From the NCBI GenBank assembly GCA_965200765.1, contig OZ241380.1, positions 2,784,329 through 2,848,328 on the forward strand: a DNA stretch of 64,000 nucleotides, in the 5' to 3' direction. The stretch comes from Arenicellales bacterium. Lineage in GTDB: Bacteria > Pseudomonadota > Gammaproteobacteria > Arenicellales > JAJDZL01. The notes beneath the pieces are model-generated. The model searched no databases and had not been told where the DNA came from. It saw only the letters and a list, made by a program, of their open reading frames with translations. The first letter of the stretch is position 1, and each line of letters opens with the position of its first letter. Both the position numbers and the translations under genes were made by a program. This document shows positions 1 to 64,000 of the stretch, piece after piece.

Positions 1-369
1 ATTCAATTTTCCATTGAAATACATCTCGCACTGTTCGTTACCCTTTCAATCATATTGGGTTTTGTGATGTCGCTTGGCAAGGCGGCAGTCTACAAATACA
101 TACCGGCCTACTATCCGGAACATGTTGGATCTGTAGGCGGTGTTGTGGGCATGTTTGGCGGACTTGGAGGATTTTTTCTGCCGATTGCATTCGGGGCATT
201 GAAAGATTGGACCGGTATCTGGACTTCTTCATTCATGTTGCTTTTCGGGATTGTTTCGTTGAGCTTGATCATGATGCACTATTCCATTCGCAAAATGGAG
301 CGACTGCGAATTCCTGAACTTCTAAAAGAAGAGCGCGCTCTTAGTGATATTTCCGAGGTGAATAAATGA
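1..369 (+). CDS. NarK-type MFS nitrate/nitrite transporter, C-terminal part (gene begins upstream of window)
   Basis: Frame 1 is open from base 1 into the 55..369 ORF. The sequence is hydrophobic and TM-rich (GGLGGFFLPIAFGALKDWTG). Its stop overlaps the start of the next narK-like gene (ATGA at 366-369). Confidence 0.65.
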   Translation: MQFSIEIHLALFVTLSIILGFVMSLGKAAVYKYIPAYYPEHVGSVGGVVGMFGGLGGFFLPIAFGALKDWTGIWTSSFMLLFGIVSLSLIMMHYSIRKMERLRIPELLKEERALSDISEVNK

Positions 370-1730
370 GCAAGATTCTTACTGAGTGGCGACCGGACGA
401 CGAGAAATTCTGGTCCGAAACGGGGCAAGCGATTGCAACGCGTAATCTGTGGATATCAATTCCGGCGTTGCTTCTGGCTTTTTCTGTATGGCTGGTATGG
501 TCGGTCGTGGTGGCGAAGTTGCCGAGCGTTGGTTTCAACTACACAACCAATCAATTGTTCTGGCTGGCAGCACTGCCGGGCTTGTCAGGAGCGACGCTTC
601 GAATCTTTTACAGTTTCATGGTGCCGATTTTCGGTGGCCGCCGATGGACTGCATTATCCACGGCATCGTTGCTTGTACCGGCGATCGGCATCGGCATCGC
701 AGTGCAAAATCCGGACACATCTTATTTGGTACTGTTGATACTGGCGTTGCTGTGTGGTCTGGGCGGAGGTAACTTTGCTTCGTCTATGGCCAATATCTCA
801 TTTTTCTTTCCCCGAAAAACCAAAGGCAATGCACTTGCACTGAATGCAGGTCTGGGCAATGCCGGGGTCAGTGTCATGCAATTTACCGTCCCACTCGTGA
901 TAACTTTCGGAGTGTTTGGTGCCATCGGCGGCGAACCCCAGTCGCTTTCGGATGGTGGGCAGATTTGGTTGCAGAATGCGGCATTTATCTGGGTTCCGTT
1001 TATTGCCGTGGCCAGTATCGCGGCATGGTTTGGCATGAACGATATTGCGGATGCAAAGTCGTCCTTCAAGGAACAATCCATCATCTTCCAGCGCAAGCAT
1101 AACTGGATCATGTGTGTGCTCTATACCGGTACATTCGGTTCGTTCATTGGTTATTCTGCCGGATTTCCACTGTTGGCAAAGACGCAGTTTCCAGACGTGA
1201 ATGTGTTGGCGTATGTTTTTATCGGGCCGTTGCTGGGTGCCTTGAGCCGGGCTGCGACTGGCTGGGTATCCGACAAGTACGGTGGTGGTCGGGTAACATT
1301 TTGGACCTTTTTGGTGATGATTCTCGCGGTAATCGGAGTACTGTTCTTTCTGGGTATCAAGGAGACTCCGGGCGCATTTTGGGGATTTTTTGCCATGTTC
1401 ATGGTTTTGTTTGCAGGTACCGGAGTCGGCAATGCGTCGACATTTCAAATGATACCTGTAATATTTCACAAGGAGGTCGCCAGGCTGGAGAAAGACAAAA
1501 GCGCCGAGCAAATTAAGCAAGAAGCCGAACGGGAATCGGCCGCTATCATCGGGTTTACATCGGCGATTGCCGCGTATGGGGCATTTTTCATTCCCAAGAG
1601 CTATGGAACATCAATTGCCATGACGGGGGAACCGAATACCGCCTTGATCGCTTTCATTGCATTCTACGTATTATGTGTTTGCATGACATGGTGGTACTAC
1701 ACGCGCAAAGATGCAGAGGTTCCTTGCTAA
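366..1730 (+). CDS. narK: Nitrate/nitrite transporter (MFS, NarK family)
   Basis: 454 aa and multi-TM. It carries NarK nitrate-signature-like motifs GLGGGNFASSMANISFFFP and GLGNAGVSVMQF. It is translationally coupled to the upstream narK-like gene. Confidence 0.85.
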   Translation: MSKILTEWRPDDEKFWSETGQAIATRNLWISIPALLLAFSVWLVWSVVVAKLPSVGFNYTTNQLFWLAALPGLSGATLRIFYSFMVPIFGGRRWTALSTASLLVPAIGIGIAVQNPDTSYLVLLILALLCGLGGGNFASSMANISFFFPRKTKGNALALNAGLGNAGVSVMQFTVPLVITFGVFGAIGGEPQSLSDGGQIWLQNAAFIWVPFIAVASIAAWFGMNDIADAKSSFKEQSIIFQRKHNWIMCVLYTGTFGSFIGYSAGFPLLAKTQFPDVNVLAYVFIGPLLGALSRAATGWVSDKYGGGRVTFWTFLVMILAVIGVLFFLGIKETPGAFWGFFAMFMVLFAGTGVGNASTFQMIPVIFHKEVARLEKDKSAEQIKQEAERESAAIIGFTSAIAAYGAFFIPKSYGTSIAMTGEPNTALIAFIAFYVLCVCMTWWYYTRKDAEVPC

Positions 1731-2016
1731 TACTATCTTTCCCGGTTTTGCAGTCGAGCCAACCTGGTAACAACACATTCAGGGCAAGTGTCAGCGCTTT
1801 TGTGATTTGACACGAGTTGTTCTCCTGAACAAAGCCATGCCACGTGAAGTTTGGTACGGTGGTGCTTGTACATTGCTAAAATTTATAGAACGCAACTTGC
1901 CTGTCGAGTAGGATTGAAACTGTACACTCCAGGTTCTTGAATTTCCGGTTTTGCATGGCAATATGTTTTTCAACCCAATCGGGCGTACCACGAATTCCAA
2001 TGACTGAAGTCCTGAA

Positions 2017-3129
2017 ATGACTGCTTACATCATCCGGCGACTGTTGCTGATCATTCCTACATTGTTTGCGATCATGGTGATCAACTTCGCGGTGATCCAC
2101 ATCGCACCCGGCGGTCCGATTGAGCAAATCATCGCTGAAATGACCGGTCAAGGAAGCATTACCGAGCGGGTTACCCGAACCGGAACCGGAGAAATCCTCG
2201 AGCAGTCAGTCGGGCAAGCAGAGCAGATTGGAACCGAAGCAACCAGCCGATACCGCGGCGCACAAGGACTGGATCCGGAATTTATTCGGGAACTGGAAGA
2301 ACGATTCGGTTTTGACAAGCCATTGCATGAGCGTTTCTTGCAGACCATGAAAAACTACATTCTGTTTGATTTTGGCGAAAGTTTTTTCCGCGACCAGAAA
2401 GTAACGGATTTGGTATTTGAGAAAATGCCTGTATCCATCAGCTTGGGTCTGTGGACAACATTGCTTGTATATTTGATATCCATTCCTCTGGGGATTTCGA
2501 AAGCCGTTCGGGACGGATCACAATTTGACGGATGGACAACGGTTGTGTTGATCGTGGGTACCGCAATTCCGGGATTTCTCTTTGCGGTTTTTCTTCTGGT
2601 TATTTTTGCGGGCGGCAGTTATCTGGACTGGTTTCCACTTGCCGGATTGGTTTCGGAAAACTGGGATGACTTGACGTTTACAGGGAAAATTCTCGACTAC
2701 TTCTGGCACCTTACGCTACCGGTAATCGCGATGGTCATCGGCGGTTTTGCAGGTCTCGCAATGCTGACCAAGAACTCGTTTCTCGATCAAATCAATCAAC
2801 AGTATGTTTTGACCGCCAAAGCAAAGGGGTTGACCGAAAAACGAGTCTTGTACGGGCATGTGTTTCGCAATGCGATGCTGATAGTCATTGCCGGATTTCC
2901 CGGGGCGTTTGTCGGCATTTTGTTTACCGGTGCCTTGTTGATTGAAATCATTTTTTCCCTGGACGGACTTGGGCTGCTGGGTTTTGAAGCGGCCTTCAAG
3001 CGCGACTACCCGGTCATGTTCGCTACGCTTTACTTCTTTTCACTTTTGGGACTCATGATGAATCTGGTTGGTGATCTGATGTACATGCTCATTGATCCAC
3101 GAATTGATTTTGAGACACGGGAGTTCTGA
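2017..3129 (+). CDS. yejB: ABC transporter permease, YejB-like (peptide/microcin-type importer)
   Basis: 370 aa. The N-terminus [20 protein letters not shown] and a DppB/OppB-type permease core with a long periplasmic insert match YejB. It is followed by yejE- and yejF-like genes. Confidence 0.8.
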
Positions 3130-3133
3130 ATTT

Positions 3134-4210
3134 ATGGAACAGACTAACGTAATCGAAATTCCCGAGCGTCCAAAATTTCTGGGCATGGAAGTAAGCGAGC
3201 TGACGCGTCGACGACTGGACAAGTTTCGTGCACACAAGCGCGGTTACTGGTCTCTCTGGATTTTCATTGGACTGTTTACGATTGCATTGTTTTCGGAGTT
3301 TGTTGCCAATGACAAACCTTTTCTCGTGTACTACAAGAGCGAGTACTATTTTCCGGTACTGAAGCAATATCCGGAAACGACTTTTGACGGCATATTCGAA
3401 ACTGAAGCTGACTATAACGACCCATTCGTTCGGGAGCAGATTGAGCGAAATGGATGGGCCTGGTGGCCGCCGATTCGCTACAACTACCGGACAGTTGCCT
3501 GGGATCTGCCGTCGCCGGCACCGTCGCCGCCGGATTCGGTGCATTGGCTGGGCACGGATGACCAGGCACGTGATGTAGTTGCACGTCTGTTGTACGGTTT
3601 CAGAATATCTGTATTATTCGGATTTACCTTGACGGTAATCAGTGCCATCATAGGGGTTGCCGCGGGCGCGGTACAAGGATATTTTGGCGGCTGGCTTGAT
3701 CTGCTGTTTCAGCGATTTATCGAGATTTGGGCCGGAATGCCAACCCTGTATCTGCTGATTATTCTGGCCAGTGTTGTTGAACCCAATTTCTGGTGGTTGC
3801 TTGGGCTGTTGCTGTTGTTTTCCTGGATGGGGTTCGTCGGCGTTGTTCGCGCCGAATTTTTGCGAGCGCGGAATTTCGATTATGTTCGCGCCGCTCGTGC
3901 ATTGGGTATCAGTGATGCCAGAATCATGTTCCAGCATGTCTTGCCGAATGCAATGGTGGCAACAATGACATTTCTTCCATTCACACTGGCCGGTTCTGTG
4001 ACCGTATTGACTTCGCTGGATTTTCTGGGAATCGGACTGCCACCGGGGTCCGCTTCGCTGGGTGAATTGCTGGCGCAAGGCAAGGCCAACTTGCAGGCAC
4101 CGTGGCTGGGTCTCACCGGTTTCTTTGCAATACTCGTCATGCTGTGCCTGCTGATGTTTATCGGGGAAGCGGTACGCGATGCGTTTGATCCACGCACTTC
4201 CAACAAATAA
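3134..4210 (+). CDS. yejE: ABC transporter permease, YejE-like
   Basis: DppC/OppC-type permease with HWLGTDDQARDV and TM segments. I prefer the ATG at 3134 (MEQTN...) over the track start at 3092, which overlaps yejB. Confidence 0.8.
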   Translation: MEQTNVIEIPERPKFLGMEVSELTRRRLDKFRAHKRGYWSLWIFIGLFTIALFSEFVANDKPFLVYYKSEYYFPVLKQYPETTFDGIFETEADYNDPFVREQIERNGWAWWPPIRYNYRTVAWDLPSPAPSPPDSVHWLGTDDQARDVVARLLYGFRISVLFGFTLTVISAIIGVAAGAVQGYFGGWLDLLFQRFIEIWAGMPTLYLLIILASVVEPNFWWLLGLLLLFSWMGFVGVVRAEFLRARNFDYVRAARALGISDARIMFQHVLPNAMVATMTFLPFTLAGSVTVLTSLDFLGIGLPPGSASLGELLAQGKANLQAPWLGLTGFFAILVMLCLLMFIGEAVRDAFDPRTSNK

Positions 4211-4215
4211 TTGAG

Positions 4216-5853
4216 ATGAACCAGGAACCCTTGCTGAAAGTTAGCGATTTGTCGGTGTCGTTTCACACGGCGGCAGAGCAAGCCGAAGCCGTAAAGAACG
4301 TTTCTTTCGAAATCAAGTCGGGAGAAACTGTGGCCATCGTTGGCGAAAGCGGGTCCGGCAAGTCGGTAACCGCATTGTCGATTATGCAATTGTTACCCTA
4401 TCCGGCTGCTTTTCACCCATCGGGCAGCGTACTGTACCAAGGTCAGGAACTTGTTGGCGCTGAATCGTCGGCACTGCAAAAGATTCGCGGCCGAGAAATC
4501 AGCATGATTTTTCAGGAACCGTTGACTTCACTCAACCCGCTTCATACGGTTGCGCGCCAGATTGGAGAGACACTGAAGCTTCACAAAGGCATGAATCGCG
4601 CTGAAGCGGAAGAACGGTCTCTGGAACTTTTGAATCTGGTACAAATCCGGGATGCAGAAGAGAAATTGCATTCCTACCCACATCAATTGTCCGGCGGACA
4701 GCGACAGCGCGTAATGATTGCAATGGCACTTGCCAATCAACCGGGATTGTTGATTGCAGACGAACCGACAACTGCACTGGATGTGACCATACAGGCACAA
4801 ATTCTGCAGTTGTTGCATGAACTGCAGGAGCAACTTGGCATGGCTTTGTTACTCATCAGTCACGACTTGAACATTGTTCGCAAACTCGCCGATAAGGTTC
4901 TGGTCATGCGCAACGGAGTATTTGTTGAAAAGGGTGCAAGTACGCAGATATTTGAAGCACCAAAGCACGAATACACAAAAATGCTGCTGGCCGCTGAACC
5001 CAGCGGCCGATCCGGCGAGCCTGAGCGCGATGCAAAAGTGATACTGAAAACCGAGTCTTTGCGAGTGTGGTTTCCAATCAAGCGCGGGATTCTCAGGCGA
5101 ACAGTCGATCATGTGAAAGCAGTGGAAGAATTGACTGTTGAGGTGAAAGAAGGGGAAACGATCGGGGTAGTTGGTGAGTCCGGTTCCGGAAAAACATCAC
5201 TCGCGCTTGCCATACTGAGGTTGATTTCCAGCAATGGCGCAATCCATTTCAATGGCGAGAGTATTCAAGGTCGAAAATCGAAGGAACTGAGGAACTTGCG
5301 ACGTAGCATGCAAATTGTTTTTCAGGACCCGTATGGAAGCCTGAGTCCGCGCATGACCATTCAGGACATCGTCGCAGAGGGCTTGCAGGTGCATCTTCCC
5401 GGTCTGAGTCGTTCAGAAAGAGAACAAATGGTGATTGAAGCACTGAAAGAAGTTGAAGTTGATCCCGAAACTCGTCATCGTTATCCGCATGAGTTTTCTG
5501 GCGGGCAGAGGCAAAGAATTGCGATTGCGCGGGCGATGATTCTCAAGCCGAAGTTTGTCATTCTGGATGAACCGACCTCAGCCCTTGATCGTTCAGTGCA
5601 GTCGCAGATTATCGATTTGCTCAGGCATTTGCAAAAGACGCATGTGCTTGCTTACATGTTTATCAGTCATGATCTTTCTGTGGTTCGGGCAATGTCAAGC
5701 TCAGTTTTGGTCATGCGCGATGGACGTGTCGTTGAACAAGGCACGACCGATCAAATTTTCGACAACCCCAAAGAGCCGTACACGCAAGCCTTGATTTCGG
5801 CGGCAATGAATTTGGAAATCAGCAAGGAGCAAGTGAATGTGGTAACTGCGTGA
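4216..5853 (+). CDS. yejF: ABC transporter ATP-binding protein with duplicated ATPase domains, YejF-like
   Basis: 545 aa with two Walker A motifs (GESGSGKS twice) and two ABC signatures (LSGGQRQR twice). Confidence 0.88.
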   Translation: MNQEPLLKVSDLSVSFHTAAEQAEAVKNVSFEIKSGETVAIVGESGSGKSVTALSIMQLLPYPAAFHPSGSVLYQGQELVGAESSALQKIRGREISMIFQEPLTSLNPLHTVARQIGETLKLHKGMNRAEAEERSLELLNLVQIRDAEEKLHSYPHQLSGGQRQRVMIAMALANQPGLLIADEPTTALDVTIQAQILQLLHELQEQLGMALLLISHDLNIVRKLADKVLVMRNGVFVEKGASTQIFEAPKHEYTKMLLAAEPSGRSGEPERDAKVILKTESLRVWFPIKRGILRRTVDHVKAVEELTVEVKEGETIGVVGESGSGKTSLALAILRLISSNGAIHFNGESIQGRKSKELRNLRRSMQIVFQDPYGSLSPRMTIQDIVAEGLQVHLPGLSRSEREQMVIEALKEVEVDPETRHRYPHEFSGGQRQRIAIARAMILKPKFVILDEPTSALDRSVQSQIIDLLRHLQKTHVLAYMFISHDLSVVRAMSSSVLVMRDGRVVEQGTTDQIFDNPKEPYTQALISAAMNLEISKEQVNVVTA

Positions 5854-5879
5854 ATTTTCTTCAAGCAACCAATCGTCAA

Positions 5880-6146
5880 CTAATCAGTATTGATGATTTG
5901 CTTGTCTGCCAGCAGTTTCTCAAGTGCGCGAAGCCAAACTTCATAGTAGGTTACTTGAAGGTCTCCCGTCTGCTGATCATTCTCTTTGACCTCATTTGAA
6001 AGATATTGACTCCATTCTGCCCAAGTAAAATATTTTTGATCATATAGCGATACTGTCATCGCAAAAACCTTCGCTTCCCAAGGCGTTGCAAAAACGGGTT
6101 CATCACCACCCGCGAACTTGATCAAAGATTCAGAATCAACTTTCAT
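5880..6146 (-). CDS. Nitrile hydratase accessory/activator protein (P14K/NhlE-like)
   Basis: The C-terminal 88 aa of the 5880..6389 ORF (MKVDSESLIKFAGGDEPVFATPWEAKVFAMTVSLY...YYEVWLRALEKLL) resembles the beta-N-like NHase activator family. The ATG at 6146 overlaps the stop of the preceding gene by 11 nt. Confidence 0.6.
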   Translation of the reverse strand: MKVDSESLIKFAGGDEPVFATPWEAKVFAMTVSLYDQKYFTWAEWSQYLSNEVKENDQQTGDLQVTYYEVWLRALEKLLADKQIINTD

Positions 6147-6483
6147 GCGGGTCCAGATAATCTTCAAACAAGTCAACAAGGACTGCATCCTTTGAGTCTC
6201 TGCCCCATAGCTCGTGTCCTTCAAAACGAACACAGTACAGTCTTTGCGGTTCTTTGATGCGTTCAGCATGCTTGTCTGGAAATATGAATACGCCTTGATC
6301 TCTGACAATCGTGCCGCGTTTGCCCCGAACATAGCGCGGCAATCGAATATGTCCGTGCGGGTTGAGGTTCTTCGCAACGACTGTATCACCTACAGAGTAC
6401 TTCGCCGGAGCATTTTCTGGTAGTCGCGCAGATCCTCCGCGTTGCAGGAAATCCCAAACATGATCAGCGGTCATTGGTTTCAT
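6136..6483 (-). CDS. Nitrile hydratase beta subunit, C-terminal half (separate ORF)
   Basis: 115 aa. The stretch KYSVGDTVVAKNLNPHGHIRLPRYVRGKRGTIVRDQGVFIFPD...LYCVRFEGHELWG matches the SH3-like C-terminal domain of NHase beta. The ATG is preceded by GGAGGAG. Confidence 0.8.
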   Translation of the reverse strand: MKPMTADHVWDFLQRGGSARLPENAPAKYSVGDTVVAKNLNPHGHIRLPRYVRGKRGTIVRDQGVFIFPDKHAERIKEPQRLYCVRFEGHELWGRDSKDAVLVDLFEDYLDPHES

Positions 6484-6486
6484 TGG

Positions 6487-6801
6487 CTACTTCTCCTCCA
6501 GATTTCTGAGCTCGTCCATTCGCTGGTCAATTTCTTCGTGAGTCAACAACCCGGTTTCAATGAGAAGCATTTCCAGCCCGTGAAGCCAGTGCTCATAGTA
6601 ACTGGTCGACAAATACTCTGCCGGTTCAGTGCATTCGCGCGCATAGCGCGACATATCCAGGTTCCACTGTCCAAGAAAACCGGCACCCATCGTAATCGCG
6701 AATGCTCGGCGTTCCCATTCGTGATGAAAAACCGGTTCATCTGTTTCAGGATTGATCGGACCAAATCCATGCATTCCACCCAAGTCATGCGCGCCGTTCA
6801 T
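6487..6801 (-). CDS. Nitrile hydratase beta subunit, N-terminal half (separate ORF ending at an in-frame TAG)
   Basis: 104 aa. [34 protein letters not shown]...YYEHWL is the canonical NHase beta N-terminus. Its start overlaps the alpha stop (ATGA). Confidence 0.8.
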
Positions 6802-7409
6802 TGCACATCCTCCGCTGACTTGGCCAGTCCGGTCCCGATCATTGAATCACGCGTCACCAACTTTGCCAGTTCCGTCTCACTCATCCCTTCCGTACCTTTC
6901 GGACGACGCGGAATTACGAGATATCGCACTTCCGCGGTACTGTCCCAGACTCTGATTTCAACATCTGCATCAAGTTCCACTCCAAATTCGGTGAGTACGC
7001 TTCGCGGTTCCGAAACTGCACGGGCCCGATAGGGCGGCGATTTATACCATACCGGTGGCAAGCCCAGCACAGGCCACGGATAGCACGAGCACAGAGTACA
7101 AACAACCATGTTGTGCACTGTCTCGGTGTTTTCCACAACGACCATGTCCTCTCCCTGTCGTCCCTCAAAGCCCAATTCCCGAATTGCTTCGCTGGCATTT
7201 TCAAGTAAACGCTCACGATAGCTGGGATCACTCCATGCACGAGCTACTACTTTTGCACCGTTCTGGGGACCTACCCGATGTTCGTAGATATCAATAACTT
7301 CATCAAGCGTCGCCGGGTCGACCAAGCCTTTTTCAATCAGCAAGGATTCCAGCGCCTTTACTTTCAGTTCAACTTCTGAAGGTGGGTGTTCATGCTTGTG
7401 CTTCGACAT
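6798..7409 (-). CDS. nthA: Nitrile hydratase alpha subunit, cobalt type
   Basis: 203 aa with the metal-binding claw [10 protein letters not shown]. The CTLCSC-Y form is the Co-type signature. An AAGGAGA SD lies 7 nt upstream of the ATG. Confidence 0.9.
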
Positions 7410-7440
7410 GTTTAGTCTCCTTCTCGGTTCTGGGTAGTCT

Positions 7441-8646
7441 TCATTGATTTGGAACTATGTCCACAAGAACATTGAGTAAAGTGAACCGTTCTTCTCCTGT
7501 AGTCGTAGACAGCCAACCTTTGCTTTTTTCATCGGTGTAGAACCGAAATTGAAAGCCTTTTTTGGCTTCTTTATCATAAACGACTCCGATTTGCCGATAC
7601 AACATGTCGTCAAACATTCGTGCCATCAGTTCCAGAAGATTCCCGCTCTCAAACATATTCACTGCAACTTCATTTGATTTTTCACTTTCCAAAATGGGAA
7701 TGTGAGTCAACTCAAAATCCTGTGTTTTCGGACCGAAAGGGGTGACTTCCAGTGTATCCATATTGAGAACATCGCCATTTTCCAAATAACTGAGTCGAAC
7801 ACCAACCATATTGATGCCGTCTTCGGAAATGGAGATTGACGCTTCACTCATGTCAATGATAACAACACCTTGGTCGCCAAGAATTTCAATCTGGTTGCCA
7901 TGTACCACTGCGGCAGTTTGCGGTGCAACACCGATGCCGTATTTCATATTGAACTGATGCATTGCAACAAGTGCGACTGCAAATCGCCCGGTTGTAAAGA
8001 AGTACTGGTCGACGTACCAGCCATCTTTCATAATCCCCAATCCTTGATGAATGGCCGCGTCATCAATACGTCCCTCAACCAACGGCTTTGTGGCATTTGC
8101 TGGTACGACAACTTTGCTACCCGGGATCCCGCCAACGATCAGTTTTCCAGTTTCATGGGCTTTTCGAATGGCGTTCGCGACTTTTGTAGGTGAGCCGTCT
8201 TTGTCAAACAGAATATCTGACAAGCGATGGGGTGAACCGCCAACAAAAAATACAGAACTAGAATTCTCTATGGCCGCTACCGTTTCCGGGCTTTGTGTTT
8301 CAATCCGGTAGTCGGTACTGAACTCCTGAAATACTTCTGCAATCGGAAGCAATACAGCGGATTCGCCGTATTGCTCGAATGCACGAACCGAGAATTCGCC
8401 GTAGAGTTTCGGCCTGTAGTTGGCGGCTGATATCACCAGATTTTCACCATCATTTCGATTGGCGATTTTGACCAGATTTCTCCAAATCAGCTTGTTGTTC
8501 AACGGCAAGACATCGCCCACCAGCATCAACGTGCTGGTTGATGATGCTACGGCCGGTAAAGTGGTGGTCAGCAACAGCACCAAGCACGCTATCCAAGCGG
8601 TAGTTGTGAAATTCGCTTTCAATTGATCGTAGTCGGGGGTGTTCAC
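7441..8646 (-). CDS. Secreted hypothetical protein, possibly cyanophycinase/S51 (class I GATase-like fold) related
   Basis: 401 aa with an N-terminal hydrophobic signal-like segment ([20 protein letters not shown]). There is loose resemblance to the S51 family (FFVGGSP..., LIVGGIPGS), but I found no clear G-x-S-x-G catalytic serine. It ends 31 nt upstream of nthA on the same strand. Confidence 0.4.
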
Positions 8647-8961
8647 CTGTTTGTATATTCTACTTCATGTAATTCTATGATATTTTTATCCGCACTGAGT
8701 AATCCGACCGTTCGTAAATGCTGTATCGGCGTAGCGGTTGTTACATATTCGTGGCCATCCAAATTCCACGATACTCTTGCATGACGGTCAAGTCGCCGGG
8801 AGCTACTTTAAAATCCCGATCTTTGGTAATTGTGTGTCGACATGCTATTGAAGTTCTCGGGAAATCGCGTGATTCTCCATGCAAGAAATGACTCTTGCAC
8901 GAATATTCGCTCCGTTCTCAACCATTTCCTTTGATAGCTCATATGATTTTTGAGCATTCAT

Positions 8962-9150
8962 CTAAAACTCCAGAGACTGTCCGAAATACTCTCCGATTGC
9001 GATTCCTGTTTCAGCACTGATTACTCCCGCTTTTAGCTGTAGTGACGATTCAATTCTACTTAACAAGCGTCTCCATCTTTCCGAAACGCGAATACTGTAT
9101 TGTCCATTACGGTTACCCCTTAACTATTCAAGACGATTTCCAAGTGGCAT
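8962..9150 (-). pseudogene. Decayed higB-higA-type toxin-antitoxin remnant (toxin C-terminus fused to antitoxin C-terminus)
   Basis: The minus-strand frame reads MPLGNRLE*LRGNRNGQYSIRVSERWRLLSRIE...KAGVISAETGIAIGEYFGQSLEF*. GxRxGQYSIRV-x-xxWR is the HigB/killer-protein motif. ISAxTxxxxxxYFGxSxEF resembles the end of the HigA HTH domain. An internal stop and a deletion are present. Confidence 0.45.
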
Positions 9151-9449
9151 ATTCAGGTCGCCAAGACTTGTTGCAAAATTAATTCTGTCCAACTTGCTCT
9201 TGACTTGTTTCTTCACCCACTTGGCCGTACCACCAATTATGAATACTACCACAGGAGGTACCTACTACTGACGAAACTGGTGCAAAGTCAACCGCACTAG
9301 CCGCTGTCAATCCTTCTAAATCCTTGTATACAATCGCTTCTTTCACTTCATTCAAGAGATGCCAATATGACAATCTGTTCAAAATGAGAATCGCTGACAA
9401 TGTAATTACTTTATTGAATTTTCTTGTTCTATGAGGTAAACTAGTTTCC

Positions 9450-10721
9450 ATGGATAAAAAAATTCATTTTTCGCGCAAACAAGTTGAGGTTTTAAAAAGT
9501 CGTTTACTTGAACCTCTGCGCTTCCTTCAAATTGTTTCCGGTCCCCGCCAATCAGGTAAGACAACTTTGATCGGTCAAGTAGTGGAGGACATTGATGTGC
9601 CCTGTTTCTACCTAACTGCTGAAGAACACAACATTTTCCAGCATCTAGAAATTCCGCACCTGCTACGTGATGAAAATCCTTCTAGCACAGAAGACATGAA
9701 CTGGATAGTTCGAAATTGGAACCGTGCTCGCCAAACAGCCAAACATTCAAATCGCGGTTCAATATTGATCTTCGATGAAATTCAAAAAATCAACAATTGG
9801 TCGGAAGTTGTAAAGGCATTGTGGGATATTGATCGAAGAGAAAATTGTAAAGTCCGAGTTGTCCTGCTTCGCTCGGCACCTCTTTTCGTTGACAAGGGGA
9901 AAAGTGACAGTTTGATGGGAAGATTTGAAATTATCAAAAGTCCCTATTGGTCCTATCCTGAGATGTCAGAAGCATTTGGATTCAATCTGGATGAATATAT
10001 TTTCTATGGAGGATTCCCCGGTGCTGTGCCAATTTTTCGCGAACTCGAACGTTGGTCTGAGTACATTCACCACGTAGTCCACTCGATAGTGAATCGGGAT
10101 ATATTCGCTTTAACACAAATTGACGAACCAGCTTTGTTCAAACAACTATTGGAACTTAGTGTTCAATATTCAGGACAAATACTCTCATTTGAAAAATTAA
10201 CGGATCAGCTTCATAATGCTAAAAGTTCGACAACAATTGAAAACTACATTGATCTACTGGCAAGGGTTGGCTTGGTAGGTAGCATGTTAAAATTTACTGA
10301 CAGTCCAACTATAAGCGATTACGAAGTTTTCAAGTTATGTGTTCGAAACACCGGGTTGATGTCCGCTCCGTCACGCTATTCCCTTGAACAAGCAAAGGAA
10401 AACCGGACTTTTTGGGGTCAACTCGTTGACAGCTCTGTTGGAGCACATTTATTGAACACAGGACCACCTATTGTTGAAATTTACTACTGGAGAGAAAGAA
10501 ACCTTGAAGTAGACTTTGTATTGAAACGCGGCCCTAAACTCGTACCTGTTGTAATCAAAAGCGGGAACTCGCAGAGAAAATCAAGCATGACCGGATTGGA
10601 CCAGTTCAAAAAGAAATTCAATGCAACAGGTTCCATACTTGTAGGTCAAGGAGGGGTGTCAATATCTGAATTTCTTTCAGAATCAGCCAGATATTGGGTT
10701 GAATATTCCAAACACTCATGA
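9450..10721 (+). CDS. AAA-type ATPase with DUF4143-like C-terminal region
   Basis: 423 aa with Walker A GPRQSGKTTL and Walker B ILIFDEIQ. The C-terminus EVDFVL...VPVVIKSG resembles the PD-(D/E)xK-like DUF4143 module typical of this family. Confidence 0.75.
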   Translation: MDKKIHFSRKQVEVLKSRLLEPLRFLQIVSGPRQSGKTTLIGQVVEDIDVPCFYLTAEEHNIFQHLEIPHLLRDENPSSTEDMNWIVRNWNRARQTAKHSNRGSILIFDEIQKINNWSEVVKALWDIDRRENCKVRVVLLRSAPLFVDKGKSDSLMGRFEIIKSPYWSYPEMSEAFGFNLDEYIFYGGFPGAVPIFRELERWSEYIHHVVHSIVNRDIFALTQIDEPALFKQLLELSVQYSGQILSFEKLTDQLHNAKSSTTIENYIDLLARVGLVGSMLKFTDSPTISDYEVFKLCVRNTGLMSAPSRYSLEQAKENRTFWGQLVDSSVGAHLLNTGPPIVEIYYWRERNLEVDFVLKRGPKLVPVVIKSGNSQRKSSMTGLDQFKKKFNATGSILVGQGGVSISEFLSESARYWVEYSKHS

Positions 10722-11114
10722 CTATTTCAGATAAACCCACTTGTCGTGAAGTAAAGGTTGAGAAAAGTGTAATCAGCTAAAACTCACAACGAATCCCTAC
10801 TGAAAATTTTAGAGACTGCCATGAACACGTGCTTTGGAGCACCTAGTTCTGGGAAACTGATGTGTTCAAAAATGAAGCACAAATTGGAAAATCTTGCTAC
10901 TGTGAAGTCGGACCTGTATGATAGAAAGCCGATTTCCCCATTTGTTGTGCCAAGAATGTTTTATTAGAGCGTACCCTAGTCCTCTAACCTTCGCCGTACG
11001 CGCTGACAGTAGAAAACTGGCTTGGATACGGTAATTTCCAGGCCTATGTTTTCTGTCAAGGTCAGTTTTCCATTGAGCATGACCTTTTCGAACGGCGACA
11101 TGTCAAGGGACTAA

Positions 11115-12392
11115 TTACACATTTGAATCCGGCAATAGACTAAACCTTGAAATCCCCATTTTCAATGATTCACCTACATTTGCTGCAAAAAAATCCATAG
11201 GAAGTCCCTTTACACTACCCCTGTCAGGTTCTATGTCAAGATTTCTGACATCACATTTGTCATTAACGAAATCGAAATATACAATTGAAACATCGTTTGG
11301 ATTCAATTCACCATTAACTACAAGCCTCCTTAATCTTAACAGTATGTTTTTGCTGTGAGTTTCAATAATGGAACATATTTTCTTATCGTTCCACAACTTA
11401 GCAAAAAAGCTTCCCATTTCTAACTGTGCAGTAGGATGGACCATACATTCTGGTTGTTCAACTACTAATGTAGTCTGAGGATACATCATTGAACCTTGTA
11501 TGATTATCGGAAGACATTGGTGAATGCCAATTCCAAATTCCGCAATATTTGATCGACCACCGGTAATTGAATTCGTCGCTTCACATCGGGCCATCTCCCC
11601 TCGTTCTACAAACTCGATATCTTCAATTCCCAAAATTTTTTCTACATGTCTACTAACAAATTCAAACGAACTACCTTCTTTGAATTGTTCCAGTAAATGA
11701 TGTAATGCGAAATTGCCAGTTTTTCCAACATAATTGGAAAAATACTGTTCTCCTGAATCAAAAGTTCTCTGCAGAACGGCTTTATTTGAAGCAATATAGC
11801 TAATATTTCCAAATCCTGATGCCATAATTTGGTAGCAGTAATTTTTGACTGCAGTTTCGATGTATGTATCCTGATCTAGTTGTTGATCTTCCCTCACCAG
11901 ATCAGGAAATTCTAAAAATCTGCTATTTTCCGTAATTTTCTCAGTATGACGAAACAACACCCTGTTTTTTGACAGTAATCTGGATCCTGTTTCTTTTCCT
12001 CGAAATACACCTGATTTATCGTATCGGATGTTTCCATTCAGTTCATATACAAGATTATTTTCATCAGGTACTACTCCCTTACTTTTCAAGTAGATGCTCA
12101 ATACATCGCCTGGTTTTTCCTCTCGTTGAAACTGTACGGAAAATTTCAAGCTTCTTTTACTTGACATAGTATTTTTGAGGCTATAAAACTCTCCCAAATC
12201 TACTTGATGTCCTCGAGATTCCAAGAATCCTTTACTCTGTGAGCCAAGCGATTGTTGCAACAGCAACAGAAAATTAATAACAGAAGATTTTCCAGCATTA
12301 TTATTACCTATTAATACTGTTATTGGCCGAAATTGAATAACAGCCTCATCATCGAAAATTTTGAAATTCGATATTCTCAGTTCTTTCAGCAT
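11115..12392 (-). CDS. ABC/AAA15-type ATPase with DUF3696-like C-terminus (no nuclease domain seen)
   Basis: The N-terminus MLKELRISNFKIF is SMC/OLD-like. It carries Walker A GNNNAGKSS, Walker B/D-loop VVEQPECMVHP and H-loop ETHSKNILLRLRR. The ATG at 12392 lies 12 nt after the upstream gene's stop, and the track start at 12404 is a TTG. Confidence 0.8.
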   Translation of the reverse strand: MLKELRISNFKIFDDEAVIQFRPITVLIGNNNAGKSSVINFLLLLQQSLGSQSKGFLESRGHQVDLGEFYSLKNTMSSKRSLKFSVQFQREEKPGDVLSIYLKSKGVVPDENNLVYELNGNIRYDKSGVFRGKETGSRLLSKNRVLFRHTEKITENSRFLEFPDLVREDQQLDQDTYIETAVKNYCYQIMASGFGNISYIASNKAVLQRTFDSGEQYFSNYVGKTGNFALHHLLEQFKEGSSFEFVSRHVEKILGIEDIEFVERGEMARCEATNSITGGRSNIAEFGIGIHQCLPIIIQGSMMYPQTTLVVEQPECMVHPTAQLEMGSFFAKLWNDKKICSIIETHSKNILLRLRRLVVNGELNPNDVSIVYFDFVNDKCDVRNLDIEPDRGSVKGLPMDFFAANVGESLKMGISRFSLLPDSNV

Positions 12393-12404
12393 TTTCTTTC
12401 CCAA

Positions 12405-13040
12405 TCAAATTTGTAGGCTATATGCGTCTCGGCATTTTTTTATGAATTCCTCCAACAACAAGTTTTTGTCCACTGACTTTGAATCTCTTTCTAGATTAAA
12501 GAATCTTTTCTCCCATATATCCGACGGTGCATCGACTCGGCAACGAAGAATTCCAGCCAATTCACCGATAGATGGGTGAAATTCATCTGGTTGTCGTACA
12601 TATTGATTGTACAAATCGTGGTTTAAAATCTTACTGAGACGTTTCAATGCTTTTTGACGATGTGCCTTAAATTCACCGCTCTGAATATGCTTGGCAATTG
12701 TTTCGCTCCAGGTCTCCAACCATTTCATTCCATCTTCTGTTAATATCCACCCATCGGATGCCTTATTTCGAACTGAAATAGCTGAGCGTCCAGCCCCTCG
12801 CCCTGTTCTACCTTCAACAAGAGTCCCCAAATTTCCATCTCGAGCATGAATTAAGGCACGCCGCGTAATTTCCTTGTCAGGTAAGTCTGGATAATTTATC
12901 CATGAAAATGAATGTGGAAATGTTTGATGTGCTTTTACTGCAATGTCCTCTGTGTGAACAGGTCTATATTCTCCACCTAGAATCCCGAGTACATACACGA
13001 CCAATTCTGTGTTCGTTAGTGTTAGCTGTTTATTGTTCAT
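12405..13040 (-). CDS. Hypothetical protein, partner of the DUF3696 ATPase (no recognisable family)
   Basis: 211-aa ORF with no competing ORF, tightly coupled to the downstream ATPase. The N-terminal ~75 aa look winged-helix-like, which is my impression only. I saw no catalytic motif. Confidence 0.6.
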   Translation of the reverse strand: MNNKQLTLTNTELVVYVLGILGGEYRPVHTEDIAVKAHQTFPHSFSWINYPDLPDKEITRRALIHARDGNLGTLVEGRTGRGAGRSAISVRNKASDGWILTEDGMKWLETWSETIAKHIQSGEFKAHRQKALKRLSKILNHDLYNQYVRQPDEFHPSIGELAGILRCRVDAPSDIWEKRFFNLERDSKSVDKNLLLEEFIKKCRDAYSLQI

Positions 13041-13257
13041 GGCAAATCCCTGATGTCTTGTCTATAATTTGTATTGAAATTTACCTACATTACATATTTG
13101 ATATTTTCATGTTCCAGAATTTCCTCTGCAATCCAACTTATTACACTTTGTTTCGTTGGAAACGAGTCATCTTAATATAGCACCTTAAACATCGGCGAAG
13201 TCATAGGAATCTCCTATAGTTCACAACATGAAGCTTTAGTATTGGGATTTGTTCCTA

Positions 13258-13614
13258 CTACTTTTCCCATTCTATATACTCGTTTATCCCGTGACGATCA
13301 TAAACTTCTAATACATCAACACAAAATTTTTCAAATTCTACATTTTCTTCTTGCTTTGAAATTTCATACATACGAATAAACATATTTTTACCAGAGTCAG
13401 TTTGTCCTAAATTATTCTTTGAATTATTGTGTTCTGCACACAGTGTTTGGCCATTTTCTATAATTGCTTTTCCACCCAAATCTTTCGGTTTAATGTGATC
13501 AACATCTATCTCAACTCCTTCCTTTTCTCCTCGACCACAAACAACGCATTTATAATTATCGCGCTTCAATATTTTTCTTTTTTGTTGTTGACTGAAATCT
13601 TCCATTACTGGCAA
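13258..13614 (-). CDS. HNH endonuclease (possibly the 3' part of a longer frameshifted gene that starts at 13757)
   Basis: CVVCG...DVDHIKPKDLGGKAIIENGQTLCAEHNNSKNN is a classical HNH motif with a zinc-type CxxC. The track start at 13614 is a TTG. Confidence 0.8.
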   Translation of the reverse strand: MPVMEDFSQQQKRKILKRDNYKCVVCGRGEKEGVEIDVDHIKPKDLGGKAIIENGQTLCAEHNNSKNNLGQTDSGKNMFIRMYEISKQEENVEFEKFCVDVLEVYDRHGINEYIEWEK

Positions 13615-13949
13615 ATCGTAACGATGAATGTTCTTTTTGGATAATCGAAATCTTCCACAAGCACTCGAGATAAAATTTGAACCGCCTGTAATTCTCCGCG
13701 AGTGGGGTTCGAGATAACTTCCCCCGAAATAAAATCTGTATAGCTGACATTATCCATATTTCCACTCCTTTAACAAGTTAGCATGGAAGTGTATTGGCAA
13801 TGAATTGAGTAAAATTGTATGGTTAGTAATTTATCACAAGCAATACTCTGAAGTCAACATTATACCATGTCAGTTTTTGTGGTATGTGATAACTTGGAGT
13901 AACTATGTGCCTTGTTTCTTTCAAATCTCACCGATTTGCTACCAATCAG

Positions 13950-14726
13950 TCAGTCGCGAATCTTGTAACCCCGTTCAACCATTATCGCGCACACGACAAA
14001 CAAAATCGCAATGAAGATGGCAATCAAAGTCAACGAGACCGCAACACTGACATCGCTCGTGCCAATAATTCCGTAGCGGCCAACATTGATGATGTAAAGG
14101 ATCGGATTGGCAAGCGACAACTTGAGCCAGATGTCGGGCAACAGTTGCACCGAATAAAACACCCCGCCCAGATAAATCATCGGCGTAAGAATAAAGTTCG
14201 GAAAAATTGAAAGCTCGTCAAAGCTCTTCGAGTAGATGGCAACGATCATCCCCGCCAGCGAAAACATAATGGACGCAGAAACAATCACAATCGCTGTCAG
14301 TCCGGGATGAACAACGGTGAAGTCTGAAAATACCTTCGCAACCAGAATAACCAGAAATCCGGTCACCACGCCTCTGGCTACACCACCGGCAATGTAGCCA
14401 AGCAAGATGACTGCCGACGGAGTCGGAGATACCATCAACTCTTCGATAAACCGCTGAAACTTCGCATGGAAAAATGATGCCGACACATTTTGAAAGGCAC
14501 CGTTGATAACCCCCATCAACACCAACCCGGGCACAATGAAGTCTATATACACATGCCCCTGCATGGTCCCGATTCTGGGACCAATCAAATTTCCGAATAT
14601 CAGGAAGTACAAGCAGGTTGTGATGATGGGCGGCACAATGGATTGCTTCCAAACCCGCAAGATTCTGTATATTTCCCGTCGGGAAAGCGTCTCAAGAGAG
14701 ATGAGCGTCGTTCGCGATACCATCAT
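13950..14726 (-). CDS. ABC-2 type transporter permease (YadH-like)
   Basis: 258 aa with 6 TM-like segments. It overlaps the upstream ABC ATPase gene on the same strand. Confidence 0.8.
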   Translation of the reverse strand: MMVSRTTLISLETLSRREIYRILRVWKQSIVPPIITTCLYFLIFGNLIGPRIGTMQGHVYIDFIVPGLVLMGVINGAFQNVSASFFHAKFQRFIEELMVSPTPSAVILLGYIAGGVARGVVTGFLVILVAKVFSDFTVVHPGLTAIVIVSASIMFSLAGMIVAIYSKSFDELSIFPNFILTPMIYLGGVFYSVQLLPDIWLKLSLANPILYIINVGRYGIIGTSDVSVAVSLTLIAIFIAILFVVCAIMVERGYKIRD

Positions 14727-15729
14727 GTTGATTTTCTTGCTCGTTTCGGTTGCTGTTGGTCAATTCCAGAAACAGGTTTTCCAGACGATTCGCCTTGTTG
14801 CGAACGCTGGCTACCTGAATTCCTAGCCGTGCCAGTGTTGACAGTGCCAACTCGATGGACTCTCCCCGATTGATGTCCAGTTCCGCAGTGTTTGTATCCA
14901 CCATGCGCATGATGCGATTGAAATTCTTCGGGACTGAGTGAAGCTCGTTTATCAAGTCCAGCAAATATGTTTCTTGCTGAATCCTTCCGGTCAGCGATTT
15001 CATGTCTGAATTCCAGACAAGTTCTCCCTGCTCAACGATCCCGACACTGCGACAAAGCCTTTCTGCATCTTCCAGGTAGTGAGTCGTCAAAATCACAGTA
15101 ACACCACTGTCGTTGAGTTGCTTGAAATACCCCCACATGCTGTGGCGGGTTTCAATGTCAACTCCTGCGGTGGGCTCGTCCAGTATCAGAAGCTTGGGTT
15201 CGTGCACCAAAGCACGCGCCACCATCAGTCGGCGCTTCATTCCACCAGACAGGCTCCGGGCGATCTTGTCTCTCATATGCCAAATTCCCAGCGCCTTCAG
15301 ATACTTGTGAGTACGCTCAATTGCCAGTGCCCGCGGTACGCCGTAGAATCCCGCTTGATAAGACACAATGTGCATTGGAGTATTGAACGGGTTGAAATTG
15401 AACTCCTGCGGCACAACTCCAAGATATGACTTCGCGCGACTGAAGTTTTCGTCAATATCGGTCCCGAACACTTTCACCGTTCCGGACGACTTGTTCACCA
15501 ATGAGCAGACGGTACCGATAATCGTTGATTTTCCGGCACCATTTCGTCCTAGCAGGGCAAAAAACTGCCCTGCCTGAACTTCAAAGGAAACATTGTTGAC
15601 CGCCTTGATTCCGTTTTCGTAAACCTTGGTCAGATTTTGGATGGACAACGCGGCATTTTTGTTGTTGTCGGGTTGCAAACTGGAAAAATGTTTAGCTGTG
15701 TGTCCAATTCGGTTTTCTTTTTTCCACAA
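14692..15729 (-). CDS. ABC transporter ATP-binding protein (YadG-like, ABC-2 exporter)
   Basis: Walker A GRNGAGKST, signature LSGGMKRRL and Walker B LLILDEPTAGVD. The annotated start overlaps the enoyl-CoA hydratase 3' end by 38 nt, so the true start is uncertain. Confidence 0.85.
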   Translation of the reverse strand: MWKKENRIGHTAKHFSSLQPDNNKNAALSIQNLTKVYENGIKAVNNVSFEVQAGQFFALLGRNGAGKSTIIGTVCSLVNKSSGTVKVFGTDIDENFSRAKSYLGVVPQEFNFNPFNTPMHIVSYQAGFYGVPRALAIERTHKYLKALGIWHMRDKIARSLSGGMKRRLMVARALVHEPKLLILDEPTAGVDIETRHSMWGYFKQLNDSGVTVILTTHYLEDAERLCRSVGIVEQGELVWNSDMKSLTGRIQQETYLLDLINELHSVPKNFNRIMRMVDTNTAELDINRGESIELALSTLARLGIQVASVRNKANRLENLFLELTNSNRNEQENQHDGIANDAHLS

Positions 15730-16468
15730 ATGCCGTCATGCCTTCTTTCTGGTCGTTGGTCCCGAACAACGCATGAAACATTCGCCGCTCGAACAGCACA
15801 CCTTCGCGCAACGTCGTCTCGAAGGACTTGTTAACCGCTTCCTTGGTCGCGGCAACCGCCAATCGCGACTGACTGGCTATCGACTGTCCAATACTGATCG
15901 CAGTATCCAGCATTTCATCTACCGGTACAACCCGCGAAGCCAGTCCGGACCGTTCGGCTTCCTCGGCCCCCATTCTGCGGCCAGTAAGACACATGTCCAT
16001 AGACTTTGACTTTCCGATGGCATGCGTCAATCGCTGCGTACCGCCGGCCCCGGGAATAATGCCAAGATTGATTTCCGGCTGTCCGAATTGTGCATTGTCG
16101 GCCGCGATGATCATGTCACACATCATCGCCAGTTCGCATCCGCCGCCCAACGCATAGCCGGCAACTGCTGCGATCGTCGGCTTTCGACAGGTCGTTACAC
16201 GTTCCCAGTTGCGAGTGATGAAATTCTGCAAATATGCATCCGCAAACGTATTGTCCTTCATTTGGCTGATGTCAGCGCCGGCCGCAAATGACTTCTCATT
16301 GCCGGTAATGACAATGGCACCAATTTCATCATCCGCTTCAAAGTTGTCGAGCGCCTTGCTCATTTCGTCCATGACCGCCGACGACAAGGCATTCAGTACT
16401 TTTGGCCGATTGATCGTGATGACTCCAACGTTTCCGTTCGTGCTGACAATGATGTTTTCGTAATTCAT
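15692..16468 (-). CDS. Enoyl-CoA hydratase (crotonase family)
   Basis: 258 aa with VGVITINRPKVLNAL...FAAGADI...ALGGGCELAMMCD, the crotonase oxyanion-hole motifs. Confidence 0.9.
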   Translation of the reverse strand: MNYENIIVSTNGNVGVITINRPKVLNALSSAVMDEMSKALDNFEADDEIGAIVITGNEKSFAAGADISQMKDNTFADAYLQNFITRNWERVTTCRKPTIAAVAGYALGGGCELAMMCDMIIAADNAQFGQPEINLGIIPGAGGTQRLTHAIGKSKSMDMCLTGRRMGAEEAERSGLASRVVPVDEMLDTAISIGQSIASQSRLAVAATKEAVNKSFETTLREGVLFERRMFHALFGTNDQKEGMTAFVEKRKPNWTHS

Positions 16469-16723
16469 TCCTGTTCAACTCCTGAGATTGATTGCACCGA
16501 ATTTTGCTGAACAATACCTGTTCAACCTGTTAAAATGACCCAACTTAATCAAAGTGAAAAGATTCTTGGTTGTGTGTCATGCAGATTGACAGCGTATTAT
16601 TCACCGACTTATTGTATTCGTCAATGCCGCATTGGATTGAAAAAACTGTATCAGGACACGGAAAACGGTTCGGTCCGCAGTTCATGTACAACACTGGATC
16701 TACCCAACCAACAGGGATAAGTT

Positions 16724-18622
16724 ATGGGAAATTATCAGAAAACCTTTGATCACTCTGTAAACAACCCCGAAGAGTTCTGGGGAGAAGTGGCCGAATCAGT
16801 TCACTGGTACCAATCCTGGGACAAGGTTCTGGATGACCGCGATGCTCCGTACTATCGCTGGTTTCCCGGTGCAGTTGTCAACACTTGCTACAACGCATTG
16901 GATATTCATGTCGAGCAGGGACGCGGGGACCAGAATGCACTGATTTACGATTCGGCAATGACCGGAGAAATTCGCCACTTTACCTACCGCGAACTTCTTG
17001 AAGAAACCGCCAAATTTGCCGGCGTTCTAAGAAGTCTGGGCGTAGAAAAAGGTAGCCGTGTTGTCATCTACATGCCGATGATTCCACAAACTGCGGTGGC
17101 CATGCTGGCCTGTGCCCGGCTAGGCGCGGTACACTCGGTTGTATTCGGTGGATTCGCGGCCAATGAACTTGCAGTGCGGATTGACGATGCACAACCGACT
17201 GCAATCGTTGCGGCTTCATGCGGACTGGAACCGGGGCGAACAATTGAATACAAGCCGCTATTGGACGAGGCTATAGAACTGTCGACACACAAGCCCCGTG
17301 CGTGTGTGATTTATCAGCGATCTCAGGCAAGAGCTACCATGGTCGAAGGACGCGACCACGACTGGCAAGAGTTGATGAACACCGTGGAACCAGTTGATTG
17401 CGTACCGGTGGCGGCAACAGACCCGCTGTATATTCTCTACACTTCCGGTACTACTGGACAACCCAAAGGCGTGGTCCGCGACAACGGCGGACACATTGTT
17501 TCACTGAAATGGTCCATGAAGAACATTTATGGGGTGGATCCCGGAGAAGTGTTCTGGGCCGCTTCGGATGTCGGTTGGGTTGTCGGCCACTCCTATATTG
17601 TTTACGCACCGCTGTTTGCCGGCAATACCAGTATTCTCTATGAAGGCAAACCGGTCGGCACACCGGACCCGGGTGCCTTCTGGCGAGTGCTTGCCCAGCA
17701 CAATGTTGCGGCATTGTTCACCGCGCCAACTGCCTATCGCGCGATCAAGAAAGAAGACCCGACCGGTTCCTACATCAAGAAGTACGATCTGTCAAATTTC
17801 AGAACACTGTTCCTGGCGGGCGAGCGTACCGACCCGGACACATTGCACTGGGCCGAGGAAAAGATGCAGGTACCGGTAATCGATCATTGGTGGCAAACGG
17901 AAACCGGCTGGGCCATCTGTGCGAATTGCATGGGTATTGAACACTTGCCGGTCAAGGAAGGTTCGCCGTCGAAACCCGTACCTGGCTGGAATCTCAAGGT
18001 GCTGGACGAAAATAACGAAATTGCCGGACCAAACGAAATCGGCTCATTGGCAGTCAAGTTGCCTTTGCCGCCAGGCAGTTTTCCGACTTTGTGGAATGCC
18101 AGACAACGATTCTTTGATGCTTATCTGGCCGATCATCCCGGCTACTACAAAACTGCCGATGCAGGATTTGTAGACGAAGAAAACTATGTCTATGTGATGT
18201 CCAGAACCGACGACATCATCAATGTTGCCGGACATCGCTTGTCTACTGGTGCCATGGAAGAAGTGCTGGCTGCACATCCGGATGTCGCGGAATGCGCGGT
18301 TACCGGCATTGCAGACTCACTCAAGGGGCAACTACCGCTGGGGTTGCTTGTGCTGAATGCCGGAGTTGACCGAAGCCACGATGATATTGTCAAGGAATGC
18401 GTCAAGCTGGTTCGACAGCAAATCGGGCCGGTGGCGGCCTTCAAGCTTGCCGTCGTCGTCAAGCGATTGCCGAAGACCCGTTCCGGAAAAATTTTACGCG
18501 GCACGATTCAGAAAATTGCCGACGATGAACCATGGAAGATGCCGGCCACCATTGATGACCCGGTGATCCTGGATGAAATCACTGATTCACTCGCAAGTAT
18601 CGGTTTTCCGAAAACTTCTTGA
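16724..18622 (+). CDS. prpE: Propionate--CoA ligase (propionyl-CoA synthetase)
   Basis: 632 aa. The N-terminus NPEEFWGEVAESVHWYQSWDKVLD...YRWFPGAVVNTCYNALD and the AMP-binding motif YTSGTTGQPKG match Acs/PrpE-type enzymes. It heads a methylmalonyl-pathway operon. Confidence 0.8.
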   Translation: MGNYQKTFDHSVNNPEEFWGEVAESVHWYQSWDKVLDDRDAPYYRWFPGAVVNTCYNALDIHVEQGRGDQNALIYDSAMTGEIRHFTYRELLEETAKFAGVLRSLGVEKGSRVVIYMPMIPQTAVAMLACARLGAVHSVVFGGFAANELAVRIDDAQPTAIVAASCGLEPGRTIEYKPLLDEAIELSTHKPRACVIYQRSQARATMVEGRDHDWQELMNTVEPVDCVPVAATDPLYILYTSGTTGQPKGVVRDNGGHIVSLKWSMKNIYGVDPGEVFWAASDVGWVVGHSYIVYAPLFAGNTSILYEGKPVGTPDPGAFWRVLAQHNVAALFTAPTAYRAIKKEDPTGSYIKKYDLSNFRTLFLAGERTDPDTLHWAEEKMQVPVIDHWWQTETGWAICANCMGIEHLPVKEGSPSKPVPGWNLKVLDENNEIAGPNEIGSLAVKLPLPPGSFPTLWNARQRFFDAYLADHPGYYKTADAGFVDEENYVYVMSRTDDIINVAGHRLSTGAMEEVLAAHPDVAECAVTGIADSLKGQLPLGLLVLNAGVDRSHDDIVKECVKLVRQQIGPVAAFKLAVVVKRLPKTRSGKILRGTIQKIADDEPWKMPATIDDPVILDEITDSLASIGFPKTS

Positions 18623-18658
18623 ATTGCACTGATTCAATCCGGAATCGAAAACAAGAAC

Positions 18659-20824
<2,166 letters not shown>

Positions 20825-20833
20825 GTCGGATCA

Positions 20834-22366
20834 ATGCAGGACATTCTGGAAAAACTTGAACAAAAACGCGCTGCTGCCAACCTGGGAGGCGGCGAAAAGC
20901 GGATTGTTGCGCAACACAAGAAGGGACGGTTGACTGCGCGAGAACGAATTGACCTGTTGCTGGATGACAGCAGTTTTGAAGAATGGGACATGTTTGTCGA
21001 GCACCGTTGCACCGACTTCGGCATGGCCGACAATAAAATTCCGGGCGACGGGGTCGTTACCGGATACGGAACCATTCATGGACGGCTGGTTTTCGTGTTC
21101 AGTCAGGATTTTACAGTGTACGGCGGTTCGTTGTCGGAAGCTCATGCTGAAAAGATCGGCAAACTGATGGACCAAGCGATCAAGGTCGGCGCACCGGTCA
21201 TTGGAATCAATGATTCCGGCGGTGCGCGTATTCAGGAAGGAGTTGCTTCGCTTGGCGGCTATGCCGATATCTTTCAGCGCAACGTAATGGCATCCGGTGT
21301 CATCCCGCAGATTTCGCTCATCATGGGCCCCTGTGCCGGTGGCGCTGTCTATTCCCCGGCAATTACAGATTTCATCTTCATGGTGCGAGACAGTTCATAC
21401 ATGTTCGTCACGGGGCCCGACGTAACCAAGACTGTTACACATGAAGAAGTCAGTGCGGAGCAACTGGGCGGAGCATCGGCCCATACAACCAAGTCCGGCG
21501 TTGCCGACGGTGCATTTGAAAATGATATTGAAGCATTGTTGATGATGCGCCGGTTTTTCGACTATCTTCCAGCCAGCAATGAGGCACCGGCACCAATTCA
21601 TGAAACCGGCGACTCGGCGGATCGGGAAGAACCTTCGTTGGATACTCTGGTGCCGACCGACCCCAACCAGCCCTACGACATGAAAGAATTGATCATCAAG
21701 GTGGCCGACAATGAGGAATTTTTTGAGCTGAAGCCTGACCATGCCGCCAACATTGTGATCGGATTTGTACGCATGGAAGGTGAAACAGTCGGAGTTGTTG
21801 CCAATCAACCACTGGTGCTTGCCGGGTGTCTCGATATACATTCCTCTCTGAAAGCGGCAAGATTTGTCCGGTTTTGCGATGCTTTTCAGATTCCTGTTCT
21901 CACCTTTGTTGATGTACCCGGGTTTATGCCGGGCACTGCCCAGGAGCATGGCGGCATCATCAAGCATGGTGCAAAGTTGCTGTATGCATATGCTGAGGCA
22001 ACGATCCCGAAAATTACCGTCATTACCCGCAAGGCGTACGGCGGAGCTTATGATGTGATGAGCTCCAAACACCTTCGCGGGGACGTGAATTTCGCTTGGC
22101 CCAGTGCAGAAATTGCAGTGATGGGTCCCAAAGGAGCAGTTGAAATTATTTTTCGCGCTGACCTCGGAGATGAACAAAAAATTGCGACGCGTACAGAAGA
22201 GTATCGTGAGAAATTCGCCAATCCTTTTGTCGCTGCCAGTCGCGGCTTTATCGACGACGTGATTATGCCTAGCGCTACGCGTAAACGCGTGTGTCGTTCC
22301 TTGGCGATGCTCCGCGACAAGCAACTCGACAATCCCTGGCGCAAGCATGGAAACATTCCACTGTAA
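20834..22366 (+). CDS. pccB: Propionyl-CoA carboxylase beta subunit (carboxyltransferase)
   Basis: 510 aa with a carboxyltransferase N/C domain pattern ([10 protein letters not shown], ...AYGGAYDVM). Confidence 0.93.
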
Positions 22367-22381
22367 AGCACAACCGGATCC

Positions 22382-24379
22382 ATGTTCAAGAAAATTCTGA
22401 TTGCCAATCGCGGAGAAATCGCCTGCCGCGTGATTCGTACCGCCAAACGCATGGGCATACAAACTGTTGCGGTATTTTCCGATGCCGATGCAATTGCATT
22501 GCACACCCAAAGTGCCGATGAAGCCGTTCATATTGGACCACCGCCTGCGGCAGAGAGCTATCTTAAAGTTGACAAGATTATTGATGCTTGCAAGCAAACC
22601 GGCGCAGAAGCTGTGCATCCTGGCTATGGATTTTTATCTGAAAATACTGACTTCTGCCAGCGATTGGCAGATGCCGGCATTGTATTCATTGGACCGGGGC
22701 CGGACGCAATTACTGCAATGGGCGACAAAATTACCTCCAAGCAAATCGCACGCGATGCGAATGTCAGCGTGATCCCGGGTTTTGATGATGTCATCGAAAA
22801 CCCGAAACATGCAGTGGAGTTGGCCCGACAAGTTGGCTATCCGGTGATGCTTAAGCCGGCAGGTGCCGGGGGAGGCAAAGGAATGCGGCTTGCCTACAGT
22901 GATCAAGAGTGTGCCGAAGGCTTTGAACGGTCCACCAGCGAAGCCAAAGCACAATTTGACGATGGACGGGTATTTGTCGAAAAATATATTGAAAATCCGC
23001 GGCACATTGAAATTCAGGTGTTGGCGGACAGTTTTGGACACGTCATTTATCTGGGTGAACGCGAATGCTCCCTGCAACGTCGCCATCAAAAAGTCATTGA
23101 AGAAGCACCGTCACCGTTTCTGGATGCGGAAACCCGAAAAGCAATCGGCGAGCAGGCCGTGGCACTGGCCAAAGCAGTCAATTACAAATCGGCCGGCACG
23201 GTGGAGTTTGTGGTTGACAAGCACCGCAAATTTTATTTTCTGGAAATGAATACGCGGTTGCAGGTGGAGCATCCGGTTACGGAGTTCACCACCGGACTGG
23301 ATTTGGTGGAATGGATGATCAAAATTGCTGCGGGTGAACCGCTGACAATGAAGCAATCTGACCTCCAGGTCAACGGCTGGTCCATTGAATCACGAATTTA
23401 CGCCGAAGATCCAGCAAGAAACTTCTTGCCGTCCATCGGGCGACTCGTTCGCTATCGTCCGCCGCAGGGAAACGATCAAATTCGGGTAGATACCGGTGTT
23501 TTTGAAGGCGGAGAGGTGCCTTTGTATTACGACCCCATCATTGCCAAACTGGTGGTGCATAGTGATACGCGACAAAATGCGCTCGAAGCAATGGCAACCG
23601 CACTGGATCGATATTTGATAAAAGGCGTGGTGACCAATATTCCATTTTTACAGGCGCTGATACGTGATCCGGTAGTGAAAAATGGTGATATGACGACCAA
23701 TTACATAGAACAGGCGTATCCGGATGGCTATAACTGCGAGTCTGCAGAATGCACAAATCTGGAGTCCGTGGTCCTGGTCTCCGCAATCGTAAACTACATG
23801 ACACTGTTACAATCGGCCCAGTACGATGGCCATTTCACCTCACGAACCTGGTCGCCGCACAGGGAATGGGTGGTGATTTTGAATGGTGACCACTATCCGG
23901 TATCCGTCGAGGAGAGCAACAATGGACACTTGTTGGAATACCAGGGTCAAACTCTAGAAGTCAACCATGAGTGGGCACCCGGCAAAACTCTGTTTACGGG
24001 CACTTTGGATGGCAAAGAAATCATTGTGCAAATCACCCGAAAGGGAATCACTTATCAAGTCGACCACCAAGGTCAACGATTGTTTGTCAAGGTTCTGTCG
24101 GAAAGAGCATCTCAATACAACGAACACATGCTGGTTGCTGAATCATCATCAGTATCTCCGTACCTTGCTTCGCCGATGCCAGGTCTTCTGGTGAAAATCA
24201 GTGTTCGTGAAGGACAGAAAATCAAGGCAGGTGAAGCCGTTGCAATCGTGGAAGCGATGAAAATGGAAAATGTCTTGCGCGCTGAACGCGACGGCACTGT
24301 TGTGAAAATTCTTTCCGAAGTTGGTGACAGTTTGGCCGCCGATCAGCCAATCATTGAATTTGAGCAGGAAGACGCATGA
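22382..24379 (+). CDS. pccA: Propionyl-CoA carboxylase alpha subunit (biotin carboxylase + BCCP domain)
   Basis: 665 aa with MFKKILIANRGEIACRVIRT, an ATP-grasp core and the C-terminal biotinylation motif EAMKMEN. Confidence 0.93.
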   Translation: MFKKILIANRGEIACRVIRTAKRMGIQTVAVFSDADAIALHTQSADEAVHIGPPPAAESYLKVDKIIDACKQTGAEAVHPGYGFLSENTDFCQRLADAGIVFIGPGPDAITAMGDKITSKQIARDANVSVIPGFDDVIENPKHAVELARQVGYPVMLKPAGAGGGKGMRLAYSDQECAEGFERSTSEAKAQFDDGRVFVEKYIENPRHIEIQVLADSFGHVIYLGERECSLQRRHQKVIEEAPSPFLDAETRKAIGEQAVALAKAVNYKSAGTVEFVVDKHRKFYFLEMNTRLQVEHPVTEFTTGLDLVEWMIKIAAGEPLTMKQSDLQVNGWSIESRIYAEDPARNFLPSIGRLVRYRPPQGNDQIRVDTGVFEGGEVPLYYDPIIAKLVVHSDTRQNALEAMATALDRYLIKGVVTNIPFLQALIRDPVVKNGDMTTNYIEQAYPDGYNCESAECTNLESVVLVSAIVNYMTLLQSAQYDGHFTSRTWSPHREWVVILNGDHYPVSVEESNNGHLLEYQGQTLEVNHEWAPGKTLFTGTLDGKEIIVQITRKGITYQVDHQGQRLFVKVLSERASQYNEHMLVAESSSVSPYLASPMPGLLVKISVREGQKIKAGEAVAIVEAMKMENVLRAERDGTVVKILSEVGDSLAADQPIIEFEQEDA

Positions 24380-24780
24380 TCGGAAGATTGAACCATGTTG
24401 CGATTGCGGTACCGGATCTGGAGTCTGCAAGTGCACTGTACAAACAAACTCTGGGAGCCGATGTATCGGAACCGGTACCAATGCCTGAGCATGGAGTGAC
24501 AACAGTTTTTGTCAATCTGCCCAACAGCAAGATTGAACTGTTGTATCCGCTTGGAGAAAACTCGCCAATTGCAAGTTTTCTGGCCAGAAACGCGTCAGGA
24601 GGAATTCATCACCTGTGTTTCGAGGTGGATGACATCATTTGTGCCAGAGATCAACTTCTCGCAGACGGGATGAGAATTCTGGGTGACAGTGAGCCGAAAA
24701 TCGGTGCACATGGCAAACCCGTCGTGTTTCTGCATCCGAAAGACTTTACCGGAACTTTAATCGAACTTGAGCAAGCTTGA
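24376..24780 (+). CDS. mce: Methylmalonyl-CoA epimerase (VOC/glyoxalase fold)
   Basis: 134 aa with LNHVAIAVPDL...GGIHHLCFEVDD...VFLHPKDFTGTLIELEQ. Its start overlaps the pccA stop (ATGA). Confidence 0.85.
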   Translation: MIGRLNHVAIAVPDLESASALYKQTLGADVSEPVPMPEHGVTTVFVNLPNSKIELLYPLGENSPIASFLARNASGGIHHLCFEVDDIICARDQLLADGMRILGDSEPKIGAHGKPVVFLHPKDFTGTLIELEQA

Positions 24781-24787
24781 CACCTAC

Positions 24788-25771
24788 TCAGACTTTCAAG
24801 GCCGCAAGCGTATCTTCAAGTGTCTTGCAATTGATGATTGAATAGTACTTGGGGCGCGGACTCAAACGTCGAAATGCACGCATGATGGTTCCGGCCAAAT
24901 TGGGGCGCCTTGTTGCCGGGTCGGCATCGTTACCCAAACCACCACCGAATTCAATGACCACATCCACTCCTGCGGCGGCGACTGTCATCAAGTTGTCGTA
25001 GTACAAAACTGGGTTGAACAACTGCAGATACAGGTTTTCCTTGATTGATCCAATGTCGTCACCATGAAATTTACCAGTGTAATTGGATGCCACTGGAAAT
25101 TTCGGCGCGGCAAAGCTGGCTTCTTTCAGTTCCTCAGCAAATCGTCTGGCCGCTTCTGTCATGTAAAACGTATGAAAGGCACCTTCTGTTTTCAGTCGAA
25201 CACCGGATTTGCCTGAATATTCTTTCTCAATATCCATCGCCAGTGAATCCAAATCTTCCGGTCGACCGCCGGCTACCGTTTGCTCGGGGAGATTGCAGGC
25301 TGCAATTGCACAATTGTTCTTTTCCGCCCAAGGCTCCAAATCGGCCCTTGACAATGGCAAAGCAAGCATTTCTCCTTCTCCGTACTTGCCCATCAGTTCT
25401 CCGCGTTTGGCAACCAAGCCAAGTGCAGATTCAAAATCAAGTGAAGTGGCCACAACCAGTGCCGAATACTCTCCGAGACTGTGTCCGCAACCGTAAGTTG
25501 GTTGGATTGAATCTTTAGCTAATGCCTGGAACGCTTTCAGGCAAGCGTAAGAATGGGTGAGCAGTACTGGCTGGGTGTACCGTGTCAGGTTGATATTGTT
25601 ACCGGGGTCCTTGGTTGACAGTTCTGTCATATCGTAGCCGAGTACCTCGCTGGCACAGTCGTAGATCTCCGCCGCAATCGGGTGTTCGCGGATCAAGTCA
25701 CTACCAATGCCTTGATACTGGGAGCCTTGGCCCGGAAACAGATACAGAATTTTTTGAAATTCAATTGTCAT
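24788..25771 (-). CDS. Acyltransferase of the malonyl-CoA:ACP transacylase (FabD) family, divergent paralogue
   Basis: 327 aa with FPGQGSQYQG and the nucleophile motif GHSLGEYSA. No other fatty-acid-synthesis genes are adjacent. Confidence 0.75.
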   Translation of the reverse strand: MTIEFQKILYLFPGQGSQYQGIGSDLIREHPIAAEIYDCASEVLGYDMTELSTKDPGNNINLTRYTQPVLLTHSYACLKAFQALAKDSIQPTYGCGHSLGEYSALVVATSLDFESALGLVAKRGELMGKYGEGEMLALPLSRADLEPWAEKNNCAIAACNLPEQTVAGGRPEDLDSLAMDIEKEYSGKSGVRLKTEGAFHTFYMTEAARRFAEELKEASFAAPKFPVASNYTGKFHGDDIGSIKENLYLQLFNPVLYYDNLMTVAAAGVDVVIEFGGGLGNDADPATRRPNLAGTIMRAFRRLSPRPKYYSIINCKTLEDTLAALKV

Positions 25772-26333
25772 TCGTTACCACTACACATTCATACTTACCG
25801 CACCTTGCAGTTTATCGCTATACCCTTTGTACTTGGGATACCGTTGGATAAATATTGTAAACACAGATTCACAGGAATCCTTTTGGAGCATCTGCCAAAT
25901 TAAACACAAAATCCTGAATGTTTATTCATAAAAGACTGTTTGACTACTTATTGGGACTAATAGAAATTCTGTTTTCACTGGCGTTGGCAAAATCATTCAA
26001 TTTTCACCTTTTGGCTATAATCGAATTATCTGGACTATTCCAGATTAGTAGTCACCATGAATTTTGGAGCATTCTTGAGGGTCAAACAGTTTCCGGCCTG
26101 CTTGTCAGTATGGCTGGTTTCAAGCAACTGCACGTTGCAGAAATTTGACTGTTCGCGCGGACAAAGTGTTATCTACCTTCGTTGCGGCAAATGAGGACTA
26201 TCTGAAGTGATTCAAGCGGTCCGAAATAGATGGTCTTCATCACTTGGTCCCGTGTGACCCTCACTAGTGAAAACAACATTCTTTCAGGAACCAATAATTT
26301 TGTTTCATCTTTGTACATCAAGTTAGTTCAACT

Positions 26334-29300
26334 ATGCCCAGATTAACGCGCCTGATTCATATTTCAAAACAGGCAACCCTGATTTCCTTGGTATTGTGGC
26401 TATTCATGCCGAGCGCATTTGCCCAGTCAGTCAGTTGTAATCCATCTACCAATCCTGCGCCGAATACAGGCACCGCTCCTGCTTCAATTACAAATCCGGC
26501 CGGTAAAGCAATCGCTCGACAAAATCAGGGCGAACATGGCATTGTTGCTTCGGACTCAGCGTCTGCACAAAACGCCATGGCCACGAACCGGGGAACCATC
26601 GTTCTGTGCGGAGATGTGCTGGAAAGCAACGACGGAGATGGTAACCCAACTTCTACGGTCGCTGTTGCTGTATCAGCGACGGCAAGCGAGTCTTCTCGAA
26701 GTACCGCAACTGTTTCCAATGAAGCAGGGGGTACGATTGAAACTCGGGGACGTGCGAGTCCGGGTATGCTCGCAACGACGGACAACACAGGCAAGGCGGT
26801 CGCAATCAATCGCGGTTCAATCCGTACAACCGGCGGCGGATACGACAGAAAAATTCGACAAACAGACCTTGCGTTTGGATTGGCGGTTGCTGATGGCATT
26901 GAAGTCTTTGCCAACGATGAAGGTGCTGCCGAAGTGATTAATGAAGCCGGTGCCAGTATTGAGACAACCGGACCCGGAGCACGCGGGATTCGGGTAGCAG
27001 GAGAATCGTCAGGAGCTGTTTCCGTGACGAATCGGGGTCGTATCACAACGCGCGGAAATCCCTATTTCAATGCACAATTCCAGTACTTGCAAGCCAATGG
27101 TATTCGTCTGACATCAGGCGGGTCCGGGGCGGCCACCATGATCAATGAAGGCACAATTGAAACCTTCGGCGTGAATGCAGATGCAGTTTATGTTCGTTCC
27201 CAGGCCGGATTGTCATCCGCGGTCAACCGCGGGCGCATCATTGCTCATAGCAAAGGTGCCACACCGCTTCCGGGAAGAACCTTTGAACGCAACTCACGCG
27301 GCATGCATGTCTGGGCCGGGCTTGATTCTTCCCGAGCCGTCAATGAAAAAAGCGGCATTATTGAAACGAGAGGTCACCATTCACACGCAGTGATCACCGG
27401 AATCAATGGCAACAATCAGCGCTATTCAGTTTCAACCAATGCAATCAATCGTGGAACAGTGACCACCCGGGGTGATTTCGCTTATGGCATCTACGCTTAC
27501 GGCGAAAACGGCGGTACCGCGGACAACCCGAACACAATTCGTGCCGTGAACGAGCAAACCGGTGCAATTGCAACGCACGGAAATGAATCACATGCACTTG
27601 TTGCATGGTTGTGGGACAACGGCGACAGCGACAGTTTTGGTACGATAATCGCAGAAAACCACGGTGCTATTACTACCACTGGTGACTACGCACCCACCGA
27701 TGACCGAAAACGCGTGATCGGCGTAGAAGCCGGGCAATTTCGAGGCGCAAGTCGACCTCGCGGCAAGTCGGGAGATTCACTTGTCATCAATACCGGAACC
27801 GTACAGGCAACCGGAAAACTCTCGTACGGCCTTAGTGCGTTCAACTACGCAAGCGGCAAATCAACCATCAAAATGACTGGCGGCAGTGTTGTGGCCGGCA
27901 CCGCCAATACAAACTATGGTGTTGGCGTTTACGCAGCCGTGCAAACTTCTGTTGCCAATGATGCAGTGGATGATGTTGACATTGACATTCAGATTACTGG
28001 CAGTGAAACAACTGTAACTGCACACAGTGCACCGGCGGATGACCCGCTTACGACAGAGCACCTGGATACACTGGGTACCGGAATCTGGGCCGAAATCAAC
28101 CCGGTGGAATCTGCCCAACCTGACCGGTCCGGACATATCAGTGTTCTGGTTTCAAATGGCGCGACCATCACCGCGAAACGAGCTGTTTTTTTTGAAGGCG
28201 GTACGACTGCATTCACTCTTAAGGAAAGCACCCTGACCGGTTCTGTTGTATTTGACAATTTCGCAGATAATTTTACGGTGCAAGGCGGCCTGGTTGAAGG
28301 TGCCATTGAATTTGCCAAAGGCAATGACCAGCTAACGATTACGAACCGCGGCTACATTACCGGCAATCTGGATTTTGGTGATGGAAGTGACACTCTGCTT
28401 CTTGACGTAGACGGCTATGGCACCCAGGCCAGCAAATTAGGCGGAGTGATCTCCGGACTGGAAGTAATGACGAAGCGCGGCACCGGCGATGTACTGGTCC
28501 GGGATGCAACATCCGAAGGCACAACACTCGTAGTCGAAGAAGGTATGCTGATCATCGCCGGACATCTCAATCTTGGTTCTGCCGGAACAGTTACAATTCG
28601 CGACAACTCTCGCCTGTCATTCCGGATTGGTGCCAATAGCAATGGAAAAATTACGGCCGGCCAAGGTGTAGCATTTCTGGACAGCAAACCGGAAATTTTT
28701 GTTGAAATTGCACCTGAGTTGACTGGTGAGCAGCAACAGACCGTGAACGCAAGGCTGATGCAAGGCGTTGATTTGCTTGGCGACGGTACAAATTTCACTC
28801 AGAAAGCTGAAGAAAATGCACCGGCCGAGAACACCGAAGCAAGCGTACGAACAGTTGGCGGCAAACAAATCGGTACAGTACAAACACATGGCTCCACTAC
28901 CATCACAGCAAATGCCCGTCAAGGCGCAACAATTGAAGTTGCCGCCAAGTCCGCTACTAGGCCCGCGCCAGACAACGATGACAATGCTTATCTGGGAGCA
29001 GCTGCACTTGCTGTACTGTGGTGGTTGATGCGTGACAAAGAAGAAACAAATCTGGTGGATTATGAATCCGGAAACTCAAATGCCGCGAATACTTATTCGC
29101 CACTCAATAACCAAGTCACAGACAATCCTGTCGTGCCGTGGGTTCGCTATTACACTGACAACGGTATCGCACCTGTTCAGGGAATGGCACTTGGCATTGA
29201 TACACAGTTCGGAAATTCGGGGCAAGTACGATTGTCGGTGATGCCTGAGGCAACGGGAAAATCGAATACCGGGAGATTGCATCTCAATGAATCTTCAAGT

Positions 29301-29945
29301 TTTGAAGGCCATAACTTCATGCTTGAGAGTCGTTTCGGAAGAGATTCAATCTTTGCGACTGTCCATGCATCACGAGGACAATACCAAACACACTCGTCAT
29401 TTCGCAGCAATGCTACTCAAGGTAGACTGAGCGGTAACTTCAACATGGTTCAAAATCATTTTCAGGCAAGTGCAGGAATACAGTTTGAACCGGTGAACGG
29501 ACTGGAGTTGATATCGACGATTGGAATCTATCGCGGCTCAGTTCAACAAAGTGAATTTGTCGCTGGAAACTCGGTGCTGACAACGACCCTTCCAAGTAAC
29601 ACCCGAAAGTATCATGGCTGGAAGTTCGGGCTAAATGCACGATTCAAGGAATGGATTGGCACTTCAGGTGCCTTGAAGTTGCAACCACAATTTGGACTCA
29701 GCACGTATCGGACCTATACAGATGGTCCGTCATCCGTGGCACTCAGTCAATCCGAACGCTCTGGTGTGCTACGTTTTACAGAACAGCTTCGTTTGCAAAG
29801 CCTTCCGCAAACTGTCTTCGCATTCAATGCCGGTCTGAAAGTTCATAAATCAAGGGACATGCATTTGAAGCTGAACTATGCTGTCATCTCAATGCGCGAA
29901 GAAATTCACCACGGAGCATTTGGAAAGTTGCAAATTAATTTTTAG
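26334..29945 (+). CDS. Large autotransporter-type outer-membrane protein (paralogue 1)
   Basis: 1203 aa with a signal peptide (LISLVLWLFMPSAFAQS). The passenger carries about 10 iterations of [AV][IV]N[RE]G-x-I-x-T-x-G. The C-terminal ~280 aa have alternating beta-strand character and end in ...LQINF, a terminal aromatic residue. Confidence 0.75.
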   Translation: MPRLTRLIHISKQATLISLVLWLFMPSAFAQSVSCNPSTNPAPNTGTAPASITNPAGKAIARQNQGEHGIVASDSASAQNAMATNRGTIVLCGDVLESNDGDGNPTSTVAVAVSATASESSRSTATVSNEAGGTIETRGRASPGMLATTDNTGKAVAINRGSIRTTGGGYDRKIRQTDLAFGLAVADGIEVFANDEGAAEVINEAGASIETTGPGARGIRVAGESSGAVSVTNRGRITTRGNPYFNAQFQYLQANGIRLTSGGSGAATMINEGTIETFGVNADAVYVRSQAGLSSAVNRGRIIAHSKGATPLPGRTFERNSRGMHVWAGLDSSRAVNEKSGIIETRGHHSHAVITGINGNNQRYSVSTNAINRGTVTTRGDFAYGIYAYGENGGTADNPNTIRAVNEQTGAIATHGNESHALVAWLWDNGDSDSFGTIIAENHGAITTTGDYAPTDDRKRVIGVEAGQFRGASRPRGKSGDSLVINTGTVQATGKLSYGLSAFNYASGKSTIKMTGGSVVAGTANTNYGVGVYAAVQTSVANDAVDDVDIDIQITGSETTVTAHSAPADDPLTTEHLDTLGTGIWAEINPVESAQPDRSGHISVLVSNGATITAKRAVFFEGGTTAFTLKESTLTGSVVFDNFADNFTVQGGLVEGAIEFAKGNDQLTITNRGYITGNLDFGDGSDTLLLDVDGYGTQASKLGGVISGLEVMTKRGTGDVLVRDATSEGTTLVVEEGMLIIAGHLNLGSAGTVTIRDNSRLSFRIGANSNGKITAGQGVAFLDSKPEIFVEIAPELTGEQQQTVNARLMQGVDLLGDGTNFTQKAEENAPAENTEASVRTVGGKQIGTVQTHGSTTITANARQGATIEVAAKSATRPAPDNDDNAYLGAAALAVLWWLMRDKEETNLVDYESGNSNAANTYSPLNNQVTDNPVVPWVRYYTDNGIAPVQGMALGIDTQFGNSGQVRLSVMPEATGKSNTGRLHLNESSSFEGHNFMLESRFGRDSIFATVHASRGQYQTHSSFRSNATQGRLSGNFNMVQNHFQASAGIQFEPVNGLELISTIGIYRGSVQQSEFVAGNSVLTTTLPSNTRKYHGWKFGLNARFKEWIGTSGALKLQPQFGLSTYRTYTDGPSSVALSQSERSGVLRFTEQLRLQSLPQTVFAFNAGLKVHKSRDMHLKLNYAVISMREEIHHGAFGKLQINF

Positions 29946-29977
29946 TGTATAATAGAGTTCATTGTATTTCTCTTTAC

Positions 29978-30019
29978 ATCCCGCTTGTTTTGAAGGCATG
30001 TCAAGCGGGATTTTTTTTG
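29978..30019 (+). terminator. Rho-independent terminator after autotransporter paralogue 1
   Basis: A perfect 10-bp stem joins ATCCCGCTTG (29978-29987) and CAAGCGGGAT (30002-30011), followed by a T8 run. Confidence 0.8.
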
Positions 30020-30161
30020 AACACTTTGGCTTGTGTGTTCTATTCCCGGTTTTGGTACTCCTCCCAAAATCTTGTTGTCTCTGATTTGCAACATTCATGT
30101 ATGGTATAGCCTTTGCAACGTCCACATTATCAATAACAACAAAACCTGCAATTCAGACAAG

Positions 30162-33100
30162 ATGACAGGCAAATCATTTTTCAAAATAACCAGCGTTCAA
30201 CAAGGCTTCCGAACAACAACCCTTATTTTGTTCTTGCTCGCGGGATTCTGCTTGCTCAACTCTGCAACGGTATTTCCCCAAACCATTCCCTGCAATCCAA
30301 CAGATACAGCCAGTACGCGCGTGGCCGTAACCGGGTCATTTGCCAACCCTGTCGGTACAACCATCATTCGCCAAAACTCAGCTGAAACCGGCATTGATGT
30401 ATCTGAATCGACTCAAACCATGTCGGCGACGGCAACCAATTCAGGAACAGTCGTTACATGCGGCGGTGTCTCAGAATACAACGATGAACAGGGTAATCCT
30501 GCGTCAGCCTATGCCTTCGGGGTTCGGGCAACAGCAACTTCCAGCAAAGGCATCGCAACCGTTGTCAATGAAAACTCCGGAACCATTGAAACGCGCGGTA
30601 GCGCCAGCAAAGGACTGGCAGCTTTCACCAGTGGCGACGGCACAGCCAGTGCAACTAACCGCGGACGTATTCTTACAACCGGCGGTACCTATTTTCGCGG
30701 GATACGGGAAAGTTTCATCAATGACACGCTGGCCTCGGATGGTATTTTCGTCAACGCTTTGGGAAATGGCAATGCAGAAGCAACCAATGAAGCAGGCGCA
30801 CAGATTGCAACCCGGGGTCCAGGTGCACGCGGCATGACTGCAGTGGCTTCCAACGACCCGATGGAAAATGACCCGGAACCACAGTTTGTTTCTACTGGCG
30901 ATGCAACCGCCATCAACCGCGGCACCGTTACCACTTACGGGTCAGCACTCATCCGAATTGAAGAGTCTGTTCTGTTTCTGCGCGAGGCGAACGGCATTCA
31001 CGCGAGTACGATTTCAGGAGATGCTACTGTAATCAACGAAGGCAAAGTCGAAACTCACGGAATCACTTCGGACGGCTTGCATGCGCAATCTCAATCAGGT
31101 GATGCCAATGCCATCAATCGCGGTCGAATCATAACCACCAATGAATTTCCGCGAATGCGGCCACGGTGGCATACCACACTCAGTTCACATGGAATTTATG
31201 CATGGTCGGAAACCGGTCATGTGTCAGCGGTGAACGAAGTTGAAGGATCTATACAAACCTCCGGGGTTCGCGCATATGGAATTTTTGCAGGATTTTTTGG
31301 CGATGACAGTGCAACAAAACAAACCGCTGATGCTGTGAACAGAGGCTCCATCACGACTCGCGGTCATGACGCAGACGCGGTGGTGGCGTTCACACTCAAC
31401 GGCGGCACTGCCAGAAACCCGAATACTGCATATGCCGTCAATGAAAAAGGCGGCACCATTGTGGGCACGGGCAATCGAACATACGGTGTATCCAGTTGGT
31501 TGTTTGAATCCAGGGATGGACACGGATACGGCCACGTCATTGCCGAGAACCATGGTTCCATCACCTTGTCGGGAGACCCCTTGGCCGTTGGACACCACTG
31601 GGGGGTTGTCGGGGTACAGGCAACTCAGGAACATTTGACCAATGACGACCCGCGTGGCCATACCGGAGACACCATCGCTCGCAATACCGGCGATATCTTC
31701 GTAACCGGAAAACGGGCGAATGCCATCAGTGCTGAAAGCTATGGCAACGGCTTGTCGGTTGTAGAGATTACTGGCGGAACGGTCGTCGCGGGCAAGGCCG
31801 GCGAAAACAATGGCGTCGCAATTGAAACCGCAGTGCAGACTGCCGCCGCCGAAGACTTGAGCGACGATATAGATATTGATGTATTGATCTCGGGAGAAAA
31901 CACCACTGTCACTGCACACAGCGCCGCCTCTGATAACCCGGAAACTCCCTACAGGGACGATATTGGAATTGGAATTCTTGCGATAATCAATTCCGGCGAA
32001 ACTTTGCCTGAAGATACCAGCGGCCACATACGCGCCCGAATTACGGACGGAGCAACATTGACAGCAAAGTATGCAACGATTTTCGACGGCGCACGGACTT
32101 CGTTCGATATCATTGAAAGCACTGTTAACGGCTTTGTCTGGCTAACAAGTTTTGCTGATGTCGTAACTCTGCAGGGCGGCTATGTCAATGGCAATATCGA
32201 TATGGATGACGGCGACGACACCTTCACCATAAAAAATCGGGGCTATGTTACCGGTGGTATTCAGTTCGGCGGCGGTGCTGATTCTTTGGTGCTTGATGTG
32301 GCCGGAATCGATGGACAGGCAAGTAGCATCAGCGGTTCAATAATGGGACTTGAAACAATGATCAAACGCGGCACCGGACAAGTTCGTATTAGTAATGCCG
32401 GCATGGACAGTGGCAAAGTTCAAATTGAAAATGGTTCATTGATTGTCGCCGGCCACCTTGACTTGGGCAGCACTGGCGAAGTCACTATTCGCAACGACTC
32501 GAAACTGGTGTTTGAGATTGGCAACTTTATTGTTGATTCCAACCTGCAGGGAAAGATAACGGCTGGTGGCGGTGTAAAGTTTGTCGACGATTCCAATCCG
32601 GAAATTTCCTTGCAACTTGCGGCCAGCATGAACGACGATGTGGCCAAGGTCGTTCAAAGTCAACTACGACAGGGAGTAAGCGTGCTTGGCGACAATACTA
32701 GTTTCAAAAAATCTGCTTCGACCGGAAGTGATGCAGACACAAACCCTGTCGTCAAGTCAATTCGCGGGGGAATTGTTGGTTCTGCAACTGCAACAGGCCT
32801 CGTATCAACTACTAGCGACGTTGCATCAGGTGCAGAAATATCTTCAGAAGCCGGACTCACTGCCGCTGACAGTTCATCTAATAATCAGGGATACTATGTT
32901 GCCGGTGCCTTGATTGCCTGGTTGCTGAGCAGTTCATGTGAAGATAACATGGAATCAGATAGCCAGGAAATCCGGTCCGCCTGGAACTGTTTCAACAGTT
33001 ACGACTCACCGCATACCATTAATTACGACCAAAATCAGCGATTTTATCTGAGTGTCGAATCGGACCCATCATCGGCAAGTGCACTCTCGCATTCGCAGGG

Positions 33101-33866
33101 TTTACAGCTCGGATTGAATTACAACCTTGGAAAGCAAACTGGATTCAGCCTGAAATTTGCACCGAATACATCTGGTTTGGTTCAGTCTGAAAATCTGTCG
33201 TGGAATGATTTTTCGCGTAGCACTGGCAGCAACTATGCAATAAATGCGGACTGGAGCAATGGCTACTGGTTTGCAAATGGAAGCGCAAATCAGGGAAATT
33301 ATGAGACAACAACGCGATTCATTGGATCAACTGCTCAAATCAGCAAATATTCGGGAACTTTTAACAGCACTCATAAACACCTGCAGTTGACGCTTGGTGC
33401 TTCGCTGAGTTTCAATGAAAGCATGTTGTTCGTACCGTCAGTTTCAGTATTCAGGGGTAGCATTCGCAATGCGGAGCTTCGCGCAAGGAATCATATCTTT
33501 GCAGCACAGTTACCCGCATTCAAACAGCGATATGAAGGTTGGCGACTTGGCTTCAGGTTCAAGACTTCTGATGGGCTACGATCATCTGATGGGCGAAAGT
33601 GGTATCCCCAAGTTGGCTATGATGTTCTGCAATTGCAGAGTGATGAACCCGGTGAATTGGCATTGCGGCAATCAGACTTCGCGGGAGTGGTCAGCTTCAA
33701 AAATCAATTGCCGGTTCGAAAGTTGCCGCGGTTGGTTCATGGTTTCCGGGCAGGAATTGCTTCAATGTTATCCAGTTCGACACAGTTGAAACTGGAATAT
33801 GCTGCTGCAAAAGTTGAAAGCGATTTTCAGCACGGTGCACTCCTTCAGATAAAGAAAATTTTCTGA
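30162..33866 (+). CDS. Large autotransporter-type outer-membrane protein (paralogue 2)
   Basis: I prefer the start at 30162 (MTGKSFFKITS...LILFLLAGFCLLNSATVFPQ, a signal peptide). It has the same N-terminal CNP motif and the same NxG-x-I-x-T-x-G repeat architecture as paralogue 1. The beta-barrel end is ...LQIKKIF. Confidence 0.75.
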   Translation: MTGKSFFKITSVQQGFRTTTLILFLLAGFCLLNSATVFPQTIPCNPTDTASTRVAVTGSFANPVGTTIIRQNSAETGIDVSESTQTMSATATNSGTVVTCGGVSEYNDEQGNPASAYAFGVRATATSSKGIATVVNENSGTIETRGSASKGLAAFTSGDGTASATNRGRILTTGGTYFRGIRESFINDTLASDGIFVNALGNGNAEATNEAGAQIATRGPGARGMTAVASNDPMENDPEPQFVSTGDATAINRGTVTTYGSALIRIEESVLFLREANGIHASTISGDATVINEGKVETHGITSDGLHAQSQSGDANAINRGRIITTNEFPRMRPRWHTTLSSHGIYAWSETGHVSAVNEVEGSIQTSGVRAYGIFAGFFGDDSATKQTADAVNRGSITTRGHDADAVVAFTLNGGTARNPNTAYAVNEKGGTIVGTGNRTYGVSSWLFESRDGHGYGHVIAENHGSITLSGDPLAVGHHWGVVGVQATQEHLTNDDPRGHTGDTIARNTGDIFVTGKRANAISAESYGNGLSVVEITGGTVVAGKAGENNGVAIETAVQTAAAEDLSDDIDIDVLISGENTTVTAHSAASDNPETPYRDDIGIGILAIINSGETLPEDTSGHIRARITDGATLTAKYATIFDGARTSFDIIESTVNGFVWLTSFADVVTLQGGYVNGNIDMDDGDDTFTIKNRGYVTGGIQFGGGADSLVLDVAGIDGQASSISGSIMGLETMIKRGTGQVRISNAGMDSGKVQIENGSLIVAGHLDLGSTGEVTIRNDSKLVFEIGNFIVDSNLQGKITAGGGVKFVDDSNPEISLQLAASMNDDVAKVVQSQLRQGVSVLGDNTSFKKSASTGSDADTNPVVKSIRGGIVGSATATGLVSTTSDVASGAEISSEAGLTAADSSSNNQGYYVAGALIAWLLSSSCEDNMESDSQEIRSAWNCFNSYDSPHTINYDQNQRFYLSVESDPSSASALSHSQGLQLGLNYNLGKQTGFSLKFAPNTSGLVQSENLSWNDFSRSTGSNYAINADWSNGYWFANGSANQGNYETTTRFIGSTAQISKYSGTFNSTHKHLQLTLGASLSFNESMLFVPSVSVFRGSIRNAELRARNHIFAAQLPAFKQRYEGWRLGFRFKTSDGLRSSDGRKWYPQVGYDVLQLQSDEPGELALRQSDFAGVVSFKNQLPVRKLPRLVHGFRAGIASMLSSSTQLKLEYAAAKVESDFQHGALLQIKKIF

Positions 33867-33890
33867 CACTCGTGATATGATTTTCACTCC

Positions 33891-35519
33891 ATGAACATCT
33901 ACACTGAAAATCTCGAAAAAAACAGGGCAAACTATCACCCCCTGACTCCAGTTACTTTTCTGGCGAGAAGCGCAAGGGTATTCCCCGAAAAGACCGCAAT
34001 AGTACACGGCGAACTGAAGTACACCTACAACGATCTTTACAATCGTAGCCGACGATTGGCGCATGCACTCACAAAGCGCGGCATTGGAATTGGTGACACA
34101 GTTGCGATTATGTCTCCCAACACACCCTGGATGCTGGAGTGCCACTACGGGGTCCCCATGTGCGGCGCTGTATTGAATGCATTGAACTATCGTCTGGATT
34201 CGGCTTCCATAGCATTTATTCTGGAGCATGGCGGTGCCAAAATTCTGTTTACCGACCGGGAGTACTCGCCAGTCATCGCGGAAGCCTTGAAAATTTACAA
34301 CGCCCCCATTACTGTCATTGACATTGACGATTCTTTGGCCGAATCGGGAGAATTGATTGGCGAAACCGATTATGAGTCATTCATTGCAGACGGCAGTCCG
34401 GATTTTGACTGGCTCGTACCGGAAGATGAATGGCAAGCAATTTGCCTGAATTACACTTCTGGCACAACCGGTAACCCCAAAGGGGTAGTGTTTCACCATC
34501 GCGGTGCATACATCAATGCACTTGGCAATGCCTTGGTGTTTCAGTTGAACAGTTCTAGCAAATACCTTTGGACACTGCCAATGTTCCATTGCAATGGCTG
34601 GACATTCACATGGGCAGTAACCGCAGTTTCCGGCACCCATGTTTGCTTGAGAAACGTCGAACCGGGCCAGATTTTCGCATCAATTCGAGACAACCAGGTC
34701 ACCCACATGTGCGGTGCACCAATCGTCCTGAACATGCTAATTCACGCACCACCGGAAAGCCAGGTAAAACTTGATCGAACTGTTGAAGTCGCCACGGGTG
34801 GAGCAGCGCCACCATCGGCCGTAATCTCATCCATGGAAAAGATGGGATTTCGGGTCACCCATTTGTACGGCTTGACAGAATCATACGGTCCGGCGACAGG
34901 TTGCGCGTGGCAGGAATCATGGAACGAACTTGATTTGGCGGAGCGCGCAGCACATATGGCAAAACAGGGAATTCACTATCCAACTCAACAAGATGCAACT
35001 GTCATCGACCCGGAAACAATGCAACCTGTACCTCATGACGGTGAAACACTAGGCGAGTTGATGATGCGCGGCAACACCATTATGCGCGGTTACCTGAAAA
35101 ACGAAAAAGCAACAAAGGAAGCCTTCCACGGCGGTTGGTATCACACAGGAGATCTAGGAGTGGTGCACCCGGATAACTACATTGAAGTACGCGACCGCTC
35201 CAAAGATATCATTATCTCAGGCGGTGAAAATATTTCCAGCCTTGAAGTGGAAGAAGTCTTGTACAAGCACCCCGGAATCATGGAAGCCGCCGTCGTGGCG
35301 CGTCCAGATGAAAAATGGGGAGAAACACCCTGTGCTTTTGTCACTTGTGCAACTGGCTACGAAGATACATTGACCAACGAAGAGATAATTTCCTGGTGCC
35401 GCGACAACATGGCTCACTACAAGGTTCCGAAAACAGTAGTTTTCGGTACTTTGCCTAAAACATCAACCGGAAAAATTCAGAAGTTTCTGCTTCGCGAGCA
35501 AGCCAAAGACCTGCCGTAA
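33891..35519 (+). CDS. Medium-chain acyl-CoA ligase (AMP-binding family; DmdB/AAE-like)
   Basis: 542 aa with the AMP-binding motifs YTSGTTGNPKGV and GWYHTGDLG. The N-terminus NYHPLTPVTFLARSARVFPEKTAIV is typical of the MMPA-CoA/short-medium-chain ligase clade. Substrate is not determinable from sequence alone. Confidence 0.8.
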   Translation: MNIYTENLEKNRANYHPLTPVTFLARSARVFPEKTAIVHGELKYTYNDLYNRSRRLAHALTKRGIGIGDTVAIMSPNTPWMLECHYGVPMCGAVLNALNYRLDSASIAFILEHGGAKILFTDREYSPVIAEALKIYNAPITVIDIDDSLAESGELIGETDYESFIADGSPDFDWLVPEDEWQAICLNYTSGTTGNPKGVVFHHRGAYINALGNALVFQLNSSSKYLWTLPMFHCNGWTFTWAVTAVSGTHVCLRNVEPGQIFASIRDNQVTHMCGAPIVLNMLIHAPPESQVKLDRTVEVATGGAAPPSAVISSMEKMGFRVTHLYGLTESYGPATGCAWQESWNELDLAERAAHMAKQGIHYPTQQDATVIDPETMQPVPHDGETLGELMMRGNTIMRGYLKNEKATKEAFHGGWYHTGDLGVVHPDNYIEVRDRSKDIIISGGENISSLEVEEVLYKHPGIMEAAVVARPDEKWGETPCAFVTCATGYEDTLTNEEIISWCRDNMAHYKVPKTVVFGTLPKTSTGKIQKFLLREQAKDLP

Positions 35520-35550
35520 TCGTGTTGCATTTGCGGTCTTTGAAATAGCA

Positions 35551-36072
35551 GTGAATCGGTCAATCATCGGTTTTCATCTTGACGAGGAAGACCACTGGAT
35601 TGCAAATCTGGATTGTGGACACAATCAGCACGTAAGGCATCAACCACCATTTGTTAATCGGCCTTGGGTTGTTAGCGAAGAAGGTCGCAATTCCACTCTC
35701 GGCAAGAAACTTGATTGCGTTCGTTGCAATCGAATGGAGTGGCCGGAGGATTGCAAATCCTATCGAAGAACACCTGAATTCGATGAAAATACTGTACCGG
35801 CCGGACTTACAACCAATCACGCCACAAAGCGCGGTATATGGGGGCGAATCCATGTAATTTTCGGAACATTGCTTTACCATGTTGGCCCGCCGGTCAACGA
35901 ATCATTGAGAATTGACCGCGATTCCAGTGCTGTCATTGTCCCTGAGATGTCGCATCGAGTGGAACTTGAAGGACCTGCAAGATTCTATGTTGAATTTTCA
36001 CGAGCAGGTGAGACGATACTTGCCGAGAAAAATAAAAACGGCAAGAAATGTCGGAAAATGCAGGGAAAATGA
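35551..36072 (+). CDS. DUF3565-like + DUF1971 (TehB N-terminal-like) fusion protein
   Basis: The N-terminus FHLDEEDHWIANLDCGHNQHVRHQPPFVNRPWV is the DUF3565 pattern. The C-terminal half, IWGRIHVIFGTLLY...PEMSHRVE, is a DUF1971-like beta-barrel. It uses a non-ATG start (GTG). Confidence 0.55.
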   Translation: MNRSIIGFHLDEEDHWIANLDCGHNQHVRHQPPFVNRPWVVSEEGRNSTLGKKLDCVRCNRMEWPEDCKSYRRTPEFDENTVPAGLTTNHATKRGIWGRIHVIFGTLLYHVGPPVNESLRIDRDSSAVIVPEMSHRVELEGPARFYVEFSRAGETILAEKNKNGKKCRKMQGK

Positions 36073-36106
36073 AACAGTCTCCCCTTTGCCAACCATGGCA
36101 AATAAG

Positions 36107-36140
36107 CAAAAAAAAGTCCGCTATTTGAAAATAGCGGACT
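36107..36140 (-). terminator. Rho-independent terminator downstream of the phasin gene (hairpin is also positioned after the convergent + strand gene)
   Basis: An 11-bp perfect stem joins AGTCCGCTATT (36115-36125) and AATAGCGGACT (36130-36140) with loop TGAA. The minus strand reads hairpin plus T8. Confidence 0.75.
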
Positions 36141-36200
36141 CTATCAAAAAGGAGGAGTTAGTGATATGAAAAAACTTTGCTTGACAATAATATTTGGTCG

Positions 36201-36581
36201 TTAGGCAACCTTCACAACCTTACCGGCATTTTTCTTCGTGTTGTTTGAACCGGTATAGTTCTGCCACAGTGCGGCGTAGGCATCCTTGGCTTCAAATCCC
36301 AAATCAACACAAACTCGAGTGAAATTGGAAACCTGCTCAATCGAATTCTGCAAAACTTTTCCCTGAAGCGCGGTATAGTCATCCGGCGTTTTCATCTGGA
36401 ACCATTCACTGGTCTGTTCAGAAACAGCCTGCATCGCTTGTTTTGCAGCTTTCACATTGTAGTCCGTAGTCTTGTTCAGCAAATTTGCATTGATTGCAAT
36501 TGCTTCGTTCGCCATTTCCACGAATTTCGTTTGCATTGGTGTATCTCCGTTCGGAATCTCAAAAATTTTGTTTTGTTGCAT
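36201..36581 (-). CDS. Phasin-family (PHA granule-associated) protein
   Basis: 126 aa, alpha-helical, low complexity and Ala/Gln/Lys rich, with the phasin_2-like pattern (FVEMANEAIAINANLLNKTTDYNVKAAKQAMQAV). Confidence 0.55.
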   Translation of the reverse strand: MQQNKIFEIPNGDTPMQTKFVEMANEAIAINANLLNKTTDYNVKAAKQAMQAVSEQTSEWFQMKTPDDYTALQGKVLQNSIEQVSNFTRVCVDLGFEAKDAYAALWQNYTGSNNTKKNAGKVVKVA

Positions 36582-36905
36582 TGCAATATAACATCTAACT
36601 GCACGAATGTCAAGATATTTTTCAAATTTTTTTGTGAATGAACTTATCTGACACGAAATATAAGCATAGTATCGTGTCTTACTGGTTATTCTGCTTCAAT
36701 CGATTTTCACCATTCAAGCTTTGTTGTTATGTTGCATTACAGCATAATGTCTGTTCATGTCAGCTGTATTCGTCGACGGCAAGTAGCTAAAGCCGGCCCG
36801 CCCCACTCGTACCCCGGGTTTGGCTTTTCAGTTCGACTCGGTCAAAGAAATGATTTCAGCGATTGAATATGGTGTGTCGTCCATGCCGGCAAAGACGGTT
36901 CTTGT

Positions 36906-39035
36906 TCAACCACGCCTCCATTTATGAAAACGCTCAAGAAATGCAATAGCCTTCGCAGATACATGTGCCCGTCGCCAGTTTCCTGCTGCTAGTCGAACGG
37001 ATTCGGACAAGGTTGGATAAATGTGAATCGCACCAAGAATCTTGTTCAAACCAAGCCCGTGTTGCATGGCCAAAATAAACTCTGCGATCACATCGCCGGC
37101 ATGGTCACCAGCGATAGTCACACCCAGAATCTTGTCCTTTCCGGGCACTGTCAGGATTTTGATGCAACCATGCGTCTCTTCATCCGCTATGGCTCGCGAC
37201 AAATCCTTCATATCGTACCGGGTGACTTCATATTGCACACCCTTTTCCAGTGCTTCCAATTCATTCAGGCCAACCCGTGCAACTTCCGGGTCGGTAAATG
37301 TAGCCCACGGAATGACAGAGTAGTCCACCCGTCGACTATAGAACGGTCGCAGCAAAGCATTGGTCGACGCATACGTCGCTTGATGCGCCCCGACATGCGT
37401 AAATTGGTACGGTCCCGAAACGTCGCCGCATGCATAGATATTTGGAAAATTGGTTTCCAGAAATTCGTTGGTTTGAATCGTTTTTGTCATGGAAAGTTCA
37501 ATGCCAAGTTCCTCGATGCCGTAACCGGCAGTTCTTGCTTTTCTGCCAACCGCGACGATCAAGGCATCAAATTGAATCTTTACTTCTTCCTCTTTGTGCT
37601 TGCAAATCAGGGTCTTCCCGCCGTCCTCCAAAAGAAATTGCTCGGCGCGATGGTCAACCAGAACGTTGACCCCGTCTGCCCTGAATTTCTCCATCACCAT
37701 CTCGGAAAACTCCTGATCTTCTCTGGGTAGAATTCGGGACAGCATTTCCACCTGTGTGACATTGGAACCCAGGCGCGCAAACGCTTGTGCCAATTCACTG
37801 CCAATCGGCCCGCCGCCCAGTATGACAAGTCTTTGCGGCAGCTGCTCCATTTCCCACAAAGTATCCGAAGTCAAATAATCCATTTCTTCGATACCCGGCA
37901 CCGGCGGAACAAAGGGTTCTGCACCTGCAGCAATTACGATGCTTTTGGTCGTCAGTTTCTTGCCATCAACATCTACGCAGTACGGCGATTCAATGGTTGC
38001 ATTGCCGGAGAAGCAATCCACACCCAAACCGGTGTACCGCTCAACCGAATCATGCGGTTCAATGTTCGATATCACTCTCCGGATACGCGCCATGACGTCT
38101 GAAAATTCAAACTCTGCATGCGCGGTATGGATACCGAATTCGGCACTGCGTTTCTGGTGTGCCATGAATTTTGCAGTACGGATCAGTGCTTTGGAGGGAA
38201 CACAACCGGTATTGAGACAATCGCCGCCCATGCTTCCTTTTTCTACCAAAGCCACCTTGGCCTTGACGGCCGCCGCAATGTATGCCGCCACCAGCCCTGC
38301 CGACCCGGCACCAATCACAACTACATTGAAGTCAAATTTCTTTGGTTTGGGAAACTTTCCAAGCACCTTGCGCGACTTGACTACGTCAATGACTTTCTTT
38401 GCGAGTAGCGGGAAGATGCCGAGCAATACAAACGATGCAATCAACGCCGGCGACAAAATACCACTGAGTGAGTCGATCTTGGCAAGCTGGGTGCCGGCAT
38501 TCACATAGACGACCGTTCCGGCCAACATTCCGATTTGACTGACAATATAGAATTTTTTCGTGGAAATTGGAGTCAGTCCCATTAGCAGATTGATGACAAA
38601 AAACGGAAACAGGGGTACCAAACGAAGTGTGAACAGATACAATGCACCATCCTTTTCTACACCTTCATTGATGGCGCGTAGCTTGTCGCCATATCTGCTT
38701 TGAATACTGTCGCGCAACACATATCGGGAGACCAGAAAAGCACAGGTTGCCCCGATGGATGACGCGAACGATACCAGAATGCTCCCAATGACAAGCCCGA
38801 ATATCGCACCCGCTACCAGCGTAATAATGGCCGCACCTGGCAATGACAATCCCGTAATCAGAATATAGAGAACAAAAAACAACAAAGCTGTCTGTACCGG
38901 GTTTGCATCCCTGTACTCCATAATTCGGCCTTGCTGGGCTTTGATGTACTCGAGATTCAGGAATTGGCCCAAGTCAAAGATAAAATACGCAGCGATTAGG
39001 GCAACTACAATGACTACGACAAGAATTTTTTTCAT
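36906..39035 (-). CDS. Fusion protein: TVP38/TMEM64 (DedA-like) membrane domain + FAD-dependent pyridine nucleotide-disulfide oxidoreductase (mercuric/dihydrolipoamide reductase-like)
   Basis: I prefer the start at 39035 (MKKILVVVIVV...). The N-terminal ~230 aa are polytopic membrane. They are followed by GAGSAGLVAAY (FAD), the redox CxxxxC motif GGDCLNTGCVPSK, an NAD motif GGGPIGSE and a C-terminal dimerisation domain. Confidence 0.85.
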   Translation of the reverse strand: MKKILVVVIVVALIAAYFIFDLGQFLNLEYIKAQQGRIMEYRDANPVQTALLFFVLYILITGLSLPGAAIITLVAGAIFGLVIGSILVSFASSIGATCAFLVSRYVLRDSIQSRYGDKLRAINEGVEKDGALYLFTLRLVPLFPFFVINLLMGLTPISTKKFYIVSQIGMLAGTVVYVNAGTQLAKIDSLSGILSPALIASFVLLGIFPLLAKKVIDVVKSRKVLGKFPKPKKFDFNVVVIGAGSAGLVAAYIAAAVKAKVALVEKGSMGGDCLNTGCVPSKALIRTAKFMAHQKRSAEFGIHTAHAEFEFSDVMARIRRVISNIEPHDSVERYTGLGVDCFSGNATIESPYCVDVDGKKLTTKSIVIAAGAEPFVPPVPGIEEMDYLTSDTLWEMEQLPQRLVILGGGPIGSELAQAFARLGSNVTQVEMLSRILPREDQEFSEMVMEKFRADGVNVLVDHRAEQFLLEDGGKTLICKHKEEEVKIQFDALIVAVGRKARTAGYGIEELGIELSMTKTIQTNEFLETNFPNIYACGDVSGPYQFTHVGAHQATYASTNALLRPFYSRRVDYSVIPWATFTDPEVARVGLNELEALEKGVQYEVTRYDMKDLSRAIADEETHGCIKILTVPGKDKILGVTIAGDHAGDVIAEFILAMQHGLGLNKILGAIHIYPTLSESVRLAAGNWRRAHVSAKAIAFLERFHKWRRG

Positions 39036-39157
39036 AATGACTCTGTATTTGAATGAAATTTTTTGATTTTCAATATGATTTTCGCCTTCTTGACCGGAAA
39101 ACAAACTCCAAATTCAATGCTAAATTTATCACACAACCTGCGGTTGGGCATGTCACT

Positions 39158-39793
39158 ATGCTGATTTACTTCATACGACACGGGCAAACCGACTACAACG
39201 TACAACAGAGATTTCAGAGTCAGTTGGACATTCCGCTGAATCGAACTGGTCGACAACAGGCAGAAAAGCTACGCCAATACCTCTTGTCGAACCAGATTCA
39301 TTTACAACCCATCATCAGTTCGCCGCTGTCTCGCGCAACAGAGACTGCCGAAATTATTGCCAAGCAGTATGATGATGTTTTGATCGAGCCCTGTCTTGTA
39401 GAGATCAGCTTGGGTGCTTACGACGGACGATACGAAAGCGAACTGGCAGAAGAAATTGGCAAGCAGGATTACGATACATGGCGCGCCTCATGCTTTACCG
39501 TCCCGTCACCCGGTGGTGAATCTATGCGTGATGCGAAAAATCGTATTGAACCATTGATCGAAAAACTTGCCACATATTCCAAAGATGTGAAGTTGGGGAT
39601 TGTCGCCCATCAGGGAATCCTGATGGCCTGCAAGTCAGTTCTCTCCGGTAAATCAGACGTTGCGTCGCTAATGAATTTCAAGCAACCCAATGATGAAGTT
39701 GACGTTTGGGACTTTGACAATGGCAAGGCCATGAGCTTGCATCGAATCGATTACCGGATTTCTTCCCAAAGCTCGCAGGTTGTTGATTCATAG
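39158..39793 (+). CDS. Histidine phosphatase family protein (phosphoglycerate mutase-like)
   Basis: I prefer the start at 39158 (MLIYFIRHGQTDYN, the RHG catalytic motif). A later ...VAHQGIL stretch supplies the second His. Confidence 0.8.
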   Translation: MLIYFIRHGQTDYNVQQRFQSQLDIPLNRTGRQQAEKLRQYLLSNQIHLQPIISSPLSRATETAEIIAKQYDDVLIEPCLVEISLGAYDGRYESELAEEIGKQDYDTWRASCFTVPSPGGESMRDAKNRIEPLIEKLATYSKDVKLGIVAHQGILMACKSVLSGKSDVASLMNFKQPNDEVDVWDFDNGKAMSLHRIDYRISSQSSQVVDS

Positions 39794-40823
39794 CGACAGA
39801 GTGAAAAGAGTAGCTTTGTAATCTCGGCAACGAGGAACTCGATTGGGTAGGGCTTATAGCGGAGTCAGCATTTCAATTTACGGTGCTGAAACGCCATCGA
39901 AACTTATACTATCAGGAGCTAGAGCATTTACTGAGTGGCTTACTTTCGTTTGTTGAAGTCACCCGGATTGATATTCGCTTGCATCTGATTTTGCCGAAAC
40001 AAGCGTGCTTGATTGGCTCATTTCTGGCTTGCTCGACGAGTTGCTTGGTGCCTCAGGAGCTATGACAAGAACCGGTCCGATGTTCCATTGTAGTCAGTTC
40101 AGTAGGAAAATTTAATAGAATTCACTAAGCTGACAGCACGGAAATCCTCAAACAATGCCGGGCAAACCTTATTCATACTGTAGTCAACCCTTGTAAATCG
40201 GCAATTTCGCCTTCAAAACGAAAGTGAAGCCTCAATTCTCTCACACCAATGCAAGAGAAAATTTGCACCCTACGCTCTCCGATTTGTTGTACAATTGATT
40301 GCATGCTGGTACATCGGCACGACGATTCAAGTTGGCAAAAGGCCATAATTGGGAATGGCAAAGAGTAAGTCCGTATTTGCCTCGTCGACAATCAGTAATT
40401 TTTTACAAATTTGTGGAGCGGAGGTTCTAAATGTCCAGAACACATGTATTTCACAACAAATTTCCAACGGAAAGTACTCAATGCTACATCTTGATTGACA
40501 AAATCGTACTGAGCGAATATTGTGTATCATGAAAGTTTTCCTGAGTATCATTTTATTTGTAATGCTAACTCCAGTAGTATAGTCTCAAAATTTTATGGTG
40601 AAGAATATAGGAGGCTACCGCTGACAACTGAAATTTATTAAGCAATATCCGAAAGTCAATCAAAAGTGGCTTAGTGGTTTCTTTACCTAGTACCAGCCTA
40701 CAAATGATGGTAACAGAGTGACTCGAACACGTGATCAGTCAAAGACGATATACTTTTGAAATTATCGTAAAATAATTCGGAATCTTTTCAAAATTAAATT
40801 TCAGAGAATTCAATTTTACAAAC

Positions 40824-41609
40824 ATGAATACCATTAAGCTTTATAAATTTGTCAATTCGAGTTACGGACTTTCGAATTTACGCGAACGAAAAATTAAAAT
40901 TTCTCGCTTGGAAGATTTGAATGATCCTTTCGAACTGAGAGCTATCCGTTCGCTGTCGTGTGAAATCAAACAACTTTTAGAAAACGAAAGGAAGGAATTT
41001 TCGAAAAAGTACGGGGTACTTTGTTTTTGCAAAGATTGGCGAAGTCCAGTTCTTTGGGCACACTATGCAGAAAACCACCAAGGTCTATGCTTTGGTTTTG
41101 AAATTTGCAAAGAATTTGTAGGCAACGTGGGCTATGTAGAACAACCAATTAACGCTGATGACTATTTTGAAGAGTTGATTGCGAATAGTGATGAACAAAA
41201 AAAGAAAATATTAGACTATATTGATAAATCTAAATCCTATGAAGAGTTTAAACTTAGATATAGAGAGGTAATTGAACAGGTGACAGAAGAAAATCTGAAA
41301 TCGGTAGAATCAGATGAGAAAGGCCGTCGTTTGCTGGAAAAAATCTTGTTAACAAAATTTTCGCATTGGAGTTACGAAAGAGAATACAGACTCTTCCCGG
41401 AATTAAACCAAGATTTCTGTGTATTCACTAGTGATACAAATGACGATCAATATAACATAAAACTAACAGAAGTTATAATTGGTCTAAATTCATGTTTAAG
41501 TTTGAATGCAGTTCAAAACGCACTTGGAGATTCATTTGAATATGTGAAAATATTTAAATCCGACCTGCATGACGAAAAGTTTGAAATGAAAAGAACTCAA
41601 TTGAATTGA
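40824..41609 (+). CDS. DUF2971 family protein
   Basis: 261 aa with LYKFVNSSYGLSNLRERKIKISRLEDLNDPFE...LCFCKDWRSPVLWAHYAENHQGLCFGFE, the hallmark DUF2971 pattern. It is very AT-rich. Confidence 0.7.
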   Translation: MNTIKLYKFVNSSYGLSNLRERKIKISRLEDLNDPFELRAIRSLSCEIKQLLENERKEFSKKYGVLCFCKDWRSPVLWAHYAENHQGLCFGFEICKEFVGNVGYVEQPINADDYFEELIANSDEQKKKILDYIDKSKSYEEFKLRYREVIEQVTEENLKSVESDEKGRRLLEKILLTKFSHWSYEREYRLFPELNQDFCVFTSDTNDDQYNIKLTEVIIGLNSCLSLNAVQNALGDSFEYVKIFKSDLHDEKFEMKRTQLN

Positions 41610-41854
41610 GTTTTACCGGCCGTAAAAATTTTATTTCTGCTTCTTACCCTGGTCCGGTTTTCTGGAAAACGGCATAGTGTTGAATTTTAAACAAGACAAC
41701 CTAAGGGAATAAAGCCAAGGAAAAAGATCAACGAATCAATGATAGGACCAGAAACATTGTTTGCGAAAGATGGTATGTCCGCAGGAAGCGATGGCCTCTC
41801 CACCTCGCGATGCTTGCGCACCGAACCCGACACTACATCCTTAGCAGAACTTGT

Positions 41855-42105
41855 TTATCGGCGCGGGAGTTCCTTTTCAATCCCCGGAATCCCTTGCTCC
41901 GCAAAGCGCCGGCACCATCGACCCACAGTGTTCTTGTCGATCCCCACAAGCCAGGAGATTTCAATATTGCTCAAACCCGCTACCGCATATGCAAGATGAT
42001 CTTGGCACGCTCCGTCAGCCAACGCACATGCTTGCGACCCGTGGCCCAAGTCATCAGCTTCTTCTCCTGCTCCGCCGTCAAATGAATCTCCACCGCCTTC
42101 CTCAT
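41855..42105 (-). pseudogene. IS630-family transposase N-terminal (HTH) remnant, frameshifted and truncated
   Basis: The minus strand reads MRKAVEIHLTAEQEKKLMTWATGRKHVRWLTERAKIILH, then a 2-nt insertion, then AVAGLSNIEISWLVGIDKNTVGRWCRRFAEQGIPGIEKELPRR*. This is the IS630 HTH_23/29-like N-terminus. The DDE core is absent. Confidence 0.7.
41942..42010. repeat. Left arm of an inverted repeat shared by the two IS630 remnants
   Basis: The reverse complement aligns to 44112-44178 with 4 mismatches and one 2-nt indel over about 67 nt (hand alignment). Confidence 0.8.
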
Positions 42106-42273
42106 CGTTACCTCCCGGCCAATTCGACCGTGCTGAATTCAACCATGAAGGCAGTATACATATAATCAATCATCTTTATCATTTATCGTGGACTCACCAG
42201 TAGTTATGCACTTTGTACTTACTAGTTCACTCTTACTCCATCACGCGTTTGGCCAGCTCCGATTCCACTATCT

Positions 42274-43827
42274 TTAACGCAGTGCCCTAGTTAACCAAAC
42301 AGCAGCGGCAGGTTCAGCGATTTCTACTGATTCTGACAACCAAGTGTTAAATCTAAATTCAATGCTATCTATGGATTCGGCATAATTGAACTGAAATAAA
42401 TCTCTAGTAGCAGACTGCACATTCAAAGGTACAACATTGCCACTGTTGTTTGATGTACCCGCGACTGTTAGTGCTGATACTACCATAATACCACTTTCTT
42501 GATCTCCGAACCAATGCAAACTCAGAATATATGCGAAATATTCTTTATTTGTTATAGAGAGTTTCATCCAATCTTCAAAATCGAGAAATTCAACAGAATA
42601 ATCAAAACTGTTTGCTACTTCAACAATTTGATTATAGAGGGAATATTTGTCGCCAGTATCAGAGTTGGATGAGGATATACTCACCTTGCAAATTGATGGA
42701 TCAGTCGGTTGTAGCACCGAAAGTCTGCCTTCAAGGTACATTTCGAAATCTTTAATTTCTTTATTGATGATTGTGACAATTTTGCTAGAGTAATTTTGAA
42801 CCATCTTTGTTTTTTCAGAAATTGATTCGTTGTCGTTATTTACATAGGCAGCTACGGACGGCCAAACATTTTCGGAAAAATATTTTTGACGGACTTTCTG
42901 TTCCAAACTGAGAGCATTCAAAATTGAACTCCTTTGTCGCTCGACGAACAAATCTACCAAATCAGTCAAATCACCAGAATCTGCTTTTTCCAAAGCATCA
43001 ATATATTGATCTCTTTCCAAATTTCTAATTACAAGTGGAAAAATATTATTTTGCAGAAATACAAGACTTGCTAGTGCTCTAGCTACACGCCCATTGCCAT
43101 CTTGAAATGGATGAATTTGAACAAAGCGGTGATGTAGCCATGCGGCCAATACTTCAGGCGCACACCGATGTTCAATTTCTCTATACCACTCCAATAGATT
43201 CTCCATTTCATTTTTGGTCTGTTCTGGTGGGCAGTAATGGTGAAGGACTCCATCCGGTCTTCTAGGATTGTTGGGACGAACTTTGTACACACCTTTTTCA
43301 AGCGGTATATGCACTCGCTTTCCATCAATAGAAAATCCTGCCGCTGTATCTTGATGAGTAGTAAATTTCGCATGTAAATTACGAATAAAGTGTTCAGTGA
43401 GCGGTTGTTCTCTTTTTACGTAAGAGAACAAACCTTCTACGATGCCAAGTTGGTCATCAATCAAGCTTTTAATCTGTTCTGCTGTATCTCTTTGAACTCG
43501 ACCCTGATGAGCGATAATTGCAGAATCTATACCCTGTTCAATCAGTACCTCGGTTACCCCTCGATCCCAATGGTACAAGCGTTCAATAAGCCCAGTTTCA
43601 ATCGCCCACTCCTTGTTCAGATTCGCGATAAAATTCTGGTACAAATTAGTTTCGATCAGACTGTTTTTTTTGTCATTCCAGACTGTAGTCAATGCTCTTA
43701 ACTCGACTGAAGCAAGTTCTTCTGCATTGCTAGGCAAGTGTTCAATAAATTGATAGGCCATTCGCTTTTCCTTGTAATTGTGCATTGTCAAGTTTTTATT
43801 GTACCCATAAACGATTTCAGTTTTCAA
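42274..43827 (-). CDS. Fic/DOC family protein with a canonical AMPylation motif and an uncharacterised ~190-aa C-terminal extension
   Basis: The core motif HPFQDGNGRVAR matches HxFx(D/E)GNGRxxR. The alternative start at 43761 (MAYQFIEHLP) is preceded by AAGGAAAAG. Confidence 0.85.
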   Translation of the reverse strand: MKTEIVYGYNKNLTMHNYKEKRMAYQFIEHLPSNAEELASVELRALTTVWNDKKNSLIETNLYQNFIANLNKEWAIETGLIERLYHWDRGVTEVLIEQGIDSAIIAHQGRVQRDTAEQIKSLIDDQLGIVEGLFSYVKREQPLTEHFIRNLHAKFTTHQDTAAGFSIDGKRVHIPLEKGVYKVRPNNPRRPDGVLHHYCPPEQTKNEMENLLEWYREIEHRCAPEVLAAWLHHRFVQIHPFQDGNGRVARALASLVFLQNNIFPLVIRNLERDQYIDALEKADSGDLTDLVDLFVERQRSSILNALSLEQKVRQKYFSENVWPSVAAYVNNDNESISEKTKMVQNYSSKIVTIINKEIKDFEMYLEGRLSVLQPTDPSICKVSISSSNSDTGDKYSLYNQIVEVANSFDYSVEFLDFEDWMKLSITNKEYFAYILSLHWFGDQESGIMVVSALTVAGTSNNSGNVVPLNVQSATRDLFQFNYAESIDSIEFRFNTWLSESVEIAEPAAAVWLTRALR

Positions 43828-44099
43828 CCGGCTAAATTCGCGAAAGACTTAGAAATTGGATGAAATGGTCCGGTGCGGGCGACAACTACGAAATTTCTGG
43901 TCGGTATCAAGGTGTGTACCTCACATCACAAGCGATGCTTCTGACTACCCCGATCTTTCAGAAAGGGCCTTCGCGGCTTCAAGACCCACAGAACCGCGCG
44001 AAACCTTCGATATTCACTCGCGACCTGCTGGTGTATGCGCGGCTTTGGGGTACCGTCTTGCTTTACGTGCTCTAGCATTTCTCAAAAGTTCCAGCCCGC

Positions 44100-44421
44100 A
44101 CCGAAGACGATGCATGCCAAGATCATCTTGCATGCGGCAACGGGTTTGAGCAATATTGAAATCTCCCGGCTTGTGGGGGGTGAGCGAAACCTATCGCTGT
44201 CATCGGCACGAGGAGTTCCTTCGGTTTCTTCGCGAAATTGACCCAGCCAGCACATCAAGCGTAGCGCCTACACCTCGGTGGCTCATCTGGAAGCCTGCCT
44301 CAAAGAATATGTGGAAAGCCACGACAAGGCCTCGCAACCGTTCGTGTGGACCAAGCCTGCGGACGAAAACCCGGCGAAGATCGAGCGTGCCAAGAAGGCG
44401 CTTCCAGCACACCAGATATAA
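44100..44421 (+). pseudogene. IS630-family transposase remnant with internal deletions (HTH fragment + mid fragment + C-terminus; DDE core missing)
   Basis: Three frames together read AKIILHAATGLSNIEISRLVG, TYRCHRHEEFLRFLREID and HIKRSAYTSVAHLEACLKEYVESHDKASQPFVWTKPADENPAKIERAKKAL*. These are all IS630-type segments, but they are discontinuous. Confidence 0.7.
44112..44178. repeat. Right arm of the inverted repeat shared by the two IS630 remnants
   Basis: See 41942-42010. The arms are about 94% identical by hand alignment and lie in opposite orientation. Confidence 0.8.
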
Positions 44422-44639
44422 TCTATATTTTATTATGAGCACACCACTATTTTAAGTGTATAGAGGTGATGACCTCATTCCAAACCGGGTGCTTCAATCC
44501 ACTGGACAAATCTCTTCCCTGTTTTCGTGGTGCAAGAGTATACTTTCAACCTTTTACGAATGAAGCGTCTTTGTAAGAATGTGTAACAAGATACCGAAAC
44601 CTCAGTGGCAACACCGGTGACAACACGAACGTTTTTGAA

Positions 44640-46154
44640 ATGAGTCAGGCAATCGTCGCAACAGGTCATCCTGCAACCTCACAATCTGCCGCCTCCATTC
44701 TGCGAATGGGTGGAAATGCGGTGGATGCCGCCATTTCAGCCTTGCTTACATCCTGCATGACTGAACCGGCACTGTCTTCGCTCGGTGGCGGCGGATTCGC
44801 AATGGTTCACATGCATGATTCCAATCCGGTTCTCGTTGATTTTTTTGCCCATGCACCGAAAAAATTGAAATCTGCCCACGAAGTCAGTATTCGATCGTTT
44901 ATCTGCGATTTTGGCAGTGCCCAGCAAGAATTTCATATCGGCGCAGGCACCAGTACAGTTCCTGGTACGGTAAAAGGCATTTTCGAGTTGAGCAGAAATT
45001 TCGGGCGAATGTCAATGAAAGACCTGATACAACCCGCAATTGACACACTGAAGGAAGGTATTACCGTAAATGAGTTGCAAGCCAAATTCCTGGACATGTT
45101 GTCACCTATTTATCTTGACCCTTCCGCGCGACCTATTTTTGAAAGCAGGCAAAATCCCGGGGAAACACTGACCACCGGTGAAAAAATGTACTGTTCCGAG
45201 TACTGCGACCTGCTTGAAACACTTGCAATTGAAGGTCCTGACTTGTTCTATCGGGGTGAAGTTGCGACGCTAATTCACAAAATCGCAGAATTCGACGGCG
45301 GTACTGTAACTGCTCGGGACCTGAAAAATTATCAAGCTCATTTTCGAAAACCGTTATCAGTCTCATACAGGAACCATGCTGTATTCCTGAATCCTCCCCC
45401 ATCCACTGGTGGACTACTGATTGCAATGGCACTGTTGCTCTTGCACCCGACCAAACCAGACACCTTCGACTCTCCCAAACATGTGAATGCATTGCTGAAT
45501 GCAATGAAAACTATCAACGAACTGAATGAAGCTGCACCTTCCGAGATCATTGACAAGAAATTGCAACGCCATTATTTCAAGATTCGCCGAGAAATGTTAG
45601 CCGCTTCGCGCGGCACCACACACATTTCAGTTATCGATCAAAAGCGTAATGCAGTGGCCTTGACGATTACAAACGGAGAAGGTTGCGGCACCATAGTACC
45701 GGGCACGGGGATTATGCTGAACAACATGCTTGGAGAAGCCGACTTGAATCCCCGTGGGTTGGTCGACTGGGTTCCAGACGTTCGACTCAGCTCCTCAATG
45801 GCACCCACCATTGCAATACGAAACAATGGCGACCAGGTCGTTACCGGTTCCGGGGGTTCGAACAGAATCTATTCAGCACTACTGCAGGTGCTGGTCAATT
45901 TGATTGACTACCAGATGTCCGTGGAGCAAGCTGTTGTTGCCCCGCGTGTACATTATCATGAAGGTGCCGCTTATCTGGAAGATTTGTTCGGCGAAAATAC
46001 CGTGGAAACAGTTTTAACACAATTTGAAGACATCACACGTTTTCCAGAATGCAATGTTTTTTTCGGTGGTGCTCATACAGTTCGTTCTACCCGAAGTGGT
46101 CTCGAAGGATGCGCAGATGAACGAAGATCGGGACATTGCATTCGAATTCCGTGA
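44640..46154 (+). CDS. ggt: Gamma-glutamyltransferase family protein
   Basis: 504 aa with ATGHPATSQSAASILRMGGNAVDAA, the autoprocessing/catalytic Thr context SRGTTHISVID, and GSGGSNRI. Confidence 0.88.
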   Translation: MSQAIVATGHPATSQSAASILRMGGNAVDAAISALLTSCMTEPALSSLGGGGFAMVHMHDSNPVLVDFFAHAPKKLKSAHEVSIRSFICDFGSAQQEFHIGAGTSTVPGTVKGIFELSRNFGRMSMKDLIQPAIDTLKEGITVNELQAKFLDMLSPIYLDPSARPIFESRQNPGETLTTGEKMYCSEYCDLLETLAIEGPDLFYRGEVATLIHKIAEFDGGTVTARDLKNYQAHFRKPLSVSYRNHAVFLNPPPSTGGLLIAMALLLLHPTKPDTFDSPKHVNALLNAMKTINELNEAAPSEIIDKKLQRHYFKIRREMLAASRGTTHISVIDQKRNAVALTITNGEGCGTIVPGTGIMLNNMLGEADLNPRGLVDWVPDVRLSSSMAPTIAIRNNGDQVVTGSGGSNRIYSALLQVLVNLIDYQMSVEQAVVAPRVHYHEGAAYLEDLFGENTVETVLTQFEDITRFPECNVFFGGAHTVRSTRSGLEGCADERRSGHCIRIP

Positions 46155-47317
46155 CCGGATATTTCACCAGAATTATTCCTGACCCCGGTCAACGCCGGGT
46201 GATTTTGTCCGTAGTTGCTGTGATCGCAGTCTACGGATTGACAATCGGCATGTTTCATCCCTTGATCAGTCTGAACATGGAAGCACGCGGCTACAGTTCG
46301 ACACTCATTGGCATCACCGGGATGATGCCTTTTGTCGCCGCCATTTTTGCTTCTCCGCTGGCCCCGCTACTGATGCGTAGCATAAATATCAACAAGCTGA
46401 TTGCCATTTGCATATTTCTGGATTTTCTATTCGCATTGATTTTGGCATTTTTCGACGATGTTTATCTGTGGATGGGAATTCGGTTTCTGATGGGAGTGGT
46501 GGGAACATTCATGTTCGTTGCCAGTGAAAGCTGGCTTGCTGAAATTGCCGAAGATCATTCGCGTGGTCAAATCATGGGTATCTATACATTTACCCTGAGT
46601 GCTACTTTTGCTCTCGCACCGATTGTTGTGATTATCTTCGGTGTCCATGGTCCCACGCCGTTTATTGTGGCGGCAATCATTATTGTTTCGGCGCTCTTGC
46701 CGCTTTGGGGTACGCGCGACGCAAGTCCGGATTTTTCTGGCGGCAAGGTGTCCCAGGTATTCAAGTTCATGGTATTGGCTCCAACATTGACGGCCGCCGT
46801 CGCTCTGGTTTCATTTGAAGAAGCAGCGATTTTGACGCTGATGCCAGTCTACGCGATCTACAGTGGGCTCAGTGAGGCACACTCCGCGTTCATTCTGACT
46901 ATTGTCGCAGTCGGCTCCATGGTGTTTCAACCACTCGTGGGCTGGCTCGCAGACCAAATGAACCGGCACAAGTTGATCCTTTTGTGTACGGGGATTTCCA
47001 TATTGGGAGGACTCTTGGTTTCTGTTACGATTACTGTGCAAATTCTGGCTTGGCCGATCCTTTTTGTTTGGGGCGGCGCAGTCGCAGGCATTTATACGGT
47101 AGCGCTGACATTGCTCAGTCAGCATTTTCGCGGCGCACAGCTCGCCGCCGGCAATGCCGCTTTCGGCATCATGTGGGGCGTTGCCGGGACTTCCGGACCT
47201 TTGGCCGCAGGAATTGCAATCGACTGGTGGAACCCGCATGGATTTATCGTCGTGGTCACCATTGCCGGTTTGGCTTTTCTGATTCTTGCCGGAATCAGAG
47301 GGGCTTCAAAAAGGTAA
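46136..47317 (+). CDS. MFS transporter
   Basis: 393 aa with about 12 hydrophobic segments. It overlaps the ggt 3' end by 19 nt, so the exact start is uncertain. Confidence 0.75.
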   Translation: MHSNSVTGYFTRIIPDPGQRRVILSVVAVIAVYGLTIGMFHPLISLNMEARGYSSTLIGITGMMPFVAAIFASPLAPLLMRSININKLIAICIFLDFLFALILAFFDDVYLWMGIRFLMGVVGTFMFVASESWLAEIAEDHSRGQIMGIYTFTLSATFALAPIVVIIFGVHGPTPFIVAAIIIVSALLPLWGTRDASPDFSGGKVSQVFKFMVLAPTLTAAVALVSFEEAAILTLMPVYAIYSGLSEAHSAFILTIVAVGSMVFQPLVGWLADQMNRHKLILLCTGISILGGLLVSVTITVQILAWPILFVWGGAVAGIYTVALTLLSQHFRGAQLAAGNAAFGIMWGVAGTSGPLAAGIAIDWWNPHGFIVVVTIAGLAFLILAGIRGASKR

Positions 47318-47435
47318 TGTTGTGTTTTGCAATCAAAATCCAGTTCATCGGAAAAATAGCAAGAATCGGCTTGTGATTCCAGGTTTGAAAATAGAAAATG
47401 AACTTGAAACTTTCATTGAAACTTGGTAACTGGAC

Positions 47436-48281
47436 ATGTGTAGCAACGACTATCAACGAATCGAAAAATCCATACACTTCATAGAAGAAAACTTTGCGCG
47501 GCAACCTTCGCTGAATGAGATTGCCGACTACACTGGTTTGAGTGAATACCATTTCCAAAGACTTTTCAAGCGATGGGCCGGTATTTCTCCCAAGCGTTTT
47601 GTGCAGTATTTGACTGCACAGTACTCCGGCACACTGCTTCGAACAAACATGACTTTGCTCGATACTTCAATGGAAGCTGGACTTTCAAGTACCGGTCGCT
47701 TGCATGATCTGTTTGTCAATGTCTATGCCATGACTCCCGACGAGTATCGGCATGAGGCGAAGAACCTGATAATCCGTTATGGATGGTTTTCGTCTCCGTT
47801 TGGTAACTGTCTCGCCGGAAAAACAGATCGCGGTATTTGCTGGCTTAGTTTTCATGACAAGCCCAACCGCGATGGTATTGAACAATTGCAAAGCGAATGG
47901 AAAGGTGCATCTTTGGTGGAATCCGATGATGCGATCAAAAACGAAATGAATCGGGTATTTGGAAAAGAACACGATGTGTCCACTGAGTTCATGGTGCATT
48001 TGAAGGGTACGAATCTTCAAATCAGGGTCTGGGAAGCTCTGTTGAAAATTCCGCAGGGCAAACTGGTCTCATATTCGCACCTGGCGAAAGTTGTTGAACG
48101 GCCCGATGCTGTTCGCGCAGTTGCTTCCGCAGTTGGCCGAAATCCCGTTTCTTATCTTGTCCCTTGCCACAGAGTCATACGACAATCCGGTGGACTGGGC
48201 GGATATCGCTGGGGATTGACCCGAAAAACAGCTATTTTAGCAAGGGAATCACTTCAAAATTGCTCGCATGAGACAGGATAG
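47436..48281 (+). CDS. AraC-type HTH regulator fused to methylated-DNA--protein-cysteine methyltransferase (Ada/AdaA-Ogt-like)
   Basis: The N-terminal AraC HTH reads LNEIADYTGLSEYHFQRLFKRWAGISPKRF. The C-terminal MGMT active site is PCHRVIRQSGGLGGYRWG. Confidence 0.85.
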   Translation: MCSNDYQRIEKSIHFIEENFARQPSLNEIADYTGLSEYHFQRLFKRWAGISPKRFVQYLTAQYSGTLLRTNMTLLDTSMEAGLSSTGRLHDLFVNVYAMTPDEYRHEAKNLIIRYGWFSSPFGNCLAGKTDRGICWLSFHDKPNRDGIEQLQSEWKGASLVESDDAIKNEMNRVFGKEHDVSTEFMVHLKGTNLQIRVWEALLKIPQGKLVSYSHLAKVVERPDAVRAVASAVGRNPVSYLVPCHRVIRQSGGLGGYRWGLTRKTAILARESLQNCSHETG

Positions 48282-48468
48282 CCGTACTTGATAGAATTGT
48301 AGAAACTCATATAATCACCATAACGCCAGGGGTGCCAGAGCAAAAACACGCAACAGCAAGCAAATCCGACCGCAAAGGAAAGGTTTGAGAAGATTTCTGC
48401 AGGAAAATGGACGAACCTCCTGCCATTGTTGCAGTGTAAATTCAAAAGGCATTCCCGATGAATAACAC

Positions 48469-49377
48469 ATGCCTTATTGTTATCAGGAGATTGAACTGAT
48501 GAAAACTTCAATGAAGGCTTTTGGCACTTCGAGTCGTACCGGTCATGATTCAAGTGAATTTTACAAGCGCAAGATTTACAATGACCATGACTCAGTTGTC
48601 AAGGGATTGGTCGATGACGAATTTGAACCGATAGACTGTAAAGCTACTGGACAAATTTATCAACATTCCAGTGAATCAATGCATGAGTTGCCTGACCAGT
48701 CCGTACATTTGATGGTTACGTCTCCACCGTACAATGTCGGTAAGGAATATGATAAAGACCTGTCAATCGATGAATACATGGATTTATTGAATCGTGTCTT
48801 TCGTGAAACCTATCGAGTACTTGTTCCTGGAGGAAGAGCTTGCATCAATATAGCCAATATTGGCCGCAAACCTTATTTACCTCTGAATGCCATGCTGATA
48901 CAGACAATGCTAGAAATCGGATATTTGATGCGCGGAGAAATAATTTGGAACAAGTCGGCAAGCGCAGGAGTTTCTTGCGCTTGGGGCAGCTGGCTTTCCC
49001 CGTCCAATCCAGTATTGAGAGATGTACATGAATACATAATTGTTTTTTCCAAAATCGGATACTCACGCAAATCAAAGGAAAGGAAAGGAACTATCGACAG
49101 AGATGATTTTCTTGAATGGACAAAGAGTATCTGGCAAATGCCCGCTGAATCTGCAAAGAGGGTGAATCATCCTGCTCCTTTCCCTCTTGAATTGCCGCGC
49201 AGACTGATTCATCTTTATACGTTTGAAAATGACATTGTTCTTGACCCGTTCATTGGTTCGGGAACAACAGCCATTGCTTGTATTGAATCAGGACGGCAAT
49301 ATGTTGGCTATGATATTTCTGAGGATTATGTCACTACAGCTAACAATAGAATAAGCAATCACCTGAGTAATTTATGA
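48469..49377 (+). CDS. Beta-class DNA methyltransferase (N4-cytosine or N6-adenine), solitary
   Basis: Motif IV TSPPYNVGKEY precedes motif I DPFIGSGTTAIAC, which is the beta-class order. An alternative start lies at 48499. Confidence 0.85.
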   Translation: MPYCYQEIELMKTSMKAFGTSSRTGHDSSEFYKRKIYNDHDSVVKGLVDDEFEPIDCKATGQIYQHSSESMHELPDQSVHLMVTSPPYNVGKEYDKDLSIDEYMDLLNRVFRETYRVLVPGGRACINIANIGRKPYLPLNAMLIQTMLEIGYLMRGEIIWNKSASAGVSCAWGSWLSPSNPVLRDVHEYIIVFSKIGYSRKSKERKGTIDRDDFLEWTKSIWQMPAESAKRVNHPAPFPLELPRRLIHLYTFENDIVLDPFIGSGTTAIACIESGRQYVGYDISEDYVTTANNRISNHLSNL

Positions 49378-49621
49378 TTCAATGCATCATTGAAATGTTT
49401 GCAGACATAAATTGTCAATATAAAAAGTAAAAAGAAATATTTCAGTTAAAGTTTTGCGGATTGTTGGTTCATTGAAAATTGGAATTGAAATAAGCTGGAA
49501 TTACAAACCAATATATGACAAATTCATGGTGAATATATTTTTGTAAAAAGATTGCGGCAGTATTTGCTATATACCTGTTTCAGTTCAACTACTGGTGGCA
49601 CAGGAATTTCATTTAACCAAT

Positions 49622-51718
49622 CTAACTTTCAGTTTCAAGCTGCTCGCGGCATGGCAATGCCTCCAATAGTTTCACCAGAGAATCAAATGGCGGACTACAC
49701 GTATTCTCACTGCACAAGTACGCATTTGTTTCTTCTGTAACCGGCAACTGTGCCAATGCCCCGGGGCGTACAGTCGAATCGGAAGGTACCGCAAGAATCG
49801 TCATGTTTAATGGACCTTGATCAACACAAGCACCCAGCCAATCTGCCAACTGATTCGTATCGCCCTGTAGCAAAACCGTAGTTGGTCCTACGAATGCTTC
49901 CTCCGAGGCACACACCAGTGAACCATAGGAAGACGGCATACGCTTTGCACCATCTTGCAGCGCTGAAACGACCGAACGGGCCTCTTCTGTATATCGCAAA
50001 TCGCCCAGCGTATGTCCAACTCTCAATAGTAAACGAGCAAATACACCATTTCCCGAGGGGGTTGCATCATCATGAGTCGGCAAAGACCGATAAAGCAATT
50101 CCTCGTGGTCATCAGATGTAAAGTAAAACGCACCGGATTCTTTATCTTGAAAATACTCAAATATGGCTTCAATCAAATCCAGCATGAAATAGTAGTCGGT
50201 CTCTCGCCATCTCGCCTGCAGGAGCTCGAATACTCCGTCGGCCATGAACACATAATCGTCCAGATAAGCGTTTAAATGCGCCTTGTCTCCTCTCGACGCG
50301 GCCAACAGGCGACCGTCTTTCCACATGCGGTCACGTACATAGTCAACTGCACGTTCCGCCGATTGAACAAACTCCTCGCGATGCAACATTCGACCTGCTT
50401 TTGCCATAGCCTTGATCATCAGTCCATTCCAGGATGCCAGTACTTTGTCATCTAACCCCGGACGAATACGCTTGGAGCGAGCATCATGCAATTTTTGTCG
50501 TCCACTTGCAATTGAACCATCCACTTCACTCTGTGAAAACCCGGTACGTTCGACAACAGTCTCCAGTGAGTTGACTACGCTGAGATGCCACTTGCCCTCG
50601 AAATTCGGAGCTCCGCGCAAACCAAAACGAACCTCGAATACCCGTAGTTCCTGCTCAGTCAGCAGTTTTTGCAACTCCTCCCGTTCCCAAACATAGTACT
50701 TGCCTTCATGCCCCTCCGAATCTGCGTCCAATGCGGAATAGTATCCGCCCGTCGACGATTGCATTTCACTCAACACCCATTCGGCAACACCGGATGCAAC
50801 TTCGTGAAAATCCGGTCGATTGGCAACAAAGCCGTAGTCCACATATACCGGCATCAGCAATGCACTGTCATAGAGCATCTTTTCGAAATGAGGAATTTCC
50901 CACTTTGCATCGACCGAGTATCGGTAAAACCCGCCGCCAATTTGGTCATACAATCCACCATGCGCCATCGCTTGCAAAGTATGCACCGCTTTTTTCATTG
51001 CCGATTCCCTTTCCTTTGCATCCCGCTCCATTGACAAGCTGTATGCAAGCAACAAGTCGTATTGTGTTGAATGCGGAAATTTGGGTGCATCTCCAAAGCC
51101 GCCATAAACCGGGTCGTAGTACGCCTCCAACTCGCGAACAGCATCACTCAGCAACGATTCAGCCGGCCCGGCTTGGGCCTTGCTAGACGCACTCTGTAGT
51201 TTCAGGAATGCATCCTTGATCGCTTTGTTGTGTTGCGGAATTTTGTCTCTGTTGACTTGAAAATTTTGGGCGATTCGGTCCAGCAATTCACCAAAGCCTG
51301 GCATTCCCATTCGTGCCGTTTTCGGAAAGTAAGTACCGGCAAAGATCGGTGTATGCTCGTCAGGTGTAAGAAACATGGTGAGTGGCCAGCCTCCGCCGCG
51401 CTGATTGAACAACTGATGAGCAAGCTGGTAAATCTTGTCCAAATCCGGTCGCTCTTCGCGATCAACTTTTACACAAATATATTGCGAATTCATTTTTTGA
51501 GCGATTTCTTCATCTTCGAAGGACTCGCGTTCCATGACATGGCACCAGTGGCAAGCCGAATAACCAATGGAAAGCAGAATCAGCTTCTCTTCAGCTTTTG
51601 CGCGCGCCAATGCTTCCGGTCCCCACGGATACCAGTCTACCGGATTGTAGGCATGCTGAAGTAGATAGGGACTTGATTCGTGGACCAATCGATTGGGTTC
51701 TTTGCTTGACTCGGACAC
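49622..51718 (-). CDS. Thioredoxin-domain protein of the DUF255/YyaL family (thioredoxin fold + six-hairpin glycosidase-like domain)
   Basis: 698 aa with [54 protein letters not shown], the family hallmark. Confidence 0.85.
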
Positions 51719-51859
51719 TGAACTGAAAAAACCAATTTGCTAAGTGGATGAAGATTTTTTTGAAAATTGCTTGTTCAGTTTATACCACTTTCGATGGTTC
51801 AACCTTGCCATGATCAATCAGGAGATACAACCACACTCCCGCATCTGAAGAAGCGAAGT

Positions 51860-54358
51860 TCAAAAACCACGATCGTACCGCATCAACAGCGCAACGTCAT
51901 TCAATCCACGAGAATGCCCTTTGCTACGGGAAACAATTGCCGCCAGATTCAAACTTCCTTCACACCATGGCCGCTGGTATTTGAATTCCAAATCCAATTG
52001 GCGACCTGTCGGTACCAGAGAAATGATTTCTTCTTCAAGCGTCACCTGTCTGTTACGGTCTCGGCCGCTCACCCACCGCACTGTGGTTTGACCTGCTTCA
52101 ACGCGAAGCGGTTGTGAAACTCGTATCGCGATACTGTCACCGCGCTTGAAAATCCCCTCTCTGACAACACCCGCGTCAAATGCACTCATCGCAAGCGACG
52201 ATATATCTGTCAGCATTCCTCGGTCAGTCGTACCGGTACGACTCACGCCACCCCAAATGCTACCCAGCAACTTCCATTGACTGGCGGTTGTCTTGTGTAC
52301 GGAAATACCGGCAAATCCGGTGGTTGCATTCAAACCACCGAACGCGCCGCTTGCATTGCTGCCAACCAAACCGTTTTGCTCCTGCAAAACGCCAAGTTGA
52401 AATCCTATGCCTGACTGTTCACCCTTCCCGATAAAGAATTCCACCGCCGCGCCGTGCGACGAACTTGATGCGGCATCGCGTTGCAATCCGTACTGGGCCT
52501 TGCCATTGAAGACAGCAAAATTCAATTCGCTTTCGCTTGAACGCAACCCCTGAAAAGATACTCCCGCAAAAATACCGTCGCGCACCACTGAAAACAGTGG
52601 GTTTGCAAAAGCAGAATCATCAACAAATGAATTTGGCTTCAACACATTTTCGCTTTGTAAGCCAAACTGCCAGCCGGGAGGCATTCTAAAACCAAAATAG
52701 GATTCATGGTCATCACCCGTGTACGTCATGGACAATCGCTGTACATCTGCTTCCAATTGACCAGGGTCCGAATTCAATGAACGCAAGGAACTTCTGTAAT
52801 TACCAGCAACTGAAGTCGTTGCCTGTTCAGATTGGTGCAACTGAATGTGCACCTTAAGATCTCCTTGATTCCATTGAATCCCTGTTGGCACACTGCCCAG
52901 ATTTGCCAATTGATTCTTTAAATGATCAGTAGCGGCCGGTGATGTATAAACATACTCACCAAATGAACGGAAGAAAGGTGCATCCAATGAATCGAACACT
53001 GCAATTTCCCGAGTTGACAAAGCAGAATCAAGCGCATCCCCGACCGCGGCTGCAAGAGAGAGCGAACTGAGATTTTCCAGCTCGAAACTGCCGGACAATT
53101 GATCGCCAGTCAAAATTCGAGTATTCTGGCGCGGCCAAGTGGCTACATTCAGATCCATTAAACCCTGACCATAAATATCCTCATTCGCGTAAATACCCCG
53201 ATCATTTGCAGTTTCCAACAAGCGTTCAACAATCTCATCATTGCCCAGCTGATCGCGATAAAACTGTTTCAACAAGGCAAATCCACCGGCAACCAGTGGT
53301 GCTGCAAATGACGTGCCGCGGGCCGACCCAACATAGCAACCCTGATTTGAACCGGCTACGGATTGTGGACTGCAGATGATGCTGGCTACCGGTCCTTTCA
53401 CTGTACCGGGCGCCGCCAGGCAAAATTCTTTCGCAACTCCGCAATGATTAGAGTAATTGGCAATTGTCCCGGAATTGTCAACGGCTACAACAGCAAGTGA
53501 ATGGCCCTGAAGTTCACCAATGCGATACGGTATTCCCGAATACAACAAAGGCGAATATTTTACCTCGGGAATATTGGTACCTCCCGCGTTGCCGGCGGCC
53601 CACACATAAACAGTTCTTTGCGAAGCAGGACGATCCGCCTGTTTCAACGCCTCAATCATTTCGGGATAAACCGTCAGCAATCGCTCGCGACTGGTCCCGA
53701 TAATTCCGTAAGCTCGTGCATAACTGATATTGACTACGTCGGCATGCTGATTCATTCGATTGAAGATGTCGGCCTGAAATGGGTCAAAGGCACTTTGACT
53801 GATTTCCGGTATGGATCCTGAATGATAAACCGGCCGACCGCTTCCAAGGCGAATTCCGGCAGACAGCAGTTTCGAGTCAAAAGCAATACCATGGATCGGA
53901 AGCGAGCGATCTGTTGTGTCTCGGTTTGACACCATGACACCGCCAACAGTTGTTCCATGAGACGGAATGTTGTCCAGACAACGGCCGGAGGGTTCGCTAC
54001 GTCGCAAGCACGCGTTGAATACTGGATTGTAGCCTTCAGCATTCCAGCTGTTGGCTAGAATTTTACCACCCGAAAACTCCGGATGAGTCTTGTCAATACC
54101 ATTGTCCACCATGCCGATGACAACGTTTTCACCCGTTGCGCCGCGAGCGTACGCATATTGGGCCTTGACTAGATTCAATGCGGGTTGGTTCTGGAATTCT
54201 CGAAAATTTTCATATTGCATGCGTAATTCGGTTTCGGTACCTGTGGGGCGTTCCCCCGGACTGACCCTTGCACTCCCAATTGATGAACCGCCGCCACCGC
54301 ATGAAATCAGAAACAAAGAAAAGCCGAGGACACAAACTGAAAATTTAACCAAATCCAT
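51860..54358 (-). CDS. Lipoprotein subtilase (S8) autotransporter, NalP/SphB1-like (paralogue A)
   Basis: It has the lipobox FLISC. The S8 triad contexts are VIGMVDNGID (Asp), SHGTTVGG (His) and GTSFAAPLVAGG (Ser). The C-terminal beta-barrel ends MRYDRGF. Confidence 0.85.
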   Translation of the reverse strand: MDLVKFSVCVLGFSLFLISCGGGGSSIGSARVSPGERPTGTETELRMQYENFREFQNQPALNLVKAQYAYARGATGENVVIGMVDNGIDKTHPEFSGGKILANSWNAEGYNPVFNACLRRSEPSGRCLDNIPSHGTTVGGVMVSNRDTTDRSLPIHGIAFDSKLLSAGIRLGSGRPVYHSGSIPEISQSAFDPFQADIFNRMNQHADVVNISYARAYGIIGTSRERLLTVYPEMIEALKQADRPASQRTVYVWAAGNAGGTNIPEVKYSPLLYSGIPYRIGELQGHSLAVVAVDNSGTIANYSNHCGVAKEFCLAAPGTVKGPVASIICSPQSVAGSNQGCYVGSARGTSFAAPLVAGGFALLKQFYRDQLGNDEIVERLLETANDRGIYANEDIYGQGLMDLNVATWPRQNTRILTGDQLSGSFELENLSSLSLAAAVGDALDSALSTREIAVFDSLDAPFFRSFGEYVYTSPAATDHLKNQLANLGSVPTGIQWNQGDLKVHIQLHQSEQATTSVAGNYRSSLRSLNSDPGQLEADVQRLSMTYTGDDHESYFGFRMPPGWQFGLQSENVLKPNSFVDDSAFANPLFSVVRDGIFAGVSFQGLRSSESELNFAVFNGKAQYGLQRDAASSSSHGAAVEFFIGKGEQSGIGFQLGVLQEQNGLVGSNASGAFGGLNATTGFAGISVHKTTASQWKLLGSIWGGVSRTGTTDRGMLTDISSLAMSAFDAGVVREGIFKRGDSIAIRVSQPLRVEAGQTTVRWVSGRDRNRQVTLEEEIISLVPTGRQLDLEFKYQRPWCEGSLNLAAIVSRSKGHSRGLNDVALLMRYDRGF

Positions 54359-54530
54359 TGCTCTACTGAAAGTTGATGAAATCGCAAAATCTCTCGTTTA
54401 GCTCACCTGCAACAAATTGTGTCAAGTCAGATTATCAGAAAAATTTGCAACACTTGTGCGCGGACACGTCTGAGGAGGCTTCACACTTGCTGGCATTCTT
54501 TGCGGGCACATTCTTTTGCAATCAACTCCA

Positions 54531-55790
54531 TCACAAGCATTGCGATGCACGCTCGTCTTCCGAGTTCAACGCAATCTCACATTTTCCACCTCTTTTCTGG
54601 CATTCCTTGATCGCTCTTTCTTCGGCACGCAACTCGGTGCCGTACCCATAGGAATAACCGTAATTTCCCCGATTCGCAGAAGAAACAGCAATTGCAACAC
54701 ATTCCAGTATTCCTGCTTGCAAGACTTTACATGCAATTGACTTGTGGCGGCGAGATGCCTTGCAGTTCGAAAGCGCATCTGCTCTTGCTCCCTTCGGACT
54801 ATCACCATTCCCGAATGCCCAGGCATATTTGCCAACAGCATTTCTTCCGTAGGCGATGGCCGTAAAAATCTCTGGCCTTGCTTCCGTGTTTTCGACGCAA
54901 TCAGTTACACAATTTTGAACTGCGGCACGGAATGTAACTGAATCCTTTACCCCACTATGGTTCGCATGATCAAGTTTGATGAATTTTGCACTGACACCTT
55001 TTTTCTGGAGTTTTTCAATGTACAGTTTCGCAATGACAGGGTGAGTGTTATCGTCTTCACTGCCTGTAATAGCGACAACCTCAGTGTCAACAGGGACCGA
55101 ATTGACGTAGTTGTGGGGCGACAAGCTGTGGGGACGACTGCTCCATCGATTCATTGAAGTCCAGCGGCGGATGTTGCATGGACAGGCAGTAAGTACAGCC
55201 GCATTTACCAACCCCGGGTATTGTCCAAGAATCACTCCGCTGATCGCCGCGCCGCCAGATTGTCCAATCAATACAACACGTTTCGACTGATGATGTTTTT
55301 TGAGTTTGCCGATCGCGGACGCGATTGCACTGACGACAGGCCCCCGATAGGCATCGCCGATACCGATATAACCATTGCCAGACGATCTTGAACCCGCGGC
55401 ATCACGGTACCCCGGACGGATCAGCACTATCGCTGTAACATTCTCGCGAGCAATTCGCTTGGCATCAGCATCAAAACCATCGGCGGGCGTGTCGGACCAA
55501 ATATCACCATGTATGAATATAAACAGTGTCTGATTGCCGGGCCGGGCGTTGAACGTATGAATGACAAGACATTCATCTCCTCCTTGCACACGCGTGATAT
55601 TGTCGGGAGTCAGACATTCCGCCGGAGTCTCTACTACTGATGTACGAGCAGGAGCACAACCGGCAATTGCCAGTGCCAGCATGGAAATTGCAAGAATTTG
55701 CAACCAGCTCTTGACATCTCCAAATTCAATGTTGTCTACAATTGGGTTGCTTTGAAATCGCAGGAATATACGACGGCAATATTGAATCAA
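54531..55790 (-). CDS. Lipoprotein alpha/beta hydrolase with C-terminal DUF4189-like Cys-rich domain
   Basis: It has the lipobox LAIAGC and the nucleophile elbow GQSGG. The C-terminus AIAYGRNAVGKYAWAFGNGDSPKGARADALSNCK...CKV...CVAIA...YGYSYGYG...AIKECQKRGGKCEI follows the DUF4189 pattern. The start is uncertain. Confidence 0.6.
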   Translation of the reverse strand: MIQYCRRIFLRFQSNPIVDNIEFGDVKSWLQILAISMLALAIAGCAPARTSVVETPAECLTPDNITRVQGGDECLVIHTFNARPGNQTLFIFIHGDIWSDTPADGFDADAKRIARENVTAIVLIRPGYRDAAGSRSSGNGYIGIGDAYRGPVVSAIASAIGKLKKHHQSKRVVLIGQSGGAAISGVILGQYPGLVNAAVLTACPCNIRRWTSMNRWSSRPHSLSPHNYVNSVPVDTEVVAITGSEDDNTHPVIAKLYIEKLQKKGVSAKFIKLDHANHSGVKDSVTFRAAVQNCVTDCVENTEARPEIFTAIAYGRNAVGKYAWAFGNGDSPKGARADALSNCKASRRHKSIACKVLQAGILECVAIAVSSANRGNYGYSYGYGTELRAEERAIKECQKRGGKCEIALNSEDERASQCL

Positions 55791-55820
55791 AGCAAGCCTG
55801 AATTGCTGGATATTGTTGAG

Positions 55821-58637
55821 CTAAAAGTTGCGGTCGTAACGCATCAACAGTGCTGAATCGCTTGCACCTGTAGAGTGGCCTGTGTGCCGAGATACTATCG
55901 CCCCGAAATTTGCGTGACCGCTTCTCCACGGACGACCATAAGTCAGTTCAACATCAATCTGTCGACCCGAAGGTTCAAGGGACAAGGATTGTTGTTCTAT
56001 GTTAATCTCTTCGTAACGCGTTCGCCCGGAAATCCAGCGAACATCCGCAGAACCAGATTCAACTCGCAACGGCTGAGAGACACGAATCGCCAATGAATCA
56101 TTTCGATGAACAACACCTTCACCAGATAGCCCCAAATCAAACGCGCTGACTCGCAAAGGCGAAATGCTGGTAATCATTCCCAATTTTTTCACACTTGTAC
56201 GCGTCAGGCCACCATGCAGATTTGCCAACAATGTCCAGTTTTTGTTGATGGAAGTGTGAGCCGACAGGCCGGCGAAACCGGTATTCGCCCCCAGGCCGCC
56301 AAAAGCACCGCTTGCTCTGCTGCCGACCAACCCGCGAGGTTCTTGTAACCATCCCGTCTGAACACTGAGCCCACTTTTTTGATTACTGAACGGACTGTAT
56401 TCAACAATTGCTCCATGTGCCTGACCTGATGAGTCATCCCGACGGTCCCCGTACTGGCTGTTTCCTGCAAATGCCGCAATCCGAAGGTTTTGGTCTGTAG
56501 ATGAAATGCCGTTCAGCGATATCCCGGCTGTCGCACCGTTTCGTACCAGCGATAGCATAGGATTGGTAAAGGCTGTGTCCTCGGAAAACGTACCCATCTT
56601 CAGCGCACCTGCCCCGTACAAACCCAAACGCCACCCCGGATGTGTTCGAAAACCCAAATACGCTTCCCGGTCTCCAAATTGCCTGGTGACCGAAAACATG
56701 CCAAGTGTGGAATTTGAGTGATTTAAACCGGTTCCGATTCCTGAGTCAAATGAGGAAGTGTCTTCATCTTCATGTCCTGAAGGTACCGCTTGGGCACTGA
56801 AGTCAAATCCGTGATTACTCCAGCTCGCCACTGCCCGAGTATTCCCCAAGGCAGACAATCTGCTACTTAACGTTACTGATGCCGCCGGTACAGGCTGTGC
56901 ATAGCTGTCCAATGACCGGAAAAATGGTGCATTCAAGTCATCAAATGCCGCAATATTCCGTGATGCGAACCCTTTTGGAAAAGCATCTCCGAATGCGGGT
57001 CCCAGTAATATTAAACTGGCTTTTTCCTGTGCCGAGTCACCACCAAGATTTTCACCCGTCAGCAACCGGGTTGTGCCCACCGGTCGTGTTGCGGCATCCA
57101 GATCCAGCAATCCCTGACCGTAAATGTCTTCATTCGCATAAATGCCATCATCATTCGCAGTCGCCAGCAATCGATTTACGATCTCATGACTCCCAAGCTG
57201 TCCCCGATAATACTGCTTCAGCAAAGCAAATCCACCCGCCACCAGTGGAGCCGCGTAGGACGTCCCGCTTACACTCCTCGCATAGCACCCCATTCTTCCC
57301 GGGCCGCAAAGAATATCAGGAACCGGTGCTTTTACGGTGCCCGGTGCGGCCAAGCAAAACGCTTTGGAAAGACCGCAACGATTGGAGTAAGCAGCAATCT
57401 CGCCGTCTGTGGTATCTACAGCAACAACCGCAATAAATTGACCCTGAAGTTCGGTAATGCGGAGCGGAAAACCGGCATAGAGCAACACATTGCTTTTGAC
57501 AGTATCGTCAGCGAAATTCTTGTTGCCCGCGTTGCCGGCAGACCATACATACACAGTTCTGTCAGCACGATTTGTACCTGTTTGCTTCAAGGCCTCAATC
57601 GCGGTCGGAAATGATCGGAGCAATTTTTCCCGGCCGGTACCCACGATGCTGTGAGTACGTGAAAAACTCATATTTGCAACCGCCACCCTTGAGTTTAGCC
57701 AGTTGAAGATAGTATCAAAAAATGAATCGGCCGAAGAAGGCTCGCTGTCGGTGATTTCAGCAGAACTGTAAACTGTTTCGGGGCTACCACTACCCAAGGG
57801 AATGCCAGTGACGGCCAACCTGGCACCGTAGGCTATGCCATGCATTGCAACTGTTCCCGCCGCCTCTTGACGCCGACCCACCAACACGCCGCCAACAGTT
57901 GTTCCATGACGATTTACATCAGCAAGACAAGAACTCCCGAACCCGGACGGACAACTGTCATAGTTTGGCGTGTATCCGGATGCATATTCAATTTCTGTGA
58001 TTTTGCCGCCGGAAAACTCCCGATGACGCTGATCAAGTCCGTCATCCACAATGCCAATGACTACACCATTGCCGTTTGCTCCTCGCGCATATGCATACTG
58101 TGCTTTTACCAAACTCAATGCAGGCTGATTTTTGAACTCTTGAAATTCTTCAATCGCACGTCTCAAACTGCTCTCTGTTGGGGCGCGAGCTGTCGGAGTC
58201 GATGGAGCCGGTGGAGTCGGTGGTACTACCGAAGACACCGGAGCTTGTGGTTGCGAAGGCGAACTTGGTGCCGGTGCACTTGGTAAACTTGGTAAGCGTG
58301 GCGCAGTTGGTTCAGTAGGTGCTGGTGGTTGCGGTGCACGCGGGATACCTAACTGCGGCGGAACGGGCTTGGTCGGTGCAGAAGGAGCCGGTGCTTGCTG
58401 TTGTTCCAGTTCCTGAGTTGGTACTGATTCATCCGCTGGAGAAGATGGACCACTCAATGATGATGCAACTGAAACGAACTGTAGCCAATCTGACGGCTGT
58501 GCTGGGTCGGGTTGTGGTGGTGCTACCCCATTCGATTGCGAAGGAGAAACAGATACCATTTGTTGGCCGCCACCGCCGCATGCAGACAAAAGCACAGACA
58601 ACAAGACAAAATATACGAGATGTTTTCCTGTTTTCAT
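55821..58637 (-). CDS. Lipoprotein subtilase (S8) autotransporter, NalP/SphB1-like (paralogue B, with Pro-rich linker)
   Basis: I prefer the start at 58637 (MKTGKHLVYFVLLSVLLSAC, lipobox LSAC). The triad contexts are VIGIVDDGLD, RHGTTVGG and GTSYAAPLVAGG. The barrel ends MRYDRNF. Confidence 0.85.
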   Translation of the reverse strand: MKTGKHLVYFVLLSVLLSACGGGGQQMVSVSPSQSNGVAPPQPDPAQPSDWLQFVSVASSLSGPSSPADESVPTQELEQQQAPAPSAPTKPVPPQLGIPRAPQPPAPTEPTAPRLPSLPSAPAPSSPSQPQAPVSSVVPPTPPAPSTPTARAPTESSLRRAIEEFQEFKNQPALSLVKAQYAYARGANGNGVVIGIVDDGLDQRHREFSGGKITEIEYASGYTPNYDSCPSGFGSSCLADVNRHGTTVGGVLVGRRQEAAGTVAMHGIAYGARLAVTGIPLGSGSPETVYSSAEITDSEPSSADSFFDTIFNWLNSRVAVANMSFSRTHSIVGTGREKLLRSFPTAIEALKQTGTNRADRTVYVWSAGNAGNKNFADDTVKSNVLLYAGFPLRITELQGQFIAVVAVDTTDGEIAAYSNRCGLSKAFCLAAPGTVKAPVPDILCGPGRMGCYARSVSGTSYAAPLVAGGFALLKQYYRGQLGSHEIVNRLLATANDDGIYANEDIYGQGLLDLDAATRPVGTTRLLTGENLGGDSAQEKASLILLGPAFGDAFPKGFASRNIAAFDDLNAPFFRSLDSYAQPVPAASVTLSSRLSALGNTRAVASWSNHGFDFSAQAVPSGHEDEDTSSFDSGIGTGLNHSNSTLGMFSVTRQFGDREAYLGFRTHPGWRLGLYGAGALKMGTFSEDTAFTNPMLSLVRNGATAGISLNGISSTDQNLRIAAFAGNSQYGDRRDDSSGQAHGAIVEYSPFSNQKSGLSVQTGWLQEPRGLVGSRASGAFGGLGANTGFAGLSAHTSINKNWTLLANLHGGLTRTSVKKLGMITSISPLRVSAFDLGLSGEGVVHRNDSLAIRVSQPLRVESGSADVRWISGRTRYEEINIEQQSLSLEPSGRQIDVELTYGRPWRSGHANFGAIVSRHTGHSTGASDSALLMRYDRNF

Positions 58638-58996
58638 CAAAGCTTGGTTTCTGAAATTGTTTTGAGACTCTGAATTGTTGAAATACAGTGTGAATAATTG
58701 AAAATTATAAATTTTTGTGAAATGCAAATGCACTCTGTTGACATTAATTTCATTTGAAGTTTTTGTACATGCCAAGGATTCCCTGAATCATTGAAACAGT
58801 GGTCAATCGCAGTTTCAAATTGCATGGCCCGATCACAGTTCTTCCGGGGAGTTGCACAACTTGGCACTCAATGCACTAGCGCGGTTGCAACTGGACAAGC
58901 ATCTCGCGATCAACACCGACGAAAGCAAGAGCCCGGCATTTCTCCCCGGGTTCACAGACCCAACTCGAAAATCTGAAACTTGCTGCCCGCACAACA

Positions 58997-60643
58997 CTAC
59001 TCAATACCTGAGTGCACCAGTAGTTTTACTCCCGCTCCAAAGGGATGATTGATTAGTCTTGCTCTCTGCTCTTGCTGACCTTTCAGTTGCCAGTCAAACC
59101 ACGCTTGAATAAAGTAATTTCGCATTACATGCGGTAAGAAAACCTGTTTCCCGTCTGTTTCAATCCAACCAAGCGCGTTGTATTGTTCCGCTTCCAAGGC
59201 ATTTTGATTTCGGTCCAAAGGCACGCGCCGACCCTCCAAGACTTCACCCGGTATGAAAGTGACATCATCCACGGCTGTAGCATGTCCCTGGTCTTTGAAC
59301 ATGAGCAAAATTTTTCTCGCAGTTGCTCTTTCATAAGCACTTTTTGCTACGGGTTGAGGATTGTCATCGGTTGGCCACACTTGCTCGGCAGGCAATGGCA
59401 TGGTTTCCTGAATGTCGCCACCTGCATTGGCATACCACTTGAAAAATATCTCCTTGAATACCATGTGCACGAAGTTGTCATCCGAGCCGATAACAAACAG
59501 GATATCTTTTGGTACTCCATCCGGCGTGGCAACGTTGCCGGATTTGTCAGGAAAACCTCCGTAAGGTTCCCAACTTCTTGGAACTCCATTGTTGAATGCA
59601 GCCGCAGTCTTGACTTCCGGTATGTTGACCAATGCTGACTGTGTGGTAATTGAACCCAGTGAATGACCCATTACACCGATGTTGTCAACATCAATTTTGC
59701 CTTTGAAAAACGAGTCTTGTTCGTTCAACTTCGATATGGAACGAATGACAGTCGCCAAATCTTCTGTGCGTTGCTCAAACAACTCTGCCATCATTTTCCC
59801 GGCTTTGACCCCGCCCCCCTTAACAGCCTTGAGGGTCGAAATGTCGGGAAAATTTGATTCCGTCTTCACTTCAAGATCCTCACCGTAGAGAATTCTGAAA
59901 AAATTTGAAAACACTACCGTGCCGCCTGAATGGAGCAGTTTATAGTCTTGCAGCAAATCTTCAGTTGATCTTGTTTTTGCATAATTGGAGGCAGGATCTT
60001 CAAATACGGGGGTAGAACCACTATCCGAAGTGTAGGCAATGGTCGCAACAATGTACCCTTGGGTCGCCATGAATTCAGCGGCCCGATTCCAGGTGTTGTG
60101 TCCACCACCCAATCCGTGAATCATGACGATCAGCGGAAATTGACCGTCAACAATACTCGCGTCTTTATAACTCTGTCGTTGGATGACCCGTCGCCCAGCG
60201 GGATTTTCCATACCGTGCTGGGCTTGCAAGGAACCTTGCAGGTCAGCGCTACCTTCATAGAAATCTACTTCGGTGGCGAGTTGGCCATCTCGAGCCGCGT
60301 AAAGCGGGACAGGCAATACGTTCAAATCTTGGGCCAGTTCGGACGATCTGTTCGTCGGGTAGTAGATATTTGTGTGAACAGTCCTGACGTCCCCAGCAGC
60401 TTCAATTTTTGACAGAAGCTGTCTGTATTCATCCGTTTTGTATTTCTTTCCCCAGTCATCAAATCCGGCGTTTTCGTTATGGAAGAAGTACGACTTTACG
60501 CCTGCCGCGTACTTGGCGGATGGGGCATCCAACGCAGCTTGACTTAATTCCATACCCATATTCGACATTGTGTTTGTACAACCGGCAAGCAACATCATGC
60601 TTGCACAAAAAAGAAATTGTTTCAATTCAAACTCCATTCTCAA
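58997..60643 (-). CDS. Lipoprotein alpha/beta hydrolase (lipase/esterase; PAF-acetylhydrolase/dienelactone-hydrolase-like)
   Basis: It has the lipobox LLAGC, an oxyanion-region IHGLGGGHNTW and the nucleophile elbow GHSLGS. Confidence 0.7.
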   Translation of the reverse strand: MRMEFELKQFLFCASMMLLAGCTNTMSNMGMELSQAALDAPSAKYAAGVKSYFFHNENAGFDDWGKKYKTDEYRQLLSKIEAAGDVRTVHTNIYYPTNRSSELAQDLNVLPVPLYAARDGQLATEVDFYEGSADLQGSLQAQHGMENPAGRRVIQRQSYKDASIVDGQFPLIVMIHGLGGGHNTWNRAAEFMATQGYIVATIAYTSDSGSTPVFEDPASNYAKTRSTEDLLQDYKLLHSGGTVVFSNFFRILYGEDLEVKTESNFPDISTLKAVKGGGVKAGKMMAELFEQRTEDLATVIRSISKLNEQDSFFKGKIDVDNIGVMGHSLGSITTQSALVNIPEVKTAAAFNNGVPRSWEPYGGFPDKSGNVATPDGVPKDILFVIGSDDNFVHMVFKEIFFKWYANAGGDIQETMPLPAEQVWPTDDNPQPVAKSAYERATARKILLMFKDQGHATAVDDVTFIPGEVLEGRRVPLDRNQNALEAEQYNALGWIETDGKQVFLPHVMRNYFIQAWFDWQLKGQQEQRARLINHPFGAGVKLLVHSGIE

Positions 60644-61124
60644 TTATTGTAAAGTTGAGTAGATTGTACTGCAAGATGGGTTGTGATGGACAACGAAAAA
60701 TGTCCGGATTGCAGGTCTTGGAACTGACGACAGATCGGCACTTGGCATGTATGATGGATGCAACGTGTGACGGGACAGGCGACGCTTCGGTTGAATCCTC
60801 CGACTTCATTGCTGGGGCACCCAGCAGCACTCGACCCGCATGTCTCGCCAGAAGCGGTTCTGTCACATCAAAACTGATTTGCAACTGTTTTCAGGTATAG
60901 TATCTGTGTGCATGGCGCAAGCCTTCCAGATGGGTTTATGAATTTGCGCATATTGTCCTTTTATACGACAATTTCTGTTGTATTGGGTGTATAGGGCTGA
61001 TAACACAGAGAATTACCCGAAAACAGTTGAAGTATAATTGATTGCCGTCATATGCTGATTGCAGAATGAATCCAATATATGATATAGCACACAAAAGCAT
61101 AGTATAGTCGAGGAACAACGAAAA

Positions 61125-61943
61125 GTGTCTACTCAGTCGGTAGATTTTACTGTTAACAACAAATCTGGCAATCATTTGAAGATTATTCCCTACATTGGTT
61201 GCAAGGCAGGATTTAAGGAAATATTCGATGTAATAGTTCCTGACAACCTGACATGTCGTATTTACGATGTATTTGGCGGTGGCGGATCGTTCGCTATTTA
61301 TGCGTCTCAAAGATTTGGCTCTCATCTTGTCAATTACAATGACAATAATCCAGTTGTAGTCAATTTAATAAAGCAAGTTCAATCTAGTCCCAAACAGTTA
61401 TGGGAACTATATAACGAGCACTACAGGAAATCTACCGAGGATTACTATTTTCGCGTACGAGAAATGAATATAGACGATACTGTTGAAGGTGCAGCTAATT
61501 TTTTGTATCTTGCTAAAAATGCCTTTTCTGGAAAAATCAGGTTTAATTCTCAAAACAGGTTTAACACACCAATCAGAAAAGGGAGTTCATGCCCCAAGGT
61601 GGAACTGGACTCGCTACTTCAATTGAGTTCAACGATTCAAAATCTGACAATAACAAACTTGGACTACAGGGATTTTGCAAATATTCAGGACTCATTTTTG
61701 TATCTTGATCCGCCATATTTCAACAATTCAAACGGGCATTATAACGGTGTTCTCAATTTAAACGAATTTAATCAGTTTTTGCGAACAATTGAATCCAATA
61801 ACAAGATTGTATTGTCAGAGCAAAATCGTCCGAATATATTTTGTTTGCCTTCTTCATATTCGATACGCACAATCACTCTAAATCGGTCATTGCAATACAC
61901 AACACAGACTTGTAGCAACGAAATTATCGCTTTCAACTATTAA
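61125..61943 (+). CDS. D12-class (Dam-like, alpha-class) N6-adenine DNA methyltransferase, solitary
   Basis: It carries YIGCKAGF, motif I FGGGGSF and motif IV LDPPYF, in the alpha-class order. It uses a GTG start. Confidence 0.85.
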   Translation: MSTQSVDFTVNNKSGNHLKIIPYIGCKAGFKEIFDVIVPDNLTCRIYDVFGGGGSFAIYASQRFGSHLVNYNDNNPVVVNLIKQVQSSPKQLWELYNEHYRKSTEDYYFRVREMNIDDTVEGAANFLYLAKNAFSGKIRFNSQNRFNTPIRKGSSCPKVELDSLLQLSSTIQNLTITNLDYRDFANIQDSFLYLDPPYFNNSNGHYNGVLNLNEFNQFLRTIESNNKIVLSEQNRPNIFCLPSSYSIRTITLNRSLQYTTQTCSNEIIAFNY

Positions 61944-62218
61944 AGGAACATAGACTATGGCGAACAAAATTGCAGCGCAGGGAACTATTGTTGCTTCTGC
62001 AATTCAATATAATTCACAAACAATTGAAGACATTGTTTGCGCGTTTACAAACAATCTGTCAAATTGAAAGTTGAGGGTAGCAATTGCAAGTTGAGAAGGA
62101 GTTGGGCAATATGGATTCGGAACAGAGTACTTCAATGGGTTCAGCCTCTCCTCTAGCGGTAGCATCAAAATTCTTTTTGTTCAGATAGTAAAAGCGTAAA
62201 AAATTACGATACAAGACA

Positions 62219-63025
62219 ATGATTACTTTTCCTGTCATTGACCCGGTAGCATTTGAAATCGGACCGCTTCGCGTCCACTGGTACGGATTGGCATATCTGG
62301 CCGGATTGTTCGGGGCCGTAATACTAGGCAAATACCGCGCAGACCAAATGAAATCACCAATTTCACGCGTAATGGTCACTGACATTGTTGTACACGCTGC
62401 ATTTGGTGCCATCATCGGCGGACGACTTGGTTATGCACTTTTCTACGATCTTGGTCACATGCTGGACAGTCCACTGGACATTATTAAGATTTGGGAAGGC
62501 GGAATGTCTTTCCATGGTGGACTCGCCGGCGCGCTTGTCGGACTATGGTTGTATGCATATCGTAAACATTTTGCCTTTTTCCAGGTCACTGATTTTGTCG
62601 CTCCGCTGATTGCTGTAGGCTTGTTTTTCGGACGTATCGCGAATTTTGTCAATCAGGAGTTATGGGGGCGACCAACCGACTTGCCTTGGGGAATTGTCTT
62701 TCCACTCGACCCCGACCAGCTTGCCAGACATCCTTCACAGTTGTATGAAGCGGCTCTTGAAGGACTCCTGTTGTTCACCATTCTTTGGCTATACTCACGT
62801 GAACCTAGGAAAGTTGGTGCAGTATCTGGCCTTTTCCTTGTTTGCTACGGAACGTTCCGTTTTCTGGTGGAATTTGTGCGAGAACCGGATATTGGCCTTG
62901 GATTCATCATCGCGAATTGGATTACCATGGGACAACTGCTGTCCACACCATTGATTATTGCGGGAATAGCCATTTGGGTAGCAGCAAACCGAAACTACTT
63001 CAATCCTAAAGTAAGCAATGTCTGA
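62219..63025 (+). CDS. lgt: Prolipoprotein diacylglyceryl transferase
   Basis: 268 aa with FPVIDPVAFEIGPLRVHWYGLAYLAG...GGMSFHGGL...GRIANFVNQELWGRPT, the Lgt signature. Confidence 0.95.
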   Translation: MITFPVIDPVAFEIGPLRVHWYGLAYLAGLFGAVILGKYRADQMKSPISRVMVTDIVVHAAFGAIIGGRLGYALFYDLGHMLDSPLDIIKIWEGGMSFHGGLAGALVGLWLYAYRKHFAFFQVTDFVAPLIAVGLFFGRIANFVNQELWGRPTDLPWGIVFPLDPDQLARHPSQLYEAALEGLLLFTILWLYSREPRKVGAVSGLFLVCYGTFRFLVEFVREPDIGLGFIIANWITMGQLLSTPLIIAGIAIWVAANRNYFNPKVSNV

Positions 63026-63518
63026 AATTACAAATGAACAACTATTGCAGTTGCTGGATTCATACAAGCTCGACTATGAACTTCTGGACTGCAACCCGGA
63101 ACTTGCAGATACTGCTGTTTACTGCGAGCATTACGGATGTAATATCGAGGACTGTGCAAACACAATTCTCGTCAAGTCCAAAACCGGTGAAGAAAAATTC
63201 GCGGCTTGCGTGTTGCTGGCAAACTCCCGTTTGAATGTTAATAACGTCATTCGCAAAAAGCTCGGCGCAAGAAAAGCATCCTTTGCGACAGCTGAAGAAA
63301 CACAGCGTATCACCGGCATGACAGTCGGCGGTGTCACTGCTATTGGATTACCGGACTCGGTACCATTGTGGGTTGACCGCTCGGTAATGGACAGAAAGTC
63401 AATCATTCTTGGCGGTGCAAGCCGGTCACTGAAAGTCAAACTATCGCCTGAAATTTTTCTGAATACACCAAACACTGAAATCGTTGAGAATCTGGCGCGA
63501 CCATTCAGCACGAAATAA
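63018..63518 (+). CDS. YbaK/aminoacyl-tRNA deacylase (prolyl-tRNA editing) domain protein
   Basis: 166 aa with NTILVKSKTGEEKFAACVLLANSRLNVN...ITGMTVGGVTAIGLP, typical of the YbaK/ProX family. Its start overlaps the lgt stop. Confidence 0.75.
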   Translation: MSEITNEQLLQLLDSYKLDYELLDCNPELADTAVYCEHYGCNIEDCANTILVKSKTGEEKFAACVLLANSRLNVNNVIRKKLGARKASFATAEETQRITGMTVGGVTAIGLPDSVPLWVDRSVMDRKSIILGGASRSLKVKLSPEIFLNTPNTEIVENLARPFSTK

Positions 63519-63524
63519 GTTTGG

Positions 63525-63866
63525 TCAAATATCCAGTAGTCTGCTGAAAAACGGATACCACGCCGCAAACAGTGCAACCATTGCAATCAAATCATAGAGA
63601 ATCACCTTCTTGTAGCGGCGTATTTCGTCGTCACCCTTGCCACTCATCATAATTCCGCACATGGTCATATCCAGTGGGATCACAAAGAACAGCATCGGCA
63701 CAACTGCCGGTGCAATCAAGGTCGGAAAAATCATCAGTCCGTCAGTCTGCGTTTCTCCTAGAGAAAAAAACGCCAGAAAAATCAAAATGGCGATTGCCAG
63801 ATACAGCAAGACCCTGAGCGTTCCAACTGTAGAAGCAAATTGCTTAAGAAAAACTTTGCTAGCCAT
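63525..63866 (-). CDS. Small hypothetical membrane protein
   Basis: 113 aa with 3 hydrophobic segments. Its ATG overlaps the stop of an upstream partial ORF (ATGGCTAG). Confidence 0.45.
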   Translation of the reverse strand: MASKVFLKQFASTVGTLRVLLYLAIAILIFLAFFSLGETQTDGLMIFPTLIAPAVVPMLFFVIPLDMTMCGIMMSGKGDDEIRRYKKVILYDLIAMVALFAAWYPFFSRLLDI

Positions 63867-64000
63867 GCTTGCCGGTCCGCATGCGCATTTGGTCCCGATA
63901 TTCGATAATTCTTTGCACTAATCCGGGAGTACTGACTGACTCCCGCAAGTCTCTCATATCTGCCTCTCTTGTATCCGGTGTGGTGACTTCGTACATTCTG
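63859..64000 (-). CDS. 3' end of an unidentified gene running off the window
   Basis: An open minus-strand frame reads ...RMYEVTTPDTREADMRDLRESVSTPGLVQRIIEYRDQMRMRTGKHG*, coupled to the next ORF. I recognised no family. Confidence 0.3.
   Translation of the reverse strand, partial: RMYEVTTPDTREADMRDLRESVSTPGLVQRIIEYRDQMRMRTGKHG

Follow-up and report, generated by a model that had tools for sequence, protein, structure and literature searches.

Does a nitrile hydratase (NHase) locus in which an in-frame TAG cuts the beta coding sequence in two represent a decaying gene, or does it encode an enzyme whose beta subunit consists of two separate chains? The question is raised by a 64,000-nucleotide stretch of Arenicellales DNA (hereafter the window), in which four NHase-related genes follow one another on the minus strand. 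The comparisons presented here lead us to consider it highly probable that the locus is an intact operon for a cobalt-type NHase, with a beta subunit that is encoded and made as two polypeptides.

Organization of the Locus

A sequence-only reading of the window had proposed the gene order alpha, beta-N (104 aa), beta-C (115 aa) and P14K-like activator, and this order was recovered with the same coordinates. The alpha gene (6798..7409, minus strand) codes for a cobalt-type alpha subunit of 203 aa, and its stop codon overlaps the start of beta-N by 4 nt (ATGA). The product of beta-N (6487..6801, minus strand) is a free-standing N-terminal helical domain of NHase beta. Its stop codon TAG (6489-6487) and a single spacer codon CCA (6486-6484) form the junction (6484..6489, minus strand), which is directly followed by the ATG (6483-6481) of beta-C (6136..6483, minus strand), a gene coding for the free-standing C-terminal SH3-like domain. 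Reading of the sequence confirms that beta-C lies in the frame of beta-N and that only TAG-CCA separates the two halves. A Shine-Dalgarno-like GGAGGAG (6493..6499, minus strand) is present within the last codons of beta-N, 9 nt before the restart ATG, close to the distance of about 10 nt first claimed. Finally, the accessory or activator gene (5880..6146, minus strand; 88 aa), which is P14K/NhlE-like and a paralog of beta-N, shares 11 nt with the end of beta-C.

Family Assignment of the Subunits

The alpha subunit passes TIGR01323, the equivalog model for NHase alpha, with 314.2 bits (cut-off 249.85), and also matches PF02979 (E 4e-92). Its best matches in the PDB are the alpha chains of the cobalt NHases 4ob1 and 3qxe (E 1e-89 to 1e-92). 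In the metal motif C(T)LCSC(Y), Thr and Tyr mark cobalt NHases, and Ser and Thr mark iron NHases; the alpha subunit of the window carries the cobalt-type motif.

Each of the two beta products corresponds to one domain of a conventional beta subunit. Beta-N matches PF21006 at E 5e-43 and aligns with residues 1-99 of solved cobalt NHase beta chains. Arg52, Tyr68 and Trp72 (Pseudonocardia thermophila numbering), together with the second Arg of the C-terminal domain, are what we take to be the residues contacting the oxidized cysteines or the substrate; R52, Y68 and W72 of beta-N are invariant or nearly so across 37 homologs. Beta-C matches PF02211 at E 7e-31 and aligns with residues 112-218 of 3qxe_B, with the HxRxPRYxRGK motif kept (HIRLPRYVRGK of beta-C lines up with HTRMPRYTRGK of 3qxe_B). 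When joined, the two halves align end to end with this 219-aa chain of P. putida (query 1-216, chain 1-218; E 1.7e-53), and the break falls in the poorly conserved inter-domain linker, as expected from the initial proposal that 104 and 115 aa roughly add up to a normal beta subunit broken in its linker. Taken separately, beta-N and beta-C each score below the cut-off of TIGR03888. The accessory protein reaches 80 bits with the activator model TIGR03889 (cut-off 46), and also shows a weaker match to PF21006 (E 4e-10).

Thiocyanate hydrolase (SCNase; PDB 2dd4) and the toyocamycin NHase ToyJKL (PMC8574189) are also split-beta enzymes, and the locus could by the same token encode a three-subunit relative of either kind with a specialized substrate instead of a general NHase. 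We regard this as unlikely. The alpha subunit, which passes the NHase alpha model, obtains only 186.4 bits on the SCNase gamma model TIGR03887 (cut-off 291.45), and beta-N matches SCNase beta at E 3e-4, against 7e-24 for the P. putida NHase beta. Moreover, deazapurine biosynthesis genes are absent among the scanned neighbors, and the nearest relatives with a fused beta gene are ordinary alpha-beta-accessory NHases.

The Stop Codon as a Conserved Gene Boundary

That the TAG might be a sequencing or assembly error has its prior possibility alone in its favor, and its probability appears negligible. The window shares its TAG-CCA-ATG junction, letter for letter, with an ENA metagenome scaffold (L001), a Logan assembly of another run (L002) and a diverged contig (L086) that comes from a further sample. 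Across these genes, L001 and L002 do not differ from each other; the flanks of both differ from the window by 1.7-2.6%. In L086, beta-N is 93% identical to that of the window, and an AGGAG is retained at a similar distance before beta-C.

Under the pseudogene reading, a recent nonsense mutation would have inactivated a normal beta gene, leaving the operon dead or dying. The layout of the locus is what a single-base change of this kind would produce, with the halves in the same frame and parted by TAG and one codon, and degraded relatives do exist (two without beta-C, one frameshifted). Nevertheless, the stop is not private to this genome: L001, L002 and L086 share it, and L086 has kept it at a dS of about 0.3-0.6 from the window. 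Constraint downstream of the stop is not relaxed either, as the first 49 codons of beta-C show a dN/dS of 0.093 (dS 0.60) in the comparison with L086, in which alpha shows 0.066. Beta-N gives values of 0.03-0.41 over this comparison and other split pairs, and beta-C gives 0.12-0.41 in eleven other split pairs. In addition, 33 related species hold two open reading frames with differing junctions, an ATG with a well-spaced GGAGGAG directly follows the stop, and the accessory gene downstream of the split is intact, as judged from its TIGR03889 match. A pseudogene is therefore very improbable. On these comparative grounds, the in-gene stop is a conserved gene boundary, not a lesion, and both beta halves are under purifying selection as estimated from dN/dS. 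The conserved split, the shared junction and the selection acting after the stop support the natural three-subunit NHase with an SD-preceded restart that had been suggested at the outset.

Distribution of the Split Organization

Two separate beta genes occur in 33 of the 80 loci surveyed in the closest species representatives, and the survey of relatives proposed to settle the matter thus comes out in favor of a functional split. All 33 are ordered alpha, beta-N, beta-C and accessory gene, the last being in the same position in every one (33/33). The best 120 matches of beta-N are all 99-136 aa long and contain PF21006 only, and beta-C is at most 135 aa long in 34 of the 150 best cluster representatives. 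With dN/dS well below 1, the two beta-domain genes are both separate and conserved in these loci. Far from being rare or peculiar to the genome of the window, the arrangement is a widespread gene organization, which uncultured bacteria of marine and soil habitats commonly show in this survey. Cultured bacteria have it too, with split beta genes present on plasmids of Agrobacterium vitis, Burkholderia and Gloeocapsopsis.

The junction between the two genes takes many forms. Most split loci have a 4-nt NTGA overlap that places beta-C in frame +2; others have TGATG, overlaps of 8, 14 or 29 nt, or spacers of 3, 14 or 217 nt. At least eight junction types exist, of which the in-frame TAG is just one, and this variety indicates that two independently started genes are the conserved state.

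These junctions also bear on readthrough, according to which the functional beta subunit would be a full-length product translated across the in-frame TAG, by programmed recoding or stop reassignment, with the restart being incidental. The in-frame layout is indeed kept in both lineages that have the TAG-CCA-ATG junction, namely the group of the window and L086, but these are close relatives and common descent accounts for the shared frame. Nearly all other split loci have beta-C in another frame or overlapping beta-N, which excludes readthrough as a general mechanism and implies that a fused product is unneeded in the family. Stop-codon reassignment was ruled out, as TAG is the ordinary stop of 6 of the 35 long open reading frames of the window. 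Scans of the whole window with Rfam models and for tRNAs detected neither Rfam elements nor tRNAs, hence no recoding element or suppressor tRNA there. We consider readthrough improbable as the route to the functional subunit, although a minor readthrough product may be made in the lineage of the window, where the halves are in frame. Nonsense pseudogene, sequencing error and readthrough, the three alternatives initially listed, are each contradicted by the conserved junctions or by selection, and the reading that we retain is that of two independently translated beta genes.

Variants of the organization were also observed. L008 and L037 hold alpha and beta-N without beta-C and the accessory gene, from which it follows that the system can decay, and L082 is frameshifted. 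P0134 and P0136, in which beta-C carries about 80-100 extra C-terminal residues, were considered as beta-C/accessory fusions and rejected, as BLASTP found no similarity of these proteins to the accessory protein.

Custom neighbor-joining trees (200 bootstraps), built without ToyJKL, AnhDEA and PnhF, show split and fused beta forms interleaved. This interleaving suggests that separate fission events took place, the number of which cannot be counted given deep nodes with bootstrap values under 30. More speculatively, the alpha/beta-N/beta-C/accessory operon could define a large uncharacterized group of three-subunit cobalt NHases in Arenicellales, other Gammaproteobacteria, Rokubacteria/Methylomirabilota and some Alphaproteobacteria, as well as on plasmids of Agrobacterium, Burkholderia and a cyanobacterium. 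Repeated independent fission, or fission and re-fusion, at the same linker would have given rise to such a group. Free beta-N would then have a role beyond structure, for instance the swapping-chaperone function reported for AnhD, and would represent an evolutionary intermediate giving rise to beta-N-like accessory proteins. This extended scenario is possible, but we hold it to be doubtful.

Genomic Neighborhood and Transcription

An S51/cyanophycinase-like open reading frame of 401 aa with a signal-peptide-like N-terminus (7441..8646, minus strand) lies upstream of alpha and ends 31 nt before it, as had been noticed before. It scores 82.7 bits with TIGR02069, under the cut-off of 126.6, and matches PF03575 weakly; among PDB entries, cyanophycinase 7uqv matches it best (E 6e-12). 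GGIPG stands in place of the GTSAGA nucleophile motif, and the canonical catalytic serine is missing. Homologs of this protein (42-47% identity) are encoded directly upstream of alpha in 9 loci of the Arenicellales clade; a tenth locus, L073, has one about 1.8 kb upstream of alpha. In the 31-nt gap of the window we detected no terminator-like site, and the S51-like gene is probably the first of the operon. A scan of positions 5500-9500 for promoters and terminators yielded counts no higher than in shuffled sequence and is uninformative on transcript boundaries. Among the open reading frames of 200 aa or more that were scanned from 366 to 58775, none showed an amidase domain, which bears out the earlier remark that no amidase is adjacent, and no cobalt transporter was found among the neighboring open reading frames scanned.

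Proposed Functioning of the Operon

At the sequence level, our comparisons show that the genes are intact, that the split is conserved, that both halves are under purifying selection and that the key motifs have been kept; the steps outlined below constitute a model. The four genes from alpha to the accessory gene, and probably the upstream S51-like gene as well, would be carried on a single transcript. Ribosomes would end beta-N at the TAG, and translation of beta-C would start at the ATG 3 nt further on, by means of the GGAGGAG 9 nt upstream. Beta-N would supply R52, Y68 and W72 and beta-C the arginine motif HxRxPRYxRGK, both halves packing on alpha like the two domains of a normal beta subunit. 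The most likely assembly is an (alpha/beta-N/beta-C)2 heterohexamer, as in toyocamycin NHase. The small accessory protein would assist cobalt insertion into alpha and oxidation of its cysteines, presumably through the self-subunit-swapping route of the P. putida alpha-beta-P14K type, and the mature enzyme is predicted to hydrate a nitrile to an amide.

Implications for Annotation and Biocatalysis

Annotation pipelines and some published analyses may take split loci as truncated, or fail to recognize them. Both halves bear the RefSeq name "SH3-like domain-containing protein" in L084 and L085, the beta halves are absent from the gene table of the Agrobacterium vitis plasmid, and in a survey of 2012 a Roseobacter beta subunit was left aside because it was taken to be "truncated" (PMC3323583). 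Together with the TIGR03888 scores below cut-off, such generic names, missing entries and labels imply that marine and soil genomes probably contain more functional NHases than are counted. The split-beta NHase operon brings no new principle, yet the clade is a source of new enzymes for biocatalysis and offers many natural variants with which to study the joint action of the two beta domains and the beta-N-like accessory protein during cobalt insertion.

Comparison with Known Systems

Our literature search found no NHase paper on Arenicellales and no described alpha/beta-N/beta-C/activator organization, and this order is not included among the six NHase gene organizations of a 2020 review (PMC7193024). 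The three-subunit NHase design itself is already known; the alpha/beta-N/beta-C/accessory order is undescribed.

The cobalt NHase of P. putida NRRL-18668 (alpha, beta and P14K; PDB 3qxe) is the best solved-structure match for all parts of the system. As in the window, alpha comes first in the gene order, a small accessory protein follows, and the motif is of the cobalt type (CTLCSCY). The P. putida beta subunit is a single chain of 219 aa, whereas in the window the break in the linker, at about residues 96-112, leaves two polypeptides of 104 and 115 aa. For the gene type to which P. putida alpha-beta-P14K belongs, self-subunit swapping has been documented (PMC3511329).

SCNase and ToyJKL had been named as precedents for a split beta subunit. 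Both hold, but the documentation was understated, as AnhDEA of S. canus and PnhF of Microvirga flocculans also exist. SCNase of Thiobacillus thioparus is a three-subunit enzyme with an activator and a cobalt centre, in which the N and C halves of NHase beta have their counterparts in two separate subunits; its beta subunit has 157 aa with an N-terminal extension, compared with 104 aa for beta-N. The plasmid-borne PnhF has been biochemically characterized and, as described in PMC11573777, is like the window enzyme a proteobacterial cobalt-type NHase with two beta-derived subunits. According to the same description, its alpha gene lies between the two beta genes, whereas the beta genes of the window are adjacent and downstream of alpha.

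AnhDEA is likewise a cobalt-type NHase with the beta halves as separate proteins, of 10.4 and 11.35 kDa, next to an alpha subunit of 21.3 kDa; it assembles as AnhD2E2A2, and its activity requires all three subunits (PMC7329996). Compared by description, its genes are ordered beta-N, beta-C and alpha in a genome without an activator gene (PMC7329996), whereas the locus of the window is alpha-first and includes an accessory gene. ToyJKL of Streptomyces rimosus is an (alpha-beta-gamma)2 heterohexamer with subunits of 21.2, 10 and 11.4 kDa (PMC8574189). It belongs to a deazapurine antibiotic cluster and acts on a nucleoside nitrile, a context that the scanned neighbors of the window locus do not provide. 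Three-subunit NHases thus assemble and are active, as documented for both ToyJKL (PMC8574189) and AnhDEA (PMC7329996), and the subunit sizes of ToyJKL are those expected for the three products of the window.

Anatomy of the operon

Direct reading of the minus strand of positions 5400-8200, with a listing of ORFs and their assignment by profile searches, bore out exactly the layout proposed in the sequence-only reading. The gene coding for alpha (6798-7409, on the minus strand like the rest of the operon; 203 aa) carries the motif [10 protein letters not shown] and matches TIGR01323 with 314 bits (cut-off 249.85). Its stop overlaps the start of beta-N as ATGA. Beta-N (6487-6801; 104 aa; PF21006, E 5e-43) ends with a TAG (6489-6487), which is followed by the single codon CCA and by the ATG (6483-6481) of beta-C (6136-6483; 115 aa; PF02211, E 7e-31). 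Beta-C shares the frame of beta-N, and the sequence GGAGGAG (6499-6493) lies 9 nt before its ATG. Finally, the last 11 nt of beta-C also belong to the accessory ORF (5880-6146; 88 aa; TIGR03889, 80 bits, cut-off 46).

The separate beta halves score 135 and 116 bits against TIGR03888, both below the cut-off of 152, and their concatenate aligns from end to end with the single-chain beta subunit of the Pseudomonas putida Co-NHase (3qxe_B; query 1-216 vs. chain 1-218, E 1.7e-53). The helical N-domain and the SH3-like C-domain are joined by a weakly conserved linker, which is where the break occurs. R52, Y68, and W72 are located in beta-N and the HxRxPRYxRGK motif in beta-C; therefore, both halves would be needed.

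The TAG junction in near relatives

The exact beta-C protein was also found on an 85.8-kb ENA metagenome scaffold (L001) and in a Logan assembly from a different run (L002), both of which carry the same four genes as the window. L001 and L002 do not differ across these genes, and therefore represent one additional strain in two datasets rather than two strains. Their aligned flanks differ from the window at 2.6% (L001) and 1.7% (L002) of bases, and their junction is the same TAG-CCA-ATG. Together, alpha, beta-N, and beta-C differ from the window at 1 nt in 1275, an unusually low divergence that reflects either strong constraint or recent recombination. Differences amount to 23 nt in the adjacent S51-like gene (1206 nt) and to 8 nt in the accessory gene (267 nt). 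A more divergent contig from another sample (L086; beta-N 93% identical) likewise carries an in-frame TAG-CCA-ATG, with AGGAG ahead of it. The TAG is thus not unique to this genome, and its recurrence in L001, L002, and L086 contradicts a sequencing or assembly error.

Comparison of the window with L086 yields dN/dS ratios of 0.066 for alpha and 0.095 for beta-N. Over the first 49 codons past the stop, the ratio is 0.093 (15 synonymous vs. 6 non-synonymous differences; dS 0.60), which indicates at the sequence level that what follows the TAG is translated and constrained. This ratio and the same junction in both the other strain and L086 contradict the view that beta-C is the remnant of a gene inactivated by a nonsense mutation.

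Conservation of the split among related loci

In a search of 5.8 billion proteins, every one of the 120 best beta-N matches measures 99-136 aa, contains PF21006 only, and shares 66-93% identity with beta-N. A beta-N alignment, run against a single genome of each species, yielded 80 loci, which were classified by script. Separate beta-N and beta-C ORFs occur in 33, and a fused beta of 203-258 aa (mostly 216-232 aa) in 43. Two have alpha and beta-N only, one has a frameshifted fused gene, and one (L051) was left unclassified, its beta-N ORF running off the contig end. The survey of orthologs called for in the sequence-only reading thus reveals a conserved split. Together with the constraint on both halves and the junction common to L001, L002, and L086, it supports the three-subunit enzyme proposed there.

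All split loci share the gene order alpha, beta-N, beta-C, accessory. Most commonly, the two beta genes have 4 nt in common (NTGA, shared by the beta-N stop and the beta-C start), which places beta-C in frame +2. Other junctions include TGATG, overlaps of 8, 14, or 29 nt (frame +1), and spacers of 14 nt (L003) or 217 nt (L044); among the split-locus junctions compared, the in-frame 3-nt spacer is confined to the window lineage. Since the two halves are mostly in different frames, readthrough of the stop codon cannot be the general route to beta, and the data contradict it as an explanation here. In the window itself, TAG serves as an ordinary stop for 6 of 35 long ORFs, and scans of the whole window found no tRNA or Rfam element. 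Judged from sequence, what is conserved is a pair of genes, each with its own initiation and usually translationally coupled. Across eleven split pairs, dN/dS is 0.05-0.54 for alpha, 0.03-0.41 for beta-N, 0.12-0.41 for beta-C, and 0.09-0.30 for the accessory gene.

An exhaustive beta-C search returned 1392 clusters at 50% identity; among the best 150, 34 do not exceed 135 aa and 77 reach 200 aa or more. Three cluster representatives, P0134 (191 aa), P0136 (212 aa), and P0189 (244 aa), combine an N-terminal beta-C domain with ~80-130 extra residues; those of P0134 and P0136 have no similarity to the accessory protein. The two loci with intact alpha and beta-N only (L008, 5001-5330; L037, 5001-5321) continue into unrelated sequence devoid of beta-C or accessory gene, and are either decaying operons or alpha/beta-N-only systems. 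In an alphaproteobacterial MAG (L082, 5001-5653), a frameshift in the C-domain interrupts an otherwise fused-type beta. This is either genuine pseudogenization or an artifact of assembly, and looks unlike the conserved splits.

Phylogeny and cultured strains

Neighbor-joining trees of alpha with beta-N and of beta-N with beta-C place the window as the earliest branch of a well-supported, almost wholly Arenicellales clade (bootstrap 97 and 83), in every member of which beta is split or reduced still further. Splits also characterize a Gammaproteobacteria/Salibacteraceae group (bootstrap 83), groups of Rokubacteria, and one alphaproteobacterial group (Kiloniellaceae, Sneathiellales). Split beta genes were also found by tblastn on plasmids of cultured strains: Agrobacterium vitis (L083, 2696-3357; junction TGATG; both halves absent from the PLSDB gene table), Burkholderia sp. 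PAMC 26561 (L084, 2690-3363; an IS3 transposase between nthA and beta-N), and Gloeocapsopsis dulcis (L085, 2645-3342). In the latter two, RefSeq names both halves "SH3-like domain-containing protein," although beta-N is not SH3-like. All three plasmid loci group with the fused P. putida beta (bootstrap 97), apart from the window's clade. This interleaving of split and fused states, in trees whose deep nodes are poorly supported, implies from sequence that the same linker underwent fission or re-fusion at least twice.

Neighboring genes

The S51-like ORF (7441-8646, minus strand; 401 aa), whose N-terminus resembles a signal peptide, lies 31 nt upstream of alpha. Homologs (42-47% identity) occur in ten loci of the Arenicellales clade (L003, L009, L014, L020, L022, L025, L037, L044, L052, and L073). 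All copies have GGIPG or GGISG, devoid of serine, in place of the cyanophycinase nucleophile motif GTSAGA, and the protein is extended at its C-terminus by ~130 aa that match no family. Possibly, it is a periplasmic protein, linked to the NHase operon, whose catalytic activity is absent or of another kind.

A propionyl-CoA/methylmalonyl-CoA cluster (15692-24379), at a distance of ~9 kb from the NHase, codes for an enoyl-CoA hydratase, an acetyl/propionyl-CoA synthetase-like enzyme, a B12-dependent methylmalonyl-CoA mutase, and the beta and alpha subunits of propionyl-CoA carboxylase. Two adjacent, very large plus-strand ORFs (26334-29945 and 30033-33866; 1203 and 1277 aa) match nothing in Pfam at E <= 1e-6; an AMP-binding enzyme comes next. 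Peptidase-like genes are abundant; besides the S51-like gene, they include a gamma-glutamyltranspeptidase (44640-46154) and two subtilase-family (S8) proteins of 832 and 984 aa on either side of an S9/DUF4189 protein (51860-58775, minus strand).

Proposed working of the enzyme

Tight packing of the genes (overlaps of 4 and 11 nt, spacer of 3 nt) fits a single transcript with coupled translation of the four ORFs, on which beta-C would be initiated from its own well-spaced Shine-Dalgarno sequence. The products would assemble as (alpha/beta-N/beta-C)2, by analogy with characterized three-subunit NHases; the transcript, assembly, cobalt, and activity steps are all inferred. ToyJKL is an (alpha-beta-gamma)2 hexamer with subunits of 21.2, 10, and 11.4 kDa (PMC8574189). 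Streptomyces canus AnhDEA is AnhD2E2A2 and requires all three subunits for full activity, AnhDA or AnhEA alone keeping at most 4% (PMC7329996). No cobalt transporter was found near the window NHase, nor any amidase among ORFs of at least 200 aa at 366-58775. CbtA/CbtB are present at the A. vitis and Burkholderia plasmid loci, the former also with an amidase.

Comparison with known systems

The window NHase belongs to a widespread, unstudied, and poorly annotated clade of an already known three-subunit kind; the finding is of use for annotation and enzyme discovery, and would not surprise a specialist. Our literature search found no paper on the order alpha, beta-N, beta-C, activator, or on any Arenicellales NHase, and this order is not among the six gene organizations of a 2020 review (PMC7193024). 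Identity with thiocyanate hydrolase (SCNase) is ruled out by the score of alpha against TIGR03887 (186 bits, below the cut-off of 291); the match of beta-N to SCNase beta (only E 3e-4) also speaks against it. Established three-subunit enzymes of the NHase family are thiocyanate hydrolase (PDB 2dd4), ToyJKL, S. canus AnhDEA, and Microvirga flocculans PnhF. The genes of AnhDEA are ordered beta-N, beta-C, alpha, without activator (PMC7329996), whereas in the window alpha comes first and an accessory gene is present. In PnhF, alpha lies between the two beta genes (PMC11573777), which are adjacent in the window. The nearest solved and fused relatives of the window enzyme are ordinary alpha-beta-accessory Co-NHases.

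Follow-up and report, generated by a model that had tools for sequence, protein, structure and literature searches.

A Fic gene between two decayed, inverted IS630-family remnants in a variable islet of an Arenicellales genome

In the window (the whole 64-kb stretch of DNA analysed here, from an uncultured gammaproteobacterium of the Arenicellales), we detected a short interval of foreign composition between two syntenic core genes. Its left flank is a histidine phosphatase gene (39053-39793, plus strand, Pfam His_Phos_1), which is syntenic with oxidoreductase, GGT and MFS genes in two Arenicellales metagenome-assembled genomes (L003 and L006), and its right flank is the gamma-glutamyltranspeptidase (GGT) gene (44640-46154, plus strand, Pfam G_glu_transpept, E = 1.5e-98). 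Between them are encoded a DUF2971 protein (40824-41609, plus strand; PF11185, 29.9 bits, cut-off 22) and a Fic protein on the minus strand, the latter gene lying between two fragments of an IS630-family insertion sequence. The low GC content runs from about 40400 to 43800 and includes the DUF2971 gene (33.8% GC), which is located outside the pair of insertion sequence (IS) fragments. The bracket formed by the fragments is thus not the boundary of the islet, because the low-GC foreign DNA of the DUF2971 gene continues past the left one. DUF2971 (PDC-S31, E = 7e-27) and Fic both match PADLOC models of candidate single-gene phage-defence systems. For none of the window's GGT, Fic and DUF2971 proteins did an exact-protein look-up give a match. 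Scanning the window for Rfam families and for tRNAs returned nothing, so there is no tRNA-linked integrative element, and no integrase was found in the window.

The gene content of this interval varies. The sequence-only reading had proposed a comparison with related genomes lacking the block at 41.7-44.45 kb, and L003 and L006 proved to be such genomes, with unrelated genes between the syntenic flanks (OmpA-like, AlkA-like and ICD genes in L003; glyoxalase, AlkA-like and SDR genes in L006). Fic, DUF2971 and IS630 are all absent from the interval in these two genomes and, conversely, no relics of their interval genes (OmpA-like, AlkA-like, ICD, glyoxalase, SDR) were found in the window. The islet resembles the genomic and defence islets known from variable hotspots in its conserved core flanks, differing content, low-GC cargo, defence-like genes and decaying IS copies, and differs from them in being very small (about 4 kb) and in having no detected integrase, tRNA or attachment repeats.

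The Fic cassette (42266-43879, minus strand) consists of a coding sequence at 42274-43761 (495 aa) and 118 bp upstream of it. The protein scores 71.6 bits on the Pfam Fic model PF02661 (cut-off 24), its closest relative of solved structure is 3cuc (E = 7.6e-24), and the canonical AMPylation motif HPFQDGNGRVAR at amino acids 217-228 satisfies the family motif HxFx(D/E)GNGRxxR. PADLOC returned PDC-S04 (E = 1.6e-24) and SoFic (E = 3e-20), both matches covering the Fic core only. The protein is therefore like these candidate single-gene defence systems in its HPFQDGNGRVAR-containing Fic domain, and also in the variable, defence-island-like surroundings of both contexts in which the gene was found (see below). 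It differs from SoFic in failing the equivalog model NF046030 (34.9 bits where 550 are required) and in having no inhibitory-helix motif, as a search of the protein for (S/T)xxxE(G/N) found none. Compared with the Fic/DOC AMPylases, it differs in its C-terminal half, about 200 aa that have no family assignment. The protein may act in defence or as a toxin. Its gene is intact, and dN/dS values of 0.15-0.37 indicate purifying selection. It apparently has its own promoter, predicted from a consensus match at 43798-43827 on the minus strand (TTGAAA-18-TACAAT), inside the conserved cassette and just upstream of the Fic ATG. At 38.8% GC compared with 47.3% for the window, the cassette looks foreign, and the local value of 33-34% at 42350-42800 agrees with the figure of about 33% first counted by hand in one line (42601-42660) of the enclosed DNA. 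Between the cassette and the right IS fragment lies a non-coding block (43880-44105, 52.7% GC) that is not IS sequence and shows patchy collinear homology to the region upstream of Fic in another locus, L094.

Both IS fragments map to one parent element of 1,224 bp, which belongs to the IS630 family (L083, positions 5773-6996) and to which they align at 86-96% DNA identity, confirming that two oppositely oriented IS630 fragments flank the Fic gene. [quoted passage not shown] The element begins with GTGGTGAGTCCA and ends with GGACACACCAC, terminal inverted repeats in which 12 of the first 13 positions match. L083 and L088 each contain an independent full-length copy in the arrangement C-TA-[IS]-TA-G, and a TA duplication within CTAG is thus a mark of this element; the parent, its terminal repeats and the target duplication that the sequence-only reading had asked for were all recovered through these copies. 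In this it is like IS630 itself, which has short terminal inverted repeats and duplicates TA in CTAG (PMC2170065). The closest named relatives are ISAzs31 and ISBmu8, both of the IS630 family, with 51% and 48% amino acid identity to the parent transposase; as no named IS was found above 51%, we regard the element as new and unnamed. A JGI metagenome scan with the transposase reached no relative above 54% identity and was uninformative on the parent.

The left remnant (41862-42200, minus strand) represents IS nucleotides 341 to 1 and is 90.4% identical to IS nucleotides 2-341 of L083. It contains the left terminal inverted repeat (IRL, 42188-42200, facing Fic), the 5' UTR and codons 1-81, which encode the HTH part only, in agreement with the earlier view that this copy is truncated after the HTH; tblastn with P0126 recovers amino acids 1-39 and 37-81. 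Its outer side, IS nucleotides 342-1224, is gone, so the remnant ends at 41862. From the sequence and the alignment, a TA dinucleotide (42201-42202) abuts the intact IRL. The right remnant (44106-44447, plus strand) has lost its 5' end and two internal segments, leaving three pieces that meet at microhomologies: IS nucleotides 188-266 (44106-44183), 787-839 (44179-44231) and 1001-1224 (44223-44447). The corresponding tblastn matches to P0126 are at amino acids 31-58, 230-252 and 309-365, the residues actually kept being about 31-56, 230-247 and 302-365, and the composition first read from the letters, HTH plus a mid fragment plus C-terminal pieces, is thus borne out. This copy keeps the right terminal inverted repeat (IRR, 44435-44447), which abuts a TA at 44448-44449; the next base is G in L084 and L093 and T in the window. 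Each remnant therefore retains one end only, the partner TA having been lost together with the deleted end. None of the catalytic residues D181, D264 and E300 is retained in either remnant, as had been supposed when both were said to lack a DDE core, and relative to other IS630-family insertion sequences both are non-autonomous wrecks. The fragments placed at 41855-42105 and about 44100-44421 are real, but the remnants reach further, into the non-coding IS ends at 42200 and 44447. No more IS fragments were found in the two GC-richer blocks at 41610-41861 and 43880-44105.

The two copies are inverted, with the transposase genes pointing outward and the left ends toward Fic, and they have derived characters in common relative to L083 and L088. 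The sole stretch that both retain is IS nucleotides 188-266, and it is the source of an inverted match, found by blastn, between 41942-42016 (minus strand, IS nucleotides of about 188-262) and 44106-44178, with 67 identities in 75 positions (89%, E = 3e-24), 6 mismatches and one 2-nt gap. The repeat of about 67 nt noticed by eye (41942-42010 against 44112-44178) has exactly the 4 mismatches and 2-nt indel reported for it and lies within this single, wider match, of which no further copy exists in the 64-kb window. The indel stems from an inserted AT at 41987-41988, which, as proposed, frameshifts the left copy and breaks its 82-codon HTH open reading frame; the insertion is strain-specific, being missing in L089, L093, L083 and L088.

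All relatives at 95-97% identity already carry the same truncated remnants, and every relative recovered (L089 and L093) lacks the left outer junction just as the window does. The right remnant occurs as three deletion alleles: the one shared by the window and L089, one in L084-87 that lacks 44102-44242 and one in L093 that lacks 44123-44371. An 82-aa HTH protein and a 136-aa protein (P0002) that are called as open reading frames in these relatives are wreckage of the IS.

The Fic cassette is demonstrably mobile between two loci. It recurs in a different context, CbbQ-VWA-Fic-AAA_14, in L090, L091 and L092, with 90.6-91.2% DNA identity over 42266-43879, and L094 matches the window at 84.8% over 42247-43940 and in a further patch at 44020-44045. 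Of the DNA enclosed by the remnants (42203-44105), about 94% (42247-44045) is thus homologous to a Fic locus elsewhere, and no homology to the L094 locus was seen outside the remnants. The dS of the window Fic against L090 and L091 is 0.20-0.22, compared with 0.45-0.52 for L090 or L091 against L094. Neither a trace of IS630 nor a conserved small open reading frame downstream of Fic was found in the CbbQ-VWA-Fic-AAA_14 context.

We think it somewhat probable that a variable islet between core genes has gathered foreign, defence-like genes and two separate IS insertions that are now decaying. Under this reading, the histidine phosphatase-GGT interval is a variable spot, occupied here by a foreign islet of about 4 kb with DUF2971, Fic and two dead IS copies. 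The two copies would have inserted separately, at TA in CTAG-like sites, beside a Fic cassette that was already present, in inverted orientation and with their left ends toward Fic. Both would then have lost function through microhomology-mediated deletions, a decay that appears to be ongoing, with three right-remnant alleles among the strains and the left frameshift in this strain only, and the unit is now immobile around a Fic gene that is intact and under selection. The reading is favoured by the occurrence of the cassette at a second locus free of IS630 traces, by the differing interval content in L003 and L006, and by the foreign low-GC DNA that extends beyond the bracket and includes a second gene that is defence-like by PADLOC. 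It is also consistent with remnants that map onto one IS, which has terminal inverted repeats and duplicates TA within CTAG, with an arrangement common to the relatives at 95-97% identity in which the right copy is still losing sequence and Fic is maintained, and with the reported great rarity of natural IS630 composite transposons (PMC11544213). Inverted copies of the same lineage that tightly flank a cassette, and enclosed DNA of which about 94% recurs as a segment elsewhere, are a point against it; the latter match is predicted by a composite transposon and less specifically by independent insertion. Nor was another vehicle for Fic seen, with neither integrase nor tRNA in the window. Among the relatives we found no allele with Fic but minus one of the IS copies, so the order of arrival, with Fic before the insertions, is something we infer.

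The same bracket is what a fossil composite transposon would leave, a reading that we consider possible but rather unlikely. IS copies would have flanked Fic in a donor locus like CbbQ-VWA-Fic-AAA_14, and a 1.9-kb segment, mobilized by its two outer right-end repeats, would have moved as an IS-Fic-IS unit to a TA in the histidine phosphatase-GGT interval, where both IS copies later decayed. The sequence-only reading had held that Fic arrived between two IS copies, and had named fragments from different IS families, or similarity confined to the HTH-coding stretch without detectable IS ends and with Fic syntenic in all relatives, as grounds for giving this up. Neither ground applies: both copies belong to the same IS lineage, share derived characters and have detectable ends. 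Their inverted, outward-facing arrangement is the geometry reported for Tn630-NC1 of Nitrosomonas communis, an inverted IS630-type pair with outward transposases and a short cargo including a toxin-type gene, likewise degenerated by indels (PMC11544213), and transposition of an engineered IS630 composite into the TA of CTAG is on record (Tenzen and Ohtsubo 1991, as cited in PMC2170065). One outer end with its TA is intact at 44447-44449, the DNA between the remnants is collinear with the L094 Fic locus in a way that the DNA outside is not, and the dS values put the window Fic inside the diversity of the CbbQ-VWA context, which fits transfer from such a locus. The reading is only partly supported: the inverted same-lineage bracket and the mobility of its cassette stand, whereas the outer pair, the empty site and the second copy that would complete the case were not found. 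With the left outer end deleted, only the IRR at 44447 is left of the outer ends, and neither a pair nor a flanking TA duplication can be demonstrated. Second copies of the unit are missing from plasmids and metagenomes (plasmids searched at the DNA level with the complete unit yielded no match and a JGI metagenome scan with Fic no relative), and no empty site was found among the relatives, of which the close ones carry the unit and the distant ones unrelated genes. In these respects, and in its single-gene cargo and the lack of a known transposition product, the unit differs from Tn630-NC1 and the engineered composite. The second Fic locus is free of IS traces, the two copies are just 89% identical across their 75-nt overlap, and natural IS630 composites are rarely reported. 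The foreign DUF2971 gene, adjoining but outside the bracket, indicates that the spot gains genes by other routes too. No proof that the unit is a fossil composite transposon can be given, and two insertions in place explain the arrangement equally well.

The 75-nt overlap also bears on a third possibility, a single IS copy split by an inversion with one breakpoint inside the IS and one beyond Fic, flipping IS nucleotides 1-341 together with Fic while the remainder of the IS stayed where it was. The left remnant does consist of the 5' part of the IS only and the right one mostly of the 3' part, and the IRL with its C-TA flank and the IRR with its TA-G flank would together rebuild one CTAG target. 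A simple inversion, however, cannot duplicate IS nucleotides 188-266, which both remnants contain; the two versions of the shared stretch differ at 8 of 75 positions, and a staggered event duplicating more than 75 bp would be unusual. On these grounds we judged the single-copy inversion very unlikely, and two independent copies are the simpler reading, because the 75 nt are present in both remnants. Less probable still, to the point of being hardly credible, is the idea that the 82-codon HTH open reading frame of the left copy was co-opted as a small partner, regulator or antitoxin of Fic. L089 and L093 retain it uninterrupted at 82 aa, on the Fic strand and 168 bp downstream of that gene, SoFic has a small downstream antitoxin of 47 aa, AS1 (PMC12249575), and the window Fic has no inhibitory (S/T)xxxE(G/N) motif of its own. 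Nevertheless, in the window the frame is shifted while Fic is intact, which argues against dependence of Fic on it, and the Fic cassettes of L090, L091 and L094 are accompanied neither by this frame nor by a conserved small downstream one. The frame has too few substitutions for a selection test.

The islet is an ordinary genomic scar of a common kind, and the value of its analysis lies mainly in annotation. It defines an unnamed IS630 element of 1,224 bp with the terminal inverted repeat GTGGTGAGTCCA and a TA duplication in CTAG, it exposes the 82-aa HTH protein and P0002 annotated in relatives as IS debris rather than genes, and it flags the histidine phosphatase-GGT interval as a variable spot with two defence-like genes. 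If the unit were a composite transposon, it would be among the very few natural cases in which cut-and-paste elements of the IS630/Tc1/mariner type moved bacterial defence genes as composites; proof would add a rare natural instance of IS630-mediated gene capture and leave the understanding of such elements unchanged. The three alleles of the right remnant offer a compact and clear view of a dead IS being eroded by microhomology deletions in a population.

The Fic gene is bracketed by two decayed fragments of one IS630-family element. The left remnant (41862-42200, minus strand) corresponds to nt 1-341 of the 1,224-bp parent element at 90% identity; it runs from the left inverted repeat through the 5' UTR to codon 81. 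The end that is still intact faces Fic next to a TA (42201-42202), and on the outer side the remnant breaks off within the IS. The right remnant (44106-44447, plus strand) consists of three IS pieces (nt 188-266, 787-839 and 1001-1224) joined at 5-bp and 9-bp microhomologies; the right inverted repeat that closes it is intact and adjoins a TA (44448-44449). The transposase genes of both point outward, with the left ends on the inner side. As the sequence-only reading had claimed, neither copy has a DDE core: none of the catalytic residues of the intact transposase (D181, D264 and E300) is kept, the third piece of the right remnant beginning one codon past E300.

The only strong inverted match in the sequence pairs 41942-42016 with 44106-44178 (67/75 identities, six mismatches and one 2-nt gap, E = 3e-24), and no further sequence resembling either fragment was found anywhere in the 64-kb window. 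IS nt 188-266 is the only part of the element that both remnants retain, and their mutual similarity therefore does not extend beyond 75 nt. Within this overlap, both carry common derived states relative to the copies on metagenomic contigs L083 and L088 (e.g. GGGTTTGAGC) and are thus members of one IS sub-lineage. On the minus strand, the transposase N-terminus MRKAVEIHLTAEQEKKL... is separated by a frameshift from ...AGLSNIEISWLVGIDKNTVGRWCRRFAEQGIPGIEKELPRR, and on the plus strand AKIILHAATGLSNIEISRLVG, VSETYRCHRHEEFLRFLREID and HIKRSAYTSVAHLEACLKEYVESHDKASQPFVWTKPADENPAKIERAKKALPAHQI lie in three different frames. The earlier factual description was right as a whole: its peptides were recovered on translation of both strands, its four mismatches and 2-nt indel over a narrower span were counted exactly as claimed, and the frameshift of the left copy was confirmed as an AT insertion, found in this window alone. 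The fragments belong to the same IS family, not to different ones, and IS ends are detectable.

Using the joined transposase pieces as a protein query, we retrieved metagenomic contigs with more complete copies. In L083, an element of 1,224 bp (5773-6996) has ends (GTGGTGAGTCCA... and ...GGACACACCAC) that match at 12/13 first positions and sits in the context C-TA-[IS]-TA-G; L088 contains another copy, 80% identical, in the same context. The element resembles IS630 in this respect, for which TA duplication within CTAG is known (PMC2170065, citing Tenzen and Ohtsubo 1991). After correction of two frameshifts, L083 yields a 365-aa protein that scores 257 bits over the full profile length of the NCBIfam IS630 model (cut-off 100) and also matches the Pfam DDE_3 and HTH domains. 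Intact copies exist, since a database protein, P0126, matches this reconstruction end to end with 100% identity. With ISAzs31 (51%) and ISBmu8 (48%) as the nearest named elements, the element is an IS630-family member that has not been named. Two other proteins called in public data are wreckage of the same IS: in P0003 (100 aa, 575-bp ENA contig), transposase aa 1-39 run straight into the C-terminal tail, as in an internal deletion of the MITE type, and in P0002 (136 aa; contig L084, 547-957), the transposase C-terminus is attached to the block upstream of Fic.

In the 495-aa product of the Fic gene (42274-43761, minus strand), Pfam detects a Fic domain; the canonical motif HPFQDGNGRVAR is present and the inhibitory (S/T)xxxE(G/N) motif is absent. 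The protein's best solved relative is 3cuc, and it matches the PADLOC models PDC-S04 and SoFic, but falls short of the SoFic equivalog cut-off (34.9 vs 550). A promoter-like site is predicted nearby (43827-43798). At 40824-41609, just outside the left remnant, a DUF2971 gene is found whose PADLOC match is the candidate PDC-S31. GC content is 47.3% in the window overall, 38.8% in the Fic cassette, 52-54% in the IS remnants (57% in the parent IS in L083) and 33-34% in 40400-41609, which includes DUF2971; foreign low-GC DNA therefore extends beyond the bracket. The ~1 kb between the histidine phosphatase and DUF2971 genes (39794-40823), across which GC drops from 44% to 33%, has no ORF longer than 74 aa on either strand, no Rfam match and no relic of the genes occupying the interval in relatives. 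The tRNA and Rfam scans of the window gave zero matches.

The best genome representatives are Arenicellales MAGs. In L003 (gamma-glutamyltranspeptidase, GGT, 53% and oxidoreductase 76% identical to the window at the protein level), the order oxidoreductase, histidine phosphatase, interval, GGT, MFS is kept, and L006 retains the oxidoreductase, histidine phosphatase and GGT. In both, the interval contains no Fic, DUF2971 or IS and is filled by unrelated genes instead, of which no relics were found in the window; the histidine phosphatase-GGT interval is thus a variable spot. Three sets of close-relative contigs show the arrangement of the window. L089 is collinear with 34275-51782 at 96.95% identity and has both remnants; L093 (95.5%) retains Fic as well as the left remnant and has lost 44123-44371, a deletion bounded by a pair of imperfect 21-nt direct repeats; L084-L087 (~95%) lack 44102-44242. 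The right remnant therefore occurs as three deletion alleles (window and L089; L093; L084-L087). IS insertion and most of the truncation are older than the split of these strains, and decay is ongoing.

Between the window and L089, 1.5 kb (39750-41250) is 100% identical, versus ~98% in the remainder of the islet (41250-44500) and ~96% in the flanking core genes, which suggests that the islet was recently exchanged by recombination, or swept, between strains. A 20-bp segment (48339-48358, AGCAAAAACACGCAACAGCA) between an AraC/Ada-like gene and the next downstream gene is missing from L089. Metagenome assemblies made independently from this population or a close relative of it break alike, both where the low-GC islet starts on its left side (contigs L001 and L002 end at window 40221 and 40193) and within Fic (L084-L086 start at 43314). 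Likely reasons are that strains differ at the edge of the islet and that a second copy of Fic exists.

This second copy, from another genome of the same samples, is 91% identical. Fic thus also travels independently of the IS: the cassette is found at a different locus, CbbQ-VWA-Fic-AAA_14/DUF4143, near toxin-antitoxin and TIR genes, where Fic is low-GC as well and no IS630 trace was detected. Window 42266-43879 has counterparts of 90.6-91.2% DNA identity on contigs L090, L091 and L092. For L094, the matching stretch is 42247-43940 (84.8%), with a further 26 nt (44020-44045) in collinear position. The common segment makes up ~94% of what the remnants enclose; the flanks outside them have no homology to the second locus. 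Fic is intact in 6/6 loci (dN/dS 0.15-0.37). Judging from synonymous divergence, the Fic of the window nests inside the diversity of the second context (dS 0.20-0.22 against L090 and L091, versus 0.45-0.52 between either of these and L094). In the second context (L090 1-12200; L091 and L094 around 8001-9488), Fic lies between the CbbQ-VWA genes and an AAA_14/DUF4143 ATPase gene, with PIN, MazE-like, ThsB-TIR, NTase-substrate-binding and N6_N4 methyltransferase genes nearby, and the region resembles a defence island, with a content that varies among the three genomes. A gene at window 51862-53866 is 73.6% identical in DNA to L094 11655-13659, compared with 84.8% for Fic in the same pair; if the two are orthologous, Fic would have moved between lineages after their divergence.

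The sequence-only reading had seen in this arrangement a fossil composite transposon that brought Fic in between two IS copies. This reading has genuine support: both copies come from one IS lineage, face outward in inverted orientation like those of Tn630-NC1 (PMC11544213), bracket nearly exactly the mobile Fic segment and preserve one outer end with its TA. However, the left outer end is missing, and with it the junction that could show a target duplication; neither an empty site nor a second copy of the unit was found in the relatives, JGI metagenomes and plasmids searched; no IS accompanies Fic in its other context; and DUF2971, a second foreign gene, lies outside the bracket. The prior is lowered because natural IS630 composites are reported to be very rare (PMC11544213), and we regard such an origin as rather unlikely. 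As it fails or escapes each decisive test, we favour, as somewhat probable, two separate insertions: the Fic cassette would already have resided in a variable, defence-like islet, two IS copies would then have inserted in place around it, and both would have decayed by deletion.

The splitting of a single IS copy by inversion is very improbable because IS nt 188-266 are present in both remnants. That the 82-aa HTH ORF of the left remnant was co-opted as a Fic partner is scarcely credible, since this ORF is frameshifted in the window and absent from the other Fic context (compare PMC12249575). The locus is an ordinary mobile-element scar, in which the IS630 element and the Fic gene both belong to known kinds. 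The finding would not surprise a specialist; it is of use for annotation and illustrates on a small scale how an IS erodes within a population.
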